In this document: in pieces, positions 1-64,000 of the stretch | How positions within the stretch are numbered: position 1 is the first letter of the stretch | How the letters are laid out: each line of letters opens with the position of its first letter | Source: an uncultured bacterium | Lineage (GTDB): Bacteria > Patescibacteriota > Minisyncoccia > UBA6257 > GWB1-50-10 | Direction of reading: 5' to 3' | NCBI GenBank assembly: GCA_963768835.1 | Contig: CAVYJB010000001.1 | Location: 281,903-345,902 of the forward strand | Length of the DNA: 64,000 bases | Notes under the pieces: model-generated | The model's input: only the letters and a program-made list of their open reading frames with translations | Told to the model about the DNA's origin: nothing | The model's database searches: none | Made by a program: the position numbers and the translations under genes

Positions 1-1402
1 TGCCAAGGAACTCAACACGCTCGTCACCAGACTCCCTTTCGAACTCACCGCCTCCCAAGAGCACGCGCTTCAGGAGATACTCCGGGATCTTGCGCGGCCG
101 CACCCCATGAATCGGCTTCTCCAAGGGGATGTGGGCTCCGGCAAGACCATCCTCGCGGCGCTCGCGGCGCGTGCGGTTGCGCGTGCCGGGTGGCAAACCG
201 CGTTCATGGCTCCCACCGAAATTCTCGCCCGCCAGCACTACCGCACCCTTACGCGCCTCTTCCCTGAGTTTGAGAACGGCATCGCGCTCCTCACCTCCAG
301 CGAGGTCCGCGCGCATTATGGGCACGACTTGGAATCCGTGCCTTCCAAATCCTCGCTTGGAACCGCTATCGAGCGCGGGAAGATCGCCATCGCAATCGGC
401 ACGCATGCCTTGATCCAGAAAACGGTGCGATTCGCCCGCCTCGGGTTTGTCGTGGTGGACGAACAACACCGTTTCGGCGTCCGTCAGCGCGACACCCTCC
501 TGCATCACGCCTCGGCGAGACCTGGGACGGGCTCGCACTCCCACCCGCTTCCGCACTTCCTCTCGATGTCCGCGACTCCCATCCCCCGCACGCTCTCGCT
601 CACGCTCTTCGGGGATCTCGACGTCTCCCTCATCACGGAGCTCCCGAAGAACCGGAAACCGATCATCACGAAGGCTGTCGCCTCCGAGAACCGTCCCAAG
701 GCCTACGCCTTCATCCGCGGCCAGATCCACCAGGGGCGGCAGGCATTCGTCATCTGCCCCCGCATTGAGTCGAGCGGGAATCTGGAAGCGACGGAAGCGG
801 ACCTCCGAAAGCTGGAATGGAAATCCGTGGAAGAGGAGTATGAGAAGCTGAAGACGAAAATCTTTCCCGACCTCCGCGTGGCGATGCTGCACGGCCGCAT
901 GAAGCCCGCCGAGAAAGCAAAGATCATGCATGAGTTCGCGGCGGGCGCGCACGACATCCTCGTCGCCACCTCGGTGGTCGAGGTCGGCGTCGACATCCCC
1001 AACGCGGCCATCATGATGATCGAAGGCGCCGAACGCTTCGGGCTCGCCCAGCTCTACCAGTTCCGCGGACGCGTCGGCCGGGGGGCGCACCAGTCCTTCT
1101 GTTTCCTCTTCTCAGACTCCCCGACGCCCGAAACCCATGCGCGCCTCAAGGCCATCGTGGAAGCCCGCAACGGCTTCGAACTCGCGGAACAGGACCTGCG
1201 GCTCCGCGGCCCGGGTGAGTTCCTCGGCGAAATGCAGACGGGCATGCCGGACCTCGCGATGATCGCGCTCCAGAATCCCGCCGTCGTGCGGCGCGCGCGG
1301 GCGGCCGCCGAGCGCGTCCTCGCGAAGGATCCGACGCTCGCGCGGCACCCCCTGCTCCAGGACCGCCTCGCGGCCGCGGCGTCCCGCATCCACCGGGAGT
1401 AG
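1..1402 (+). CDS. recG: ATP-dependent DNA helicase RecG, C-terminal helicase core (5' end outside window)
   Basis: Frame is open from position 2 upstream of the listed Met. Translation reads ...LPFELTASQEHALQEILRDLARPHPMNRLLQGDVGSGKT (Walker A), and later motifs (VVDEQHRFG, GRVGRG) are typical of RecG. Confidence 0.85.
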   Translation, partial: AKELNTLVTRLPFELTASQEHALQEILRDLARPHPMNRLLQGDVGSGKTILAALAARAVARAGWQTAFMAPTEILARQHYRTLTRLFPEFENGIALLTSSEVRAHYGHDLESVPSKSSLGTAIERGKIAIAIGTHALIQKTVRFARLGFVVVDEQHRFGVRQRDTLLHHASARPGTGSHSHPLPHFLSMSATPIPRTLSLTLFGDLDVSLITELPKNRKPIITKAVASENRPKAYAFIRGQIHQGRQAFVICPRIESSGNLEATEADLRKLEWKSVEEEYEKLKTKIFPDLRVAMLHGRMKPAEKAKIMHEFAAGAHDILVATSVVEVGVDIPNAAIMMIEGAERFGLAQLYQFRGRVGRGAHQSFCFLFSDSPTPETHARLKAIVEARNGFELAEQDLRLRGPGEFLGEMQTGMPDLAMIALQNPAVVRRARAAAERVLAKDPTLARHPLLQDRLAAAASRIHRE

Positions 1403-1483
1403 CCCCCGTCGTTCCTTGCAGAGCGCCCCGCCTCACGCTACGATGGCGGTAGTTTCCTTTCATCCATAAACGCGTGAGGCGTT

Positions 1484-2179
1484 ATGACATACCGAACGAT
1501 TCTTTTGGGAGCACTCATAGGGGCGTTGTTCCAACCCCCGTCGTCCGCGGAACCGAAACCGCATACGATCATTCGAAGGAGCTGTTTCGCCGTCGATATC
1601 AACTACCACAGCGTCATTAAATGGTTCGGAGCGAAGATTCTCAACCTGGAACCCGATTCTCTCGTTCTCACCGAAACCGCGATCATAATCGGCGACAGCG
1701 AAGCCGCATGGTCCATGGAGCTCGCCGAGGGGCCGGATGCCCCATGGCTGCGCGTCAACTCGGACACCAGCGCGTCGTCTTTCACCAACCTCCCCCGCGA
1801 CGGCCGCAAGCGATTCCAGCCGGATGCCATCGCGTTCGTGACGAGACTTCGTGGATACCTCGTATGCCAGGACTCCTGCCCTCCTTCGCTCCTCGGCGCC
1901 CTGCATATGGACGCCACTCCGACGCTTGTGGCCTTCATTCCCGGTGAACCGCTCGCGATCCCCGACTCGGAAAAGGCGGAGGTCCGCGGCGGAAAACCCC
2001 GGCACCTCCACGTGGAGACACAAAATGAGACGACCGTCGCCCCCTACATCTCGGGGGAGCTGCTCATCGAGCACTGGAACGGCAACGTAATCTATCCCTT
2101 CGCCAGCGCGCACCTTCACGCGGAAAACATCGACGTGAAACTCTATCTCAGGCGCTTCTCGATCGACTATTGCCCGTAA
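1484..2179 (+). CDS. hypothetical secreted protein (N-terminal signal-peptide-like segment)
   Basis: ATG start at 1484. N-terminus MTYRTILLGALIGALFQPPSSAEP is hydrophobic. The overlapping minus-strand ORF 1460..2206 is Arg-rich and looks like antisense. Confidence 0.5.
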   Translation: MTYRTILLGALIGALFQPPSSAEPKPHTIIRRSCFAVDINYHSVIKWFGAKILNLEPDSLVLTETAIIIGDSEAAWSMELAEGPDAPWLRVNSDTSASSFTNLPRDGRKRFQPDAIAFVTRLRGYLVCQDSCPPSLLGALHMDATPTLVAFIPGEPLAIPDSEKAEVRGGKPRHLHVETQNETTVAPYISGELLIEHWNGNVIYPFASAHLHAENIDVKLYLRRFSIDYCP

Positions 2180-2204
2180 CATAAGAGCGACCTCCCATAA
2201 CCAC

Positions 2205-2226
2205 AAACCCCGCTTCTGCGGGGTTT
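2205..2226. terminator. bidirectional rho-independent terminator between the convergent hypothetical gene and pheT
   Basis: aaaCCCCGCttctGCGGGGttt is a GC stem with A-run and T-run flanks, placed between stop codons at 2179 (+) and 2255 (-). Confidence 0.6.
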
Positions 2227-2254
2227 CTTATATCTCTCTCGCAACCGCGCGGGT

Positions 2255-4261
2255 TCACCGCACCTCCGCGTTGAACTGGCGATCAAGCATGGCCGTGATC
2301 TTCTCGACAAGACGGTCCACCTCGACAGTCGTGAGGGTGCGGTCCTCACGCTGGAAGACGATCCGGAGCGTCACCCCCACCTGGTCCTCCCACCGAGGGT
2401 CGGTGTACTCGTCAATGAGATCCACATCGCTGATGACCCGGAGGTCGAGCGCCTGGATCGCCTGCATCACGTCGCCGATATGCGCCGCCACCGGCACCAT
2501 GACGGAAAGGTCACGCATCACGGAGGGGTATTTTGGGAGGGGCTCATACTCCTCCTCTTCCTCCACGAGTTCGAGAAGCATATCAAGGTCGAACTCCGCG
2601 ACGCTCACCTTCCACCCGCGCGGCGTTACCCTCGGATGCCCCAGGTAACCGAACGAGGTGCCGCCGGATCGGTACTCGAGGAGCGTAGCGGGGTCCAGGA
2701 ACCCGCGGCCCGCACTCTCGAGCCGCCCCGTCTTCCCCTTGCCATTCGCCGGTGCCGTCGCGAACTCAACGAGCCCGAGCCCTTCCAGAAGCTCTTCCGC
2801 GATACCCTTGAGCTCGAAGAATGCTTCCGTTCCCTTCGAGGCCCGCACGATGCCGATTTTCGCGTGCTCGCCGATGCCTTTGGGGGTCTTGTTCATCACC
2901 TTTCCGACCTCGAAGAGCCGCAGGTCGTCGAGGAACTTGGCGTTGTGCGCGACGCTCCCTAAGAGATTCGGGACGAGGGAAGGGCGGAGATAGAAAAATT
3001 CCTCGCTCACGGGGTTCTCGAGTTCCACGCAGTCCCCCACGACTCCCGCGCCCACCGTTTTCGAAATGAAGGAGCTGTTGTAAACCTCGTCCATCCCGAG
3101 CGACGCGAGGATGCCCCGCGCTTTCTCCCGGAAAACGATCGTCTCGTCCTGCACGCCGGGGTTGAGATAGACATGGGGAGGGTGGGCCGCAAGCCTCCCG
3201 TATCCGTAGAGCCGCACGACCTCTTCCGCAAGGTCGGCGTGCGTCTCGATATCGATGCGCCACGGCGGCACTTCCCATGCATTGGGGCCTGCGCTCCGGA
3301 ACCCTAATCGCGCAAGGAGCGCGCCCGCTTCGGCCCGTCCGAGCGACGAACCAATAAGGCGGTTGAAATTGTTCACGTCGAACTTCAGCACGCGGCGCGG
3401 GGCGGGACGTGTCCGGGAATCGAACCACGCAATGGGCTTGGCGCCCGACTCCACGAGCAGACGGGCGGCGCGCATAAGCCCGAGACCCGCGAGGTGGGGC
3501 GCAAGGGTATGGGCGAAGCGAACCGACGCGTCGGTGACAAGACCTAGAGCGCGGGAGGTACGGTAGACGGAGATAGGATCGAAGTTTGCGGACTCCACAA
3601 TGATACGCTTCGTCGTCGGGCCAATCTCGGCGCTCTTCCCTCCTTTCACGCCCGCGATAGCCACCGGCTTCACTCGGTCCGCGATGACGAGTATTTCAGG
3701 CGAGAGCGCATACGTCGCCCCGTCGATCGTGACGATGGATTCCCCGGCCTTCGCGCGACGTACCACGAGGCGCCCTCCGTCGAGCTTGTCGGCGTCGAAC
3801 GCATGGAGGGGCTGGCCCATCTCAAGCATCGCATAGTTCATGACGTCCACCACGAAATTGATGGGCCGGAGCCCGCATTCCCGGAGCGCCGCCTGCATCC
3901 ACTTCGGGGAAGGCCGCGGAGAAACGCCTTCGAGCAGGAGGGCAGTGTATCGCGGGCAGAGTCGTTCCTCTTCCACCTTCACAATGAGGCCCGCGCCGGG
4001 ACGAGCAGATCGCGGAGGGGGTGTCAGGAGCGCGCGCTTCTCATCGAAGGACACAGGGCAACTCAAGATAGCCCCGATCTCACGCGCAAGTCCCAGATGT
4101 GAACCGGCGTCGGAATAGCGATTGGGGGGGAGCTTCACTTCAAGAGCGTCACCTGGGGCATTTTCTGCCTCGAAGGCGTGCAGGGTCAGAGCCTCAAGGA
4201 CCTGGGGTTTGCCCTTGAGCTTGGGAACGAAGGTTTTGAGGAGGGAGTAAGAAAATCTCAT
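2255..4261 (-). CDS. pheT: phenylalanine--tRNA ligase beta subunit (short form, 668 aa)
   Basis: Translation has PheT-like B3/4 and catalytic-like domains and the C-terminal FDX-like ending ...FNAEVR. It sits immediately downstream of pheS on the same strand. Confidence 0.85.
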   Translation of the reverse strand: MRFSYSLLKTFVPKLKGKPQVLEALTLHAFEAENAPGDALEVKLPPNRYSDAGSHLGLAREIGAILSCPVSFDEKRALLTPPPRSARPGAGLIVKVEEERLCPRYTALLLEGVSPRPSPKWMQAALRECGLRPINFVVDVMNYAMLEMGQPLHAFDADKLDGGRLVVRRAKAGESIVTIDGATYALSPEILVIADRVKPVAIAGVKGGKSAEIGPTTKRIIVESANFDPISVYRTSRALGLVTDASVRFAHTLAPHLAGLGLMRAARLLVESGAKPIAWFDSRTRPAPRRVLKFDVNNFNRLIGSSLGRAEAGALLARLGFRSAGPNAWEVPPWRIDIETHADLAEEVVRLYGYGRLAAHPPHVYLNPGVQDETIVFREKARGILASLGMDEVYNSSFISKTVGAGVVGDCVELENPVSEEFFYLRPSLVPNLLGSVAHNAKFLDDLRLFEVGKVMNKTPKGIGEHAKIGIVRASKGTEAFFELKGIAEELLEGLGLVEFATAPANGKGKTGRLESAGRGFLDPATLLEYRSGGTSFGYLGHPRVTPRGWKVSVAEFDLDMLLELVEEEEEYEPLPKYPSVMRDLSVMVPVAAHIGDVMQAIQALDLRVISDVDLIDEYTDPRWEDQVGVTLRIVFQREDRTLTTVEVDRLVEKITAMLDRQFNAEVR

Positions 4262-4265
4262 GGTG

Positions 4266-5258
4266 TTAGAACTGCCGCACGAACCGGACGTCGCCCGAGT
4301 AGAAAAGGCGGATATCGGGCACGTGGTATTTGATCATCGCCAGACGGTCCAGCCCCACGCCAAACGCAAACCCTTGCATCGTTTCGGGGTTGTAGCGCAC
4401 CGCGTCGAAAACGTTCCGGTGCACCATCCCCGCCCCCATGACCTCAAGCCACCGATCTCCCTTGAAGCGGATGTCCACTTCGACACCCGGCTCCACGAAC
4501 GGGAAGTAGCTCGGTCGGAAGCGGAACTCCACGTTGTTCCCCAAGAGGCGGCGGAGAAACTCCTCTACGACGAACTTCAGGTTGGAGAGGGACACGTCAG
4601 GACCGACCATCAGCCCTTCTACCTGGTAAAAGTTAATCTCATGGGAGGCGTCCGTCGGCTCGTACCGGAAAACGCGTCCGGGGACAATGATCTGAAATGG
4701 CGGGTTGTGGGAAAGCATGTACCGGATCTGCATGGGCGAGGTATGCGTGCGGAGAAGCAGCTTGGGATCCCCGCGCTTGGTCCCGTTCCCTTTGATCCAG
4801 AAAGTATCCCAGAGATCCCGCGCTGGATGGTCCGGCGGGATGTTTAACGCATCGAAGTTGTGATACTCCGTCTCGACTTCGGGCCCCTCGACGACGGAGA
4901 AGTTCATCGAGGCAAAGATGCGCCGCACTTCAGCGTCTATCCGCGTGAGAGGATGCAGGTGCCCACGCGCCGCGCGCTTCCCGGGTTTCGTGACATCGAA
5001 CTGCCGTTCGGTGGGAGCCTTCTCCAACGCTCCCCGACGAGCCTTAAGAGCTCCTTCAAGCTTCCCTTTGAGAGCGTTTGCCGCCGGACCGAGTTTTTTG
5101 CGCTCCGCGAGCGGCCGGTTTTTCAAGGACCGCAGGACCTCCGTGAGCTTCCCGTGTTCGCGGCCGAGATACTCCACGCGCACCGCTTCAAGCGCGGCGA
5201 CATCCTTCGCTTTCGCGATGCTCTCGAGAGCCTGATGTTCTAGTTTTCCCAGGTCCAT
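4266..5258 (-). CDS. pheS: phenylalanine--tRNA ligase alpha subunit
   Basis: Class II aaRS motifs are present (FRYEPTDASHEINFYQVEG, GAGMVHRNV). Start is assigned to MDLGKLEH with GGAGGTG 5 nt upstream (cat at 5256-5258); the listed ORF extends further upstream without support. Confidence 0.85.
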   Translation of the reverse strand: MDLGKLEHQALESIAKAKDVAALEAVRVEYLGREHGKLTEVLRSLKNRPLAERKKLGPAANALKGKLEGALKARRGALEKAPTERQFDVTKPGKRAARGHLHPLTRIDAEVRRIFASMNFSVVEGPEVETEYHNFDALNIPPDHPARDLWDTFWIKGNGTKRGDPKLLLRTHTSPMQIRYMLSHNPPFQIIVPGRVFRYEPTDASHEINFYQVEGLMVGPDVSLSNLKFVVEEFLRRLLGNNVEFRFRPSYFPFVEPGVEVDIRFKGDRWLEVMGAGMVHRNVFDAVRYNPETMQGFAFGVGLDRLAMIKYHVPDIRLFYSGDVRFVRQF

Positions 5259-5337
5259 AGCACCTCCATTATATATCCGACATCCGCGATGTGGAAAGCA
5301 TAATTGAATTTTAGGGGCGGACGGTGTAGGATGGCTC

Positions 5338-5412
5338 CGCGGGGAGGAGTAACGGTTGCTCGTCAGGCTCATAACCTGAAGGTAGTGGGTTCAATTCCCG
5401 CCCCCGCAACCA
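5338..5412 (+). tRNA. tRNA-Met (CAT), initiator-like with a C1:A72 mismatch; 3' CCA encoded
   Basis: Cloverleaf CGCGGGG/AG/GAGT-AACGGTT-GCTC/G/TCAGG-CTCATAA-CCTGA/AGGTA/GTGGG-TTCAATT-CCCGC/CCCCGCA/A/CCA. Unpaired 1:72 is the bacterial initiator hallmark, but the anticodon stem lacks the three consecutive GC pairs. Confidence 0.8.
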
Positions 5413-5525
5413 TGGAAAGCGGCTTCGCCACCTCATGCCAAGCCATCCAGCCTGTTATCGTCTAACGTACGGCTGCATAGAAAGCGGCTTGCGCACGATT
5501 TCAACTTCGTGTCTAATAAAACCAC

Positions 5526-5598
5526 GCCGGCGTAGCTCAGCGGTTAGAGCGAGGCATTCATAACGCCTAGGTCGGAGGTTCGACTCCTCCCGTCGGCA
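5526..5598 (+). tRNA. tRNA with CAT anticodon (elongator Met or lysidine-modified Ile2)
   Basis: GCCGGCG acceptor pairs with CGTCGGC. D-arm is GCTC-AGCGGTTA-GAGC. Anticodon loop TTCATAA; T-arm GGAGG-TTCGACT-CCTCC; discriminator A. Confidence 0.75.
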
Positions 5599-5645
5599 CT
5601 GTTCGTACACGTTCTTTCACACACACCAACCATAAGGAGGTTGCT

Positions 5646-6206
5646 ATGAAAACATCGGATACGGCTGTGCAATCAGTAACGGTCATACCGCAGTCATCTA
5701 CAGAAGCCGCTGCGCATCTTATAAAAATCGCTGCGGAGCGACGCGCCCTCGACGAGGTCAACGGGCGCCTCAACCGGAAGGTGGAGGAGCTCAAAGCGGA
5801 TGCAATGACGGAAGCGAAACCACACCAGGAAGAACTCATCCGATTGATTTACGGCCTCTACGAGTACGCAAAGAAAAACCGCGAAATCCTCACCGAGGGC
5901 GGGAAAACGAAAACCGTCGAGCTGCCAACGGGCAGCTTCGGGTGGCGCTTCAACCCCCCATCTGTCAGCGTCCGCAAAGTAAAAGAGGTTATTAAATACC
6001 TGAGGAGCAAACGCCTGACACGCTTCATACGAGTCAAGGAAGAGGTCGACAAGAAGGCGCTTGGCAAGTCGCCCAAGACAGCCCTCACCATCAAGGGAGT
6101 GACGATCAAACAGGAGGAGGTCTTCGTTGTAACACCGAACGAGCTCAGGGCGGAAATCCCCATGCGGATCGTGGCTCTGGAAAAACTCGAGAAGAAACGG
6201 GCATAG
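5646..6206 (+). CDS. phage Mu Gam-like DNA-end-binding (host-nuclease inhibitor) family protein
   Basis: AGGAGG sits 6 nt upstream of ATG. The coiled-coil N-terminus and the block EILTEGGKTKTVELPTGSFGWRFNPPSVSVRKVKEVIKYLRSKRLTRFIRVKEEVDKKAL align, from memory, with Mu Gam (ELTNGGKVKTANLVTGDVSWRVRPPSVSIRGMDAVMETLERLGLQRFIRTKQEINKEAI). Confidence 0.7.
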   Translation: MKTSDTAVQSVTVIPQSSTEAAAHLIKIAAERRALDEVNGRLNRKVEELKADAMTEAKPHQEELIRLIYGLYEYAKKNREILTEGGKTKTVELPTGSFGWRFNPPSVSVRKVKEVIKYLRSKRLTRFIRVKEEVDKKALGKSPKTALTIKGVTIKQEEVFVVTPNELRAEIPMRIVALEKLEKKRA

Positions 6207-6239
6207 CTACCATCGGAGATTCCTATCGAGAATCTCTAT

Positions 6240-6265
6240 AATCCCCTTCGGGGGATTTTTGTTTA
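6240..6265 (+). terminator. rho-independent terminator after the Gam-like gene
   Basis: ATCCCCttcgGGGGAT followed by tttttgttt. Confidence 0.55.
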
Positions 6266-6747
6266 TATCGACAATCGCCCGAGCCTTGGATACCATTATG
6301 GGAATGACGGAAAGCCAACAGAAACAAATTATCTCGCTTGCCCGCTCGCTTATCGGGAAGCCCTACAAGTACGGCGCGACGCCGGAGGAGGCCCCAGATG
6401 TATTTGATTGCTCGTCCTTCATACAGTACATCTTCAAACAGATCGGGGTTCAGATCCCCCGCGTGAGCACCTTCCAGGCGGCGGACCCGCAGGGAACTGA
6501 AATCATTCCTTCGGAGGACCTGTCGAACCTGCAGCCGGGTGATCCTATCTTCACCCGCGGCACCATCGGGAGATACAACGACGAGTTATTCGGGGGAGAA
6601 AGATAGACATTGGCCACGTCGCGATGATCTCTGGAAACGGGAATGTGTTGCACTCGCGGCATCGATTGGGGGGCGTTACGGAACAAAAAATAGCCGAGCT
6701 CACCTCGGAACCGAACTATAAGATCGTGCTGGTGAAACGTTTCTAAT
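6259..6747 (+). pseudogene. NlpC/P60 (C40) cell-wall peptidase, interrupted by a frameshift in a G5 run near 6592-6596
   Basis: N-part (frame 1) contains GKPYKYGATPEEAPDVFDCSSFIQYIF with the catalytic Cys context. The C-part IDIGHVAMISGNGNVLHSRH (catalytic His context) continues in another frame from ~6600 to the TAA at 6745-6747. Inserting one G in cgggggag restores a single 162-aa ORF. The listed start at 6259 is a TTG; the ATG at 6298 is an alternative. Confidence 0.6.
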
Positions 6748-7282
6748 GCAGCGCGGTGTCCCCCACTACTCACAGTTTCTCGACGTCAAAAATAAACTTT
6801 GGCAGCCGCTCTCCTGCGGAATCGTGTCACTGAAAATAGTGCTCGATTACTGGCACCAGTCCGGGCGCCTGCGACGCGTGCCCCCGTCTATACCGGCACT
6901 GAATCGTCTCGGGCACGAGATGGAGGCTTACGTATGGAACCGTGGTTGGTCGCACCGTGGTTTAGTACTCCTTGCGCGCCGTTTCGGGCTCCACGGTGAG
7001 AATTTAGACTGGGCTTCGCTTCCCTCTCATGCCGCGTTCCGAAAACTCCTTCCGCTCCTCCGCCGCGGGCCAGTCATCGCATCGATCTATCGTTACCCTA
7101 GAGAGAAACGGGGCGGGCATCTTGTCGTGGTGACCGAGGTCGAAGCGGGGAAGGTGTATCTTCTTGACCCGATCGCAAAGACCCGCAGTCGTATCCCCCG
7201 CATTATTACACGCAAGGCGTTCCTCGAAGCATGGAAACGCCGCATTGTTGTGGTGCGGCCACGTTTGCGAAAACGACGGTAG
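6746..7282 (+). CDS. peptidase C39-like (papain-like) domain protein
   Basis: QPLSCGIVSLKIVLDYWHQSG (Cys motif) and GHLVVVTEVEAGKVYLLDP (His motif) fit the C39-like fold. The ATG overlaps the TAA of the upstream NlpC/P60 reading frame (taATGcag). Confidence 0.55.
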   Translation: MQRGVPHYSQFLDVKNKLWQPLSCGIVSLKIVLDYWHQSGRLRRVPPSIPALNRLGHEMEAYVWNRGWSHRGLVLLARRFGLHGENLDWASLPSHAAFRKLLPLLRRGPVIASIYRYPREKRGGHLVVVTEVEAGKVYLLDPIAKTRSRIPRIITRKAFLEAWKRRIVVVRPRLRKRR

Positions 7283-7304
7283 GTTGATACACTAAAAGTC
7301 GCGT

Positions 7305-7380
7305 GCGGGCGTAGCTCAGCCCGGTTTAGAGCGTCCCCCTGTCACGGGGAAGGCCGTGGGTTCAAATCCCATCGCCCGCG
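7305..7380 (+). tRNA. tRNA-Asp (GTC)
   Basis: GCGGGCG/TA/GCTC-AGCCCGGTTTA-GAGC/G/TCCCC-CTGTCAC-GGGGA/AGGCC/GTGGG-TTCAAAT-CCCAT/CGCCCGC/G. Confidence 0.85.
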
Positions 7381-7388
7381 CAAACCCA

Positions 7389-7419
7389 GAAACCCTGATG
7401 TCGTCAGGGTTTCTTTTTA
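7389..7419 (+). terminator. rho-independent terminator downstream of tRNA-Asp
   Basis: AACCCTGAtgtcgTCAGGGTT followed by tcttttt; the palindromic stem is perfect. Confidence 0.65.
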
Positions 7420-7524
7420 CACCCTTGTGAGACGTTGGAACTGGTCGTTATTAAAGATTCCTACTCTCCGGAAGAAAAAGACCCCGTTCATATCGAACGG
7501 GGTCAACATCAAGAACCAAAGAGG

Positions 7525-8208
7525 TCAGCTGCGGGAGAACACGCAAGAGCCATCGTCCCACCTGTCGTCATCCAGGCCGATCGCATTCAGGTCCCACACG
7601 CGGAAACCAGAGCCCCAGCGCACGCGCACCGCAACCACGCGCGAATCTTCCAGTCGAATATAGAAGATGTTGGCGTAGCCGTTCGTGAGGAGGATTCCAT
7701 CCTCACCGTTCGGTTGCCTAGTGAGCAGATCACGAATAATCACAGCGAACTCTCCTGCGGTAAAGGGTCTCGGTTGCCCGAGCTCGTTCAGGATGGCCGA
7801 GTCATACATATACTCGGTGAGCTGGGTCTTCATAAGATTGCCCTGAAACGCCTCAATGGTTTCAGGTATTTCCTTGAGCACCCAGTCTGCGAAGCTGTCC
7901 CCGAAGTAGAGCTTCACGGGACCGGTCTTCATGAAGAAGGAGTGTTTGGGAAAAGGCGCGTTGGCCACCCTGAACGCGGCGATGAGCTGCCTCAGGGATT
8001 TCAGAGCGAGGCCCTTCGCTCCATTCGTTCCGGCTACGATGAGTCCGGCAATCATTCCCGCCATCTGGGGAATCAGGTTATTCTTCGACTTCAATGCGTC
8101 GAAGATTTGCTCCTCCGTCACATTCTGCTTCTTCAGTTCCTTGAAGAGCGCGGAGAAGAAGTCCACCACGAACATCAGGGCTTGCATCACCAGCGATTTG
8201 CGTGCCAT
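7525..8208 (-). CDS. hypothetical protein (228 aa from MARKSLV...), cargo gene bracketed by the duplicated tRNA-Asp 3' flank
   Basis: ATG (cat 8206-8208) is preceded by GGAGGTG. No motif was recognised by eye. The overlapping plus-strand ORF 7435..8445 is rejected as antisense. Confidence 0.5.
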   Translation of the reverse strand: MARKSLVMQALMFVVDFFSALFKELKKQNVTEEQIFDALKSKNNLIPQMAGMIAGLIVAGTNGAKGLALKSLRQLIAAFRVANAPFPKHSFFMKTGPVKLYFGDSFADWVLKEIPETIEAFQGNLMKTQLTEYMYDSAILNELGQPRPFTAGEFAVIIRDLLTRQPNGEDGILLTNGYANIFYIRLEDSRVVAVRVRWGSGFRVWDLNAIGLDDDRWDDGSCVFSRS

Positions 8209-8291
8209 ATGGCACCTCCAGTATTGTGGTTTTCCATCACTCCGTCGTTTGGTCGGGAGCATCGGAAAAACCATTGGGAAAGAACGACATC

Positions 8292-8320
8292 GTTATACTA
8301 TGACAATTTGTACATGTCAA
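8292..8320 (-). promoter_or_regulatory. sigma70-like promoter (TTGACA-17 nt-TATAAC) reading toward the 7525..8208 gene
   Basis: Minus strand reads TTGACAtgtacaaattgtcatagTATAAC. The -35 is consensus and the spacing is 17 nt. The -10 ends about 84 nt upstream of the ATG. Confidence 0.45.
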
Positions 8321-8350
8321 GCATATCCTCACTACTACCTCTAGTGTACC

Positions 8351-8395
8351 AGCTTCGCCACAAAAATCGGCTCCTTCTGCTCCGCAGTAGAGAGC
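8351..8395 (+). repeat. partial copy (5' half) of the ~75-bp intergenic direct-repeat family
   Basis: CCAGCTTCGCCACAAAAATCGGCTCCTTCTGCTCCGCAG shares CTTCGCCACAAAAA...CCTTCTGC with the three full copies. Confidence 0.5.
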
Positions 8396-8454
8396 ACCTA
8401 AGAATTCAGTTTGAAAGGAGCCTCGGCGCAATTAGGACGATTTAGATATATATC

Positions 8455-8527
8455 CAACTTCGCCACAAAAACAGACCCCCCGTACCCCCGTATCGCAGTT
8501 CCAATAGCGTCCACGAGGGCGCGCAAA
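8455..8527 (+). repeat. ~75-bp intergenic direct repeat, copy B, fused to a second copy of the tRNA-Asp 3' flank/terminator (8513..8590)
   Basis: CAACTTCGCCACAAAAACAGACCCCCCGTACCCCCGTATCGCAGTTCCAATAGCGTCCACGAGGGCGCGCAAACC. The GTTCCAATAGCGTCCACGAGGGCGCGCA core is identical in copies C and D. Confidence 0.7.
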
Positions 8528-8532
8528 CCTAG

Positions 8533-8561
8533 AAACCCTGATACCATCGGGGTTTCTTTTT
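8533..8561 (+). terminator. degenerate second copy of the tRNA-Asp-flank terminator
   Basis: AGAAACCCTGATACCATCGGGGTTTCTTTTTGCACCC versus AGAAACCCTGATGTCGTCAGGGTTTCTTTTTACACCC at 7384..7420. The stem is weakened by substitutions. Confidence 0.45.
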
Positions 8562-8688
8562 GCACCCCTACGGGATGTTGGAACTACTCAAGATTTTTAT
8601 AAAAATCGGCGGGCCTCACTCTCGTTATAGGGAGTTGACGCTCAAAGAGGTCGGAGTCTTATCCGACTTAAGCTGGGTTATCCTAAAA

Positions 8689-9447
8689 TTATTTTATACC
8701 CACTATTCCTGTAACATCCAACGGCCGTTCCATAAAACCATTAATCAGTCTTCTCTTGCAATGTTCCGCAAGCGCCTTGCGTGCTTGATCCTTTTTATCT
8801 TCTGAAACTAGGTTCCACAGACTCACTGACTGAAAATAGGCAATCGCGTGGTCGAGCGTAAAATGCTCGCTAACTTCTTTTTTCTCCTTGGTGACTTTTT
8901 GGAACCCACCCTCCTGAAGAATATTCTCCGGGTCATAATGCCTCTTTGCATCGGGAATTTCGCATGAAATAAATGGTTTTAATATCATACGGTATTCCTT
9001 TTTGAAATTGCCGGAATCGTTCTTGTTCACTACGAAAAATATTCCACCGGGCTTCAATACCCTCTTTATCTCTTTCACTGATTCCCTGTCACAGAACCAA
9101 TGAAATGCACTAAAGGCAGTAACCGCATCAAACGTTTCGTTGGAAAATGGCAGATGATTTGCAGGAGCGATGCAGTACGTTGCCTCACTTTCGTTTTTTT
9201 CTTCTGCAATCCGAATCATCTCCGGATCATTGTCGGCCCCGAAAATCTTTGCACTAGGCCGTAACAATTGCCGGGTCGAAATCCCCGTCCCACATCCAAG
9301 GTCTAACACCTTCGGCTGTTCACAGACGACTAATCGCCAAAAGCAATCAATAGTCTCTTGAGGAAATCCTTGTCGGGCTTCATCGTATTGCTTCCCTAGA
9401 TTTCCAAACTTTCCGTACCCTGGTTTTGCCTTGGTCACTTGTCGCAC
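8689..9447 (-). CDS. class I SAM-dependent methyltransferase
   Basis: VLDLGCGTGIST motif I and LKPGGIFFV motif. GTG start at 9447 is preceded on the coding strand by TGgTAGAAT, then 6 nt, then GTG. Local GC is visibly lower than the window average. Confidence 0.7.
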   Translation of the reverse strand: MRQVTKAKPGYGKFGNLGKQYDEARQGFPQETIDCFWRLVVCEQPKVLDLGCGTGISTRQLLRPSAKIFGADNDPEMIRIAEEKNESEATYCIAPANHLPFSNETFDAVTAFSAFHWFCDRESVKEIKRVLKPGGIFFVVNKNDSGNFKKEYRMILKPFISCEIPDAKRHYDPENILQEGGFQKVTKEKKEVSEHFTLDHAIAYFQSVSLWNLVSEDKKDQARKALAEHCKRRLINGFMERPLDVTGIVGIK

Positions 9448-9573
9448 AGTTATATTCTACCACGCGGCTCCCTTCAGATATTGACAAAATATAAATATAA
9501 TGTATTATGTGCGCAGAAACAGAGCCTATTAAGGGCTTTAACAATTCATTTAGACAACTGAGAGGGGTATTGT

Positions 9574-10325
9574 ATGGAACGTCTAGCACGGTGGCAATCT
9601 CATATCACGAGTGTTCGAAGGGATAGGCTCGTGACCTACAGCGTCAATCAGGAGAAGATAATAAGAACGTTCTCGTATGAGGCGATGGTCTACTTCTTGT
9701 TGTTTGGAAAACAACCGTCGCGCGTCACGGCAAGGATGCTCCGAGCCGTCATTCTATCCCACTGCAGCCATGGTATTACCGGACAAAGCACACTTGCGGT
9801 TCGCATGGCGACCGATTGTCGTTCGCCGTTTCTCAACGCCGCGCTAGGAGGGTTCTTGTTGGTTCAGGCACCTTTCATCAAGGAGGACTCGAGATGGCGA
9901 TGAAAGAGCTCCAATCTGCGCTAGCAGCTCCGAGTATTGAGAAATATATTGCCGACAAGCTCTCAAGGAAGCAAATAGTCTACGGTTACGGGCATCGTTT
10001 TCACAAACATGATCCGCGCGCCCGTTGCTTAATGCAATTGTGTCGCCGGCATTCTTTCCTGGGTCCTCACGTAAGGGCGGCAATGAAGATTGACCAAATT
10101 CTGGGAAAGAGGAAGCAGATTCACATGAACATCGAAGCAGCGTGTGGATCTATTCTCCTGGATATAGGATTCCCGTCGGAGATCGCCGCGTTAATCATAC
10201 TCATCGGTCGAGGTCCAATGTTCGCCGCAGCGTACATGGAGCGACTTGCATCCTCACGAAAAACCTTCCAGAAGGTAAAGGTGTTTGATCTTATACCAAC
10301 ACGAAGAGGGCGACGACATGCCTAG
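9574..10325 (+). pseudogene. citrate synthase/citryl-CoA lyase-like gene split by a frameshift near 9850-9856
   Basis: Frame A (9574..9903) ends ...SPFLNAALGGFLLVQAP. Frame B (9816..10325) carries GTFHQGGLEMAMKEL and the GYGHRFHKHDPRA block resembling the citrate-synthase signature G[FY]GH.VY...DPR. One missing base next to the GGG at 9850-9852 would join them into about 250 aa. Confidence 0.5.
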
Positions 10326-11031
10326 ATCATTGGTGTATGCGGTAATCCCAGCGCGTGGCGGATCAAAAGGACTCCGTGGGAAGAATCTCAGGTTGCTCCA
10401 CGGCCAACCGCTCATCAGTTACATCATTCGTGCCGCGCTTCAAGCACAAACAATCGACAGGGTATTCGTCTCAACAGAGAACGATGAAATAGCGAGGGTT
10501 GCCATGCGGTACGGAGCGAAGGTCATTCGACATCCCAAGTCGCTTTCGACCTCAACCACGTCAACGTTCGGCGTCATCCGGCGTGCGGCAAAAATATTCA
10601 AAAAGAAGTGGCGCCGCCCCGACGTATTGGTGACCATGCGGGCGACTTCCCCACTTTGTGAGCCAACTGACGTCGATAATGCCGTAAGGCTGCTCTTCAG
10701 AAAAAATGCTGATTCGGTAGTAAGTGTCGCAAAGTCTGACGTTCACCCTCTCCGGATGCTCAGGAAGAATCGAAAGAAGGAGCTGGAGCATTTCGACAAG
10801 CGGAGTAGCGAACGGAATTTTCCCCATCGCCGTCAGTCGTTCGGTGACGTGTACATCAGGAATGGTGCAATCTACGCCACGAGGACTGAGGTTATCGAAA
10901 GGGGCAGCCTGTGGGGGAAACATTGTGTTCCTTATGTGATGCCGAAAGAGCGTTCTGTGAACATCAACGACTGGATTGACTTCTTGCTAGCGGAATCGCT
11001 TCTAAAGCAACGCGTAAAGCCGCTATCGTGA
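10318..11031 (+). CDS. acylneuraminate/nonulosonate cytidylyltransferase family (CMP-sugar synthetase, NeuA/PseF-like)
   Basis: AVIPARGGSKGLRGKNLRLLHGQPLISYII...IDRVFVSTEND is the characteristic N-terminal CTP-transferase motif. ATG at 10318. Confidence 0.7.
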   Translation: MPRSLVYAVIPARGGSKGLRGKNLRLLHGQPLISYIIRAALQAQTIDRVFVSTENDEIARVAMRYGAKVIRHPKSLSTSTTSTFGVIRRAAKIFKKKWRRPDVLVTMRATSPLCEPTDVDNAVRLLFRKNADSVVSVAKSDVHPLRMLRKNRKKELEHFDKRSSERNFPHRRQSFGDVYIRNGAIYATRTEVIERGSLWGKHCVPYVMPKERSVNINDWIDFLLAESLLKQRVKPLS

Positions 11032-11052
11032 TACGATAGCGGCTTTTTATTC
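11016..11052 (+). terminator. rho-independent terminator at the end of the cytidylyltransferase gene
   Basis: AAAGCCGCTATCGtgatacGATAGCGGCTTTttatt; the stop codon lies in the loop. Confidence 0.65.
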
Positions 11053-11119
11053 CAGAATATAGTGAGACTGAAACAGATTTTATTATTCTCCAGTCGCAGT
11101 GTCAGGTACGGTACCTAAA

Positions 11120-11195
11120 CCCAGCCTCGCCACGAAAACAGAGTCCTTCTGCCTTCGTATCGCAGTTCCAATAGCGTCCACGAGAGCGCGCAAAT
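11120..11195 (+). repeat. ~75-bp intergenic direct repeat, copy C
   Basis: CCCAGCCTCGCCACGAAAACAGAGTCCTTCTGCCTTCGTATCGCAGTTCCAATAGCGTCCACGAGAGCGCGCAAATG. Confidence 0.7.
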
Positions 11196-11298
11196 GTTTT
11201 TTGCCGCCTCCTTTGTGGGGCGGCATGAAGCATCTATCGGTCTTGCGTGTTACAAATATCCGGACGCCAGCGTGGTAGATTAAGCGCCGACCACTCGG

Positions 11299-12750
11299 TT
11301 ACGCCACCCTTGATACTGTAAGCTCTAACGCCCTCTCTCGCAGGAGCGCCGCCACAACCCTTGCCCGTATTCCCATGGGACACACGAGGAGCACCTCCCG
11401 ATTTTTCCATTGTTTTGAAAACTTCGAAAGATTACCAGTAATAGCATTCGAATCCATACGCTTTGACCCGGGGAGACGGAAGTGGATAAATTCTCCATGC
11501 GGCCGGACATCGATAATGGATACTCCTTGCCGCAGGGCAACATCATGGCCCTCCTTGATCTGCGCCCACGCTTTTTGGGGAGGTACCGGGTACGCCATTT
11601 CATATGCGTCGCGAGGATCCACATCGAAGCCTAAGAAGGTGGTCCCGGTCTTCCGCTTCGGAGGTCTTATCTCCCCGGGCTTGTTCATCAGTAGTTCCTC
11701 GTGTTCAATGCCTGGGAAATGGGAGGCATCGAGATACTCAAAGTACTCCTCGATATACGGGAACGGACCGTCGGGGCAGATGAAAACCGCGACAATTTCA
11801 CCGTTCTTGCCCCGCAAATCATTAAGCCCTCCTTCGCTCTTCCGCTTTGAGAAAAACTGCAGCAACCCTTGAAGCGCGAGGCCGGAACTTGGCCCGGCGA
11901 CAACGCCCGCCCGGCACAATTCCAAGCTCTTTTCGTACGATTCTTTCGTACCGACCTCTTCGATATGATCGGTCGCCTGTCGCCAGTCGAAAGCGATTTC
12001 TCGGAGAAGATTCGGGGTTCTCACCCCCGGCACGGGATTATTGGGGAGCCGCGCAACACCGACTCTCACGATCTTCGTTGTTCGTTTCTTGAGATACCCT
12101 CCGGCGCCCACCATCGTTCCCGTCGTACCGAGACCGGAGCAGAATACGCGGATCTTCCCTTCCGTCTGTTCCCATATCTGCGGCCCCGTCCATCGTTCGT
12201 GCGCACCCGGGTTCGCTTCGTTGTCATACTGCCCCGGGTTGAACCATCCCCTACGCCTGCCGATTCGCTTCGCCCTGTAGATGCCGCTCTCCTTATCCGC
12301 AGGATCCGGACAGATCGGCTCCTTGTTCACTACGATCTCCGTCCCAAAGAAGCGGAGTAGTTGGAGCTTGCCCCACGTTACCTCGTGCGACACGATGGCC
12401 CTTGTTTTCGGGATCCCGAACAGCCTCCCGATCACCGCCAAGGAGAAAACGGTGTTTCCAGAGGAGTTTTCGATCAGCGACCGTATACCGCCCAATCCCT
12501 TGGTGCCCCCTCGTTCGAGAAGCATGTTATAGGCCGGAAGAGATTTCACGTTCGCGAGCGGCAGGAAATTCATAAGCTTCGCAAAGACGCGAACTCCGTC
12601 TTCGGCAAATGGGTTGAGATGCGACGGAATCTCCACCAACGGGAGGGGCGGGCTGCGGTCGGGATTCAGGAAATCCTTCACAGCCTCCGGACCGGCGAAG
12701 ACGTTAAACGGTTTTTCGGTTTTGGGAGCGTGTTTTGACATAGTTCTCAA
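11299..12750 (-). CDS. PLP-dependent cysteine synthase family protein fused to a C-terminal rhodanese domain
   Basis: Tryptophan-synthase-beta-fold motifs are present (ENSSGNTVFSLAVIG; CSGLGTTGTMVGAGGYLKK). The C-terminal ~100 aa look like rhodanese (VSIIDVRPHGEFIHFRLPGSKRMD...VLLVCPMGIRARVVAALL with active-site Cys). The listed start overlaps the upstream gene; the true start is probably the MSKHAPK Met at ~12741. Confidence 0.7.
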   Translation of the reverse strand: MRTMSKHAPKTEKPFNVFAGPEAVKDFLNPDRSPPLPLVEIPSHLNPFAEDGVRVFAKLMNFLPLANVKSLPAYNMLLERGGTKGLGGIRSLIENSSGNTVFSLAVIGRLFGIPKTRAIVSHEVTWGKLQLLRFFGTEIVVNKEPICPDPADKESGIYRAKRIGRRRGWFNPGQYDNEANPGAHERWTGPQIWEQTEGKIRVFCSGLGTTGTMVGAGGYLKKRTTKIVRVGVARLPNNPVPGVRTPNLLREIAFDWRQATDHIEEVGTKESYEKSLELCRAGVVAGPSSGLALQGLLQFFSKRKSEGGLNDLRGKNGEIVAVFICPDGPFPYIEEYFEYLDASHFPGIEHEELLMNKPGEIRPPKRKTGTTFLGFDVDPRDAYEMAYPVPPQKAWAQIKEGHDVALRQGVSIIDVRPHGEFIHFRLPGSKRMDSNAITGNLSKFSKQWKNREVLLVCPMGIRARVVAALLRERALELTVSRVA

Positions 12751-13696
12751 AATCGAACGTTTCGTCTATCTGCTTCGTGAGGTCGCCGTACCGTTCGGCG
12801 ATAAACCCCTGCGCAACGTAGCGACGGTGTAGCTCGTAAAGCTTCCGAAGCCGCTTTTTGTAGTCCGGAGTGATTGAGAAAAGCCTTCTTTCGATGTGCG
12901 CCAACAGGGTTTTATTTTCTCCTTCCAACAAATCGACGTTCAGCGCACCGCCTTCCTGGTCCTTCCTACGTAGATATGCAGATTCTTTGAAAAGCCCGAG
13001 GAGTTTTTCCGCCGGGATGGCTTTCTTTATGAATTCCGCGTCAGTTTGGGACCGCACCTTGTTGCCAACCACAAAGAGTGAATCGTAGACCCCCGCTTCT
13101 AGGGCAAGCTTCCGGTATTGCTCGAATACCTCGAGGCCCCGCTTCGTCGGCTCAACGGTGAGCACGAGCATCTCGAATTGCGCGTGGAGCGTGTTTGCAA
13201 AGGCATCAATCCCAGCGACCATATCGGTCACAACGACGCCAGAAGCATCCGCAAGGTGAGAGAGGATGTTCTCAAGGATTGCGAGATTGTTGTGATAACA
13301 GCTGGCGCCGATCTCCTCGCTATCGTAGGTTCCGACGACCAGCAACCGCAGTTTCTCATCGCCCGAGCCAAATCGGGAAAGGACGGGGTCCTGAGGATCG
13401 TCCAAATATATGAGATTCGATTCGGCGGTAGGCGGGGTCGTTTTGCGGAATTGCGCAAGGCCTTTAATGCGTGTATTCCCGCCTTTTAAGTGCGTCTTGA
13501 TGACCCTTGCCGCATCGGGATGCGAGATATGCCTCTCAATCGGCAGCTCGGCTTCAAACCCCAAGAGCCCCCCGAGGTGCATATTCAAATCCGCGTCAAT
13601 GGCGAGCACCGGATGTTTCCTATTGATATATTCGGCAAAGAGAGCGGCCAGCGTTGTTTTCCCCGAACCTCCCTTGCCTACAAAAGCAATCCTCAT
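12704..13696 (-). CDS. CooC/MinD/ParA-family P-loop ATPase
   Basis: MRIAFVGKGGSGKTTLAALFA deviant Walker A; DADLNMHLGG; VVTDMVAGIDAF. Start is taken at MRIAF (cat 13694-13696); an upstream Met at 13732 is also possible. Confidence 0.65.
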   Translation of the reverse strand: MRIAFVGKGGSGKTTLAALFAEYINRKHPVLAIDADLNMHLGGLLGFEAELPIERHISHPDAARVIKTHLKGGNTRIKGLAQFRKTTPPTAESNLIYLDDPQDPVLSRFGSGDEKLRLLVVGTYDSEEIGASCYHNNLAILENILSHLADASGVVVTDMVAGIDAFANTLHAQFEMLVLTVEPTKRGLEVFEQYRKLALEAGVYDSLFVVGNKVRSQTDAEFIKKAIPAEKLLGLFKESAYLRRKDQEGGALNVDLLEGENKTLLAHIERRLFSITPDYKKRLRKLYELHRRYVAQGFIAERYGDLTKQIDETFDFENYVKTRSQNRKTV

Positions 13697-13737
13697 GCCC
13701 CTAACGATACAGACCACACTCTTCGAATACAAGTTAT

Positions 13738-13765
13738 TTGCAAGTAGTTTGCATTTAGATATAAT
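13738..13765 (+). promoter_or_regulatory. promoter-like TTGCAA-16 nt-TATAAT ending 6 nt before the fur-family start codon (leaderless-type); direct TTTGCA repeats overlap it
   Basis: ttatTTGCAAgtagTTTGCAtttagaTATAATgggaaaATG. Confidence 0.45.
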
Positions 13766-13771
13766 GGGAAA

Positions 13772-14236
13772 ATGCCAAAGAAAGATTTTTTCCGCGACAT
13801 ATTGAGAAAAAGCGGCTATAAAGCAACACCTTCCCGGCTCGCGATTCTTGGCGTCTTTAAGGAAACGAGAAATCCGATGAGCGCCCAGGAGATTATCGAC
13901 GCGCTTCCCTCGGATACCGACCAGGCCACCGTCTATCGGACGCTCAAGCTATTGAATGAGAAAGGAGTCATCAAGCAAATCGACCTGCGGCACAACCATG
14001 CCCATTACGAACTTGCCGACCTGAAGGAGCACCATCACTTGGTGTGCGTGCGCTGCGGTAGGATCGAGGACGTGCACCACTGCGGCGCCCTGGCTGTTCA
14101 GGACGCAGTTCTCAAGAGCTCGAGGCACTTTGCGGAAATCAGCAGCCATTCGCTTGAGTTCTATGGCATTTGCACTGCCTGCGTCAAAAAAAGCGAGGCT
14201 GCGCATGTCGCTCCCCATCGCAGTGCACCGCTCTAG
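13772..14236 (+). CDS. Fur-family metalloregulator (Fur/Zur/Nur/PerR-type)
   Basis: Winged-helix N-terminus (RLAILGVF...MSAQEI) and the HHHLVCVRCGRIEDV...C metal-site motifs. Confidence 0.8.
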   Translation: MPKKDFFRDILRKSGYKATPSRLAILGVFKETRNPMSAQEIIDALPSDTDQATVYRTLKLLNEKGVIKQIDLRHNHAHYELADLKEHHHLVCVRCGRIEDVHHCGALAVQDAVLKSSRHFAEISSHSLEFYGICTACVKKSEAAHVAPHRSAPL

Positions 14237-14246
14237 TAGACCACCC

Positions 14247-15431
14247 ATGAAGCATTTCATTCGACACCTGAATCGTCGTCGGAGAATGTACCTTGAGATA
14301 GCTCTTGCGGTCATCGTCATTGTCGGGTGTTCCCTCTTGTATCGCGCGGAGGAAACGAACATTGATGCCTATCTCGCGACGACATTCCCAAGCCCTGCGA
14401 TCAGTCTCGGTGAGGTTATCTCGGTCAGCCCAGCGACAGGTACGATAGGTGCCTATCCCACCTCCCACGTCTCGGTATTATTGCTGACGGGCATGGATAC
14501 AGGAACGACAACCCAGATTACCAGCCAGTCAGGGGATAGTTCGGTCAAGAATAGCTATCTCCAAGTGGTCCCGGGCGAGAAGGTCCTCCTCGCGAAAGAC
14601 GACATGAGTCGTTCTGGCGGAGAGTCCTACTACATCACCGACCGATTCCGATTACCGGCGATCCTTTTTATCATCCTTCTGTTTGTTGCGGTGGCGGTAC
14701 TGTTCGGGCGACTACGGGGATTCACCTCTATTGTGGGATTTGGAATAAGCGTCGGAGTGCTTGGATGGTACGTGGTGCCCCAAATTCTGGAGGGCACCGA
14801 TCCCCTCACCGCTTGTCTTATCGGAGCAGCGGGGATTGCACTCGTATCGCTCTACCTTGCACACGGGTTCAACACGCGAACGACTCTCGCGCTCTGTGGG
14901 ACATTAATTGCACTGGCCGTTTCTGCACTCCTCGCCATTCTTTTCGTCTCAGCTTCGCGGCTCGTCGGTCTGGCGACCGAAGAGTCGTTCGCGGTGGCAA
15001 TCGGGAACGGCACCAGTTTAAGCCTCAGGGGCATTCTTCTCGGAGGCATCATTATTGGGACTCTTGGCGTATTGGACGACGTGACGATCGGACAGTCCGC
15101 CACGGTCGCAGAACTCAATGATGCCAACCCAACACTGGGCTTCAGGGAGTTGTATCGGCGGGGAATGTCGGTGGGTCGAGAGCACATCGCCTCACTCATC
15201 AACACGTTGTTCCTCGCGTACGCGGGTGTTGCCCTGCCGATCATCCTCTATATTGCAGCTTTCCAGAGCAAAATCCCGCTATGGCTCACGGTGAACGGTG
15301 AACCAATCGCCGAGGAGATTGTCCGCACCATGGTGGGGAGCATCGGCATCATCTTTGCTGTTCCTATCACCACGGTTCTCGCGGCTTACTACTACGGCAA
15401 ACACATACATAGAAAGAAAGAGGGTGTATAA
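14247..15431 (+). CDS. YibE/F-family integral membrane protein
   Basis: Multi-pass hydrophobic profile with the YibE/F-like pattern LGVLDDVTIGQSATVAEL...REHIASLINTLFLAYAG. Start is taken at MKHFIRH (ATG 14247), just after the fur stop. Confidence 0.65.
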   Translation: MKHFIRHLNRRRRMYLEIALAVIVIVGCSLLYRAEETNIDAYLATTFPSPAISLGEVISVSPATGTIGAYPTSHVSVLLLTGMDTGTTTQITSQSGDSSVKNSYLQVVPGEKVLLAKDDMSRSGGESYYITDRFRLPAILFIILLFVAVAVLFGRLRGFTSIVGFGISVGVLGWYVVPQILEGTDPLTACLIGAAGIALVSLYLAHGFNTRTTLALCGTLIALAVSALLAILFVSASRLVGLATEESFAVAIGNGTSLSLRGILLGGIIIGTLGVLDDVTIGQSATVAELNDANPTLGFRELYRRGMSVGREHIASLINTLFLAYAGVALPIILYIAAFQSKIPLWLTVNGEPIAEEIVRTMVGSIGIIFAVPITTVLAAYYYGKHIHRKKEGV

Positions 15432-15464
15432 TAAAGAAAAGGTCGTGGGAGTATTCTCATAACC

Positions 15465-15605
15465 ATGCCAAAGAAAGCGAAGAAGAAGGTGCGGAAAACG
15501 GGACCTAAGCATATGTACCTCTGCGCGTGCGGTCGCGGCACATGTCGATGCCGCCCCTGCAAGTGCAAGTGCAAGAAGGGGGTCTGCGTGTGCGTTTGTA
15601 AGTGA
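15465..15605 (+). CDS. unannotated 46-aa lysine- and cysteine-rich protein (13 Cys), metallothionein-like
   Basis: ATG 15465 to TGA 15603-15605. Translation is MPKKAKKKVRKTGPKHMYLCACGRGTCRCRPCKCKCKKGVCVCVCK. GTGGGAG lies 13 nt upstream. A TATAAT at 15427-15432 overlaps the yibE/F stop. A strong terminator follows immediately. Confidence 0.45.
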   Translation: MPKKAKKKVRKTGPKHMYLCACGRGTCRCRPCKCKCKKGVCVCVCK

Positions 15606-15613
15606 AAACCACG

Positions 15614-15641
15614 GCCGCCAGGGAGATCCTGGCGGTTTTTG
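15614..15641. terminator. rho-independent terminator (bidirectional, between convergent genes)
   Basis: GCCGCCAGGgagatCCTGGCGGttttt. Confidence 0.65.
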
Positions 15642-15671
15642 GTTACAAGAGGGATGTCCGAATCAGCACGC

Positions 15672-16052
15672 CTACATAGATCCCAAGTAAAGCAAAACCA
15701 AGCCCAGAAGAAAGGCAACGATTCCTCCGAAGATGAGTACGCCCTCCTTGTTGCACTTCTGATACAGCGTAACGGCGGGGCCAGGAAGGAGAAGGAGAAA
15801 AGCTCCTTTGATGACCGTGAGCCACCCAAGGACCGTGATGAGTAACGGGAGACCGGAGGTCCAGGTGTTGTTCATCACGACAATCACGGCACCCATGGTC
15901 AAAATGAGGAAGCTCCACAGCCACAAGAATCCACGGTCCTGAGTTACCTTTCCAAGGGCGGTCGACATAGTCTTTCTGTCGATCACCACTGATAGACCCA
16001 TGACCGCGAAAATAATACCCAGTGCCTGAGTGATAGCGACGGCGACGTTCAT
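15672..16052 (-). CDS. small integral membrane protein (about 4 TM), hypothetical
   Basis: Hydrophobic throughout (AITQALGIIFAVMGLSVVI...LLGLVLLYLG); ATG at 16052. Confidence 0.5.
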   Translation of the reverse strand: MNVAVAITQALGIIFAVMGLSVVIDRKTMSTALGKVTQDRGFLWLWSFLILTMGAVIVVMNNTWTSGLPLLITVLGWLTVIKGAFLLLLPGPAVTLYQKCNKEGVLIFGGIVAFLLGLVLLYLGSM

Positions 16053-16189
16053 ATATTTTATGTTAGTGGTAACGATACACCACCGGCCTTTCTATTATTA
16101 TAACGCTATTGGGAACATTCGCTCCGCGGGTACGATCCGGACCCACTCTAACCCATCGACCGTTGACTAAGTCCGTTTGCAGCCAGGTC

Positions 16190-16256
16190 CGGTATACGAA
16201 TAGGCTCCTTCTGCTCCCGTATTCTGGTTCCAATAGCGTCCACGAGGGCGCGCACT
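16190..16256 (+). repeat. ~75-bp intergenic direct repeat, copy D
   Basis: CCGGTATACGAATAGGCTCCTTCTGCTCCCGTATTCTGGTTCCAATAGCGTCCACGAGGGCGCGCACTAATAATT. Confidence 0.65.
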
Positions 16257-16278
16257 AATAATTGATCTAGCTAGATAT

Positions 16279-16309
16279 AAAAACCGCCGAAATTTACTCG
16301 GCGGTTTCT
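16279..16309 (-). terminator. rho-independent terminator for the giant beta-helix protein gene
   Basis: Minus strand reads AAACCGCCGAgtaaatttCGGCGGTTTttatatc. Confidence 0.6.
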
Positions 16310-16342
16310 ATTTTATCCTGCCTGAATATCTGAATATTACTC

Positions 16343-19300
16343 CTATTGCCCCGTTCCAAACCCCACGTCATCGAGATACCAGGTGGTGGCGGTGCCGATA
16401 CCCCCGATATAGATGCGGGTGAGCTGGAAGCCTGCAGGGAGCTTGTAGTTCGCGAGGGGAATCGAGACTTCGGTCCACTGGTTGGCCCCAAGGGCGGGAG
16501 TGGGGGCTCCATAGAGGCCCGAAGGGCCTTGGAGGGTGGTGTGAAGCGTGATAGGGGTCGTGGGGTACACCCAGAACTGGAAGGTGGTGTAGCCGGAGAT
16601 CGATTGAGGAGAGGTCCAGGACTGGAAGCTCACGGAACCTGTGGGCTGGGAAACCGCCTTGATGGAGGCGCTGCCGGAGTGGACCTGCGCGGTGGAGTTG
16701 TACGTGTAGACTCCGCGGAAGGAGGCTTTCTGCCAGGGGGAAAGGAGGGAGTCCTGGTAGACGGAGAGGGAGGGGGAAGAACCGGAGGGAGGGGTGGGAG
16801 GGGGTGGCGTGGAGACGGGTGGCGTGGAGACGGGTGGCACAGGGGCAGCGCTTCCACTACTCACCTTCTCAAGTTTGCTGCCGTCAGACCAGCCTGTCGT
16901 TCCATCCGAATACGCGATCTTCCAGAAGGTGTAGCCAGAGGCAGCATCAGGGGAGGGACCCGCGAGGACAGTGCCTTGGGCACCTGCCACCTCGCACTTG
17001 TAGATGTTCGAGGGGATGGTGGGATTGTCGCGGGCATTCAGACAATCTGTTGTGAGAACGACGCGAATCGTGTCTCCAATCGTGAAAGCACCGCCACCAC
17101 CTCCTCCGCCTCCGCCACTACTCACCTTCTCAAGTTTGCTGCCGTCAGACCAGCCTGTCGTTCCATCCGAATACGCGATCTTCCAGAAGGTGTAGCCAGA
17201 GGCAGCATCAGGGGAGGGACCCGCGAGGACAGTGCCTTGGGCACCTGCCACCTCGCACTTGTAGATGTTCGAGGGGATGGTGGGATTGTCGCGGGCATTC
17301 AGACAATCTGTTGTGAGAACGACGCGAATCGTGTCTCCAATCGTGAAAGCACCGCCACCAACGACAGCTGGCGCCAGGACCGTCACCGGCTGCGAAGTCG
17401 CGGTGTTGCCCAGGGAGTCCGTGGCCTTCACGGTCAGAGTGTGGGAGGAACCGGCAGGAAGTCCGGAGGTGTTCCAGGAGAGGGTGTAGGGGGAGGTGGT
17501 GTCGGTGCCGATACTGGTACCGTCCACGAAGAACTGCACGCTTGCGAGGGTGGCGCCTGTCCCATGAGCCGAGGCGGAGGCGGCGAGGGTCACCGTACCC
17601 TGGACCGTGGCGCCCGAGGAAGGGGCGGTGAGGGAGACCGAGGGGGCGCTCGGGAGGGCGGTGTTGCTCACCGTGACCGCATAGCCCTGCGTGGTCGCAC
17701 AGTTGCTGTGGGTGTCACAGGCTTTCTCGGAGAGGGTGTGAGAACCGTTCGAAACACTGGTGGTATCCCAGGAGGCGGTATAGGGACTCGTGGTGTCGGT
17801 CGAGAGGAGGGAGCCGTCCACATAGAAGGAGAGGGAGGAGACCGCATCATCGGGATCGGAGGCCGTGGCACTCAAGGTCGCGGTGCCGGAGAGGGTCGCG
17901 CCCACGGCAGGCGCGGTCGGGGTGATGGTGGGAGCGGTGGTGTCGGCTCCGACGGTGCTCACCACCGTCACGGTGATGCCGGGGGTCGAGGCACAGTTCC
18001 CGTGGGTGTCGCAGGCCTTCGCGGAGAGGACATGGGAGGAACCATTGGGGAGGGAGGCGGTGTTCCAGATGGCCTGATACGGGGAGGTGGTATCGGTGCT
18101 GATGATCGTGGAACCGTCGTAGAAGGTGACGGAGGAGACCGCGTCATCCACGTCCGAGGCGCTTGCAGAAAGAGAGACGGATCCTGTGACCGAGGTACCG
18201 TTCTGAGGCCCATTCAGGGTGACGGAGGGGGCGGTGGTGTCGGTGCTAATGGGACCGCCGGTCGTACGCATTAGGACGTAAACCGCGAAGTCGGAACTTG
18301 TGTGCGAAATAGGGCGTGAATCGTTACCCACCTTGGGCGGAAGGGTGCCCCCCAGCGGTATCGAAATGGTGCCACCATTCCAAATGCCCGAGGCCACGGC
18401 GGGTCCGAAGTAGTTCTGCGCATCTTGAACGGTGTAGGAATTCCCCAGCGACAAGATCCCAGTCGGGTCCACGCTGACGGGGCTGGTCCCCTGCCAGTAC
18501 GCGACGATGTTGGCCCGGCCCGCCTCGTACTTATTGGGGCGGATGAACACCTTGCTCGTCGCCGGCTTGGCCGTCGTCGCAGCGTTGCCAGAGGGGATGG
18601 GGTCGTTCGTCACCGAGGTATCGTAAATCGTGTTCCCGCTGAAGGTCATGTTCGTATTGTTGTTGAGGGTCAGCGTCCCCCCCGCCATATAGTTTCCGGT
18701 AACCACAGCCCCTATCGTACCCAGCGCCCCGTAGCCGATGGGGTAGGCCATGAAAAACATGTTCGTCCCGGCGCCGCCCTGGCCGTCGAGATAGATCATG
18801 TTGTTCTCGATGACGGGATTTTGAGCGACGGCCGTTGCGCCGAGCAGAAAGTTACGCTCCCCGCCGTTGACAGCGACGTTCCCGTTGAACGTGATCCCGT
18901 CCAGAAACCCGCTTTCGGCGTACGCGTCTATGTTCGTCGAATACGCGCGCAGGAATATATTGTCGGCGACGGTCTTGGAGCCGGTATTCTGAATGGTTTG
19001 GATGTAAATGCCATGCCCGTGCGGCCGATCGGGGCCGGTCCAGCCATTGTCGTAAACGACGTTCCCGTAATACTCGGCTTGGTCGGCCTGCTGCCATGCG
19101 CTGAAGCCCTGCCGCGTGTCGTGAACAATGCAGTTGATGAACTTCATGCCCGGGTGCAGGCTTCCCTGATCGATCACCATGCCCTCGCCGCTGGGCAAGA
19201 TACTGGGCTTGGGCCAGGAGGGGTTCGGCACGCCCTTCGAATCGGGCCAGTAATTAGCCAGGCTCACAGGGATCCCAGAAATATCCTTGACGGGGGAAGA

Positions 19301-19699
19301 GCTCATGACCTCAAGACCCCAAAGCCAGGTATAGGACCCGCTCACCAGGAAAACGGGATTGCCGTTGGAATTTCCTCCGTCGATAGTGGCCCGCTGGCCG
19401 TTGTAGTTGCGGACGATAATAGGGCTGGATGCGGTCCCGTTAAGATTCGAAGTGAAGGTTCCGAAATACGTTCCTCCCAACAGCCAGATTGTATCGCCCG
19501 CATGGACGCTAGACGGCTGGTTCAGCGCCGTCTGGAGATCCCACGGACTCGACTGCGAGCCGCTGCCTCCCGAACTTCCGTTCGGGGATACGTACCACTG
19601 GGACGCCGCATGTACCTCGACCGGCGGCAGAACCGTTGCCGCTCCTACCGAACCGACGACTACCGCGCACACGAACAGGAGAATGGAAAACTTCTTCAT
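16343..19699 (-). CDS. large secreted multidomain protein: signal peptide, right-handed beta-helix (pectate-lyase-like), Ig-like domains, two identical SH3b-like modules, Pro/Thr linker, C-terminal CBM-like domain
   Basis: Start is taken at MKKFSILLFVCAVVVGSVGA (cat 19697-19699). The N-domain has the NxxGxxxxxIxxN-type beta-helix rhythm. Three Ig-like modules follow (VTFYDGSTIISTDTTSPY..., LSFYVDGSLL..., VQFFVDGTSIG...). The module GDTIRVVLTTDCLNARDNPTIPSNIYKCEVAGAQGTVLAGP...GYTFWKIAYSDGTTGWSDGSKL is repeated twice. The C-terminal ~150 aa look like a sugar-binding beta-sandwich. Confidence 0.75.
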   Translation of the reverse strand: MKKFSILLFVCAVVVGSVGAATVLPPVEVHAASQWYVSPNGSSGGSGSQSSPWDLQTALNQPSSVHAGDTIWLLGGTYFGTFTSNLNGTASSPIIVRNYNGQRATIDGGNSNGNPVFLVSGSYTWLWGLEVMSSSPVKDISGIPVSLANYWPDSKGVPNPSWPKPSILPSGEGMVIDQGSLHPGMKFINCIVHDTRQGFSAWQQADQAEYYGNVVYDNGWTGPDRPHGHGIYIQTIQNTGSKTVADNIFLRAYSTNIDAYAESGFLDGITFNGNVAVNGGERNFLLGATAVAQNPVIENNMIYLDGQGGAGTNMFFMAYPIGYGALGTIGAVVTGNYMAGGTLTLNNNTNMTFSGNTIYDTSVTNDPIPSGNAATTAKPATSKVFIRPNKYEAGRANIVAYWQGTSPVSVDPTGILSLGNSYTVQDAQNYFGPAVASGIWNGGTISIPLGGTLPPKVGNDSRPISHTSSDFAVYVLMRTTGGPISTDTTAPSVTLNGPQNGTSVTGSVSLSASASDVDDAVSSVTFYDGSTIISTDTTSPYQAIWNTASLPNGSSHVLSAKACDTHGNCASTPGITVTVVSTVGADTTAPTITPTAPAVGATLSGTATLSATASDPDDAVSSLSFYVDGSLLSTDTTSPYTASWDTTSVSNGSHTLSEKACDTHSNCATTQGYAVTVSNTALPSAPSVSLTAPSSGATVQGTVTLAASASAHGTGATLASVQFFVDGTSIGTDTTSPYTLSWNTSGLPAGSSHTLTVKATDSLGNTATSQPVTVLAPAVVGGGAFTIGDTIRVVLTTDCLNARDNPTIPSNIYKCEVAGAQGTVLAGPSPDAASGYTFWKIAYSDGTTGWSDGSKLEKVSSGGGGGGGGGAFTIGDTIRVVLTTDCLNARDNPTIPSNIYKCEVAGAQGTVLAGPSPDAASGYTFWKIAYSDGTTGWSDGSKLEKVSSGSAAPVPPVSTPPVSTPPPPTPPSGSSPSLSVYQDSLLSPWQKASFRGVYTYNSTAQVHSGSASIKAVSQPTGSVSFQSWTSPQSISGYTTFQFWVYPTTPITLHTTLQGPSGLYGAPTPALGANQWTEVSIPLANYKLPAGFQLTRIYIGGIGTATTWYLDDVGFGTGQ
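16854..17360. repeat. perfect tandem duplication, 2 x 261 bp (16854..17114 = 17115..17360), inside the giant protein gene
   Basis: Read off directly: tcaccttctcaagtttgctgccgtcagacc...cgtgaaagcaccgccacca occurs twice with a 261-bp period. Identical short ORFs are listed at 17004 and 17265. Confidence 0.8.
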
Positions 19700-19788
19700 G
19701 GTTGGGTTAAAAAAGGAGACCTTTTGATTGACTGGGTATATTATACATCGCCACGAATGGGATTCCATACGTTTAAAGTGCATAATCC

Positions 19789-19821
19789 CAAAAGAAAAGG
19801 AGGCGCCGCGGCGTCTCCTTG
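19789..19821 (-). terminator. rho-independent terminator after the hypothetical gene 19851..20369
   Basis: Minus strand reads GGAGACGCCGCGGCGCCTCCttttctttt (imperfect GC stem followed by a T-run). Confidence 0.45.
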
Positions 19822-19850
19822 TGATTCATACAATATCAGGCCAGAAAGCG

Positions 19851-20369
19851 TTATCGAGCGCCTCTCATCCGCTGTTCTAGTTCACGTCGAAGCTGCGCGC
19901 GGTATCGTTCCTGTGCTCCACCAATAAGTCTCTCGGTAGACCACGACGACGGTCTCTTGAAGCCTTGCGGCAGCGGGAGAAGTTGAAGCGCCACATCGAC
20001 CATCCGGGCCTCGGAGGTCAGCGCCCTCAAAGGATCTTTCTCGGCGTCTTCCCGGTACCACATCCGCAGTTCGTGGAGAAGGAGAATAGCAAGCGTGCGT
20101 TTGCTGGCGCGTTTGAGAGAAAAAACGGGGCGCACCCGGCTTGGAATCGGCGCCTTCCTCCCCGCAGCTTCTTCAAAGAGCCTCTGTGGTCTGAAAAAGT
20201 CGGGATTATACATATCCGGCATCGGCATAATGCCGATTGCCGATTCTAACAACACGCTCCTAAAGCCGCGACCCATCGAGACTCCACCCGCGTCGTGGGA
20301 CTGCCACAGTTGACGAAGGATGAGTCTCGCCACCTGCTCATTTGTCAGCGTAGAAAGTGACTGGTGCAC
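19851..20369 (-). CDS. hypothetical protein (172 aa)
   Basis: It is the only long ORF in a ~650-bp gap and is followed by a terminator-like hairpin on its own strand. No motif was recognised. Confidence 0.35.
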   Translation of the reverse strand: MHQSLSTLTNEQVARLILRQLWQSHDAGGVSMGRGFRSVLLESAIGIMPMPDMYNPDFFRPQRLFEEAAGRKAPIPSRVRPVFSLKRASKRTLAILLLHELRMWYREDAEKDPLRALTSEARMVDVALQLLPLPQGFKRPSSWSTERLIGGAQERYRAQLRRELEQRMRGAR

Positions 20370-20491
20370 GGAACCTCCGTTTTATAAAAGTGGTTTCTGC
20401 TTTGTTTCTACCACCCAGCCCCGCAAATATCAACCTATTAGAATATCAGAGCCGGGTCCTAAAGCAGGGGTGGCCTGTGCTAATATATCTC

Positions 20492-21499
20492 ATGGAGGAA
20501 TTGTTTAAGCCGTCTATGCCTCGTTTGTGGAAATTCATCGTCGTCATTGCCGCCCTCGCGGTGCTCATTGTTTTCTATAAAAGCGAATTGGGCGCGCCGG
20601 GGGGCGGCACCGGAATCGAGATATTCTCCGTCCCGCTCCACAGAACACGCGCGGAGGTCGTGCAGAGCCTTGTCATGGCGGGGTTCGTGAAGCACGCCTG
20701 GGCTCTGGACCTTGCGCTCACGCTCCGCGGGGCCCCGGTCGCGATCGTGCCGGGGGGATACAACCTTTCAAAATCTATGAATGTGTGGAGCGTGGCCGGC
20801 GTCCTGCTCTCCAAGTCCTCGCTCGTGTGGGTCACGGTCCCCGAAGGGCTCCGGAAGGAGGAGATTGCGGGGCTTCTTGCGGACGCGCTCGGGTGGACCG
20901 AAGCGCAACGGACCGAATGGATTGCACTCGATACCGCACAGAACTCCGACTATTTCGAGGGCGTCTACTTTCCTGAAACCTACCTCCTGCCGGCCAACGA
21001 CAACGGGCCGGACGTGGCCGCTCGCCTCATCGCCAAATTCAACGAGAAGTTCGCGCCGCTCGCGCCCGCATTCGCGAAACAAAATGTGAAATGGACCACC
21101 GCCGTGAAAATTGCTTCGCTCGTCCAGCGCGAGTCCGCGGGGCCCGATGACATGCCGCTCATCGCGGGTATCATCTGGAACCGGCTCCTCAAGAACATGC
21201 CTCTGCAAATCGACTCGACGGTCCAATACGCGCGGGGCGATACGGGGAAAGGTTGGTGGGCCCCCATCACTCTCGCGGACGAGAAGATCGACTCCCCTTA
21301 CAATACCTACCTTCATACGGGGTTGCCGCCCCACCCCATCGCGAACCCGGGGTTCGAGGCGCTCGCGGCGGTCCTCACGCCCACGACGACAACCTGCCTT
21401 TATTACCTCCACGACGCGAATCGGCAGATCCACTGCGCGGCGACGTACGCCGAGCACCTCCAGAACATCAATACCTATCTCTCCCCTAGCAATCCCTGA
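20492..21499 (+). CDS. mltG: endolytic murein transglycosylase MltG (YceG family)
   Basis: N-terminal TM segment, then the YceG-like block (GVYFPETYLLP...; LQIDSTVQYARGDTGKGWWAPIT...YNTYLHTGLPPHPIANPG). Start is taken at MEELFKPSM (ATG 20492), with TAATAT 5 nt upstream. Confidence 0.8.
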   Translation: MEELFKPSMPRLWKFIVVIAALAVLIVFYKSELGAPGGGTGIEIFSVPLHRTRAEVVQSLVMAGFVKHAWALDLALTLRGAPVAIVPGGYNLSKSMNVWSVAGVLLSKSSLVWVTVPEGLRKEEIAGLLADALGWTEAQRTEWIALDTAQNSDYFEGVYFPETYLLPANDNGPDVAARLIAKFNEKFAPLAPAFAKQNVKWTTAVKIASLVQRESAGPDDMPLIAGIIWNRLLKNMPLQIDSTVQYARGDTGKGWWAPITLADEKIDSPYNTYLHTGLPPHPIANPGFEALAAVLTPTTTTCLYYLHDANRQIHCAATYAEHLQNINTYLSPSNP

Positions 21500-21514
21500 A
21501 CCTAGAAACCGTCT

Positions 21515-22975
21515 CTATTCCTCTTTCTCGTAGAGCCGTCCGATGCCCAGGATATCCGCTTCATGGAACGGTCGCCCGATGAGCTGGAACCCAATGGGGA
21601 GCTCCTTGCCCCCCAAGGGGTAATTTTTTACCGGCAGGGAAAGGGCGGGAATCCCCGCGAGGTTCGTCTGCGTCGTGAAGATGTCGGAAAGATACATCGC
21701 GAGAGGGTCTGAGAGCTTCTCGCCGAACTTGAACGCGGGCGTCGGCGAGACGGGCGCGAGAATGACATTCACTCCGCCCCCCGCGGGATCGAAGGCGCGG
21801 TCGAAATCCTCTTTGATCAGCCGACGCACCCGCTGGGCCTTGGCGTAGTAGGCGTCATAGTAGCCGGAGGACAGCACGAAGGTGCCGAGGAGGATGCGAC
21901 GACGGGGCTCCGGGCCGAACCCTGCTCCGCGCGTTTTAAAGTAGAGTTCCCGAAGACTCTTCGCGTCCTCCGCGACCGCCGGGATGCCGGGGTAGCGGAC
22001 TCCCTCGAACCGGGCGAGGTTCGTCGAGACCTCGGCGGGCATGATGATGTAGTAGACCGAGAGCGCGTACTTCGTGTGCGGCAGGCTAATCTCCTTGAAG
22101 GTGAGCCCGAGCGACTTCAGCCGCTCCACGGCCGCCTCGATGCCCTTCGAAACCCTGGGATCGATCCCCTCGATGAAATATTCCTTCGGAATGCCGACCA
22201 CCATCTTCTTCGCCTTCTCCGGCGCGAGGGGAGTGTTTTCGAACTTGAAGTCCGTGCTCGTCGCGTCCAGGGGGTCCTGCCCCCGGATGGCGTTGAAGAG
22301 AAGCGCGGCATCTTCCACCGTCCGGGCGAGGGGCCCGATCTGGTCCAGGCTCGATCCCATCGCGATGAGGCCGAAGCGGGAAACGGCACCGTAGGTGGGG
22401 CGAAGCCCCACGATCCCGCAGAACGCGGCGGGCAGACAGATTGAGCCGCTCGTGTCGCTCCCCAGCCCCGCGAGCGCGAGGCCGGCGGCCACTGCGGCGG
22501 CGGACCCTCCTGACGAACCGCCGGGCACGCGGGTCGGATCATAGGGGTTCTTGGTCACCTTGAACGCCGAGTATTCGGTGGAGGAACCCATCGCGAACTC
22601 ATCAAGATTCGTTTTCCCCAAAAAGACCGCATCGGCTTCCTTGAGCTTCCGGATGACGGTCGCGTCGTAGCTCGCGCGGTAGTGCTCGAGCATCCGCGAG
22701 GCGGCCGTGGCGGGCGCTCCCTCGATGAGAATGTTGTCTTTCACCGCGAGCGGCGCTCCCGCGAGCGGCCCCAGATGTTCCCCTTCGGCGAGCGCGCGAT
22801 CCACGCGGCCGGCCGCCGCCACCGCGTCGTCCTTCAGAAGCGTGAGGTAGGCGCCGAGCTCTCCGTCACGCGCCTCGATCGCCTTGAAATATTCCTGGGT
22901 CGCCTCGAGCGCCGAAAACTTGCCGGCGCGGAGACCCTCTCCAAACGAACGGAGTGTGAGAGCGTTCGTATCCAT
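21515..22975 (-). CDS. gatA: Asp-tRNA(Asn)/Glu-tRNA(Gln) amidotransferase subunit A
   Basis: Amidase signature GGSSGGSAAAVAAGLA...GSDTSGSI.LPA; full-length at 486 aa. Confidence 0.9.
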   Translation of the reverse strand: MDTNALTLRSFGEGLRAGKFSALEATQEYFKAIEARDGELGAYLTLLKDDAVAAAGRVDRALAEGEHLGPLAGAPLAVKDNILIEGAPATAASRMLEHYRASYDATVIRKLKEADAVFLGKTNLDEFAMGSSTEYSAFKVTKNPYDPTRVPGGSSGGSAAAVAAGLALAGLGSDTSGSICLPAAFCGIVGLRPTYGAVSRFGLIAMGSSLDQIGPLARTVEDAALLFNAIRGQDPLDATSTDFKFENTPLAPEKAKKMVVGIPKEYFIEGIDPRVSKGIEAAVERLKSLGLTFKEISLPHTKYALSVYYIIMPAEVSTNLARFEGVRYPGIPAVAEDAKSLRELYFKTRGAGFGPEPRRRILLGTFVLSSGYYDAYYAKAQRVRRLIKEDFDRAFDPAGGGVNVILAPVSPTPAFKFGEKLSDPLAMYLSDIFTTQTNLAGIPALSLPVKNYPLGGKELPIGFQLIGRPFHEADILGIGRLYEKEE

Positions 22976-23256
22976 TATTCAAAAACCGGCGGGACTTTCA
23001 GGAATCCCTGCGCGGGTTTCGGAAGCGCCTGCACGGCCTTCTCGGATGCCACGCGGGGATGCTCCTCGCCCTGGAACACGTTCTCCAGGGAAGTTCCGCC
23101 CGCCATCGGCGCGACGGTCGTGGTATCAAGCTCTTTGAGCTCCTCAAAGTGCGCCAAAATCTTCTCCAGATCCTCCAGGATCTTCTTCTCTTCCGCTTTC
23201 GAGACCTCAATACGGGCAAGCTCCGCGAGATTTTCCAGCTCTTGGGGAGTGATCAT
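22975..23256 (-). CDS. gatC: Asp-tRNA(Asn)/Glu-tRNA(Gln) amidotransferase subunit C
   Basis: 93-aa acidic protein MITPQELENLAELARIEV...; stop overlaps the gatA start. Confidence 0.8.
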   Translation of the reverse strand: MITPQELENLAELARIEVSKAEEKKILEDLEKILAHFEELKELDTTTVAPMAGGTSLENVFQGEEHPRVASEKAVQALPKPAQGFLKVPPVFE

Positions 23257-23302
23257 GATTTCGTGGATGTGCTTCTAACCTTAGGGGGTCGGGCCTTGCC
23301 TG

Positions 23303-25336
23303 TCAACGAAGAAGCTTCAGAAACTCCTCCTCGCGGAGCACGGGAACACTGAGGGTGCGCGCGCGCGCGTACTTAGAACCCGGATTCTCCCCCACCACGA
23401 CGTAAGAGGTCTTGGGGGAAACGGTCTCCGAGACCTCGCCGCCGGCCGCCCGGATGCGCTCCTTGGCATCTTCCCGCTCCAGAGTGCGGAGTGTTCCGGT
23501 GAGAACGAAGGTCTTCCCCGCGAATTTTCCTTTCCGACCGGCCGCCTTCGGTGCCTCCACCTCGACGCCCGCGTCCGCGAGTCGCTCGAGAAATTTTATA
23601 TTGCGGGCGTCGCGGAACCACGCATAGATGCTCTCCGATACCTTGGGACCGATGTCCGACACGCGCTCCAGGTCCTCGCGGCCGAGCTTCGTGTAGCGCC
23701 CGATGAGCTCGGCAATCCCGTTCTTCTGCTTCCCGAGCGAGAACGTGGCGGCCAGAAGGTTCGCGGTCTCCTCCCCCACGTGCAGAATCCCGAGAGAGAA
23801 GAGGAATCGCGGGAGCGTGACGCTCCGTTTCGCGCGGATCTCATCCACGATATTCTCAGCGGATTTTTCCCCGAAATGCTTGAGAACCATAATGTCGCCT
23901 TTGTGGAGACTGAAGAGATCCGCGGCGTCCGTGATGAGCCCTTCATCCAGGAACCGGTCCAGAATCTTCGGCCCCAGCCCCTCGATATTGAACGCGGGTC
24001 GGGCCACGAAGTGGTAGAGGTGCTCGCGCAGGCGCGCGCCGCAACGGGAGTTCGAGCACCGCAGGATGGCTCCTTCCTTCACCACCTTCGAACCGTCCAC
24101 CGGACAGCGCGTCGGCATCTTGAACGGCCGCTCCTTGCCCGTCCGAAGGTCCCGAAGGACCTCTTGGACCTGCGGGATGACGTCCCCCGCCCGGGTCACG
24201 ACGACGGTGTCGCCCACGCGCACGTCGAGGCGTTTGATCTCGTCGAAATTGTGGAGTGTCGCGTGGGTGATGGTGATGCCGCCAAGCGAAACGGGCTGGA
24301 GCACCGCCACGGGGGTCAGGGCGCCGGTCCGCCCGACCTGCACCCGGATCTCCGCCACGCGCGTCGTCGCTTCGCGCGGCGAGAACTTATACGCGATAGC
24401 CGCACGGGGGGCCTTCCCCACGGCGCCCGCCTCCGCGAACGCGTGGTTCGAGTTCAGAATCGCCACCACGCCGTCGATCTCGTAGGGAAGTTCTCCGCGC
24501 TGCTTTTCCCAGCGGTCCCGGAACGCAATCGCCTCCGCGAGCGATTTCACATGCTGGTTGTGCGTATTCGTCTTGAAACCCAACTTCGCGAGCATGACGT
24601 GTTCCTCCTCGTGGGTCTTCGGCGCGAACCCCTCGACAATGGCGTATTCGAAGGAGTCGAGGCGGCGCGACGCAGTGACCTTGGGATCCAGCTGCCGGAT
24701 GGAACCCGCCGCGATGTTCCGGGGATTCGCGTAGACGCGCTCGCCTTTCTTTTTCTGCTCCGCGTTCACGCGCTCGAACTCCTCCCGCGTGATGAAAACC
24801 TCTCCGCGAACCACGAGCTTTTTCGGGACCGTCACGCCCGGCTCCCGGGGGACGATACGGAGCGGAATGGCCTTCACCGTCCGAAGATTCTGCGTCACGT
24901 CCTCGCCGATCTGCCCGTCCCCGCGCGTGGACCCTTGAACAAAAAGACCGTTCTCGTAGACAAGCTCAATCGCGAGCCCGTCGATCTTCAGTTCCACATA
25001 AAGCTCCGTCTCGACGCTCCGCTTCAAATAGTTTCCGAGCCGTTCGAACCACGCGCGGAAGTCCTCCGCCGTGAACACGTCGTTGAAGGAGAGCATCGGC
25101 GCGGTGTGACGCACCTTCCGAAACTCCTTGAGGGGCGCCCCGCCCACGCGCTGGGTCGGCGAGTCGGGCGTCACGAGGTCCGGGTATGCCGCTTCGAGCT
25201 TCGCGAGCTCCCGCGTCAGCGAATCGTAGATCTCGTCGGTGACCGAAGGATCGTCGAGCACGTGATACGCATAGCGATACCGGTCGATCTCATCGCGGAG
25301 TTTATGGATGCGCCCCTCGGCCTCTCGACGGTCCAT
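23303..25336 (-). CDS. ligA: NAD-dependent DNA ligase LigA
   Basis: KIDGLA adenylation motif, OB-fold, Zn-finger Cys cluster (CPVDGSKV...C..C), HhH and C-terminal BRCT (GKTFVLTGTL). Confidence 0.9.
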   Translation of the reverse strand: MDRREAEGRIHKLRDEIDRYRYAYHVLDDPSVTDEIYDSLTRELAKLEAAYPDLVTPDSPTQRVGGAPLKEFRKVRHTAPMLSFNDVFTAEDFRAWFERLGNYLKRSVETELYVELKIDGLAIELVYENGLFVQGSTRGDGQIGEDVTQNLRTVKAIPLRIVPREPGVTVPKKLVVRGEVFITREEFERVNAEQKKKGERVYANPRNIAAGSIRQLDPKVTASRRLDSFEYAIVEGFAPKTHEEEHVMLAKLGFKTNTHNQHVKSLAEAIAFRDRWEKQRGELPYEIDGVVAILNSNHAFAEAGAVGKAPRAAIAYKFSPREATTRVAEIRVQVGRTGALTPVAVLQPVSLGGITITHATLHNFDEIKRLDVRVGDTVVVTRAGDVIPQVQEVLRDLRTGKERPFKMPTRCPVDGSKVVKEGAILRCSNSRCGARLREHLYHFVARPAFNIEGLGPKILDRFLDEGLITDAADLFSLHKGDIMVLKHFGEKSAENIVDEIRAKRSVTLPRFLFSLGILHVGEETANLLAATFSLGKQKNGIAELIGRYTKLGREDLERVSDIGPKVSESIYAWFRDARNIKFLERLADAGVEVEAPKAAGRKGKFAGKTFVLTGTLRTLEREDAKERIRAAGGEVSETVSPKTSYVVVGENPGSKYARARTLSVPVLREEEFLKLLR

Positions 25337-25342
25337 GATGCG

Positions 25343-25792
25343 TTAGAATGTCGCCTCAAGCGCCCGGACGGCGCTCTTGGAGTACCCTTCGGAATTCAAC
25401 TGAATGGAGGGGGAAGCAGACACAATAGTCGATACAGTATAAACCTTGATATTCCCGGGGGGAGGGTCCACATCGCTGAACGTGGGGGCGGGCGGGACAC
25501 CGTTGGCCGCACACCATGCATTCACGGCGGAGGTGTTGGTCAAATCCAGCCCGATCGTCGACGCGACTTTCTGCGCTGAAAAGAAACAGTAGGTTTCCCA
25601 ATCTAGCCCCGCGTCAGCCGCGAAGAAGGCGCGCGCGGAATTTTCCGCGTCGTTCGCTTCGCGTATTTGATAGGTCACGAGGATGCCGGCAATGCCGGTA
25701 GCGGACAGGAGGAGCCCCCCGAGCATGAGAACGCTGAGGAGCATCACCTGTCCCCTTTTACCTCTTTGATTGTTTAAGAAATGGGTGGTCAT
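25343..25792 (-). CDS. PilX-like minor pilin / pilus assembly protein
   Basis: N-terminus QRGKRGQVMLLSVLMLGGLLLSATGIAGILV and the AFFAADAGLDW motif typical of the PilX N-terminal family. Confidence 0.55.
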   Translation of the reverse strand: MTTHFLNNQRGKRGQVMLLSVLMLGGLLLSATGIAGILVTYQIREANDAENSARAFFAADAGLDWETYCFFSAQKVASTIGLDLTNTSAVNAWCAANGVPPAPTFSDVDPPPGNIKVYTVSTIVSASPSIQLNSEGYSKSAVRALEATF

Positions 25793-25798
25793 GGAACA

Positions 25799-26365
25799 CT
25801 AGGGAAGTTCGAACGGCAGCGTTCGGGCGCTTACCGTGGTCTGGATCATCTCCTGCTGGCCCTGGAACTGCTTGTCCGTGGGGGCCACCGTGGCTATGAT
25901 CGTGACGCGCCAGGGGTCCGATGCACTGTTATGTTTCAGGACGAAGCAGAGGTTCTTCACTGCGATATTTGATGCAGTGAGCGGTTCCGGGTTCGCATTG
26001 TTCTCTGAACGGTCCACCGTTTCCGCAGCAGAGTCCCAGCTGTAATAGACGGGGACGAAACTCGCCACGCCCGGGCGAGTCCGTTCGAAATTAATCTGAG
26101 TGCCGCCCCCAGGACACCCGACACCTCCGGTCGAGAACCGGAACCCGGCGCGTATCTCGCGGGCCATCTGCTCCAGAACGAGGCTCATGTTGCTATTAAC
26201 TCCGATCATGCTCGTGAGCAACCGCTGGGAACGCAGACCCTGTACGAAGATACCCACCACGAGCCCCACGACGATAGAGAAAACGGAAAGAGCGACAAGG
26301 AGTTCCACGATCGTGAACCCTCGGGAGTTTTGGAGCGAACCCTGCGATTGTTGATATTCGTGCAT
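25799..26365 (-). CDS. type IV pilin-like minor pilin (PilW/PilV-like) with prepilin N-terminal methylation motif
   Basis: ...NSRGFTIVELLVALSVFSIVVGLVVG; start is taken at MHEYQQ (cat 26363-26365). Confidence 0.6.
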   Translation of the reverse strand: MHEYQQSQGSLQNSRGFTIVELLVALSVFSIVVGLVVGIFVQGLRSQRLLTSMIGVNSNMSLVLEQMAREIRAGFRFSTGGVGCPGGGTQINFERTRPGVASFVPVYYSWDSAAETVDRSENNANPEPLTASNIAVKNLCFVLKHNSASDPWRVTIIATVAPTDKQFQGQQEMIQTTVSARTLPFELP

Positions 26366-26369
26366 AAGT

Positions 26370-26924
26370 TTAGAGCGAACGCCAATCGTAGAAATAATCC
26401 TCAAGATCGATGCTTTGATCCGGATTTAGGAGGACCTGCGACTTCCAGGTCACGTGCGAGACCACCTTGAGGGAGTGGACGATCCCGTTCGCGTCGGGGG
26501 TCATTGATATAGTCACGGTGCGCGTATAAGGAGTTGCGCGACCGTTTCCGCTATTCTGCACATAGAACCCCTCCGGAGTAAGGTAGAGTGGTTGTGGCTG
26601 GCCGAACTGACACCCCAGCAGCCCCGCCGACGTATCCGTGTCGTAGTTCACCTGGTAAGTGCAGCTTGTAAGTCCGTACCACCAGAGATGCCCGGGACCG
26701 TTCGCGATGTCCGTATAGTTCTTATCCACGATGCTCCGCATCACCTCGATGCCCTCTGCGGCAAGGTAAGTTGCGATAAACCTCTCGCTGGTCTGCCGGT
26801 TCACCACGATGGACTGCGTGAGAAGCGAGAGCACGCCGAGAAGCCCCACGACGCCGACCGAAGCCGCGACGAGAGCTTCCAGGAGCATCTGGCCGGAACG
26901 CTGGTTGTGGGGGTTACGGAACAT
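26370..26924 (-). CDS. type IV pilin-like minor pilin
   Basis: MFRNPHNQRSGQMLLEALVAASVGVVGLLGV prepilin-like N-terminus (atypical: Q instead of F at +1). Confidence 0.55.
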   Translation of the reverse strand: MFRNPHNQRSGQMLLEALVAASVGVVGLLGVLSLLTQSIVVNRQTSERFIATYLAAEGIEVMRSIVDKNYTDIANGPGHLWWYGLTSCTYQVNYDTDTSAGLLGCQFGQPQPLYLTPEGFYVQNSGNGRATPYTRTVTISMTPDANGIVHSLKVVSHVTWKSQVLLNPDQSIDLEDYFYDWRSL

Positions 26925-26931
26925 GCGATTC

Positions 26932-27540
26932 TTAGTTCGTCGTAATCTGACCTGCGTCCGAAACGACAACCCATGTCGAAACGCTCTGGCCCGCCGGCGC
27001 AAGACCGATGCGGTAGGGCAAGGAATTGCCGGACGGAGCAAACGTGGTGGGATCCGGAGGTATATAGATGAGGTCCTGCCAGCTATTGTCGTTCCCGTCT
27101 TGGAGGGTCACCAAGACCCGTGGGTCGGTGGTATAGGTTTCAAGATCCTCGTCCCGGGCTCCGACGCCCGGGACGTACTTCCCTTGGCCATGGTATCCCC
27201 CGTCCCGGCACTGGGCATTAGGGCCGTTCGCGGGATCTATGAGATCCTGGAATATGGTGAACGTGGCATTCCCCGTCGGATTCTTCACGGCGTGCACGCC
27301 GAACCCGCATGCATCCGGGTTGCTATTCAATTTCTCAATGGCGAGCGACTTGGCTCGGTAGAACATCCCCGCAATGACCGCTTGGTCCTTATCCATCGCG
27401 ATCTGGACCTCGCTCGCGCGGCTATACGTGAGAAGGATGCCCGAGAGAGACGCCATCACGGCGATAACGACCATGAGCTCGATAAGAGTGAACCCTGTGC
27501 ATAAATTCCGGCGCTCCGTTCCCTTCATAGACCACTCCAT
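26932..27540 (-). CDS. type IV pilin-like minor pilin (GspH/FimT-like)
   Basis: ...RRNLCTGFTLIELMVVIAVMASLSGILL. Start is at MEWSMKG (27540) or MKG (27528); the listed ORF extends further upstream through Arg-rich, non-coding-looking sequence. Confidence 0.6.
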   Translation of the reverse strand: MEWSMKGTERRNLCTGFTLIELMVVIAVMASLSGILLTYSRASEVQIAMDKDQAVIAGMFYRAKSLAIEKLNSNPDACGFGVHAVKNPTGNATFTIFQDLIDPANGPNAQCRDGGYHGQGKYVPGVGARDEDLETYTTDPRVLVTLQDGNDNSWQDLIYIPPDPTTFAPSGNSLPYRIGLAPAGQSVSTWVVVSDAGQITTN

Positions 27541-27593
27541 TATACAACAAAAATCGCCGGTCCTCCCCGGTGTTCGCCCGCATTGAACGGAGG

Positions 27594-28499
27594 TTAGGAG
27601 AGCCCAAAGAGACGGAAGTACCACGTAAGGATCACGGAGCCGAGAAAAACCGTGAGCGCGGAGGCGAGAACGAGAAAGGGCGCGAACGGAAGCCGGTCTT
27701 TCATCCGCTTCCGACGCCTGAGGAGCGCCACAAGACCGACAGCGCCTCCGATGAAAAAGGAGAGGAGTACTACGAATGCGATGTCGGGCCAACCAAGAAG
27801 TACGCCTATCGCAAACCCGAGCTTCACGTCTCCGAACCCCATCGCGCGTCCGCGGCTCAAGCCCCAGAGCAGCCCGAAGGAGAGGACACCGACCGCCGCG
27901 CCCAGCACCCGGTTCCAAAAAATGCTGTTCACGGGGTTGAAAAGAAGGACGTAGGGTCCGAGGAAGGAGCTGCTCGTGGGCGGAAGCGCCGCGCCATGGA
28001 GCGCGGTGAGCCCGGCGACGAAAATACCAATGAGGAGCACGCCGAATGTGAGCTCGTTCGGGATGACGTAGGTCCGGAGATCGATCGCGGCGATGAGAAG
28101 CCACGCGAGGAACGCGAGAACCCAGGCACCCACGAGCCCGTAATACCAACCCGGCGCCAAGGCCACCGCAAAGACCGCATTTGGAATCCAGTAAAGATGG
28201 TTAAAAACGAGAGGGACCGCGACGAAGATCACTCCGGAGATCAGTTCCACGAGCGGATACTGGAGTGTGAGACGCGCCCGGCAGGTCCGGCACCGGCCCC
28301 GAAGGGCAAGGAAGCTAAGAACGGGGATTAGCTCTCGAAGAGTGAGGGTTCGCCCGCAATGAGGGCAGTGAGAGCGGCCACCGAGATGCCGAAATGAAAA
28401 AAGCGGCCCCTCAGGGTCGTAGCGCAGGATAACGACGTTCAGGAAACTCCCGACATTCGCGCCAAGAATGAAGAGGAGCGCAAAGAGAATGACCGCCAT
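27594..28499 (-). CDS. pilD: prepilin peptidase / N-methyltransferase (A24 family)
   Basis: Polytopic membrane protein with the cytoplasmic Cys tetrad (CPHCGRTL...CRTCRARL) and conserved Asp-containing segments (GFGDVKL). Confidence 0.85.
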   Translation of the reverse strand: MAVILFALLFILGANVGSFLNVVILRYDPEGPLFSFRHLGGRSHCPHCGRTLTLRELIPVLSFLALRGRCRTCRARLTLQYPLVELISGVIFVAVPLVFNHLYWIPNAVFAVALAPGWYYGLVGAWVLAFLAWLLIAAIDLRTYVIPNELTFGVLLIGIFVAGLTALHGAALPPTSSSFLGPYVLLFNPVNSIFWNRVLGAAVGVLSFGLLWGLSRGRAMGFGDVKLGFAIGVLLGWPDIAFVVLLSFFIGGAVGLVALLRRRKRMKDRLPFAPFLVLASALTVFLGSVILTWYFRLFGLS

Positions 28500-28508
28500 G
28501 GGCCGCGG

Positions 28509-28991
28509 CTACCGTCCCGGGACGCCGAGCGCGACGCAGTAGGCTTTCGTATCTCCACAGACGCACGTTGGAGCGGGAAGGACCGGACTATTGCGGGGCC
28601 CGACGTTGTAGGCGATGTTATCGGTCGGTTTCCAGCTCGGGATATCTGTCGTGAGATTATTCTCCAAACAGTCACCGATCACGTAGCTGTCGCGCGAAAG
28701 CTGATAGTACTGGTATTGACCGCCCTGGGGATCCTGCGGCATGCCGGGGATGGCGGGGGTGCTTGCGTTGTAAAAAATATCTTGGGTGGGATACATCCCG
28801 TTCTCCGAGTGATAGGCCTCGAGACCGTTTTGGATCTCCCGTATGTCCGCGATGCGACGGGCGTCACGGGCGCGGCTCCGCGCGGTGCCGAGCCCCACGA
28901 GGATGGTGGAGGAGAGGAGCCCGATGATGGCGATGACCACCAGCATCTCGATGAGGGTGAACCCCGCGCGCCGCCCGGAAGTACTGTGCAT
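28509..28991 (-). CDS. type IV major pilin paralogue 1
   Basis: MHSTSGRRAG|FTLIEMLVVIAIIGLLSSTILVGLG: class III signal peptide with G-1/F+1/E+5 and Cys pairs in the C-terminal domain. Confidence 0.8.
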   Translation of the reverse strand: MHSTSGRRAGFTLIEMLVVIAIIGLLSSTILVGLGTARSRARDARRIADIREIQNGLEAYHSENGMYPTQDIFYNASTPAIPGMPQDPQGGQYQYYQLSRDSYVIGDCLENNLTTDIPSWKPTDNIAYNVGPRNSPVLPAPTCVCGDTKAYCVALGVPGR

Positions 28992-29045
28992 CGTTAGTTA
29001 GCTGATATAGCTCGGCCTATTCCCTCTATTATAGCACATCGCGCC

Positions 29046-29495
29046 TCACGAACCCGACAGCACGCCACCTTCTATGCACTGAGCATTGGGGTCTCCTTGG
29101 CACGTGAGAGGGTTTCCGTCCTGGTCCGCAGGATCGCACGGTAGCGTGCCGTTCAAGCTCACCCCAGTGGCATTCTCAAGCAATGCGCCAACAACGTAAG
29201 CCTGGCCGTCAGGACGCTGGCAGTAATAGTAAGGGTCGCCACCCTGAGGGTCGTGGGGAAGCGTACCGTTACTCGTGAGAGAGAGAAACTCGCTCGGCGG
29301 GGGGTATCCTTTTGTCGGCGTGTAGTACTCGATCTCCATGTAATTCTGGATCTGTTTCAAATCCTCTAGGCGCCGCTGGTCGCGTGCTTTTGACCGCGCG
29401 CTTCCGAGACCGATCACGACGGTCGACGCGAGGAGCGCAATGATGCCGATGACCACCAGCATCTCTATAAGCGTGAATCCTTTTCTGCCTCGCAT
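29046..29495 (-). CDS. type IV major pilin paralogue 2
   Basis: MRGRKG|FTLIEMLVVIGIIALLASTVVIGLG; start at cat 29493-29495. Confidence 0.75.
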   Translation of the reverse strand: MRGRKGFTLIEMLVVIGIIALLASTVVIGLGSARSKARDQRRLEDLKQIQNYMEIEYYTPTKGYPPPSEFLSLTSNGTLPHDPQGGDPYYYCQRPDGQAYVVGALLENATGVSLNGTLPCDPADQDGNPLTCQGDPNAQCIEGGVLSGS

Positions 29496-29505
29496 TGCGA
29501 TGGGA

Positions 29506-29937
29506 CTATTGCCCGGAGAGAAGCAGGCAGTACCGGTGCTGGTTATCGCACGAGAGCCCGCCAGGACACCTGGCCGCCACCTCGCTCGCCGGGATGGCGT
29601 TGTCGGTCCCCTCAAGGCAGGCGCCGACCTGGGCGGTGTCGCCCCCTCCTGAAACCTGGTAAGCATAAGGAACGCTGTTAGGGTCATCCTGCGGCGCCGA
29701 GCCTGTAAGCGCGGGAGGGTAACCGTTCGCGGAGCTATAGTTGATCTCGGCCCAGTTCTGGATCTGAGTCACGTCCGCCACGCGCCGCGAGTCGCGCGCT
29801 TTTATCCGCGCGCTCCCGAGACCGATAATAACGGTGGACGAGAGAAGCCCGATGATGGCAATAACCACGAGCATCTCGATGAGGGTGAAACCGCGACGAC
29901 CCCAATTATTTCTCATCATATTGTGTGCGTTTGTCAT
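29506..29937 (-). CDS. type IV major pilin paralogue 3
   Basis: ...MMRNNWGRRG|FTLIEMLVVIAIIGLLSSTVIIGLG. Start is at 29937 (MTNAHN) or 29919 (MMRNNW). Confidence 0.75.
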   Translation of the reverse strand: MTNAHNMMRNNWGRRGFTLIEMLVVIAIIGLLSSTVIIGLGSARIKARDSRRVADVTQIQNWAEINYSSANGYPPALTGSAPQDDPNSVPYAYQVSGGGDTAQVGACLEGTDNAIPASEVAARCPGGLSCDNQHRYCLLLSGQ

Positions 29938-30025
29938 CAAGTAGACCTCTCTATTATACAACAACCCGTTCGCGGAGAACGGGGTTGTTGGTATTGCCCT
30001 ACCGGCGAACTAGCTCCTTAGGAAA

Positions 30026-30439
30026 TCACTGATTGGAAACACAGTATATTACGCCGCTCTGGCAGGCTGGTGTTCCTCCACACGGATTCGTCGAGCCTGT
30101 CTGGCCTACAGGTGGTGCTTTTTCAAGAGTGGCTGCAATGTAATATTCATTATTCGACGTGCCGCACACTTCGTAGCCATAAGGGTTGTTATTCAGGGGA
30201 TCCTTGGGCATGGATGCGGGGAGTGCGGGGGGATACCCAGTTCCGGGAACAAAATTCTGTTCAACGTAGTTCTGGATCTCTTTCACGTCCGCCATTCGCC
30301 GAGCGTCTCGCGCTTGCGACCGCGCGCTCCCGAGGCCGATAACAATAATAGAGGAGAGAAGCCCGATAATGGCGATGACCACGAGCATCTCGATGAGGGT
30401 GAAACCTTTTCGGTTCTCCATGATTCTATTGGTTTTCAT
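30026..30439 (-). CDS. type IV major pilin paralogue 4
   Basis: (MKTNRI)MENRKG|FTLIEMLVVIAIIGLLSSIIVIGLG. Confidence 0.75.
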   Translation of the reverse strand: MKTNRIMENRKGFTLIEMLVVIAIIGLLSSIIVIGLGSARSQARDARRMADVKEIQNYVEQNFVPGTGYPPALPASMPKDPLNNNPYGYEVCGTSNNEYYIAATLEKAPPVGQTGSTNPCGGTPACQSGVIYCVSNQ

Positions 30440-30496
30440 TCTAATAGAAGAATTTGGACGACCTTTCGTAAGTATCTTTATTATAGCAAATACTGC

Positions 30497-31702
30497 TCAG
30501 ATGGACCGCGTAAGGTTGTAGAGAGGCAGGAGAATGGCGGCGAAGAGCCCCCCCACCAGGACGCCGATAACGACCATCATGATAGGCTGGATAAGTTCCG
30601 CGAAATTGCTCGTGGTATTCTCCGCCTCGCGCCGATAGAAATCTCCCACCTTCGAAAGAAGGATCTCAAGGCGCCCTGTCGCCTCTCCGACGGCGATGAG
30701 CTGGCCTACCAAAGGCGGGAAGAACGGCGCGTCCTTCAGGGCCTGGGACAGGAGCACGCCTTTCCGGATGGACTGAGCCGCGTTGTGCAGGATTTCCCGG
30801 TAGATGCTGTTCCCGATGGTGTGTGAGGAGATCTCAACGGCCTGCGGGATGGTAAGGCCTCCTTGGATGAGAACGCGGGCCGATTCCGCAAAGCGGGAAA
30901 GATAGAGTTTCTGGAAAAGCGGGCCGAAAATGGGGAGCCGGAGCGAAAGTTCGTCTTTTACCACCTTCCCTTCCGCCGACTGGAAGTAGTTTACAAGGAC
31001 CCCCGTGACCACGACGACAAGGATGAGGAGCAACCACCACCAGTTCAGGACGAACGTGCCGCCCGTGAGAAGAATCTTCGTATAGATCGGAAGGTCCACG
31101 CCCGACTCCGTGAAGATGGGCATGAGCTGGGGCAGCACCATCGTGAGCATCACAATCACCACGACGATGAAGAGCACGATGATAAACGCCGGGTAAATGA
31201 GGGCGCTCCGGACCTTGCTGATCAGGATATCCTGCTTCTCGAGATAGTCCGCGAGGAAATCCAGCACATCGCTCAGGCGTCCCGTAACCTCCGCCGACTT
31301 CACCATATTAATGTAGAACTCAGAGAAAACGTTCGGATGCCGGGCGAGCGCCTGGGAAAGCGAGAAACCCGATTGGATGTCGTTCCCGATCTCCGCAATG
31401 GCCTCCTTCAAAACCGGTTTCGTCGTCTGCGCATAGAGGTTCCGAAGGCTGTCTCCCAAGGGCACCTGGGACGCGAGAAGGGTCGCGAACTGCCGCGTGA
31501 AGATCATGAGATCCGCGGACCGCACACGCGAAAACATATTCGTGAGGCTGTCGTACCAGGCGCCTCCTTCCGCGCTCTCAATCGAGAGAATAAAAAGCCC
31601 GTGCGAGAGAAGGATGGTGGTCGCGGCCTCGCGAGTCGCGGCCTCCACGCTCCCCACCTGGAGCTCGCCGTCCTTGGTCCGCGCTTTGTAGGTAAACTTC
31701 AT
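30497..31702 (-). CDS. pilC: type IV pilus inner-membrane platform protein PilC (GspF family)
   Basis: Two GspF-type repeats; 401 aa; located between pilT and the pilins. Confidence 0.85.
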   Translation of the reverse strand: MKFTYKARTKDGELQVGSVEAATREAATTILLSHGLFILSIESAEGGAWYDSLTNMFSRVRSADLMIFTRQFATLLASQVPLGDSLRNLYAQTTKPVLKEAIAEIGNDIQSGFSLSQALARHPNVFSEFYINMVKSAEVTGRLSDVLDFLADYLEKQDILISKVRSALIYPAFIIVLFIVVVIVMLTMVLPQLMPIFTESGVDLPIYTKILLTGGTFVLNWWWLLLILVVVVTGVLVNYFQSAEGKVVKDELSLRLPIFGPLFQKLYLSRFAESARVLIQGGLTIPQAVEISSHTIGNSIYREILHNAAQSIRKGVLLSQALKDAPFFPPLVGQLIAVGEATGRLEILLSKVGDFYRREAENTTSNFAELIQPIMMVVIGVLVGGLFAAILLPLYNLTRSI

Positions 31703-31714
31703 GGCGGTAGAAAT

Positions 31715-32788
31715 CTAAGTTCGCTCCAGGAGAATCCGGAGCTCCGCGGGGTTCAAGGAGAACAACTCGGCCTGTTCCAGGGAAACTTCCTTTTGCTTCA
31801 CGAGGTTCACGAGGGAGCGGTTCAAAGAGATCATCCCCTCCTGCACCGAGGTCTCGATCACGAGATCGATCTGGTAGATCTTCTTCTCGCGGATCAGGTT
31901 CCGGACCGCGGAGTTCATGAGCATAACCTCCGTCACGGGCACCCGGCCGCCTCCGAGGCGCGGTACCAGCCGCTGAGAAATGATGCCGACGAGGGTGGAG
32001 GCGAGCTGTGAAACGATCTGGCCTTGCTGTTCCGAGGGGAAGGAGTCGATGATGCGGTCGATGGTCTGGGAGGCGGAGTTCGTGTGAAGCGTGGAGAAAA
32101 CCACGTGGCCCGTCTCCGCGGCCGTCATCGCGGTTGCGATGGTTTCGGGGTCGCGCATCTCGCCGATCATGACGACATCGGGGTCCTGCCGCAGAATGGC
32201 CCGAAGGGCTTCATGGAACGAGGTGGCGTCCTGCCCCACTTCGCGCTGGGAGATGATGCACCGATCCTGGGAAAAGATGTACTCAATGGGGTCCTCGACG
32301 GTGATGATGTGCTCGGTGCGTTTGTGGTTCACCTCATCCAAGATTCCCGCGAGAGTCGTGGATTTCCCGTGCCCGGCGGGGCCCACCACGAGCACAAAAC
32401 CCTGGTTCAGCTTCGCAAAATCATGGAGGATGGGCGGGAGGTTCAGTTCATCGATGGTACGGATGCGCGCGGGGATGAGCCGGAGCGCGGCCGCCATGAA
32501 GCCCCGCTGGTAGTAGACGTTCACGCGGAAGCGCGCCTTCTCCTCGTAGTCGTAGGAGAAATCGAGCTGCCGCAGCTTCAGGAACCGATCGCGCTGGTCA
32601 TCCGTCAGGAGCGCCATCACGAGCCCCTCCGTGTCCTCCTTCGTGAGGACCTGCTCCTTGGCGAGCGGGATGAGGACGCTGTCGACACGGATCGTCGGGC
32701 GACGGCCCACCGCGATGTGCAGGTCCGACGCGTTCTGGCGCGCCGTGACGAGAAGGAGTTCGTTCAATTTTTCCTTGTGGTTCTCCAT
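31715..32788 (-). CDS. pilT: twitching-motility retraction ATPase PilT
   Basis: GPAGHGKSTT Walker A, Asp box, HIITVEDPIEY, His box; about 357 aa, no N-terminal extension. Confidence 0.85.
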   Translation of the reverse strand: MENHKEKLNELLLVTARQNASDLHIAVGRRPTIRVDSVLIPLAKEQVLTKEDTEGLVMALLTDDQRDRFLKLRQLDFSYDYEEKARFRVNVYYQRGFMAAALRLIPARIRTIDELNLPPILHDFAKLNQGFVLVVGPAGHGKSTTLAGILDEVNHKRTEHIITVEDPIEYIFSQDRCIISQREVGQDATSFHEALRAILRQDPDVVMIGEMRDPETIATAMTAAETGHVVFSTLHTNSASQTIDRIIDSFPSEQQGQIVSQLASTLVGIISQRLVPRLGGGRVPVTEVMLMNSAVRNLIREKKIYQIDLVIETSVQEGMISLNRSLVNLVKQKEVSLEQAELFSLNPAELRILLERT

Positions 32789-32814
32789 AATATTTTTATT
32801 GTATCATGCTTCCT

Positions 32815-34554
32815 CTAAGAGCGCGGCGTGGCGGTCTCGCTCAAGACCTCTTCCATCGACATGCTTCCGTCGAGCGCCTTAAGAACCGCGTCCTGCCGGA
32901 GCGTTACCATCCCCTGGCGTAGAGCCTCGTCGCGGAGCGTACCTTCCGTGAATCCTCTCGTGATGAGGTCACCGAGCTCACGCGTCATCCGGAACATCTC
33001 GAAGATGGCTACGCGCCCCGCAATGCCGCGACCGTGGCAAATCTTGCAGTCCGCCTTCGGCTGCACCTGATAGACCGTGTAGGGCGGTTTGTAGGGGACG
33101 TCTTTCAAGAGCCCCTCCGGCATGTTCGCGAGGGCTTCCTCGATAGCATGTGCCGCGTCCTTCGAGGCCGCGACCGGCACCCGGCACGACGGGCAGATCT
33201 GGACCACGAGCCGCTGGGCCATGAGAAGGTTCAGGGCTGAGGACAGAAGAAAAGGAGGCACGCCGAGGTCCACAAGACGCGGGATGACACCGATGGCGTT
33301 ATTTGTGTGGATGGTCGAGAGCACCACATGGCCCGTCAAAGCTGCATTCACGGCAAGGTCCGCGGTCTCGGAATCGCGGATCTCCCCCACCATGATGACA
33401 TCAGGGTCTTGCCGGAGAATCTGCCGGAGCCCCGACGCGAACGTGTAACCGATCTCCGGCTTCACCTGGGATTGGTTGATGCCTTCCATGAAATACTCGA
33501 CCGGATCCTCGAGCGTCAGGATGTTCTGCGATTCCTTGTTGATGCGCTGCATCATCGCGTAGAGCGTCGTCGTCTTCCCGGAACCCGTGGGGCCCGAGAG
33601 GAGGAGCATCCCGAACGGACGTCCGACGGCTTCGTCCAACGCGCCTGCGTTCCATTTATTGAGGCCTAGCTGGTCGAGACCCTTCAGCCCCGTCGCCGTG
33701 TCGAGCACCCGGATCGCGACCTTCTCGCCGGCGGGCGTGGGGAAAGTCGCCACGCGGTAGTCGATGTCGCGCCCGAAAAGGAAGGTGCGGAAGCGCCCAT
33801 CCTGCGGGATGCGGGTTTCGTCGAGCTTCAGACGCGAGAGCACCTTCACGCGGGAGACGATGGGTTGAGCGAGACTCGGCGGGAGCGACGCCACCTCGCG
33901 GAGCTCTCCGTCCAGACGCATCCGGATCCGGAGGCGACCCCGCTGGGGCTCGATGTGAATGTCCGACGCCTGCTGCTGAACCGCTTCCTGAAGCGTCGAG
34001 GCCACGATCTTGATGATCGGAGCGTCGTCCGCGGAGCCGCCCTCTTCAAGCCCCACAAAATGGCCCGGCTCTTCCGCGGGCCGCCCGATTTCCTTCACCG
34101 CGGCCGCGATCTCCGTTTGGTAGGGAGCGTAGCGGCGCCACACCGCGGCGAGATCCGTCGGGGTCACGAGATAGACGCCGAGGCTCACCCCTTGCTGCTT
34201 CGCGATGAACTTCAGGGCTTCCTGCGCGCGGAGATCGTCGGGGTGCATCATCCCGACGACCAGCATGTTGCCGGATTTCGAGATGGGCGCGAGGCGATAC
34301 GTCACCGCTGTTTCCCGCGGGATAGAGCGCACGAGCTCCTCGGAAACTTCGGAGGCGTCCACCTGCTTGTAGGGGACACCTGTGAGCTCGCTCTTTACCT
34401 TGGCAACCGCGACTTCGTCCGCTTGCCGCTTCTCATAGAGAATCTCCTCGGCCGAGCGCCCAACAAACGCTCCGTCCCGGAGCGCTTGCTCAGCCTCGCT
34501 ATTGCCCACCAGCTTCCGTTTAACGAGTTCTCGGACAAGTTCCTGATCGGTCAT
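32815..34554 (-). CDS. pilB: type IV pilus assembly ATPase PilB (GspE family)
   Basis: N-terminal GspII-like domain, LLSGPTGSGKTTTL Walker A, and the tetracysteine motif CPSCR...CKICHGRG. Confidence 0.9.
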   Translation of the reverse strand: MTDQELVRELVKRKLVGNSEAEQALRDGAFVGRSAEEILYEKRQADEVAVAKVKSELTGVPYKQVDASEVSEELVRSIPRETAVTYRLAPISKSGNMLVVGMMHPDDLRAQEALKFIAKQQGVSLGVYLVTPTDLAAVWRRYAPYQTEIAAAVKEIGRPAEEPGHFVGLEEGGSADDAPIIKIVASTLQEAVQQQASDIHIEPQRGRLRIRMRLDGELREVASLPPSLAQPIVSRVKVLSRLKLDETRIPQDGRFRTFLFGRDIDYRVATFPTPAGEKVAIRVLDTATGLKGLDQLGLNKWNAGALDEAVGRPFGMLLLSGPTGSGKTTTLYAMMQRINKESQNILTLEDPVEYFMEGINQSQVKPEIGYTFASGLRQILRQDPDVIMVGEIRDSETADLAVNAALTGHVVLSTIHTNNAIGVIPRLVDLGVPPFLLSSALNLLMAQRLVVQICPSCRVPVAASKDAAHAIEEALANMPEGLLKDVPYKPPYTVYQVQPKADCKICHGRGIAGRVAIFEMFRMTRELGDLITRGFTEGTLRDEALRQGMVTLRQDAVLKALDGSMSMEEVLSETATPRS

Positions 34555-34560
34555 TGAAGG

Positions 34561-34872
34561 TCAGAGAGACTTGAAGGGATTGTCCTTCCCGGGAGGCGGG
34601 GTTGTGAGGGGGGTCGTATAGTCATGGAGAAGGCTAAATACCTTGGATTCCCGGGTGCCCGAGGTGGGGTCCACGACGGATTTGGGGTCGAGGTTCAGCT
34701 GCGAGAGGTTTTTCACGTCCTGGAGATTGCCGGGGAGCACCACGTCCACCGTCTGCGGAGCTTTGAAAAAGAGGTAGTACCCGCCCGTGACGACCGCCAC
34801 GAGGATCAAAATGAACGAGATCAGTCCGATCCAGTTCATCGGTTTCTTTTCCTGTTCTACAAGAATAGCCAT
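34561..34872 (-). CDS. small single-pass membrane protein within the pilus locus
   Basis: 103 aa with one TM segment (WIGLISFILILVAVVTGGYYLFF), positioned between pilO-like and pilB. Confidence 0.4.
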   Translation of the reverse strand: MAILVEQEKKPMNWIGLISFILILVAVVTGGYYLFFKAPQTVDVVLPGNLQDVKNLSQLNLDPKSVVDPTSGTRESKVFSLLHDYTTPLTTPPPGKDNPFKSL

Positions 34873-34876
34873 GGGG

Positions 34877-35449
34877 TTATTGCGCGTCCTGATAATATAC
34901 GTCGACCGTGAGGGAGAGGAGGTTCGTGGTATCCGCGTTCTTGCCGACGCCCGGCTGGAATTTTAGATCCGTGACATTCGCCACACGGACGCTCGTCTCA
35001 AGAAGCTGGAGAAATTGTTTCAGCTGCGGGTACGTACCCTGCGCCGCGAGCGTTATCTCAAACGTCTCGATCTGACGAATGAAGGGTTGTGTCGGCGGCT
35101 GGGTGCTAAAGACCTGCTTGAAGGCGAGGCTTGTGAGGGTCGCGCCCGCGGAGGCCGCGGTCGCCTCCACCTGACGCAGGGCTCCGATGGTTTCCTGTCC
35201 GTTCGGCATGGCGAGAGAGACGGTGGTCTGGAGGCTCGCCAGGTTCTTGAACTGCGCGATCAGGTTCTGCACCTGGGTCACCGCCTCGGACTGGTTTTGG
35301 AACAGCGCTCCCTTGGAAGCCACCTCGTTGCGTACCTGCGTGATCGTGCCAACCTCGGGGATGATAAGATTCGCGTAGACGATAATCGCCCCGATGAAAA
35401 GGAGGAGTGAAGCTCCGATACTGAGAATGCGTTTGGTGGATACGCGCAT
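34877..35449 (-). CDS. pilO: PilO-like pilus biogenesis protein
   Basis: N-terminal TM helix, coiled coil, then a C-terminal alpha/beta domain; position and size fit PilO. Confidence 0.5.
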   Translation of the reverse strand: MRVSTKRILSIGASLLLFIGAIIVYANLIIPEVGTITQVRNEVASKGALFQNQSEAVTQVQNLIAQFKNLASLQTTVSLAMPNGQETIGALRQVEATAASAGATLTSLAFKQVFSTQPPTQPFIRQIETFEITLAAQGTYPQLKQFLQLLETSVRVANVTDLKFQPGVGKNADTTNLLSLTVDVYYQDAQ

Positions 35450-35456
35450 GGTCGCT

Positions 35457-36032
35457 CTAGATGGTGGGCTTATCGAAAAACGTGGGGATGAACTTCAAGT
35501 CGATGGAGAAGGAAACGCTCCCGGGCTGGAGATCGACGCTCGACAGGAGCACGGTGGCGATCTCCGGTTGCTTCTGGAATATGCCCACCTGCGCCGCGAC
35601 CGTATCGAACGTGTCCGCGATCCCTTTGAGGTTCAGAGTGCCGTCCGAGACCTTTCCTGTCGCCTCGGTGAAGTAGAGCGTCGGCAGACTGCTCCGCTCG
35701 AGGAAAGTGAAAATGTTGGAAGAGAACGGGTGGCTCTGGAGCACCTTCTGCAGGTTGGCGATCTGGGAATAGAAGGTGATGAACCGGTCGCGGTCTTCGT
35801 TGCTCACCTGCTGTCCCAGCTGGCTGATCTGCGTATCGATGGCCTTCGACTGCGCGTTCAGGGAAGTCTCATAGCCGGCCTTCAGGCCGACGTAGGCAAA
35901 CACCGTGAGCCCGAAGATGACGATGGCGGCTACGAGGAGCTTCCACGGCCAACCGACCGGAAGGCTCTCGGTGGAGAACTCCTCCGAAATATTGCTGATG
36001 TTACCGATTGGGGACCCCTCTTGTGGTGGCAT
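35457..36032 (-). CDS. pilN: PilN-like pilus biogenesis protein
   Basis: Short cytoplasmic N-terminus, TM helix (LLVAAIVIFGLTVFAYVGL), coiled coil; overlaps the end of pilM as is common. Confidence 0.5.
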   Translation of the reverse strand: MPPQEGSPIGNISNISEEFSTESLPVGWPWKLLVAAIVIFGLTVFAYVGLKAGYETSLNAQSKAIDTQISQLGQQVSNEDRDRFITFYSQIANLQKVLQSHPFSSNIFTFLERSSLPTLYFTEATGKVSDGTLNLKGIADTFDTVAAQVGIFQKQPEIATVLLSSVDLQPGSVSFSIDLKFIPTFFDKPTI

Positions 36033-37125
36033 AGTATTTGAGTGCGAGGCCGGTTGCGAGAGCGAGCTTGGCGTTCAGGGACGGGATGGCGGGTTCGACG
36101 TCGGACGGATAATGGAGCTGCAGGAAAGGACGAGGTTCCGAGAGCTTCAGCTGCAGCCGGGCCGCCGCGTAGTCGCCGATGCCCGGAAGATTGGCGCCGC
36201 CGCCCACGAGCATCGCGCGTTCCACCGTTTTTCCTTTCCCTCCCTGGTAGATGCCTCGCACGCGTTCGGCTTCCTGTATTATAACATCCAGAAACGGCTC
36301 GAGCGAGGTCGATAATTCGCTTTCTCCGCCGAACCCGAGGAGACCCCGGCGGCATTTGAGTTCTTCGGCCCGCCACGCGCTTACATCGAGGCTCCGCGCC
36401 AGGGCCTGCGTCAGGGCCACACCGCCATAGTCGGTCTGGCCGGTTTGCTTCAGGGCTCCGCCCTCCACCACCGCGAGTCCCGTCGATTCCGCTCCGATAT
36501 CGATGATGAGCGTCGGTGGATCCGCCGCAGTGAGGAGCGAACGGATCAGGGCATGGCTCTCGACCTCGATGGAGGAGAGCGGAATCCCCGCCATCTGGAA
36601 GATGTTCTTGTACCGCTGGAGCGTCTCATTGGGGATCGCGGTAAGGAGGATGCGCTGGAATTGCTGTCCCTTGTCGTTCTCATACTCCTCCACCTTCGTC
36701 CAGTCGAGCGTCGCCTTCTCCGGCGGGATGGGGATATACTGCCGTGCCTGGAAGAAAAGCGACTGCTGGGTCTCCGCCGGAGAAAGCATGGGCATCTCGA
36801 TCGGAACGACGAAGACCCCGAAGAGCGGCACGGACGCGACCACATGATCCACGCCCGGGCGCATGTCCCGCAGCAGGGTCTTGAGGAGCACCGCGGTATC
36901 TTTCTCTACCAGCTTGAACGAGGTGGTCTGGATGACCTCGTTCGAGCGCTCCAGATACTCCTTCTTTTCGAGAATGCCGTAGTTCACGAGCTTCACGGCA
37001 TCCGCCGTCCGCTCAACCTCGACGGCTTTTATGGAAACCGTGCCGATATCCACGCCCAGCGTGCGTTTATATTTCAGAAACTGGAAAACATCGCCGAAAA
37101 AATCGCTAAGGATACCGAATCGCAT
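36001..37125 (-). CDS. pilM: type IV pilus assembly protein PilM (actin-like ATPase)
   Basis: LGVDIGTVSIKAVEV... actin-fold phosphate-1 motif; 374 aa. The coding strand has TGgTAGAAT, then 6 nt, then the ATG. Confidence 0.8.
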   Translation of the reverse strand: MRFGILSDFFGDVFQFLKYKRTLGVDIGTVSIKAVEVERTADAVKLVNYGILEKKEYLERSNEVIQTTSFKLVEKDTAVLLKTLLRDMRPGVDHVVASVPLFGVFVVPIEMPMLSPAETQQSLFFQARQYIPIPPEKATLDWTKVEEYENDKGQQFQRILLTAIPNETLQRYKNIFQMAGIPLSSIEVESHALIRSLLTAADPPTLIIDIGAESTGLAVVEGGALKQTGQTDYGGVALTQALARSLDVSAWRAEELKCRRGLLGFGGESELSTSLEPFLDVIIQEAERVRGIYQGGKGKTVERAMLVGGGANLPGIGDYAAARLQLKLSEPRPFLQLHYPSDVEPAIPSLNAKLALATGLALKYYATTRGVPNR

Positions 37126-37167
37126 GTCTCCATTCTACCACAGTACTCCGCGACCGCGTGCGGGCGA

Positions 37168-37198
37168 CAAAACCCCGCTCCGGAGGAGCGGGTTTTGA
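37168..37198. terminator. rho-independent terminator between the giant Ig-repeat gene and pilM
   Basis: AAAACCCCGCTCCggagGAGCGGGGTTTT. Confidence 0.65.
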
Positions 37199-37219
37199 GT
37201 CCGAGAAAAGGAGGTGCGG

Positions 37220-40200
37220 TTAGTGCTCGATCCAGTGGCGCAGTTTCACTCCGCCGCCGCCGCTTCCGCTCACGCTCTTCTGCACCGCGCAGATGTCGGT
37301 CCCCATGCCGGGATCGGTCACGGTGAGCGTCACGGGGGTCGAGGCGCCCGTCGGGAAGGTTGTGGTGGCTACCATGGTCGTGCTGCCGAAACTCCAGTTC
37401 CAGTTCCAGCTCGGCACCGGATAGGTACCGTCCACGGTCGTGCGGTCGATGGAGATGGGCGGCGAGGCGTCCATGGTATACGTGTAGGGAGTGGTCGCCG
37501 GAGCCACGGGCGCCGCCACGACCCAGCTGAAGTCGATGAGCGGATAGTAGTGGTTCGCCATCGTGATAGCTTCGGTCGCCGTCGCGTCTGGCGAGTTACC
37601 TGCCGCTGAAGCATCCGTCGCTCGGACCGACACTGAATAGGTCTGGCCGGGGGTGAGCCGGAAAGGACTCGATACATCCCCAGCGATGGAATGGCTGATC
37701 GGATCGTGGAGTGCGTACGTTAAGGGATTGGGAGAGATATCGTCGAATTTCTTACCCCCGTCCGTCGAGAAGAAGTGGACATACGCCGTTGAGGGAACGG
37801 TCAATGCCCCGTCCTGGAAATCCCACGTCACCTCGAGATAGGGGTCCGTGCACCACGGGCTGCTGTCCGCCGTGAAGCCCGTAAGATCGTAGACGAGCTT
37901 CAGGTGGACGTTCGAGACCACGGGCACCCCGACACCGTTCGCGACATTCACCTGGATAGGCGCGGAGGTGCCGCTGTCCCCCGCCGAGTCATAGGCAATC
38001 GCCGTGATGGTATGGGTGCCGCTCCACCCGGCCGTGTTCCAGCTGGTGGCGTAGGGGGCGTGGGTCGATTCCGGGCCTACGAACGCTCCGTCCACCATGA
38101 ACTGCACATAGGTGATGGTACCGGAGTTCGTCGAAGCGGTGGCGGCGATGTCCACGAGACCGTTCACGGTCGCGTTCCATGCCGGGGAGGTGATGGTTAC
38201 TATCACGCCGCTGTTGCCGCCCGCGACGGATACGGTGATGACTCGCGAGGAAGCGACGTCCCCTGCCGAGTCATGCCCCACCGCCCACAGGTAGTGGCTG
38301 GAACCGGGGGCGAGGCTAATGGTGTTCCAGGGAGCGGTGTAGGGAGCAACGGGGTCCGTCCCAACACGCGTGCCATCCGCATAGAATTCCACGCTTGTGA
38401 CGGAACCGGCGTCGGTCGAGGCGGTGGCCGCCAGCGGGACCGAGCCCTGCGCGACGGTCGCGCCATCCGCCGGAGCTGTCATATTTACCGTGAGATGGCC
38501 GGAGCAGCTGGGACATCCCGCGATCGTCACGGTGACGGGCTGAGAGGCTCCATTGCTTCCGCTCGAATCCGTTGCCTGGGCCGTCAGCACATGCTGGGAA
38601 CCGGCAGCGAGGCCCGTCGTGTTCCACGCCACGGCGTAAGGAGCGGTCGTTTTCGTACCGATGCTCGTTCCATCCACCAGGAACGTCACGCCGGTGATAC
38701 TGCCGATATTGGTCGAGGCGATGGCGGCGATGTTCACGACACCCGAGACAGTCGCACCGTTCCCAGGAGCCGTGACCGCGACCGTCACGGTGCTCACCGC
38801 GCCTCCGATGGTCACGCTCACCACCGAAGAATTCTTCGTGTCGCCGGCGGAGTCGTATGCAATCGCCCAGAGCGTGTGCGTGGAGCCCGTGGAGAGACCG
38901 GAGGTGTTCCACACCGCGGTGTAGGGGCTCGTAGCATCGGTGGTAAGGAGCACCCCGTCCCTGTAGAACTCCACCTTCGTGATGGCGCCGGCGTCGGTCG
39001 AGGCGGTGGCCGCGACCGTCACCATGCCCTGCGAAACCACCGCATTGTTCGCGGGAGCCGTGATACTCACCGTGATATGGCCAGTGCAGGTGGGGCAGCC
39101 CGCGATCGTCACGCCGATCGGCGTGGCCGCGGCTGTGTTGCCCGCCGAATCGGTCGCCTGAGCCGTAATGACATGCTGGGAACCGGCGGCGAGGCCCGTC
39201 GTGTTCCACGCCATGGTGTACGCGGGAGTTGTCTTCGTACCGATGCTTACTCCGTCCACGAAGAAGGTGACTCCCGTCACCGAACCGGCGGTGCTCACGG
39301 CGGTGGCCGCGATGTTCACAATGCCGCTCACCTGGGCACCGTCCGCAGGCGCAGTGATATTAACCGTCAGCGTGCCTCCGCCACCCGAGATAGTCACGTT
39401 CACAGGCTGGGAAATTCCTGTGGAACCGGAGGAGTCTATCGCCTGGGCCGTCAGCACATGCTGGGAACCGGCGGTGAGACCGCCCGTATTCCAGGTCGCG
39501 GTGTAAGGTGCGGTTGTTTTTGTACCGATACTTGTACCGTCCGCGAAGAACTGCACGCTCGTGATAGCGCCGTTCAGGGAGGAGGCGGTCGCCGCGATGG
39601 TCACAAGGCCCTGGGGCACGGTGGCGCCGTTGCCAGGAGCCGTGATGGTCACGGTCACGCCGCCGCCGCCATTCTGGATTGTCACCGTTACTTTCGGGGA
39701 AACGCCGGTGTTGCCCGCCGAATCCGTGCCGCGCGCCACAAGGTCATGCGAGGAGCCGGGCGTAAGGCTCAGAGTGTTCCACGCTATCGTGTAAGGAGCG
39801 GTTGTTTTCGTACCGACGATTGCCCCGTCCACGTAGAACTGCACATTCGAGATGGACCCGCTGTTCGTCGATGCGGTCGCCGCAATGGTCACGGTGCCCT
39901 GCGCGACCGTCGCGCCATCGGCGGGTGCGGTGATGGTGACGGTCACGGTGCCGGTGCAGCCAGAACAGTTTTTCACGGTCACCGTGACCGGCGTCGAGAT
40001 ATTCGTGTTGCCCGCCGAGTCCGTCGCCTGGGCCGTCAGGGTGTGCTGGCCGTCATTGATGAGAATCGTGTTCCAGGAAGCGGTATAGGGAGTGGTCGCC
40101 TTGGAGGAGAGGCTCGCACCGTCCACGTAGAACTCGACATTCGTGATCGTACCCGCATCACTCGATGCGGTCGCCGCGATGTTCACGAGACCGCTCACCT

Positions 40201-41512
40201 GCGCACCATTCGCCGGCGCCGTGAGATTGACAGTCACATGGCCACCGGTTCCGCCGCCGATCGTAACGTTGATGGATGCAGAAGCCGTATTGCCCGCCGA
40301 GTCCGTCGCGGTGACCTTAATGGCATGAATGGAGCCCGCGGTAAGGCTGGCGGTGTTCCAGGCTACGGTGTAAGGAGGAGCACTAACCGAGGAGAGGTTT
40401 GCGCCATCCACCTGGAACTGGACGTTCGTGATGGAGCCGCTATCGCTCGATGCGGTGGCCGCGATGTTTACGAGGCCCGAAACGGTCGCGTTGTTTGCGG
40501 GAGCCGTGATGGCGACTTGGACATGGCCCGGGCCACCGCCACCAATGGTCACCTGGACCGGCGGAGAGACCCCGAGATTGTTCTGGGAATCCGTCGCCTT
40601 GGCGGTAATCGTGTGGCTTGAGCCGGAAGTGAGCGCACTCGTGTCCCACGCTATGGTATAGGGAGCGGTCGTTTTCGTGCCGATGAGCGCACCGTCCACG
40701 TAGAACTGGACGTTCGAGATACTCGCGCCGGGCGCGTTCGTCGAGGCGGTGGCCGCAATGTTCACGGTGCCCTTAGGAACGGTGGCGCCATCTGCAGGGG
40801 CGGTGATGGCAACAGTTACGTAGGAGCAGGGTGGAGTGGTGCATCCGCCACCATTTTTCACTATCACCGAAACCGGCGCTGAGAAACCAATATGCCCCGC
40901 CGCATCCCCTGCGCTTGCCATCAAGGTGTGCGGACCATCCGTCGTGAGCGTGGAATTCCAACTGATCGTATAGAGACCGCCGGTCGGTGCGGTGGCGAGC
41001 CCGATGTTCACCGTTCCATCCAACCAGAATTGAACGCCCGTGATGGCGCCCGCGTTCGAGGATGCGGTTGCGGAGACCGGAACGGTGCCTTGGACCGTCG
41101 CACCGCTCGCGGGCGCGGTGATCGCCACCGAGATGGAGCTCGTCGCGCCCGTGTCGTCCGCCTGGACGATACACTTCGCGGCACCGTTGCAGTCACTCAA
41201 GGCAAGCCACCCATTCACTGTCGGCCCACCCCATGCAGCGCCCGTGAAGTTTCCGCTCACGGGATCGAAGGTCACGCCGTACGATTTCCCATTGCCAGCC
41301 GTTCCCCCAGCGATACCCACCCGTCCCAGCCGCCCAGCGTCGCGGGGTCCGCGTACCGCGGGAGGATGAAACGCGCCCAACCGCTCGTCTTCTGGGTCGC
41401 GAAGTTGAAGCGGGCCTCGCACGGGCCGGAGGGGCACCCGACGAGATCGCTTTGGTTGAAGGAGAGCCAGCCGTAGGTGTAGCTTCTCGCGCCAGCCTGC
41501 ACGGAGGCCCAT
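37220..41512 (-). CDS. giant surface protein, distal segment: about a dozen tandem Ig-like repeats plus a ~340-aa C-terminal domain
   Basis: Repeat unit ~95 aa, consensus V.(I/V)TAPA.GATV.G.V.IAATAS...G.I..V.F.VDG..(I/V)G....APY...WNT..L..GS.H.L.A.A.DSAG. The first ~75 codons of the listed ORF are Arg-rich and overlap the upstream ORF, so they are probably not translated in this frame. Confidence 0.65.
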   Translation of the reverse strand: MGLRAGWREKLHLRLALLQPKRSRRVPLRPVRGPLQLRDPEDERLGAFHPPAVRGPRDAGRLGRVGIAGGTAGNGKSYGVTFDPVSGNFTGAAWGGPTVNGWLALSDCNGAAKCIVQADDTGATSSISVAITAPASGATVQGTVPVSATASSNAGAITGVQFWLDGTVNIGLATAPTGGLYTISWNSTLTTDGPHTLMASAGDAAGHIGFSAPVSVIVKNGGGCTTPPCSYVTVAITAPADGATVPKGTVNIAATASTNAPGASISNVQFYVDGALIGTKTTAPYTIAWDTSALTSGSSHTITAKATDSQNNLGVSPPVQVTIGGGGPGHVQVAITAPANNATVSGLVNIAATASSDSGSITNVQFQVDGANLSSVSAPPYTVAWNTASLTAGSIHAIKVTATDSAGNTASASINVTIGGGTGGHVTVNLTAPANGAQVSGLVNIAATASSDAGTITNVEFYVDGASLSSKATTPYTASWNTILINDGQHTLTAQATDSAGNTNISTPVTVTVKNCSGCTGTVTVTITAPADGATVAQGTVTIAATASTNSGSISNVQFYVDGAIVGTKTTAPYTIAWNTLSLTPGSSHDLVARGTDSAGNTGVSPKVTVTIQNGGGGVTVTITAPGNGATVPQGLVTIAATASSLNGAITSVQFFADGTSIGTKTTAPYTATWNTGGLTAGSQHVLTAQAIDSSGSTGISQPVNVTISGGGGTLTVNITAPADGAQVSGIVNIAATAVSTAGSVTGVTFFVDGVSIGTKTTPAYTMAWNTTGLAAGSQHVITAQATDSAGNTAAATPIGVTIAGCPTCTGHITVSITAPANNAVVSQGMVTVAATASTDAGAITKVEFYRDGVLLTTDATSPYTAVWNTSGLSTGSTHTLWAIAYDSAGDTKNSSVVSVTIGGAVSTVTVAVTAPGNGATVSGVVNIAAIASTNIGSITGVTFLVDGTSIGTKTTAPYAVAWNTTGLAAGSQHVLTAQATDSSGSNGASQPVTVTIAGCPSCSGHLTVNMTAPADGATVAQGSVPLAATASTDAGSVTSVEFYADGTRVGTDPVAPYTAPWNTISLAPGSSHYLWAVGHDSAGDVASSRVITVSVAGGNSGVIVTITSPAWNATVNGLVDIAATASTNSGTITYVQFMVDGAFVGPESTHAPYATSWNTAGWSGTHTITAIAYDSAGDSGTSAPIQVNVANGVGVPVVSNVHLKLVYDLTGFTADSSPWCTDPYLEVTWDFQDGALTVPSTAYVHFFSTDGGKKFDDISPNPLTYALHDPISHSIAGDVSSPFRLTPGQTYSVSVRATDASAAGNSPDATATEAITMANHYYPLIDFSWVVAAPVAPATTPYTYTMDASPPISIDRTTVDGTYPVPSWNWNWSFGSTTMVATTTFPTGASTPVTLTVTDPGMGTDICAVQKSVSGSGGGGVKLRHWIEH
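38240..41180. repeat. array of divergent ~285-bp tandem repeats encoding the Ig-like modules
   Basis: The repeats are recognisable at the protein level and only partially at the DNA level. Antisense ORFs 37904..40621 and a ladder of short plus-strand ORFs (MxxPxxVxAVAAMFT...) arise from the same repeats. Confidence 0.6.
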
Positions 41513-42951
41513 GCGGCGCCCGAGAAGAGGCCGGAGAGGTTCACCTGCACGCTGTACTGGTGCGAGGGAGTGGAGAGCGAATTGAAGTCGACCCAGCCGA
41601 TGCCGGTGGGCGTCCCCGCAAGCTGCGCCAGGCCCGTCCAGGCGTGACCGCGGAGGATGAGTTTTACATTCAGGTCCGCGATGCCGACGCTCGAGTACTC
41701 GGAGTAGGATCCGCTCCCGAACTGCGCCCGCACGCGGTAGGCATAGACGGTTCCGAAGGGCACATTCGAATCCGTTACCTTCAGGAGCGGTTGATTGGCG
41801 CCCGCGAGCACGGGAGAACCGAGCGGCGCGTACGCGCCGCCCAGGGGAGCTCGCTCCAGGACATAGTTTGTGTTCGGAAACGTGTTATTCCAGGAGAGGG
41901 TCACCTGCCCTTGCCCCGGCTTCGGCGCGATGGAAACGTACGTGACCGCGGCCGAGAAATTCTGCGGAGCGTTCCCGACCTGCACGTTCACGATGTTCGA
42001 GTAACTCGAGCAACCCGTGGCTCCGGTGACCGCGACGCAGCCGTGGACGGCATAGTAGTAGGAGGAGCCGGCCTGGAGCGTCGCATCAAGATAGCCTGTC
42101 GTGTTTCCGCCGAGCGTGGCGAGGTGCTGGAGGTTGATGGGCGAGGTGCCGCGGAGAACCTCCATGCTCGACTGACCGACGCCGTTCACCCACGCGAGCT
42201 GGACCTGGCTCGGGACGCCGGGCCCGTTGTAGGTATACTGTCCGACGAGGCCTGTGGGCGCGGTCGGCACCGTCGCGGCGACTGTAGGAGCCGAGGGGGA
42301 CGCTTGGGAAAGATCACAGTTCGGGTCCCCTTGGACCGCGGTTACTTGGTAGCGAACGATACCCGCAGGAGGCGCCGGGTCCGTATAGGAATTCACCGCG
42401 ACGGTTCCGATCTGCGCGGGAAGATTGTCCTGGATGAGCGCGAAGGAGCCGCCTGAAGCGCCGGGCGCACGATAAATGCGATAAAAGGCGTTCGCCGGAT
42501 CCGAGAAGGTCGGTGGAGTCCAGGCGAGGAGCGGAAGACCGCCGTGTCCGTCCGCTGTGAACGCGGTCGGAACGGTCGGCGTCGGAATATCCGCCGTCGT
42601 GACGGAGGGCGGCGTCGAGAGCACCCAGGCCGTCAGAGGGTTCCCGCTTCCGTCCTGCCCTTGGATGCGGTACTGGTACGGGGTGTTCTTATTGAGTCCC
42701 GTGTGGGAAAAACTCGTGCCAGCCGTCACCGTGGCGAGCGTCCCCGCCGGGAAAAAGGAAGTGGTGGTATACTCCACACGATAGGTGGTAACCTGCGTGC
42801 CCGGAGTCCACGAGAGATCGATGCGGCAAGCGGTTACTGCCTTCGCTGTGAAGTTCGAAGGGGGTGTTTGGGCGTGGGCAATCGCGCCGACGAATGCGAG
42901 CGCAACCGAAAGCGCGAGTATCCCACCGAGCCTCCGTGTCATTAGTTCCAA
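41272..42951 (-). CDS. giant surface protein, proximal segment: signal peptide plus FN3-like domains; probably continuous with 37220..41512 across a frameshift
   Basis: MTRRLGGILALSVALAFVGAIAHAQ signal peptide. FN3-like modules (FTAKAVTACRIDLSWTPG...YRVEY; APQNFSAAVTYVSIAPKPGQGQVTLSWNN). It ends at 41272 inside a segment where the other frame already reads as Ig-repeat-like protein (GNGKSYGVTFDPVSGNF...). Confidence 0.65.
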   Translation of the reverse strand: MELMTRRLGGILALSVALAFVGAIAHAQTPPSNFTAKAVTACRIDLSWTPGTQVTTYRVEYTTTSFFPAGTLATVTAGTSFSHTGLNKNTPYQYRIQGQDGSGNPLTAWVLSTPPSVTTADIPTPTVPTAFTADGHGGLPLLAWTPPTFSDPANAFYRIYRAPGASGGSFALIQDNLPAQIGTVAVNSYTDPAPPAGIVRYQVTAVQGDPNCDLSQASPSAPTVAATVPTAPTGLVGQYTYNGPGVPSQVQLAWVNGVGQSSMEVLRGTSPINLQHLATLGGNTTGYLDATLQAGSSYYYAVHGCVAVTGATGCSSYSNIVNVQVGNAPQNFSAAVTYVSIAPKPGQGQVTLSWNNTFPNTNYVLERAPLGGAYAPLGSPVLAGANQPLLKVTDSNVPFGTVYAYRVRAQFGSGSYSEYSSVGIADLNVKLILRGHAWTGLAQLAGTPTGIGWVDFNSLSTPSHQYSVQVNLSGLFSGAAWASVQAGARSYTYGWLSFNQSDLVGCPSGPCEARFNFATQKTSGWARFILPRYADPATLGGWDGWVSLGERLAMGNRTA

Positions 42952-43044
42952 TTATAGCATACCGCCGTTACACTTCTCGGCCCACCAAGAGGAGGGGCGA
43001 TGCTCTATCTGTATATTGTAGATACGCATGTCGCGAAGAATGAC

Positions 43045-43070
43045 AAAAGGGAGCCCTCAGGTTCCCTTTT
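43045..43070. terminator. hairpin flanked by A-run and T-run downstream of the glycine-rich protein gene
   Basis: AAAAGGGAgccctcaggtTCCCTTTT. Confidence 0.4.
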
Positions 43071-43121
43071 GTATCGACTCTCCTATCTTAGCCCGCCCTG
43101 TCCTTATCTAATTGGAATTTA

Positions 43122-45779
43122 TTACCACGTCACAATAACACCGCCACCAGTACCATAAGTACCGTAGTTGGCCGAACCATCGCAGGTATTAACGCCATTA
43201 CCGCCCTTCCCAAAGTTGAAACCATTCAGAAAACTGTTGCCGCCGAGACCACCACCATTAGTCACGCCAATAGCGCCATTCGTCCCGTTCATGTGAAACG
43301 CACCGCCACTTGCTGTCCCTCCCGTTCCACCACCCATAGCCCCGTTGAAGCCATTCCCTCCACCGCCGGCGGTGAGACTACCGAATGTGCTGTTCTGGCC
43401 AGACTGTATCGGCGCATAGTAGACTGTGCCACCGCCACCAACGGTCCCAGAGAAACTCTGCCCGGGGGTAACATTAATGAAATCAGTCACATAAGCACCG
43501 CCGCCACCGCCACCGCCACCAACAGGAGCTGGGGTATCGCCGCCGCACGCCGTGAGATCCGCTAACCCGCTGGCGCCGCCGCCGCCCCACACTTCAGCCT
43601 TTATGGAATAGACATTGGCGGGCACCGTGAAGGTAAAGCTCCCTGGAGTGTTGAACACCTGCATGCCGTGGGGAATGCCGCTTACACCTGCCTTCGCCGT
43701 TACAAGCCCGCCTACCGTCAAACTATTTTCGATATTCGTCGTTCCGTCCTGAGCAAGAGTAAACCGCACGTCACCGCTGCCGTTCGTGAACTCGAGAGTG
43801 CCGGCAACCGTATTAATGGAGTACTGGCCGCTGCCGGCGACACAGATAATTTTCCGATAATAGAATTGGGGATCATTCAGAATGTGGCCCACGTCAGTCC
43901 ATTCTACATTGACTGGGTCGCCGGCTTTACAAATATAGTAGGCGGTGTTATCGGCCGATGGGGTGGTATCTCCGGGGCAGCCAGCCGGGCTACCACTACT
44001 GCCGCAAGCCACAGCGGTCTGTGTGACCTGGGTGGAGAGAGACGCGCCTGGAGACTCGAGAATCAGCTGAGGGCCAGGACCCGGGGTCACATTGTTTCCA
44101 GGCTGCCGCATCAGGTCGATATTGCCGTTCAGGATGGATAAAGCGTGGGGCGGGGCCTCCGTCCCGATGCCGACATTCCCACCCTTCAGAACAAGCACAT
44201 CGTCCTGTCCACCATTCTTAACCACGAGCGCGCCATCCGTGCCCATCTTAAAGAGGGTGGGATTCGCGGCACCGCTACGCTCGAGCGCGAGGACCGGATC
44301 CGTGGCGCTCATGACCGCGAAGTGCGCGGTCGGGGCGGGGTTCGTGTCTCCGATGCCGACGTTTCCCTGATTGTCGATAGTCACAAGATCTGTGGCGCCC
44401 GGCGTTGCACCCTGGGAGATGCGTAGGGTGTTGTCCCCGCGGTTATCAATATGGAACCACGAGCCAGAAGTGGAAGGATAGAATGAGAGCTTTCCCGCTG
44501 CCGTCCCCGCCACTCCCAACCCCACAACGCCGCTATTCGTGTTATTAATGTCGTTCCCATTCGCTGCCCAGTAGCTTGTTCCGGAACCACCGCCCGGCCA
44601 CACGCTGATACAGTTGGGGAGAGGCGATCCGGGAAGACAGAACTGCTTTGCAAAAAGGCTTCCGTTCACATCCATCGTGTGGAAGGGCGGCCCGCCAAAC
44701 CCTCCGACCTTCAGAGTTCCCATCAAGATTCCATTCACCCCCACAAAGTTCTGGGCGCTCACGGCCGCTCCGCTCACGGAACCCGCCGCGGTGATATTGC
44801 CCTGCGCGGTGATATCACCATTCGAGAGCGTGGCCTGCTGCAGCTGGAAATGGGTGTATCCCAGGTGCCAGGCGAGAGTCGCGTCAGATTGGGGTATGCC
44901 GCTGGTAAAGAGTTCATAAACGTCCGTGGGCGAGCTTGGACCGGTTGCCTGATACGTGCTAGCCGGACATTCCTGGGTGTTGAGCGTCGCGTCGTTACAC
45001 TCGCTGTTGGCGCTCGAGATCCGTAACGAAGCGATGTTCGCGGGCGGAGGCGTGGTCGTGCTCCAGTCAGCCGACCCCCACAACGAAGCGGACGAAGGGG
45101 TTTGGTATGACGCGGAGGTATCTTGCGAGTAGAACGGGCCTCCGACTAATTTGTACTGATATCCGCCGACCGCAACCTGGTTCGCGGCGATGTCGCCGTA
45201 CACGGCGAGCGGGGCAGATTTCAGAATAGACGGACCTCCCACCGTCACCGCGGGGTTCGTTGCGGACGCATATTGAATGCCGCCGGATATTAACTGCCAG
45301 TATCCCGCGCCACCGCCGCCACCGCCTCCAGCACCGATCGGTACCCACGCCGTCCCGTTGTAGAGCTTAATACTGTTTGATACGACATCGTAGTAAATCG
45401 CACCCGCTCTCGTCGGCGTGGGAACCCCTCCCGGCGCAGGTATCTCGAGATCTCCGCGTGCGTTCTGGATAACCGTGTTACCGTTTTGATCCTCGGGGAA
45501 AAACTGGACCGCCGCGCCCACTCCGATAAATTGTCCCGGCTGGAAGTAGAGGACACCGGGACCCGCCGCCGCGCCGAACGTGATGTTGCCGCCCGTCTTC
45601 GTCTGCGCCGCCGCGCTCGTATCAAGCGGCGGGAAAACATTCCCGTTCGGGAAGTCCTGCGTGGGAGCCGTCCAGTTCGTCTGGGCGTTCACCAATGGAA
45701 GTCCCGCGAAAGAGAACGAAACCGCGACGACCGTTGAGAGTGCGACCGAAACGAACGAACGCACGATGGGACGGTTCAT
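43122..45779 (-). CDS. secreted glycine-rich tail-fibre-like protein (885 aa)
   Basis: Start is at MNRPIVRSFVSVALSTVVAVSFSFAGLPLVNAQ (cat 45777-45779), with TATAAT 9 nt upstream on the coding strand. Motifs GNVGIGDTNPAPTAHFAV / GNVGIGTEAPPHALSI resemble the VGIGTxxP motif of phage tail-fibre proteins, and there are long poly-Gly tracts (GGGGGGGAG, VWGGGGASG, GGGGGGGGAYV). The listed ORF continues ~600 bp upstream through Arg-rich sequence, which is rejected. Confidence 0.65.
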   Translation of the reverse strand: MNRPIVRSFVSVALSTVVAVSFSFAGLPLVNAQTNWTAPTQDFPNGNVFPPLDTSAAAQTKTGGNITFGAAAGPGVLYFQPGQFIGVGAAVQFFPEDQNGNTVIQNARGDLEIPAPGGVPTPTRAGAIYYDVVSNSIKLYNGTAWVPIGAGGGGGGGAGYWQLISGGIQYASATNPAVTVGGPSILKSAPLAVYGDIAANQVAVGGYQYKLVGGPFYSQDTSASYQTPSSASLWGSADWSTTTPPPANIASLRISSANSECNDATLNTQECPASTYQATGPSSPTDVYELFTSGIPQSDATLAWHLGYTHFQLQQATLSNGDITAQGNITAAGSVSGAAVSAQNFVGVNGILMGTLKVGGFGGPPFHTMDVNGSLFAKQFCLPGSPLPNCISVWPGGGSGTSYWAANGNDINNTNSGVVGLGVAGTAAGKLSFYPSTSGSWFHIDNRGDNTLRISQGATPGATDLVTIDNQGNVGIGDTNPAPTAHFAVMSATDPVLALERSGAANPTLFKMGTDGALVVKNGGQDDVLVLKGGNVGIGTEAPPHALSILNGNIDLMRQPGNNVTPGPGPQLILESPGASLSTQVTQTAVACGSSGSPAGCPGDTTPSADNTAYYICKAGDPVNVEWTDVGHILNDPQFYYRKIICVAGSGQYSINTVAGTLEFTNGSGDVRFTLAQDGTTNIENSLTVGGLVTAKAGVSGIPHGMQVFNTPGSFTFTVPANVYSIKAEVWGGGGASGLADLTACGGDTPAPVGGGGGGGGAYVTDFINVTPGQSFSGTVGGGGTVYYAPIQSGQNSTFGSLTAGGGGNGFNGAMGGGTGGTASGGAFHMNGTNGAIGVTNGGGLGGNSFLNGFNFGKGGNGVNTCDGSANYGTYGTGGGVIVTW

Positions 45780-45899
45780 ATTGATTCCATTATAACATAC
45801 GGTGCACTGTGGAAAGGTGTTGGTTGTGCACCTCTCTATAGAATGCCCTGTGCACAGTTCCGCGCTGGCTTCCCCGGAGGGGCGCGGTAGAATGAAGAC

Positions 45900-46376
45900 A
45901 TGGAACAGCAGAAATCGCGGCGGTTGGTCGTGATTGGCGTCGTCATCCTTGTGATCGGCGTCGCTTTTGGCATCTGGTACGGCGCGCAGAAACTTATCCC
46001 GCACATGACGCCTACGCCCGCTGCGCGACCTTCCGAGAACTTCCCGAAGCCCCCCGCGGAGCTCCATACCCTTACAGGAACTATCCTGCAAGTCGTCGGA
46101 GCCTCGATCTATTTCAACGTCGACGACCCCACGGACTACCTGCCGCACGCCGACGGCACGCCCCCCCGCCAGCAGACGCGCGTCGCAAACCTGACGAAAG
46201 CCACCACCATCACCCTCGTCGATCCCACGAAACTCGCTGCATCGGGCACGCCGACGGTCACCACCCTGACGCTTAAGGACCTGAAGCCGAAGATGGGCAT
46301 CACGGTCACAAGCGATCAGAACATCCTCTCCGCGCCGCAATTTGACGTAACCGCCATCAAGTTGATAAAATCGTAG
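45900..46376 (+). CDS. hypothetical membrane-anchored protein (158 aa)
   Basis: [28 protein letters not shown] signal-anchor, then a Thr/Pro-rich domain. TAGAAT lies 6 nt upstream of the ATG. Confidence 0.5.
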
Positions 46377-46380
46377 GGCC

Positions 46381-46968
46381 ATGAACCTTATCCCTACGGT
46401 CATCGAGAAGTCCGCCTACGGCGAGCGGGCCTATGATATCTACTCGCGTCTTCTTCGGGACCGCATCGTTTTCCTCGGCGGCCCTATCGTGGACCAGGTC
46501 GCGAACAGTGTCATCGCGCAACTCCTTTTTCTTGACCACGAGGACCCCAAGAAGGACATCAAGCTGTACCTGAACACGCCCGGCGGCTCCGTGACGGCGG
46601 GTCTCGCCATCTATGACGCGATGCAGTTCGTGAAATCCCCCGTCTCGACCATCTGCGTCGGCATGGCGGCCTCGATGGGCGCGGTACTCCTCGCCTCCGG
46701 CGCGAAGGGAAAGCGCTTTGCGCTCCCGAACTCCGAGATCCTCCTTCACCAGGTGATGGGCGGCGCGGAGGGGCAGGCCATCGAGATCGAGATCACGGCC
46801 CGCCACATCGTGAAGATCAAGGACAAGCTGAACCAGATCCTCGTGAAGCACACGGGGCAGAAGCTCGAGAAGATCGAGCGCGACACGGACCGCGATTTCT
46901 ATCTGACGCCCGCCGAAGCGAAGGATTACGGCCTCCTCGACGAGATCATCCGAACCAAGAAATCCTAA
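46381..46968 (+). CDS. clpP: ATP-dependent Clp protease proteolytic subunit
   Basis: Ser-His-Asp triad contexts ([22 protein letters not shown]) and full ClpP length. Confidence 0.9.
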
Positions 46969-46984
46969 TTTCCTTCAAGCGCGA

Positions 46985-47022
46985 TGATCCCGTCGGTTCG
47001 GACACCGGCGGGATTTTTATTT
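46985..47022 (+). terminator. terminator-like imperfect hairpin plus T-run after clpP
   Basis: gatCCCGtCGGttcggacaCCGgCGGGatttttatttt. Confidence 0.4.
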
Positions 47023-47082
47023 TGGGAACCCGTGAGGTAGAATGGAGGCGCAATGCCCGCAAGGAAAGAACCCCAGGAATCC

Positions 47083-48228
47083 ATGATGCAAAAGGCGCTC
47101 ACGCGCGGCGTGGAGGACATCCACGTGCGCACGCACCTCGAGGCGGCCTTGCGCTCCGGCCGGAAACTCCGCGTCAAGCTGGGTATCGACCCGACCTCTC
47201 CCGACCTCCATCTCGGGCACACGGTGGTCCTCCGGAAGCTCCGGCAGTTCCAGGACCTAGGCCACAAAGCCGTGCTCATCATCGGAGACTTCACCGCGCA
47301 GATCGGCGACCCGTCGGGACGCTCCGAGACCCGCAAACCGCTCGAGGAGGCGGAGGTGAAACAGAACCTCAAGACCTATCTCGCGCAGGCAGGGAAAGTG
47401 ATCGACCTTAAGCATGTCGAGACGCGGTTCAACAGCGAGTGGCACCAGGCCAAGGGCCTCTCGGCGCTCCTCACGCTCGCGGGCACCGCGACGGTGCAGC
47501 AGATCCTGAAGCGGGACGATTTCGAGAAGCGCTTCGAAGAGGATTCCGACATCTCCATCCTCGAAACGCTCTACCCGCTCCTCCAGGGATACGACTCGGT
47601 GGCGGTGAAGGCCGACGTCGAGCTCGGCGGCACCGACCAGACCTTCAATCTTCTGATGGGCCGGCAGGTGCAGCGACGCTTCGGGATGCCGGAACAGGAC
47701 GTGGTGACCGTGCCCCTTATCGAGGGCACGGACGGCGTGAAAAAGATGAGTAAGAGCTACAAGAACTACATCGCGCTCACGGAGACCCCCGGCGAGATGT
47801 TCGGGAAGCTCATGCGCGTGCCCGACGCGCTTCTCCCGAAATACTTCGAGACGCTCACGGACTTCGAGCCCCCGCACAGCGCGGGGCCGCGGGAGCAGAA
47901 GCTTTTCCTCGCGGAGGCCGTCGTCGGCATGTACCACACGCCCGCGGCGGCGCGCGCGGCGCGCGAGGATTTCATCCGCGTCTTCTCGCGGGGCGAAGCC
48001 CCCGCGCGCGTTCCGGAGCTCCGCGTCGCCAAACCGTCCGTGAATATCCTGGAACTTCTTCTTGAGGCCGGCATTCCGTCCCGCAGCGAGGCGCGCCGTC
48101 TCGTGGAACAGGGCGGCATCGAGATCGACGACGTCCTGAAACGCGACCCGTTGGAGGTCGTCGCGCTCCGGGGCGGCGAAGTGCTCAAGATCGGCAAGCA
48201 TCGCTTCTTCAAACTTCTCGTGAAATAA
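47083..48228 (+). CDS. tyrS: tyrosine--tRNA ligase
   Basis: HLGH (PDLHLGHTV) and KMSKS motifs, C-terminal S4-like domain. Start is taken at MMQKALTRG (AGGAA 5 nt upstream) because that aligns with canonical TyrS N-termini; the listed ORF starts 30 nt earlier at 47053. Confidence 0.85.
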   Translation: MMQKALTRGVEDIHVRTHLEAALRSGRKLRVKLGIDPTSPDLHLGHTVVLRKLRQFQDLGHKAVLIIGDFTAQIGDPSGRSETRKPLEEAEVKQNLKTYLAQAGKVIDLKHVETRFNSEWHQAKGLSALLTLAGTATVQQILKRDDFEKRFEEDSDISILETLYPLLQGYDSVAVKADVELGGTDQTFNLLMGRQVQRRFGMPEQDVVTVPLIEGTDGVKKMSKSYKNYIALTETPGEMFGKLMRVPDALLPKYFETLTDFEPPHSAGPREQKLFLAEAVVGMYHTPAAARAAREDFIRVFSRGEAPARVPELRVAKPSVNILELLLEAGIPSRSEARRLVEQGGIEIDDVLKRDPLEVVALRGGEVLKIGKHRFFKLLVK

Positions 48229-48261
48229 AAATCCCATCCACCACGGCATGGGATTTTTTGG
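48227..48261 (+). terminator. rho-independent terminator after tyrS
   Basis: AAAATCCCATccaccacggcATGGGATTTTTTgg. Confidence 0.7.
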
Positions 48262-48347
48262 CGCACGACACTTGCACCCTACGCTTCACTGGCTTAGGAT
48301 GACGGGCAGTAGTTTGTTGATCCATAACAATATATAAGGAGGGGCTT

Positions 48348-49211
48348 ATGCGGAAACTCCTGCCGTTCGCCCTGGTGCTCGGCGTTCTCCGTGGGGAGGC
48401 GCAAATGCTCGAGGCCCGAGCGGAAGGGCCCGACTCTGTACGGGCGTTCCCGCTCGCGGTGGTTGCGGCCCATATCCCAGTCGTCTGCATATGGATTGAC
48501 GGCATGTACCGGTGGAAATATTCAGATAACGCCTATGGCGCTCCCCACGATTTTCAGTGGACCCGGTGGATGGGGGATAATTACTCCGGTGGATTCGACA
48601 TCGCCGGCAATGCGATGTACTCCGCCGTCATCACGCGTTCGGAGTATTACCTCTTCCGGTGGAGCGGTTTCGATCCGATCCCCGCTTCCGTCTTGGGTGG
48701 GCTCACCGCGGGCTTTTACCAGGCATACGCGAAGCATCATGAGGGGTACTACACGGGCGCGAAAGCTCGAGAGTTCGTCGGTGCCTGGACAGCCATCCTT
48801 CTCACGATGGGCCAGACCATCGAACCCGAGGTCATAGGTACGCAGACACTCGCGCGTGCCCAGCTTCAATTCTCCTATCGGGCATACCCGGGATATATTG
48901 AACGGCCCCCGCATATCACGCCGCTCGATATCTACGCGTACCAGAAATTTTTCTTTATGGTACGAGTGGGTGACCTCGTATTCGGAAAAGGGGCGCTGGG
49001 AGGCATCAACATCGGAGTGGGCGGCGGCTATATGCCCGCCGACAAGCCCGGAGGACCGGGCGACATCCGCCGATATCTATTTGTAGTCGGATACGATCTC
49101 CGGTGGATCATCCCTGGCCCTTTGGGAGATATCCTGAACTTCTACCACCTTCCCTTGTCATTCGGGGTCTGGACCGACAGGCGAGGGCTCCACGCAGGAC
49201 TCGCTTTCTGA
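48348..49211 (+). CDS. hypothetical secreted protein (287 aa; aromatic/Gly-rich)
   Basis: MRKLLPFALVLGVLRGEAQ signal peptide; no motif recognised. Confidence 0.5.
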   Translation: MRKLLPFALVLGVLRGEAQMLEARAEGPDSVRAFPLAVVAAHIPVVCIWIDGMYRWKYSDNAYGAPHDFQWTRWMGDNYSGGFDIAGNAMYSAVITRSEYYLFRWSGFDPIPASVLGGLTAGFYQAYAKHHEGYYTGAKAREFVGAWTAILLTMGQTIEPEVIGTQTLARAQLQFSYRAYPGYIERPPHITPLDIYAYQKFFFMVRVGDLVFGKGALGGINIGVGGGYMPADKPGGPGDIRRYLFVVGYDLRWIIPGPLGDILNFYHLPLSFGVWTDRRGLHAGLAF

Positions 49212-49234
49212 TTCCTTTCCTTAATCAAAACAAA

Positions 49235-49268
49235 TCAGGACACGCTTTATGTGTCCTGAATTTTTATA
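49235..49268 (+). terminator. rho-independent terminator
   Basis: TCAGGACACgctttatGTGTCCTGAatttttat. Confidence 0.65.
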
Positions 49269-49337
49269 TGCCACCCAGAAAACCACGGGCGCAGGGCCGG
49301 CGTCTGTCAGTTCCGCGGGGAACCCACGGCACTCTCG

Positions 49338-49787
49338 CTATCTCACGAGCTGCGTCACCCAAACCAGCACGATAATCGCATAGGCGCTCACAAGAAGCGT
49401 CCGTATCCAGTGCGTCTTTAAAATTTTGACGAGATACGGGCTTTCGGAACCCAACGGGTCACGGGAGAGTTTTCCTTGCCATCGACCCCACGTGAAAATC
49501 GTGAGAACGAGCGAAAGCCACAGGCACGCGACTCCGCCGTAGATTGCCCAGAGAGGGGAACCGACGGGATGGTACCAAATGAGCACGGTGGAACCCGCAA
49601 GCTCCAGTCCCCACGGGAACAAGACCCAGTACGGAAGTTTCTTCCAGTGCGCTTCCTGCACGCGCAAGAAATCTGCCTTGCCAATCAGCTTCCACGACCG
49701 AAAAGTGTCTACTTCGTTTGCCCAAACTGTGCCGACATTATAGAAACCGACGGCGAGGTTGAGAAAAAGAAAGACCGTAGCATCCAT
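49338..49787 (-). CDS. hypothetical integral membrane protein (150 aa from MDATVFLF...)
   Basis: The listed ORF runs on through the tRNA-Gly gene. It is truncated here to the first Met downstream of the tRNA, which has TATAAT 6 nt upstream on the coding strand. Four hydrophobic segments. Confidence 0.5.
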   Translation of the reverse strand: MDATVFLFLNLAVGFYNVGTVWANEVDTFRSWKLIGKADFLRVQEAHWKKLPYWVLFPWGLELAGSTVLIWYHPVGSPLWAIYGGVACLWLSLVLTIFTWGRWQGKLSRDPLGSESPYLVKILKTHWIRTLLVSAYAIIVLVWVTQLVR

Positions 49788-49871
49788 GGTTATATTATAA
49801 ATTACTACAACCAATAACCCGACCGCCGAACCGCTCGTGATAACTCTATAAGATTCATCGTTTCTTAAGTG

Positions 49872-49942
49872 TGCGGGCAGGGAGAATCGAACTCCCGTCT
49901 CAACCTTGGCAAGGTCGTGTTCTACCACTAAACCATGCCCGC
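49872..49942 (-). tRNA. tRNA-Gly (GCC)
   Basis: Reverse complement reads GCGGGCA/TG/GTTT-AGTGGTA-GAAC/A/CGACC-TTGCCAA-GGTTG/AGAC/GGGAG-TTCGATT-CTCCC/TGCCCGC/A. Confidence 0.85.
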
Positions 49943-49956
49943 TATTTATTCTTCGC

Positions 49957-50136
49957 TTATTGCGGAGGAGGCGGTCCCGGCGGCCCCACCACGTGCGGAG
50001 CTCCGATCGGTCCGTTGAACCCGGGTGCCGGCGGAGGCGTCTTCATGAGCTGCGCCCAAAGAAACAGCGCCAAGAGAAGCACGCCGACGAGGACCGCGAG
50101 CACCGCAAGGATGATGGCAATAAACTTCCTCTGCAT
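49957..50136 (-). CDS. possible unannotated 59-aa Pro-rich membrane peptide
   Basis: Translation is MQRKFIAIILAVLAVLVGVLLLALFLWAQLMKTPPPAPGFNGPIGAPHVVGPPGPPPPQ; AGGGGA lies 5 nt upstream; it falls just below the 60-aa ORF cutoff. Confidence 0.3.
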   Translation of the reverse strand: MQRKFIAIILAVLAVLVGVLLLALFLWAQLMKTPPPAPGFNGPIGAPHVVGPPGPPPPQ

Positions 50137-50170
50137 CCGTTCCCCTATTGTAGGAAAATCCTGAAAAGTT

Positions 50171-50854
50171 TCAACTGCGACGGATAATGAGGTCGCTTTC
50201 CGGCACGTCCCGCTTCAGGTTTTCCACGATGCGGCCCGCGACAAAAGAAGGCTTCATATAGGTATCGTAGTCCGCCTGCGTCTCGCCCTCGAAGAGGTTC
50301 GTCTGGATGCGTTCCGAGTACACTCCGACCACGGCGATGCCGGCCGGCGCCACCTCGAGGCGGAGTGTCTTTGTGAATCCGTCGGCGGCGGCTTTGCTCG
50401 CGGTGTATCCGGAGCACCCCGCGTGGTTGTCGATCACGCGGATCGAGAGAATGTTCACGATGGTGCCACTCCCCTGTTTCCGCATCGCCGCGACCGCGGT
50501 GCGCGAACCGTAGAACGTCCCGAAGAAGTTCACCTCCATCATCGCGTGCATCCGCGCCGGGTCCTGTTCCTCGACGGAGACGTGCGGCGTCCAGATACCG
50601 GCATTGTTCACCCATATGTCGATACGACCGTAGGTCCGGATGGCGAGATCGCCCAGCGCGCGGACGGCTGCCTCGTCGGCCACGTCACCCGCGAGCGACG
50701 CGGCGCCGAGAGGTTCGGCCGCGCCGCGCAACGCGTCCGCGCTTCGGTCATTCAGAACGAGCCGTGCGCCTTCCTTAGCGAACGTTTCCGCGAGCGCCTT
50801 TCCGAGGCCGCTCCCCGCTCCGGTGATAACCGCTACCTTGTCTTTGAGATCCAT
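50171..50854 (-). CDS. SDR-family short-chain dehydrogenase/reductase
   Basis: MDLKDKVAVITGAGSGLGKALAETFAKEGARLVL Rossmann motif, NNAG, catalytic YxxxK context; AAGGA 4 nt upstream of the ATG at 50854. Confidence 0.8.
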   Translation of the reverse strand: MDLKDKVAVITGAGSGLGKALAETFAKEGARLVLNDRSADALRGAAEPLGAASLAGDVADEAAVRALGDLAIRTYGRIDIWVNNAGIWTPHVSVEEQDPARMHAMMEVNFFGTFYGSRTAVAAMRKQGSGTIVNILSIRVIDNHAGCSGYTASKAAADGFTKTLRLEVAPAGIAVVGVYSERIQTNLFEGETQADYDTYMKPSFVAGRIVENLKRDVPESDLIIRRS

Positions 50855-50893
50855 AATCCTTGTGGGAGAATACCGCCTGCCGTTTTGCTTTTG

Positions 50894-50975
50894 TGCCCGG
50901 GGTGGGGGTCGAACCCACACGCTCTTGCGAGCAGGGGATTTTAAGTCCCCTGGCTACCAGTTACAGCACCCGGGC
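50894..50975 (-). tRNA. tRNA-Leu (TAA), type II with long variable arm
   Basis: Reverse complement reads GCCCGGG...GGGGA-CTTAAAA-TCCCC-TGCTCGCAAGAGCGTGT-GTGGG-TTCGACC-CCCAC-CCCGGGC-A. The D-arm pairing is irregular, but the acceptor, anticodon and T arms are clean. Confidence 0.75.
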
Positions 50976-50990
50976 GTTCCACGATTCCTG

Positions 50991-51062
50991 AGGCCACGGC
51001 GAGAATTGAACTCGCGTATAAGGGTTTTGCAGACCCTCGCCTTACCACTTGGCTACGTGGCC
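50991..51062 (-). tRNA. tRNA-Cys (GCA)
   Basis: Reverse complement reads GGCCACG/TA/GCCA-AGTGGTA-AGGC/G/AGGGT-CTGCAAA-ACCCT/TATAC/GCGAG-TTCAATT-CTCGC/CGTGGCC/T. Confidence 0.8.
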
Positions 51063-51370
51063 GTCTTTTCTAGCCCGCCCTCCTCCGCGATGACAAACTT
51101 CAGATGCGGGACCGTGCGCGTTCGCATGGTCCGGAGGAGGCGGCGCTCGAACTCCCGACGGTGCCGCTCGACCTCCGCATACACTTCCGGTCCTTTCTCC
51201 ATCGGAATGATACCAAGCCGGACTGTGGCCTGCAATAAGTCGCCCGTTACCTCAACGCCGAGAATGGTAACGAGTGCCCGCTCGACATCGAGATCTCGGA
51301 GGAAGTAGCGCCCCAGCTCCGCCTCGATCACGCTCGCGATCCGCAGGTTGCGATAGGAAGGAGACGGCAT
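51053..51370 (-). CDS. rbfA: ribosome-binding factor A
   Basis: MPSPSYRNLRIASVIEAELGRYF...LVTILGVEVTGDLLQATV is a KH-like RbfA fold pattern. Classic infB-rbfA order. The stop codon TAG falls at nt 8-10 of tRNA-Cys, a 10-nt overlap. Confidence 0.7.
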   Translation of the reverse strand: MPSPSYRNLRIASVIEAELGRYFLRDLDVERALVTILGVEVTGDLLQATVRLGIIPMEKGPEVYAEVERHRREFERRLLRTMRTRTVPHLKFVIAEEGGLEKTAT

Positions 51371-51377
51371 GGAAATT

Positions 51378-52805
51378 CTAACTGAACACCAGGCGGTACC
51401 CGACTTTGATCGGCGCTTCGCTTTCGACGAGGAGCCCCGCTTCCACGCCCGCGGCCGCCTCGGCGACATCCTTGCGTCCGGATTGTAAGTTCAAAATCCT
51501 CCCCGCGCCGATGAGGCGCTTGTCCTGCCAGATCTCGAATGCTTCCTGATTCCTCACGGGGCCGAGGACGACGCGCCCGCCCACCACGCGTTCTTTTCCT
51601 TTCGGCGTCCCGAACACCGCGAGAATCTCGATTGCGCGCCTCTCGCGGACGATGGCGCCCCGCACGTATTTCCGGATCGCGTCCTCGAGTTCATAGATGA
51701 TGGGAGAGAGCAGGAGCGTGATGTGCCGCGCCTGCGCGAGATTCTGCGCGGCTCCGTCCGCTTTCACGCGGAACCCCACAACGAGCCCGGTGCCCATCTC
51801 CGCACCCTTGATGTCGGTCTCGTGAATATCGCCGACGCTCGCGGAGAGCACTCCGATGGTCGCGGATTCCGACGCGGCGATTTTTTGGATGAGGTCCTCG
51901 AGCGCTTCGAGGGAAGCTGCTTCGTCCGCTTTGATGAGAATCTCGAGCTCCCCTTCTTTGGGTTTCTCGGCGCGCGCCGCTGGTGCGACCGCCGCCATGG
52001 CGAGCGCCTTCATGACCGCGGCGTCCGCTCCCGCGAAGAACGGCTCGCCGAGCTTCGGAAGCTTCTCGAACCCGACGATGAGGGCGGGGGCGCTGGGGAT
52101 GAGCGCCGCAGCGCGCTTCCCCGTGAAATCCTCGAGGAGCTTCACTTTTCCGGAGGCGGACGCGGTCGCAATCCATTGCCCTGTCGTAAGGGTCCCGTTT
52201 TCGAGGATAATGCCCACCTGCACGCCCCGTTTCGGATCGAGCCGGGCGGAGAGGACCGCGCCCGCCGCGGGCGCGGCCGGGTCGTAGGTCAGTCCCTCCA
52301 TCTCGGAGGCGAGGAGTACGAGATCCAGGAGGTCCGAGACGCCGTCCCCGGTCTTCGCGGAGATAGGGTGCCAGGATACGTTGCCGCCGTACCCTTCGAG
52401 ATACACGCCGTTCTGGCTCAGGTCCTTCTTGGTCTTCTCCACGTCCGCCCCGGGCTTGTCCATCTTATTGATGGCAACGATAAACGGGAGTTTTGCTTCG
52501 TTTAGATGCTTGAGAGCGTCGAGCGTCTGGGGCTTCACGCTGTCGTCGGCCGCCACGACGAGGATGGCGAGGTCTGCGACGCGCGCACCGTGCGCGCGCA
52601 TGTTCGAGAACGCCTCGTGCCCCGGTGTGTCGATGAAGGTGATGCGTTTCCCGTTGTGCGTCGTCTCGTACGCGCCGATGGCTTGCGTGATACCGCCCGC
52701 CTCGCGCGCCGCGACGGAGGTTTTGCGGATGTAATCCAGAAGAGTTGTTTTCCCGTGATCCACGTGGCCAAGAACCGCCACGACGGGAGGGCGTTCGTGC
52801 ATCAT
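51378..52805 (-). CDS. infB: translation initiation factor IF-2, short form (475 aa, G-domain onward)
   Basis: VVAVLGHVDHGKTTLLD (G1), DTPGHEAF (G3), NKMD (G4), then domains II to C2; no long N-terminal region. Confidence 0.85.
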   Translation of the reverse strand: MMHERPPVVAVLGHVDHGKTTLLDYIRKTSVAAREAGGITQAIGAYETTHNGKRITFIDTPGHEAFSNMRAHGARVADLAILVVAADDSVKPQTLDALKHLNEAKLPFIVAINKMDKPGADVEKTKKDLSQNGVYLEGYGGNVSWHPISAKTGDGVSDLLDLVLLASEMEGLTYDPAAPAAGAVLSARLDPKRGVQVGIILENGTLTTGQWIATASASGKVKLLEDFTGKRAAALIPSAPALIVGFEKLPKLGEPFFAGADAAVMKALAMAAVAPAARAEKPKEGELEILIKADEAASLEALEDLIQKIAASESATIGVLSASVGDIHETDIKGAEMGTGLVVGFRVKADGAAQNLAQARHITLLLSPIIYELEDAIRKYVRGAIVRERRAIEILAVFGTPKGKERVVGGRVVLGPVRNQEAFEIWQDKRLIGAGRILNLQSGRKDVAEAAAGVEAGLLVESEAPIKVGYRLVFS

Positions 52806-52871
52806 ATTCGTCTTGTAAAGTTAGCAGAGAAATGCTATAAAAACAAGCAGTTTCAAGAATTTCGGATCAAC

Positions 52872-52958
52872 GGAGGGGTCGCATAGTGGCCTAGTGCGGC
52901 GCGGTGCTAACGCGCTGACCTCGAAAGGGGTCCGTGGGTTCGAATCCCACCCCCTCCG
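52872..52958 (+). tRNA. tRNA-Ser (GCT), type II
   Basis: GGAGGGG/TC/GCAT-AGTGGCCTA-GTGC/G/GCGCG-GTGCTAA-CGCGC/long variable arm TGACCTCGAAAGGGGTCC/GTGGG-TTCGAAT-CCCAC/CCCCTCC/G. TTGTAA-17 nt-TATAAA lies ~30 nt upstream. Confidence 0.8.
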
Positions 52959-53101
52959 CAGACAATATTTCTCATCGTGGAGCGCCTCGCTTAAGGTAGT
53001 GGTGCGGCCGAGACATATTTTCTCTTAAAAGGTTCGGGGATAAGTAATAAGTGGTATAATTCTTAAAAGGCCGTGCGCTTAATTAACCTCATAATAAAAA
53101 T

Positions 53102-53260
53102 ATGGTAAAAGGAAACTTTCTTGGTGCCGCGATTGTCGCAATAATCTACACGGTCTATATTGCATGGAATCCTCTTCCGTCACGCCCACAAACAGCAATA
53201 TTGTTGGTGGTTCTTAATGCTTTAACTATCGTGTTGATGGCTTTTGCATTTAAGGGGTAA
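53102..53260 (+). CDS. possible 52-aa two-TM peptide in the AT-rich spacer after tRNA-Ser
   Basis: Translation is MVKGNFLGAAIVAIIYTVYIAWNPLPSRPQTAILLVVLNALTIVLMAFAFKG. TGGTATAAT extended -10 at 53052-53060. Below the 60-aa cutoff; no RBS evident. Confidence 0.25.
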   Translation: MVKGNFLGAAIVAIIYTVYIAWNPLPSRPQTAILLVVLNALTIVLMAFAFKG

Positions 53261-53323
53261 AAGAGGAAATAAGAATTTACCGCCAAAGGAAACGATGGCC
53301 GTGCCGTTCGGGTCGCAGTGTCC

Positions 53324-53364
53324 CCGCAAAATAACCCGCCGTTGTGGCGGGTTTGATTTTGCGG
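53324..53364 (+). other. strong nested hairpin (CCGCAAAATAACCCGCCgttgtGGCGGGTTtgATTTTGCGG)
   Basis: About 16 bp of near-perfect inverted repeat. Not followed by a T-run, so it is not a canonical terminator. Confidence 0.5.
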
Positions 53365-53460
53365 AGGGGGAACGACACAATCAATTAGCTAAAGCTCGAG
53401 GAGCTTGAACGGTAAAGGTTCTAGACGGACCCTCACCGCAGACTGCTCCTCTATTCGTCC

Positions 53461-54378
53461 ATGGAACTTCCTGGAGAACTGAAGGCCTTGTATCGGCACT
53501 GGCCGCTGCACACCGCTCCGTCGCGGCAGCCGCACGCAAGCGGCGTACCGAGAGAAATCCTCTCCTTCGTCGAGGAACGGGTGAAAATCTGGCAACGCAA
53601 GACCGCCAAAGAATCACCTCCCTTTACGGCGGACCCCGTGCTTGCGCGCTACCGTTTCTGCAACATTCTGCGCGAACTCGACCGGCAAACGATCGAGTTC
53701 CACACGCTTCTGGAGGATCTTCGCGGCGATTTTCCGCTCTGGCTCCTCAACATGTTCTGTTGCCGGATGATTGCCCGGCCCGAAACGGTGCGCGCGGTCG
53801 GTCTGCTCTCCTTCGACAAGGCGGAGAACGAGAGGTGGTACAAGAAACTCATGGAATCCGAGCGGCCGCGCTTCGGCACGCCGTATGTGTTCCCCGTGAG
53901 CGTCATCCAGGGAGGCGCGACGCCGACCCGCGAGCTTTTCCTGGCGAGGCATCTGCCCGACGTGATCGGGGCGGTTGCCAACGAGGTGCGAACATGGGAC
54001 CGAAAATCCGTGTACGACGGGGTGCGGGCCGTGCTCCCGGTCTTCCGTTATCCTCTCTCGTTCCTATGGACCGAAGTCCTGATCGACACGGCGTATCAGT
54101 TCCCCGAACGACTGGATCTGTTCAGCCGTTTCCCCGTCGGGCCGGGCGCTCTCCCGACGTTCGAACGGTTCAATCCGGGCGAGGACCCTTCACGAGTGGT
54201 GCAGGCGCTCGGCGCGCTCGGCGTGACCATTGATATCTCGTATAATAACCTCCCAATCAGGCTCTCGGCGGAGAACTGGGAAGGCGTCGGCTGCGAATAC
54301 CGCAAGTACACCAACCTGAAACAGGGCAAGGGGAGGAAACGTATTTACGCGACCGGCTCCGCCCCAAGCTTATTCTAA
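53461..54378 (+). CDS. conserved hypothetical protein (305 aa) with a YRFCNILRELDRQT motif
   Basis: No secretion signal; predicted cytoplasmic. My only lead is a loose resemblance of the RYRFCN.LRELDR block to the thymine-hypermodification pyrophosphorylase-like (aGPT-Pplase) family; this is unverified. Confidence 0.5.
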   Translation: MELPGELKALYRHWPLHTAPSRQPHASGVPREILSFVEERVKIWQRKTAKESPPFTADPVLARYRFCNILRELDRQTIEFHTLLEDLRGDFPLWLLNMFCCRMIARPETVRAVGLLSFDKAENERWYKKLMESERPRFGTPYVFPVSVIQGGATPTRELFLARHLPDVIGAVANEVRTWDRKSVYDGVRAVLPVFRYPLSFLWTEVLIDTAYQFPERLDLFSRFPVGPGALPTFERFNPGEDPSRVVQALGALGVTIDISYNNLPIRLSAENWEGVGCEYRKYTNLKQGKGRKRIYATGSAPSLF

Positions 54379-54467
54379 AAAACGGGTACCTATCCTAATA
54401 AGATCGAATCGGAAACAGAAAACGTCACGAGAAAAAATGACGGGAAAAAGGTTATAATCTGAGACAC

Positions 54468-55256
54468 ATGATCGAAGTACGCAATCTGACGAAGAAATAC
54501 GGCGATATCGTGGCCGTGAACGATATTTCTTTCACGGTCAATGACGGAGAGGTGTTCGCTTTCCTCGGGCCCAACGGCGCGGGCAAAACCACGACCATCA
54601 AGATGCTCACGACGCTGCTCCATCCCACCGCGGGAACGATCAAGCTTGATGACATCGACCCCGTGCTCGAACCGGAGCTGGCGCGCCGGCAGTTCGGGAT
54701 CGTGTTCCAGGACCCGAGCTTGGACGACGACCTGACCGCTTGGGAAAACATGGACCTGCACGGCGTGCTTTACGACGTGCCGGACGCGCTGCGGAAACAG
54801 CGGTGCGAAGAGCTTCTGAAATTCGTCGATCTGTGGGACCGCAAGGACAGCTCGGTCAAGGAATTTTCCGGAGGCATGAAGCGCCGGCTCGAGATCGCCC
54901 GGGGACTTTTGCACGAACCCAAGATTCTTTTCCTCGACGAGCCGACGACGGGCCTCGATCCTCAGACAAGAAACCTCATGTGGGACCGCCTGCAGGAACT
55001 GAACAAGACCAAGAAAATGACGATTTTCCTCACGACCCATTACATGGAGGAGGCGGACAGGATGGCGGACCGCATCGCCATCATGGACCACGGCAAGATC
55101 ATCGCCACCGGGACTCCGGAGGAGCTCAAAAAGCAGACGAACACCGAATTCCTCGAGGACGCGTTCCTCGCGCTCACGGGCAAGACCATCCGCGAGGAGG
55201 GAGCCAGCTCCTCCGATCACGCGAGGACCATGGCCCGCCGCATGGGAAGAAGATAG
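54468..55256 (+). CDS. ABC transporter ATP-binding protein (ABC-2/DrrA-like)
   Basis: GPNGAGKTTT Walker A, LSGGMKRRLEIA signature, ILFLDEPTTGLD Walker B. The overlapping minus ORF 54390..55271 is rejected. Confidence 0.85.
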   Translation: MIEVRNLTKKYGDIVAVNDISFTVNDGEVFAFLGPNGAGKTTTIKMLTTLLHPTAGTIKLDDIDPVLEPELARRQFGIVFQDPSLDDDLTAWENMDLHGVLYDVPDALRKQRCEELLKFVDLWDRKDSSVKEFSGGMKRRLEIARGLLHEPKILFLDEPTTGLDPQTRNLMWDRLQELNKTKKMTIFLTTHYMEEADRMADRIAIMDHGKIIATGTPEELKKQTNTEFLEDAFLALTGKTIREEGASSSDHARTMARRMGRR

Positions 55257-55269
55257 CGCTCCCCTACGC

Positions 55270-56016
55270 ATGAAAAAGATCTATTACCTCTGGCTCCGGC
55301 AAATCAAGAAGTACCTGCGCTCCACGGCGCGCCTGGTCGGCTCCCTCGCCCAGCCGATCATTTTCCTCGTCATGTTCGGGTACGGATTCGGCAGCTCCTT
55401 CGGAGGCGGGGGCAACTATCTCGATTATCTCGCGCCCGGCATCATCGGCATGAGCATCATTTTCACCGCCATCTTCTCGGGCATCGAAGTGATCTGGGAC
55501 CGCCAGTTCGGGTTCTTGAAGGAAACCCTCGTGGCACCCATGCCGCGCATCGACGTCATGATCGGCAGAACCGTCGGCGGCGCGACCGTCGCCACCATCC
55601 AGGGCGTCATCGTGCTGCTCATCTCGTTCCTCTTCGGTTTCCACCCGGCGAGCTGGATCGCGATCATCCCTGCGCTATTCATCATGTTCCTGATCGCGCT
55701 CATTTTTTCGTCGATCGGCACGATAATCGGCTCGCTCCTCGAGGACATGCAGGCCTTCTCGCTCATCATGAATTTCCTCGTCATGCCGCTCTTCTTCCTC
55801 TCGGGCGCGCTGTTTCCGCTGCAAGGATTGCCGGCCTGGCTTTCCTTCGTCTCCCGCATCGACCCGCTCACGTACGGCGTCGACGCCCTGCGCGTCCTCC
55901 TCGCTAACATCGGTCATCACGATTTGGGGCTGGGAATGGATATCGTGGTCCTCGTGGTGGTCGCGTTGGCGTTCGTAGGAGCGGGCGGCTACTTCTTCGA
56001 GAAAATTGAGGTTTAA
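55270..56016 (+). CDS. ABC-2 family transporter permease
   Basis: Six hydrophobic segments; immediately downstream of the ATPase. Confidence 0.8.
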   Translation: MKKIYYLWLRQIKKYLRSTARLVGSLAQPIIFLVMFGYGFGSSFGGGGNYLDYLAPGIIGMSIIFTAIFSGIEVIWDRQFGFLKETLVAPMPRIDVMIGRTVGGATVATIQGVIVLLISFLFGFHPASWIAIIPALFIMFLIALIFSSIGTIIGSLLEDMQAFSLIMNFLVMPLFFLSGALFPLQGLPAWLSFVSRIDPLTYGVDALRVLLANIGHHDLGLGMDIVVLVVVALAFVGAGGYFFEKIEV

Positions 56017-56085
56017 CGGAGTACGATATAATAATATTATCCGATACGGATATCCTTTCTGTGAAACGACTTTTAGCATTTTATC

Positions 56086-57600
56086 GTGCATGGGGTCATC
56101 ATTATTCTCGCCGCCGCCGGCATCGCCGCGTGGTATGTCGCGTCGGACACGGTCCCCGCGCTCGATTCCTACACGGTCACGCGGGGTAACGTCGTCGAGG
56201 CGCTCGACGAGCCGGGGACGGTGGTCGCGGAAGACAAAGCGGATCTCTCGTTCCAAGAGACGGGGCAGATTGCGCACGTCTACGTGAAGGAAGGAAACGT
56301 GGTGGACACGGGGGCGGCGCTCGCGGACCTGGATCGCGCATCCCTCGAGACGAGCGTGGCGCAGGCGGACGCGGCCCTCGCCGCGGCTCAGGCGAAGCTC
56401 GACAAACTGGAAACGGGCGCCACGCCCGAAGAAATCGCGGTCTCCCAGACGGCGCTTTCGACGGCCGAGCAGACGCTTGCGAACACCTACACCGGGGTCG
56501 CGAACACGCTCGCCGACGCCTACGCGAAATCGAACGACGCGGTCCGTAACCAGCTCGCCGCTTTTTTCTCGAACGCGGAGATGGGCGACCCGCAACTCAC
56601 CTTCGGCGTGGACGATTCCCAGGCCGCCCTCAATGCCCAGAGCCTGCGGCTCTCCGCGAGCACCGAATTGAACGCATGGCAGGCGGGGCTCGCGACCACG
56701 ACCGCGAGCTCCTCGAACGCGATTCTCGATGCGGCACTCCAGAACGCGGCGGGTTTCCTCTCGCCGATCAAGAGCCTCATCGATGCCGCCATGACGGCGC
56801 TCACCAAAGAGACCGGCTTGCCGGCGGCGACCCTCGCGGCGTACGGAAGCTCCGGGCAGACGGGGCGCACCGAGGTGAACGCCGCGATCACGGAGATTAG
56901 CATTGCACAGCAGTCCATCGCGTCCCAGGAAGCCGCCATCTCGCAGGCGCAGGCGGGGCTCAATCTCACGGAGGCAAGCTCGACGCCGCAGGACATCGAG
57001 GGACAGCAGGCGGTCGTCGCGCAGGCGGAGGCCGCGGCCGCGGCGGCGCGGGTCGCGCTGAACAACACGTCGCTCCTCGCGCCGTTTCCCGGCACGGTGC
57101 AGGGCCTGACCGCGCAGGTCGGGCAGGTGGTCACGCCCGGCGGCCGGGTGCTCTCGCTCGTGAATAACGACGGGCTCAAGATCCAGGCATACGTTTCCGA
57201 AGCCGACGTCACGAAGGTCGCCGTCGGCGGCACGGCGGAGGTGACCCTGGACGCATTTGGCACCGGCACGGGGTTCCCGGCAACCGTGACGACGATCGAC
57301 AGCGCGGAGACGCCGGTCAACGGAACGCCCTCGTACCTCGTCACACTCCACTTCACGAACCCCGTACCCCAGGTGAAGGACGGCATGACAGGCAACGCGC
57401 ACATCGTTCTCGCCGAAGACGACAACGTGATCGCCATCCCGAGCCGTCTCGTGCTCAACAACGGCGGCAACGATTTCGTGCTCGTGAAAACCCCCACCGG
57501 AACCGCGCAAAAGCAGGTCCAGACCGGCCTTGTGGGCGACCACGGCACGACGGAGATCACCTCGGGAATCGGTGAAAGCGATATCCTCGCGGACTTCTAA
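56086..57600 (+). CDS. HlyD-family periplasmic adaptor / membrane fusion protein (long coiled coil)
   Basis: N-terminal TM anchor, beta-strand/lipoyl-like segments flanking an Ala/Gln-rich coiled coil of over 250 aa, and a C-terminal beta-barrel segment. Confidence 0.7.
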   Translation: MHGVIIILAAAGIAAWYVASDTVPALDSYTVTRGNVVEALDEPGTVVAEDKADLSFQETGQIAHVYVKEGNVVDTGAALADLDRASLETSVAQADAALAAAQAKLDKLETGATPEEIAVSQTALSTAEQTLANTYTGVANTLADAYAKSNDAVRNQLAAFFSNAEMGDPQLTFGVDDSQAALNAQSLRLSASTELNAWQAGLATTTASSSNAILDAALQNAAGFLSPIKSLIDAAMTALTKETGLPAATLAAYGSSGQTGRTEVNAAITEISIAQQSIASQEAAISQAQAGLNLTEASSTPQDIEGQQAVVAQAEAAAAAARVALNNTSLLAPFPGTVQGLTAQVGQVVTPGGRVLSLVNNDGLKIQAYVSEADVTKVAVGGTAEVTLDAFGTGTGFPATVTTIDSAETPVNGTPSYLVTLHFTNPVPQVKDGMTGNAHIVLAEDDNVIAIPSRLVLNNGGNDFVLVKTPTGTAQKQVQTGLVGDHGTTEITSGIGESDILADF

Positions 57601-57602
57601 CT

Positions 57603-58262
57603 ATGGCTCAAGAACAAGAAGAAGAAATGAAATCTGTGCAGAAGAAAAAGAGCGGCCGCGCGACCGCGTTCGCGATCCTCATCGTTCTCCTTGCCGTCGG
57701 CGCCATCGCCGGCACGGCCTACTGGCAGGCGTCCTCGAAGACGGTCTACATCGACCAGTCGGTCATCCAGGCGCCGATCATCAATCTCTCGCCGACGAAC
57801 TCCGGCCCCCTGCAGGCGGTGTTCGTGAAGGTCGGCGACATCGTGACCGCGAACCAGCCCATCGCCCGCGTCGGCGGCGGAATCGTCGAATCGAAAACGA
57901 GCGGCGAGATCGTTTCCATCGACCAGAACATCGGCGAGTCGGAGAACGCCGTGACCGGGCAGTCGGTCGTCGCGACGATGATCGACCCCACCCAGCTGCG
58001 CGTCGTGGGACACCTGGACGAGGACAAGGGGCTCGCGGACGTGAAGGTGGGCGACGTGGTGAAGTTCACCGTGGACACGTTCGGCGGAAAACAATACTAC
58101 GGCGTCGTCGACGAGATAGGCCAGACGTCGCAGGAGAGCGCGACCTCCAATATTTTCAACCAGCGCCCCGTAAACGAGTTCAATGTGAAGGTGCGCTTCA
58201 ACCCCGCGCGGTATCCCGAGCTCAAGGACGGCATGTCGGCGCGCATCTGGGTCTATAAGTAA
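57603..58262 (+). CDS. HlyD-like adaptor, short form lacking the coiled coil
   Basis: TM anchor, then biotinyl/lipoyl-like hairpin motifs (VKVGDIVTANQPIARV; VKVGDVVKFTVD). Confidence 0.55.
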   Translation: MAQEQEEEMKSVQKKKSGRATAFAILIVLLAVGAIAGTAYWQASSKTVYIDQSVIQAPIINLSPTNSGPLQAVFVKVGDIVTANQPIARVGGGIVESKTSGEIVSIDQNIGESENAVTGQSVVATMIDPTQLRVVGHLDEDKGLADVKVGDVVKFTVDTFGGKQYYGVVDEIGQTSQESATSNIFNQRPVNEFNVKVRFNPARYPELKDGMSARIWVYK

Positions 58263-58279
58263 GTAGCACCAGACCGCTG

Positions 58280-58453
58280 ATGAAACCACTCCGCTCCCTC
58301 GCGCTCCTCGGGAATGCCGCTTATATCCTTTGGGTACTGTATAACGGGATCGATGAAGGGTTCCGTAATATCGGGAGCGTCCAGAGCGTTGCGCTCATCG
58401 GCCTCATCCTCCTCCTCGTCCTGAACCTCGTCCTTCTATCGAAGGAGAAATAG
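58280..58453 (+). CDS. possible 57-aa two-TM peptide
   Basis: Translation is MKPLRSLALLGNAAYILWVLYNGIDEGFRNIGSVQSVALIGLILLLVLNLVLLSKEK; below the 60-aa cutoff. Confidence 0.3.
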   Translation: MKPLRSLALLGNAAYILWVLYNGIDEGFRNIGSVQSVALIGLILLLVLNLVLLSKEK

Positions 58454-58483
58454 AATGCCGCAGAATCACAGAGGCCGACGGGC

Positions 58484-59056
58484 CTATTTTTTTACCTTCT
58501 CCGCCAGGGAATAGTAATGCAGCGAGTTTCCCGATTGGAACTCCCGCGTCTTGAAAAGCTTCAGGCCCACCCTCCTGGAGAGGCCGGTGAAGAGCGAACT
58601 GCCCTTCCCCAGCGCGACCGGATTCACCATGATCCGGAATTCGTCGATCAGCCCCTCCTCTATCAGACCGACACAGAGATTATTGCTGCCGAATATCGCG
58701 ATCTCCTTGCCGGGCCGCGCCTTGAGCTTCCCGATCTCGCCTACGACGTTGTTCGAGACGACGGTGGTGCCTTTCCATTCCGGCTTGAACGGTTCGTGCG
58801 AAGCGACGATCTTCGGCGTTTCGTTCATGAACCGCGCGGTCTCCGGGTCCGCCGCCGTCCCCTGCGGCGTCGGCCAGAAGCCCGCCATCAGGTCGTAGGT
58901 CCAGTGCCCGAAGAGAATCGTGTCGACGAGTCCGTCCTGCTGCCCGTGCGCGAATGCATTGAACTCGGCATCCACGTTATGCCATGACAGGTCGTGGCCC
59001 ACACCCTCGAAGTAACCGTCCACGCTCACCATCATGAACAGGAAAATCTTCCTCAT
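58484..59056 (-). CDS. dihydrofolate-reductase-like (RibD C-terminal/YwjB family) protein
   Basis: MRKIFLFMMVSVDGYFEG...ILFGHWTYDLMAGFWP...IAIFGSNNLCVGLIEEGLIDEFRIMVNPVALGKG. Start at cat 59054-59056 with TACAAT 6 nt upstream on the coding strand. Confidence 0.65.
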   Translation of the reverse strand: MRKIFLFMMVSVDGYFEGVGHDLSWHNVDAEFNAFAHGQQDGLVDTILFGHWTYDLMAGFWPTPQGTAADPETARFMNETPKIVASHEPFKPEWKGTTVVSNNVVGEIGKLKARPGKEIAIFGSNNLCVGLIEEGLIDEFRIMVNPVALGKGSSLFTGLSRRVGLKLFKTREFQSGNSLHYYSLAEKVKK

Positions 59057-59160
59057 GGGAGTATTGTACCAAACGGGTCCATCCTCCGCGGAAACAAATA
59101 AGAAAGGCGTCCAGATTTGGTTCTGAACGCCTTTTACAATGCGTTTTCCCTGCTGAAGAT

Positions 59161-59574
59161 CTACACGGTGAATTCCCCGTACGCGCCGCCCGCAACAAGC
59201 GGGATCCAGACCGACACCTTCCTTATCGCCATCGGCCGATTCCCTCTCTGGTCGTCCAACCAGCAACACACATCTGCCAGGATCTTGCTTTTGCGCCCTT
59301 CGAGATCTTTGAGTCGCTCGGGATATTCGTTCGCAAACACGACGATCTCAACGTCGGCACTATGGACATCGAATTTCCCGAACTCCCGGACCTCAACCTC
59401 GACCTCACTCGAGGCCAACTCTGCTTTCGTGCCCGGCACCGAGAGAGCCCCGGCCACGATCGTCGTGAGATATCTTGTGAAGAGCCTGAGCGGATGCTTC
59501 TCAATGTCTCCAAGGAGAAGATCGTCCGTGGGCCCGAAGTATTTCTCTTTGGTCTTTACGATCACGTACGGCAT
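59161..59574 (-). CDS. hypothetical protein, possibly tautomerase-superfamily-like (Pro at position 2)
   Basis: MPYVIVKTKEKYF... N-terminus; 137 aa; weak call. Confidence 0.35.
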   Translation of the reverse strand: MPYVIVKTKEKYFGPTDDLLLGDIEKHPLRLFTRYLTTIVAGALSVPGTKAELASSEVEVEVREFGKFDVHSADVEIVVFANEYPERLKDLEGRKSKILADVCCWLDDQRGNRPMAIRKVSVWIPLVAGGAYGEFTV

Positions 59575-59769
59575 TGGCGTCCCCTTTCGTATTGGTGGAT
59601 GAAAAGAACGTGCTTACGCTGGGCACAGGATAGCATAAATTCATTTATTAGTCAATGTTCTCACTTGCCTCGCCGAGTCCGCCGACGTACCGTTTCTCAA
59701 AAATCCCCCGCCTCAAAGAGGTCGGGGGCTTTTGTATGTGTGCCGCGCTATGGCGGTCAAGGACCGGAG

Positions 59770-60174
59770 TCACCGGTCGGACGGACCCTCGGGAGGTATC
59801 CCTTCCGAGTTGCCGGGTTTGCGAGGATGCCGCCAGACGTACCGACGGACCGCATGAGTCCTTCGGCGACGTTCTTCGGGGGTCTCCTCGATCTTCCTGA
59901 TGTCGACGGTAGTGGGGCGATACGGCCGGCAATCGATGATGCCGCCCCACTGCCAGAAGAGGGTAACCTCATCCGAAACGACCTTGATCCAGAACCATCG
60001 GATTTGGCCGTCGGGGAGCGTGACCTTGAATCGATCGCGTTCTTCGCTCACCTCAAGCTTCGCCGTTTGGGCTATCATGAGGAATTTCCGGATAGATTCG
60101 TCGACACGCAGAACAGGTTTATGCGGCGCATGCGCAAGGAGCTTCTGCGCCAATTCGGTAGCCGTAAGGACCAT
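59770..60174 (-). CDS. hypothetical protein (134 aa)
   Basis: Chosen over the overlapping antisense plus-strand ORF 59362..60201, which is Arg/Pro-rich. Confidence 0.35.
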   Translation of the reverse strand: MVLTATELAQKLLAHAPHKPVLRVDESIRKFLMIAQTAKLEVSEERDRFKVTLPDGQIRWFWIKVVSDEVTLFWQWGGIIDCRPYRPTTVDIRKIEETPEERRRRTHAVRRYVWRHPRKPGNSEGIPPEGPSDR

Positions 60175-60333
60175 CCACGGCCCTCCTTTCTTCGCTTGTG
60201 ATGGGAAAGTGCTTCCGGCCTCCCAGGGACGGTATATTAATAGAACGTAGAAGAGCCTTCGGGGTTACCGGCGGTGTATAAAAGTCCCCTGGGCAAAAGC
60301 TGCCTAGGGGACTTCGGTTCAAGCTACCCGCCC

Positions 60334-62334
60334 TTATTTCCCGAACTGGAGAAAGGAGGACAGGAACCGCACCGCGAGCGTCGCTTCGAACACCCATACC
60401 TCGACCCACCGGAGGGGATTCAGCACGTGACGATACCACTCGCGCCAGATCCGATCCACATGGGCCCGCGAGGACGCGATGAACGGATTGTGCTTCCGCA
60501 GCCAGACGGAAAGACGCGTCGTATTGAGGGTCCGCAGTTCGGGGACCTTCTCCGCGAGCTCCCGGTAGAACGCCACAAGCTCGCGCGTCCGCACTCCCTG
60601 CCAGTCCACGACGTCCTGCTTCGTCTTCGCGAGAAGCGCTTCGAGTTCCTCCTCGAGGCGGCTCTTCGGTCGGCTCCGAAGCCAGACCTCCTCGAACTGC
60701 CGGAGCAGCCGCATCAGCACGCGGCCACGGCGCAGAAGATCCAGGGCTTCGCGCACGAGAAACACGGGGAGTGATTCCCGCGGCATCCCAGGGCGCCGGT
60801 CGCGACGCGAACGGATGCGCCAGAACCCGCAGTTCATCGGATGCAGCCCTTCGACGAGCGGTGCATAGAGGTACCACGCGAGCGTGGAGAGCTGCCCCCA
60901 GTACCGCGGGGTTTTTCTCCAATGCCGCATCACCTGCACCATGTAGTCCGTCGTATAGAGCTGCGTCCACGCGTCCCGGTAGGATTGCATAAGCTCCTCC
61001 CCCGTCATGCGCTCCGGCTTCACGGTGATGTGGGCCGAGTCGTAGAGGTTGAGGTCTGGCTCCAGCGGCACGCGGTTTCGGTGCCAGGTCTGGTGATCTT
61101 CGGAACCGGGAAGCGCCGTCAGGATGTAGAACGAGACCAGGTCGAAGCCGACCTCCTTCAGGGTTTCGATGTCGTGGCGGATGCTCTCCGGAGTGTCGAA
61201 CGGCAGACCGAGGATGTACCCCGCATGGCAGCTCATCCCGAGCGACTGCAGGTACGAGACGAGATCGTGATAGCCCCGCACCTGGTTCTGGTACTTGCCC
61301 TGCGCGCGGAGATTCTCCTGGCTCACGCTCTCCACTCCCATAAACACCTGGTCGCAGCCGGCCCGCGCGGCGCGCTCGAAGAAATTCCCTTTCATCTTCC
61401 GCGCGGCCAGATCGGCCTGCATCATGAAGGTGAACGGTATATGCTCCTGCTCGCGCAGATGCGTGAGGCCGTCGAAAAGCTCCGGCCAGCGCGGGTTCCG
61501 GGCGAGGTTGTCATCCGTGAAGAAACAGTGGGTGACCCCCGCATCGTGGTAGCCGCGACGGACGAAATCGATCACGTGCTCCGGGTCGCGGAAGCGCATG
61601 GTATTGCCCTGGACGTTGATGATCGTGCAGAACTTACACGTGAAGGGGCATCCCCGACCGGTGTCGAGCGTGCTGAAGGGCGACGCGAAGCTCCGGAAAT
61701 CCTTCGGCGTGAGCCGCGGGGTCGGGGCGCGTTCGAGGCTCGGCGTCCGCTCGAGGAAATTATAGAGCGGGTGCGCCTCGCCGGTGACCACGTCCTCGAT
61801 GATGCGGGGCAGGCGTCCTTCCTCGACCTCGCCCGCGACGAGAATGATTCCGTCGCAGAGCGCGTCGCGGAGCTCCCGCGTGAGCGTGATCATGGCGAGC
61901 GTGCCGCTCACGTGGAACCCTCCGATCAGGACGGGTATCCCGTGCGGCAAGAAACGCGCGGCAAGATCGCGGGAGCGCGGAAACTGGTTCGACTGGACCC
62001 CGACGAAGGCGACAATCACGCGTACGCCGGGAACCTTGGACCGACGGATGATCTCGCGGACCGGAACGGTGGCGACCGCTTCGTCGATAGGATGCGTATG
62101 GAGACGCACGCCCGCGAAGAACGGGTCGCTCCGCAGGTCGTCCGTCAGGGTGCGCATCTGCGTCAGGGTGTTCGAGCGGATGACGCCGATCCTCGTTCGG
62201 ATCGGATAGCCGTGGTCGTCATAGTTCGTCGCCCGGATGAGATACACATCGATCTCGCGCGCATACGCGAGGGCCTTTCGGCCCGGATCGGTCCCTACGG
62301 TCGGGACCGCACCGCTTTCCACAGTGAGCTGCAT
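60334..62334 (-). CDS. B12-binding-domain radical SAM protein (666 aa)
   Basis: N-terminal cobalamin-binding-like Rossmann segment, then GRGCPFTCKFC (CxxxCxxC radical SAM cluster motif), and a long C-terminal extension. Confidence 0.85.
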   Translation of the reverse strand: MQLTVESGAVPTVGTDPGRKALAYAREIDVYLIRATNYDDHGYPIRTRIGVIRSNTLTQMRTLTDDLRSDPFFAGVRLHTHPIDEAVATVPVREIIRRSKVPGVRVIVAFVGVQSNQFPRSRDLAARFLPHGIPVLIGGFHVSGTLAMITLTRELRDALCDGIILVAGEVEEGRLPRIIEDVVTGEAHPLYNFLERTPSLERAPTPRLTPKDFRSFASPFSTLDTGRGCPFTCKFCTIINVQGNTMRFRDPEHVIDFVRRGYHDAGVTHCFFTDDNLARNPRWPELFDGLTHLREQEHIPFTFMMQADLAARKMKGNFFERAARAGCDQVFMGVESVSQENLRAQGKYQNQVRGYHDLVSYLQSLGMSCHAGYILGLPFDTPESIRHDIETLKEVGFDLVSFYILTALPGSEDHQTWHRNRVPLEPDLNLYDSAHITVKPERMTGEELMQSYRDAWTQLYTTDYMVQVMRHWRKTPRYWGQLSTLAWYLYAPLVEGLHPMNCGFWRIRSRRDRRPGMPRESLPVFLVREALDLLRRGRVLMRLLRQFEEVWLRSRPKSRLEEELEALLAKTKQDVVDWQGVRTRELVAFYRELAEKVPELRTLNTTRLSVWLRKHNPFIASSRAHVDRIWREWYRHVLNPLRWVEVWVFEATLAVRFLSSFLQFGK

Positions 62335-62663
62335 GGAGAACTCCTCTTAGATATGAATGTGAATGTTGATTTTTGAAATACTGGTTCCAAGCGTAGCAAG
62401 GAAATCGTCCGGCGGCAAGCCAGTGCTAGCGTTTCAGGCCTTCTCCGTCTATACTTTCCCCGAGGCCACCGCCTACGAGCCCGGGACGCGGGCTCCCTAG
62501 CTTGTTACATGGATTCGAATCCGGCGTAGGTATCCCTCGCGGTCCCCAGAATCACTCTTTCCCCACACTATTTACTGGTAACGTTTTTGGCTCTCGCACG
62601 GCTACGAATTACCGGATAGTCCGAGTGTTTTGATGTTGATGAAAAGATTTTCGCTATAACCGC

Positions 62664-64000
62664 ATGAAACAACTTCTGAAATATTCCCGGCCCTACCTCT
62701 GGCAATTCCTTCTGTTGCTGGTCATGGTCTACCTCATGGTGGCGGCCACGCTGGCGTTGCCGGACTACATGGCCACGATCATCAACAAGGGCATCATCGT
62801 CCAGGACATGGGCGTCGTCTGGCACAACGGGTGGGTCATGCTGCTCTTCGCGCTTGGCGCCGCGGGAGCCAGCGTCGTGGTCGGCTGGCTGGCCTCGCGC
62901 ATCGCGGCCGGATTTTCCCGCGACATCCGCGCCGCCACCTTCGCCAAGGTGGAGAGCTTCTCGCTCCATGAGTTCAATACGTTCTCGACCGCCTCTCTCA
63001 TCACCCGCACGACCAACGACGTCCAGCAGATACAGACGGTCCTGACCATGCTCCTGCGGATGGCCTTGATGGCGCCGTTTATGGGCGTGTGGGCCATCAT
63101 CAAGGCCTACCAGAACGCCCCGTCGATGACCTGGATCATGGGCTGGGCGGTCGGGGTGCTCATCGCGATTATTGCGGTCCTGTTCACCATCGCGATTCCC
63201 CGTTTCAAAATCCTCCAGAAGCTCGTCGACCGCCTGAACCTCGTCAGTCGGGAAATCCTCACTGGTCTGCGGGTCATTCGCGCCTTCAACCGCGAACCGG
63301 CCGAGGAACGGAAATTCGACCGCGCCAACGTAGAGCTGACGAACGTCAACCTGTTCGTCAACCGGCTGCTGGTCGTCATGCAGCCGGTCATGACCCTCAT
63401 CATGAACGTCGCGAGCCTGGGCATCATCTGGTACGGCGCGCATCTCATCGACCTCGGCAACCTGCAGATCGGCCAGATGCTCGCCTTCATGCAGTACGCC
63501 ATGCAGGCGGTGTTCGCATTCCTTCTGATCACCATCGTTTTCATCATGGTCCCGCGTGCGTCCGTTTCGGCGAACCGCATCGGCGAGGTGTTGGCGACCG
63601 AAGCCACGATCGAGGACCCGGAAAAGCCGGTCGACGTCTCCGCCCTCCGCGGCGGCAAGGTGGAGTTCCAGGACGTGACCTTCTCCTATTCCGGCGCCGA
63701 CACGCCGGTGCTCTATGACATCACCTTCTCGGCGCTCCCGGGGCAGACCACCGCGTTCGTCGGCAGCACGGGCAGCGGGAAATCCACCCTGATCAACCTG
63801 ATCCCGCGGTTTTACGAAGTCACGAACGGCGCGATCAGGATCGACGGCGTCGATATCCGCCAGATGCGCCTCGAAGACCTGTACGCCAAGATCGGGTACG
63901 TGCCGCAGAAGGGCGTTCTGTTCTCCGGAACGGTGGAAAGCAACCTGAAGTACGGCGCGCCGAACGCCTCGGCCGCGGAGGTGCGGGACGCGGTGGCAAT
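62664..64000 (+). CDS. ABC exporter with fused TMD and NBD (MsbA/MdlB-like), 3' partial
   Basis: Not in the ORF track because it runs off the window. ATG at 62664. Six-TM type I exporter domain (…TRTTNDVQQIQTV…), then NBD with GSTGSGKST Walker A and Q-loop. Frame is open to 64000. Confidence 0.85.
   Translation, partial: MKQLLKYSRPYLWQFLLLLVMVYLMVAATLALPDYMATIINKGIIVQDMGVVWHNGWVMLLFALGAAGASVVVGWLASRIAAGFSRDIRAATFAKVESFSLHEFNTFSTASLITRTTNDVQQIQTVLTMLLRMALMAPFMGVWAIIKAYQNAPSMTWIMGWAVGVLIAIIAVLFTIAIPRFKILQKLVDRLNLVSREILTGLRVIRAFNREPAEERKFDRANVELTNVNLFVNRLLVVMQPVMTLIMNVASLGIIWYGAHLIDLGNLQIGQMLAFMQYAMQAVFAFLLITIVFIMVPRASVSANRIGEVLATEATIEDPEKPVDVSALRGGKVEFQDVTFSYSGADTPVLYDITFSALPGQTTAFVGSTGSGKSTLINLIPRFYEVTNGAIRIDGVDIRQMRLEDLYAKIGYVPQKGVLFSGTVESNLKYGAPNASAAEVRDAVA

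What the first reader, a model, noticed from the sequence alone, without database searches (positions are those of the whole stretch)
13738..13774. Recurrent -10-like hexamer 5-9 nt upstream of start codons, suggesting a leaderless-mRNA architecture
At least nine genes show a TA...T hexamer immediately upstream of the start with no room for a Shine-Dalgarno sequence: fur-family 13772 (TATAAT, 6 nt), methyltransferase 9447 (TGgTAGAAT, 6 nt, GTG start), pilM 37125 (TGgTAGAAT, 6 nt), mltG 20492 (TAATAT, 5 nt), Gly-rich protein 45779 (TATAAT, 9 nt), 45900 gene (TAGAAT, 6 nt), tyrS upstream ATG 47053 (TAGAAT, 9 nt), membrane protein 49787 (TATAAT, 6 nt), DHFR-like 59056 (TACAAT, 6 nt). Other genes (pheS, the Gam-like gene, SDR) carry a canonical GGAGG RBS, so both initiation modes seem to coexist. 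This matters for start-site calling; several track ORFs are clearly over-extended.
Basis: seen in the sequence. Interest (0 to 1): 0.5.

Follow-up and report, generated by a model that had tools for sequence, protein, structure and literature searches.

The report
Promoter boxes sitting directly on start codons
In this uncultivated Patescibacteria (CPR) genome about half of the transcription units carry their promoter -10 box only 5-10 bases before the start codon, so these mRNAs most likely begin at or next to the AUG without a ribosome-binding leader; this is a well-known bacterial strategy, seen here in a lineage for which I found no description of it.

Summary
All nine sites exist as described, and I found nine more of the same kind. 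TANAAT lies 5-9 nt before an ATG/GTG that opens an ORF of at least 100 aa 14 times in 64 kb. The expectation is 1.8 from 1.08 Mb of unrelated bacteria, and about 2 for composition-matched permutations of the hexamer. The motif is an extended -10 (TGTGnTAnAAT) with no clear -35. It occurs before first genes of transcription units and almost never before operon-internal genes. It is conserved before orthologous genes (pilM, fur, fn3 protein, tyrS, pilT, clpP, a pilin) in relatives with only 47-75% protein identity. The organism is a 59% GC Patescibacteria/Parcubacteria-type MAG. The best explanation is leaderless or near-leaderless transcription of the GeneMarkS-2 "group C" type. It coexists with a minority of GGAGG-led genes and a majority of operon-internal genes that have no Shine-Dalgarno (SD) sequence and follow the preceding gene closely. 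No transcription-start data exist, so the mechanism is inferred. The kind is known. The lineage appears undocumented in the open-access literature I could search.

The parts
13737..13774 (+). fur-family gene promoter and start: -35-like TTTGCA/TTGCAA (13737-13743), TATAAT (13760-13765), 6-nt spacer gggaaa, ATG 13772
   Evidence: The sigma-70 scan gives a 10/12 match ending at 13765. The block TTGCAAGTAnTTnGCATTTAGnTATAAT-N6-ATG is conserved in L093 and L096 (Fur 73% and 69% identical). The FUR domain starts at residue 13. Many homologs are exactly 154 aa.
13694..13709 (-). cbiA-like gene: TATCGT, 7-nt spacer, ATG 13696. It is divergent from fur across a 75-nt intergenic region.
   Evidence: The deposited call in L001 gives the same 330-aa start. 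Relatives have TGtTATGCT-N6 (L093) and TAACCT-N7 (L096). This is a weaker hexamer.
9445..9462 (-). methyltransferase: TGgTAGAAT, N6, GTG 9447
   Evidence: This is the first start codon of the ORF.
37123..37142 (-). pilM: cTGTGgTAGAAT, N6, ATG 37125
   Evidence: cTGTGnTAnAAT is conserved before pilM in 9 of 10 genomes, at N6-N12.
20478..20494 (+). mltG/YceG: TGcTAATAT, N5, ATG 20492
   Evidence: Four in-frame start codons lie upstream, so this start is less certain.
45777..45797 (-). Gly-rich 885-aa protein: TGtTATAAT, N9, ATG 45779
   Evidence: Longer ORF versions would overlap the divergent 45900 gene. The L084 ortholog has TGgTATACT-N6-ATG.
45888..45902 (+). 158-aa membrane protein: TAGAAT, N6, ATG 45900
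   Evidence: The L084 ortholog has TAGAAT-N7-ATG. The N-termini align.
46363..46383 (+). clpP: TGaTAAAAT, N9, ATG 46381. The box lies in the last codons of the upstream gene, so this is a probable internal promoter.
   Evidence: Relatives have TGaTACGAT-N6/7-ATG. The ClpP N-termini are nearly identical.
47038..47055 (+). tyrS: TAGAAT directly followed by GGAGG (47044-47048), then cgca and ATG 47053. This is the ambiguous N9 class.
   Evidence: Relatives keep a -10 (TACAAT-N6, TACGAT-N9) but have no GGAGG. The N-termini align. There is no T-box or riboswitch.
5256..5273 (-). pheS: TATAAT directly followed by GGAGG, then tgct and ATG 5258 (N9)
   Evidence: The longer ORF overlaps tRNA-Met.
27526..27544 (-). 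pilin-like gene: TATAAT-ggagtggtct-ATG 27528 (N10, with GGAG in the spacer)
   Evidence: N_methyl motif at residues 10-33. Orthologs have TGtATAAT-N6, TGtTATAAT-N7 and TGcTATAAT-N8.
32786..32803 (-). pilT: TACAAT, N9, ATG 32788, in the 26-nt gap after pilB
   Evidence: TACAAT-N9-ATG is conserved in L082, L084 and L086. The N-termini align.
42940..42959 (-). fn3-domain protein: TGcTATAAT, N8, ATG 42942
   Evidence: TGnTATAAT-N6..8-ATG is found before the orthologs in L082, L084, L086, L087 and L088, and TATAAT-N7 without the TG in L089.
49785..49799 (-). 149-aa membrane protein: TATAAT, N6, ATG 49787
   Evidence: The longer ORF overlaps tRNA-Gly.
54453..54470 (+). ABC ATPase: TATAAT, N9, ATG 54468
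   Evidence: This is the first start codon of the ORF.
56074..56088 (+). HlyD-family gene: TAGCAT, N6, GTG 56086 (weaker hexamer)
59054..59071 (-). RibD_C (DHFR-like): TGgTACAAT, N6, ATG 59056
   Evidence: The Pfam domain starts at residue 2.
16050..16065 (-). 126-aa hypothetical: TAACAT, N7, ATG 16052 (weaker hexamer)
   Evidence: The deposited call in L001 gives the same start.
30419..30488 (-). Comparator, a leadered gene. Major pilin: TGcTATAAT (hexamer 30480-30485), 13 nt, AAAGGTCG (30459-30466), then 37 nt to ATG 30421.
   Evidence: The same promoter-plus-leader layout is conserved in nine genomes. This shows that TGnTATAAT is the lineage's -10 box also where it is far from a start codon.
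5636..5648 (+). Comparator, an SD-led gene: GGAGG, 5 nt, ATG 5646. The same layout occurs at 48338-48350.
   Evidence: There is a modest GGAGG spacing peak at 4-8 nt in the window.

Best explanation
The hexamers are the -10 elements of housekeeping-sigma promoters of the extended -10 type (consensus TGTGnTAnAAT, no clear -35). In this window they are often followed by a G-rich discriminator (GGA/GGGA).

RNA polymerase normally starts about 7 nt after the -10. A 5-7 nt spacer therefore puts the first transcribed base on the A of the ATG (or the G of the GTG). An 8-10 nt spacer leaves a leader of about 1-3 nt. The resulting mRNAs cannot carry a functional Shine-Dalgarno. They would be translated by the leaderless route, in which the ribosome with initiator tRNA binds the 5'-terminal AUG directly.

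About half of the transcription units in the window are built this way (16 of 33 first genes). A minority (about 8-11) use GGAGG-type SD leaders. Most genes inside operons have neither signal and are presumably translated by coupling to the preceding gene.

Shown: the motif, its position, its restriction to first genes, and its conservation. Inferred: the transcription start point and the translation route.
For: 1. Position-specific enrichment against three controls: other spacings, 1.08 Mb of unrelated bacteria, and composition-matched permutations.
2. Aligned on the hexamer, G at -14 occurs in 11/15 window sites and 29/41 sites in relatives, with T at -15 and a second TG at -17/-16. No -35 consensus appears. 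This is the signature of an extended -10 recognised as DNA.
3. The motif precedes first genes and not operon-internal genes. Window, curated starts: TANAAT 12/33 against 1/20. Relatives, deposited gene calls: 22/62 against 1/55. Combined P=3e-8.
4. The same TGnTATAAT lies 36-40 nt upstream of leadered genes (a second pilin, a Big_7 protein) and about 58 nt upstream of the major pilin start. It also lies upstream of tRNA genes, which are not translated.
5. Ortholog comparison. The pilM box is kept in 9/10 genomes. The fur box with an invariant N6 is kept in 3 distinct genomes while the other half of the intergenic region diverges. fn3, pilT, clpP, tyrS and a pilin are likewise conserved.
6. Start codons are supported. 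10 of the 18 are the first start codon of the ORF. Pfam domain limits support fur, the pilin and the RibD_C gene. Ortholog N-termini support PilM, TyrS, ClpP, PilT and hyp158.
7. Divergent gene pairs are separated by only 73-75 nt (cbiA/fur) or 9-60 nt (comF/pilM in relatives). That leaves no space for two leaders.
8. No riboswitch or T-box leaders were found.
Against: - There are no transcription-start or N-terminal peptide data.
- In three N9-N10 cases (pheS, tyrS, pilin 27528) GGAG(G) lies between the box and the ATG. A transcript from a promoter further upstream could therefore use an SD. For pheS a TAAAAT 49 nt upstream exists.
- Window starts were curated by me, so the 16/33 figure carries some bias. 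The gene-call-free tests do not.
- Counts in relatives come from two syntenic regions, so orthologous promoters are counted repeatedly and the very small P values overstate independence.
- Five of the 18 hexamers are weak (TAATAT, TAGCAT, TAACAT, TATCGT, and TAAAAT inside a coding region).
- Two use GTG, which is a poor leaderless start in E. coli, though it is accepted in mycobacteria (own knowledge).
Confidence: 0.8

Rival explanations
1. The A/T-rich hexamer acts on the mRNA as a non-Shine-Dalgarno ribosome-binding or S1-binding signal, like the 'group B' motif of Bacteroidetes. Transcripts would start further upstream.
For: SD use is low in this clade: an SD core precedes only 14 of 117 genes in relatives, and relatives show no GGAGG spacing peak. 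About half of Parcubacteria are reported to lack the anti-SD motif (PMC9297842). Some other initiation signal is therefore needed.
Against: A translation signal should also precede operon-internal genes, and it does not (1/20 and 1/55). The conserved TG/TGTG two to five bases upstream is a DNA-recognition feature of sigma, not of ribosomes. The same motif precedes tRNA genes and sits 36-58 nt upstream of leadered genes. Intergenic regions of 9-75 nt between divergent genes leave no room for upstream promoters.
Confidence: 0.07
2. Mixed or dual use in the N9-N10 class (pheS, tyrS, pilin 27528). These genes are read mainly from longer transcripts that use the GGAG(G) abutting the box as a true SD. 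The -10-like hexamer is either a secondary promoter or incidental.
For: GGAGG lies 4 nt before the ATG in pheS and tyrS, and GGAG lies 6 nt before the ATG in the pilin. GGAGG shows a modest spacing peak at 4-8 nt in the window, so the anti-SD is probably functional here. An upstream TAAAAT exists for pheS.
Against: Orthologous tyrS and pilin genes in relatives keep the -10 at N6-N9 but lack GGAGG. 'GGA' directly after the hexamer is common to the window's boxes, including the N6 genes fur, pilM and hyp158. It may therefore be a discriminator preference rather than an SD. A 4-nt SD spacing is shorter than the usual optimum.
Confidence: 0.25
3. Start codons are mis-assigned. The true starts lie further downstream, so the boxes drive ordinary leadered mRNAs.
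For: Starts in the window were inferred, not measured. mltG, the 149-aa and 126-aa proteins and HlyD have no ortholog or domain check of their N-termini.
Against: The N-termini of PilM, ClpP, PilT, TyrS and hyp158 align from the first residue with orthologs. RibD_C starts at residue 2, the prepilin motif at residue 10 and FUR at residue 13. Many Fur homologs are exactly 154 aa. The sharp spacing peak at 6-7 nt would not arise if the ATGs were irrelevant.
Confidence: 0.05
4. Chance or composition. Intergenic DNA is A/T-rich in a 59% GC genome, so TA...T hexamers near starts are expected.
For: The loose TANNNT pattern alone is not distinguishable from its permutations in the gene-call-free test.
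Against: TANAAT gives 14 hits against about 2 for permutations of the same composition at the same positions. It also shows a sharp spacing preference, a TG extension and cross-genome conservation.
Confidence: 0.02

Closest known systems
Bacterial genomes with frequent leaderless transcription (GeneMarkS-2 'group C': Actinobacteria such as Mycobacterium and Streptomyces, and Deinococcus-Thermus such as D. deserti)
   Same: A Pribnow box lies 6-8 nt (about -10) before the start codon of first genes in operons. 25-50% of operons are affected. This coexists with RBS-led genes (PMC6028130). Here the figure is 16/33 first genes, with a peak at 6-7 nt and a shoulder at 9.
   Different: Group C genomes are described as using RBS sites for the other genes. 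Here and in the relatives SD motifs are rare even inside operons: 1/20 in the window, 5/55 in relatives. The lineage is Patescibacteria, which the main text of that survey does not mention (supplementary tables not checked). The promoters show a strong TGTGn extension and no -35.
Extended -10 / '-16 region' (TRTGn) promoters of Gram-positive bacteria (own knowledge: Voskuil and Chambliss 1998), and the GGGA discriminator contact of sigma region 1.2 (own knowledge: Feklistov 2006, Haugen 2006)
   Same: The consensus is TGTGnTAnAAT with no -35 consensus. fur reads TATAAT-GGGA.
   Different: Those elements describe promoter strength, not distance to the start codon. Recognition by this organism's sigma factor is untested.
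Non-SD initiation signals of Bacteroidetes and relatives (GeneMarkS-2 'group B')
   Same: Low SD usage, with an A/T-rich motif close to starts.
   Different: The group B motif precedes both first and internal genes. Here it is limited to first genes.
Reported loss of the anti-SD motif and reduced ribosomes in part of Parcubacteria (Tsurumaki et al. 2022, PMC9297842)
   Same: Same broad lineage. It fits the weak or absent SD signal in the relatives.
   Different: That paper does not address promoters or leaderless mRNAs. This window still has several perfect GGAGG sites at SD distance, so its own anti-SD is probably intact. The 16S rRNA gene is not in the window.

Membership tests
Leaderless-transcription genome architecture (GeneMarkS-2 group C) | A -10 (Pribnow) motif localised about 6-8 nt upstream of start codons | tested here: met
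   Spacing peaks at 6 and 9 nt in the window, and at 6-7 nt in relatives.
Leaderless-transcription genome architecture (GeneMarkS-2 group C) | The motif precedes first genes of operons, not internal genes | tested here: met
   Window 12/33 against 1/20. Relatives 22/62 against 1/55.
Leaderless-transcription genome architecture (GeneMarkS-2 group C) | The remaining genes (leadered first genes and internal genes) use RBS sites | tested here: not met
   An SD core is found at 11/33 first genes but only 1/20 internal genes in the window, and at 14/117 genes in relatives. A GGAGG spacing peak is modest in the window and absent in relatives.
Leaderless mRNA (functional definition) | The primary 5' end lies within 0-5 nt of the start codon | not testable with these tools
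   Needs dRNA-seq, Cappable-seq or 5'-RACE. Here it is only inferred from the distance between the -10 and the ATG.
Leaderless mRNA (functional definition) | A 5'-terminal AUG (or GUG in some phyla) is used as the start | tested here: met
   16 of 18 candidates use ATG and 2 use GTG.
Extended -10 (TGn / TRTGn) promoters | TG one base upstream of the -10 hexamer; the -35 is dispensable | tested here: met
   G at -14 in 11/15 (window) and 29/41 (relatives). T at -15 in 8/15 and 23/41. No -35 consensus appears in the alignment.
Non-SD RBS genomes (GeneMarkS-2 group B) | The same motif lies upstream of both first and internal genes | tested here: not met
T-box or riboswitch-controlled aminoacyl-tRNA synthetase leaders (considered for tyrS and pheS) | A structured leader RNA upstream of the gene | tested here: not met
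   Rfam at gathering threshold finds only 7 tRNAs in the window.

The most novel reading that the evidence does not exclude
Leaderless initiation at extended -10 promoters, together with SD-independent coupling inside operons, is the dominant gene-expression layout across a whole clade of Parcubacteria/Paceibacteria (Jorgensenbacteria-like and neighbouring lineages). It would be the functional counterpart of the reported anti-SD loss and reduced ribosomes in that group. If so, a large branch of the CPR initiates translation in a largely SD-free way, as archaea and actinobacteria often do, and standard gene callers systematically misplace starts in thousands of CPR MAGs.
Probability: 0.45. Interest if true: 0.6.

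Novelty: new member of a known kind. Interest (0 to 1): 0.4.

Why it matters
Gene calling. In this lineage the correct start is often the ATG 6-9 nt after a TGnTAnAAT box. Longest-ORF tracks in the window are over-extended by up to about 200 codons. Deposited calls in relatives start at the ATG inside TACAATG (PilM in L086 and L087), or at a TTG instead of the N6 ATG (fn3 gene in L082).

Biology. The result gives a concrete promoter consensus for an uncultivated CPR clade. It also links promoter layout to the published observation that many Parcubacteria lack the anti-SD sequence. It predicts that these organisms rely mainly on 5'-AUG recognition and on coupling, which can be tested with existing metatranscriptomes.

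Engineering. As genetic tools for Patescibacteria emerge, a compact promoter-plus-start module of about 20 nt is directly usable.

Tried and rejected
- A genome-contig scan with TyrS, to find the organism and close relatives. It gave only hits of 52% identity or less, scattered over many phyla. It was useless for taxonomy, but I reused the 1.08 Mb as a negative control.
- L001, from the first contig look-up, is the same organism (99.98% identical) and uninformative for conservation.
- My codon-usage gene finder missed genes in the lower-GC 8-16 kb stretch. I replaced it with Pfam-supported curation.
- The gene-call-free test with loose TANNNT is swamped by internal starts and not significant. 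Only TANAAT, or curated starts, give a clean signal.
- I looked for a -35 consensus and found none, although fur alone has a 10/12 sigma-70 match.
- I looked for T-box or riboswitch leaders and found none.
- Four literature searches linking 'leaderless' with Patescibacteria, CPR, Parcubacteria or Saccharibacteria returned no paper that describes it. The co-occurrences I opened were incidental. The library covers only open-access PMC and bioRxiv, so absence is not proof.
- tRNA upstream regions as independent promoter evidence: 2 of 7 have clear boxes and the others are unclear.

Full report
**What is at the flagged coordinates.** Positions 13737-13774 (+) read TTTGCAAGTAGTTTGCATTTAGA-TATAAT-gggaaa-ATG. 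The ATG opens a 154-aa Fur-family gene whose FUR domain begins at residue 13. A sigma-70 consensus scan finds one promoter here, reported in two registers of the -35 (TTTGCA or TTGCAA, 17 or 16 nt spacer, TATAAT, 10 of 12 matches). It ends at 13765, six bases before the ATG. The gene is divergent from a cbiA-like gene whose ATG is at 13696, so the whole intergenic region is 75 nt.

**The nine listed sites.** All nine are present with the stated hexamers, strands and spacings. Eight fit TANAAT. The ninth, mltG, is TAATAT with a TG extension. Five of the nine have TGn directly upstream of the hexamer.

**Is it more than chance?**
- Spacing profile. I avoided gene calls and asked how often TANAAT is followed, at each spacing from 0 to 40 nt, by an ATG/GTG opening an ORF of at least 100 aa. 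The window gives 6 cases at spacing 6 and 6 at spacing 9. Other spacings give about 0.8 per bin (P=8e-5 for spacings 5-9).
- External control. The same statistic in 1.08 Mb of unrelated bacterial loci (GC 0.43-0.71; these were the by-product of a TyrS scan) gives 30 hits. That is 1.8 per 64 kb, against 14 observed (P=7e-9).
- Composition control. Of 60 permutations of T-A-N-A-A-T, the true pattern scores 14 and the others average 2.0. The only high ones are frame-shifted versions of TATAAT.
- The loose TANNNT pattern is not significant in this crude test.
- 14 of the 63 TANAAT in the window, counting both strands, lie 5-9 nt before such a start.

**More cases and a gene table.** I used Pfam, tRNA and Rfam scans and candidate-start listings to curate 55 protein genes.
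- Of 33 first-in-unit genes, 16 have TANNNT 4-10 nt upstream (12 have TANAAT). 11 have an SD core (GGAG, GAGG or AGGA at 4-12 nt). Three have both (pheS, tyrS, pilin 27528). Nine have neither.
- Of 20 operon-internal genes, 17 have neither signal and follow the preceding gene within -38 to +13 nt.
- For 10 of the 18 candidates the proposed start is simply the first start codon in the ORF. For others, longer versions collide with tRNA genes or opposite-strand genes.

**What the motif is.** Aligning the sites on the hexamer gives TGTGnTAnAAT.
- G at -14 occurs in 11/15 window sites and 29/41 sites in relatives.
- No -35 consensus appears.
- In the window a G-rich stretch (GGA) follows directly after the hexamer.

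This is the anatomy of an extended -10 promoter, and resembles the Gram-positive TRTGn '-16 region' (own knowledge). The same TGnTATAAT also occurs far from start codons:
- about 58 nt upstream of the major pilin start, followed by a conserved AAAGGTCG leader element, in all nine genomes compared;
- 36-40 nt upstream of another pilin and of a Big_7 protein;
- upstream of tRNA-Met and tRNA-Asp.

An mRNA-level translation signal would not behave like this.

**Organism and relatives.** PilM homologs place the window in Patescibacteria. The nearest named hits are 'Patescibacteria group', Candidatus Jorgensenbacteria, Paceibacterota and Brennerbacteria, at 47-61% identity. The source contig is 353,519 nt. 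I fetched twelve distinct contigs of relatives, covering about ten different genomes, around pilM and fur. Synteny is conserved.
- pilM: cTGTGnTAnAAT is present in 9 of 10 genomes, at 6-12 nt from the start codon defined by the aligned N-terminus (M-x-F/L-G-x-x-DFF).
- fur: TTGCAAGTAnTTnGCATTTAGnTATAAT-N6-ATG is conserved in three distinct genomes (Fur 69-75% identical). The cbiA-proximal half of the intergenic region is not conserved. It nevertheless carries a TAnnnT 6-7 nt before the cbiA ATG in each genome.
- The fn3 protein, pilT, clpP, tyrS, a pilin and the 158-aa gene behave likewise.
- In relatives tyrS keeps the -10 but has no GGAGG.
- Using the deposited gene calls, TANAAT at 5-10 nt precedes 22 of 62 first genes and 1 of 55 internal genes (P=3e-6). 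The gene-call-free profile peaks at 6-7 nt.
- These counts reuse orthologous promoters, so the conservation is the evidence rather than the P values.
- SD cores precede only 14 of 117 genes, and GGAGG shows no spacing peak in relatives, against a modest one in the window.

**Mechanism.** Bacterial RNA polymerase usually starts about 7 nt after the -10 (established knowledge). A 5-7 nt spacer (10 of the 18 genes) therefore places +1 on the start codon. An 8-10 nt spacer (8 genes) leaves a leader of 1-3 nt. Neither can hold an SD on the mRNA. Divergent pairs separated by only 9-75 nt cannot fit two leaders either. I therefore rate leaderless or near-leaderless expression at about 0.8. The transcription start and the translation route are inferred, not shown.

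For pheS, tyrS and the pilin at 27528, a GGAG(G) lies in the spacer. Dual use (an SD on read-through or upstream-initiated transcripts) cannot be excluded, and I rate it at about 0.25 for those three genes. Two points argue against it. The relatives lack that GGAGG. The 'GGA' directly after the box is also seen in N6 genes (fur, pilM), so it may be a discriminator preference.

**Comparison with what is known.** The closest description is the GeneMarkS-2 'group C'. There a Pribnow box lies 6-8 nt from the starts of first genes in 25-50% of operons. The group is typical of Actinobacteria and Deinococcus-Thermus (PMC6028130). Two defining features are met here: localisation, and restriction to first genes. 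One is not: use of an RBS by the remaining genes. One cannot be tested: mapped 5' ends.

The 'group B' non-SD RBS model fails, because the motif is absent from internal genes. Tsurumaki et al. report that about half of Parcubacteria lack the anti-SD motif (PMC9297842). That fits the SD-poor relatives, but the paper does not discuss leaderless transcription.

Four full-text searches found no paper connecting leaderless mRNAs with CPR/Patescibacteria (the incidental co-occurrences I opened are). The library is open-access only, so this is weak evidence of novelty.

**Verdict.** The kind of system is already well known. Its presence as a conserved trait of a Parcubacteria clade appears undocumented, so I file it as a new member of a known kind. 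Interest is moderate. The practical value is for start-site calling in CPR MAGs and for understanding SD-poor translation in reduced-ribosome bacteria.

Noticed in passing
window 30419-30488 (-); L082, L084, L086-L090, L092 upstream of the first pilin gene: The major pilin gene has a conserved TGnTATAAT, then 10-16 nt, then an invariant (A)AAGGTCG, then about 25-37 nt to the ATG, in all nine genomes compared. The AAAGGUCG would lie near the 5' end of a leader of roughly 40-50 nt. Its role is unknown (stability element, regulator site or ribosome standby site?). There is no Rfam match.
   Followed up: partly
window 13737-13759 (+); L093 and L096 at the same place: The spacer and -35 region of the fur promoter (TTGCAAGTAnTTnGCATTTAG, containing a tandem 11-nt repeat TTTGCAnnTAG in the window) is conserved across genomes, while the rest of the intergenic region is not. 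It is probably an operator overlapping the promoter, for example for autoregulation by the Fur-family protein.
   Followed up: partly
window 5306-5345 (+), tRNA-Met 5338-5412: An initiator-like tRNA-Met (5'-CGCGGGG) has TTGAAT-N17-TAGGAT ending only 5 nt before its mature 5' end. Transcription may therefore start at or within 1-2 nt of the mature end. tRNA-Asp (7305) has TTGCGA-N17-TACACT 11 nt upstream.
   Followed up: no
window, operon-internal genes such as 4261(-), 22975(-), 25336(-), 28499(-), 34554(-), 35449(-), 57603(+): 17 of 20 operon-internal genes have neither an SD nor a -10. They start -38 to +13 nt from the preceding stop codon. This suggests that termination-reinitiation coupling is the main route inside operons.
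   Followed up: partly
L086 10001, L087 10001 (PilM); L082 3841 (fn3 protein): Deposited gene calls start at the ATG formed by the end of the -10 box (TACAATG), or at a downstream TTG, instead of the ATG supported by ortholog N-termini or the N6 spacing. This points to systematic start-site errors in such MAGs.
   Followed up: partly
window 37220-42942 (-): The fn3-domain ORF (41272-42942) and the Big_7-repeat ORF (stop-to-stop 37220-41884) overlap by more than 240 nt in different frames. Relatives have a single gene of about 830-1280 aa here followed by comF, which is missing in the window. This may be a frameshift, an assembly error or a rearranged surface-protein gene.
   Followed up: no
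window 8000-16000, especially 9574-10325 (+): This stretch has lower GC (0.50-0.54, against about 0.60 elsewhere). It contains two adjacent ORFs matching successive parts of citrate synthase, that is, a broken gene.
   Followed up: no
window 56022-56050 (+): An A/T-rich, partly palindromic stretch (TACGATATAATAATATTATCCGATACGGATATCC) lies upstream of the HlyD/ABC transporter operon. It contains several overlapping TATAAT-like hexamers on both strands and may be an operator.
   Followed up: no
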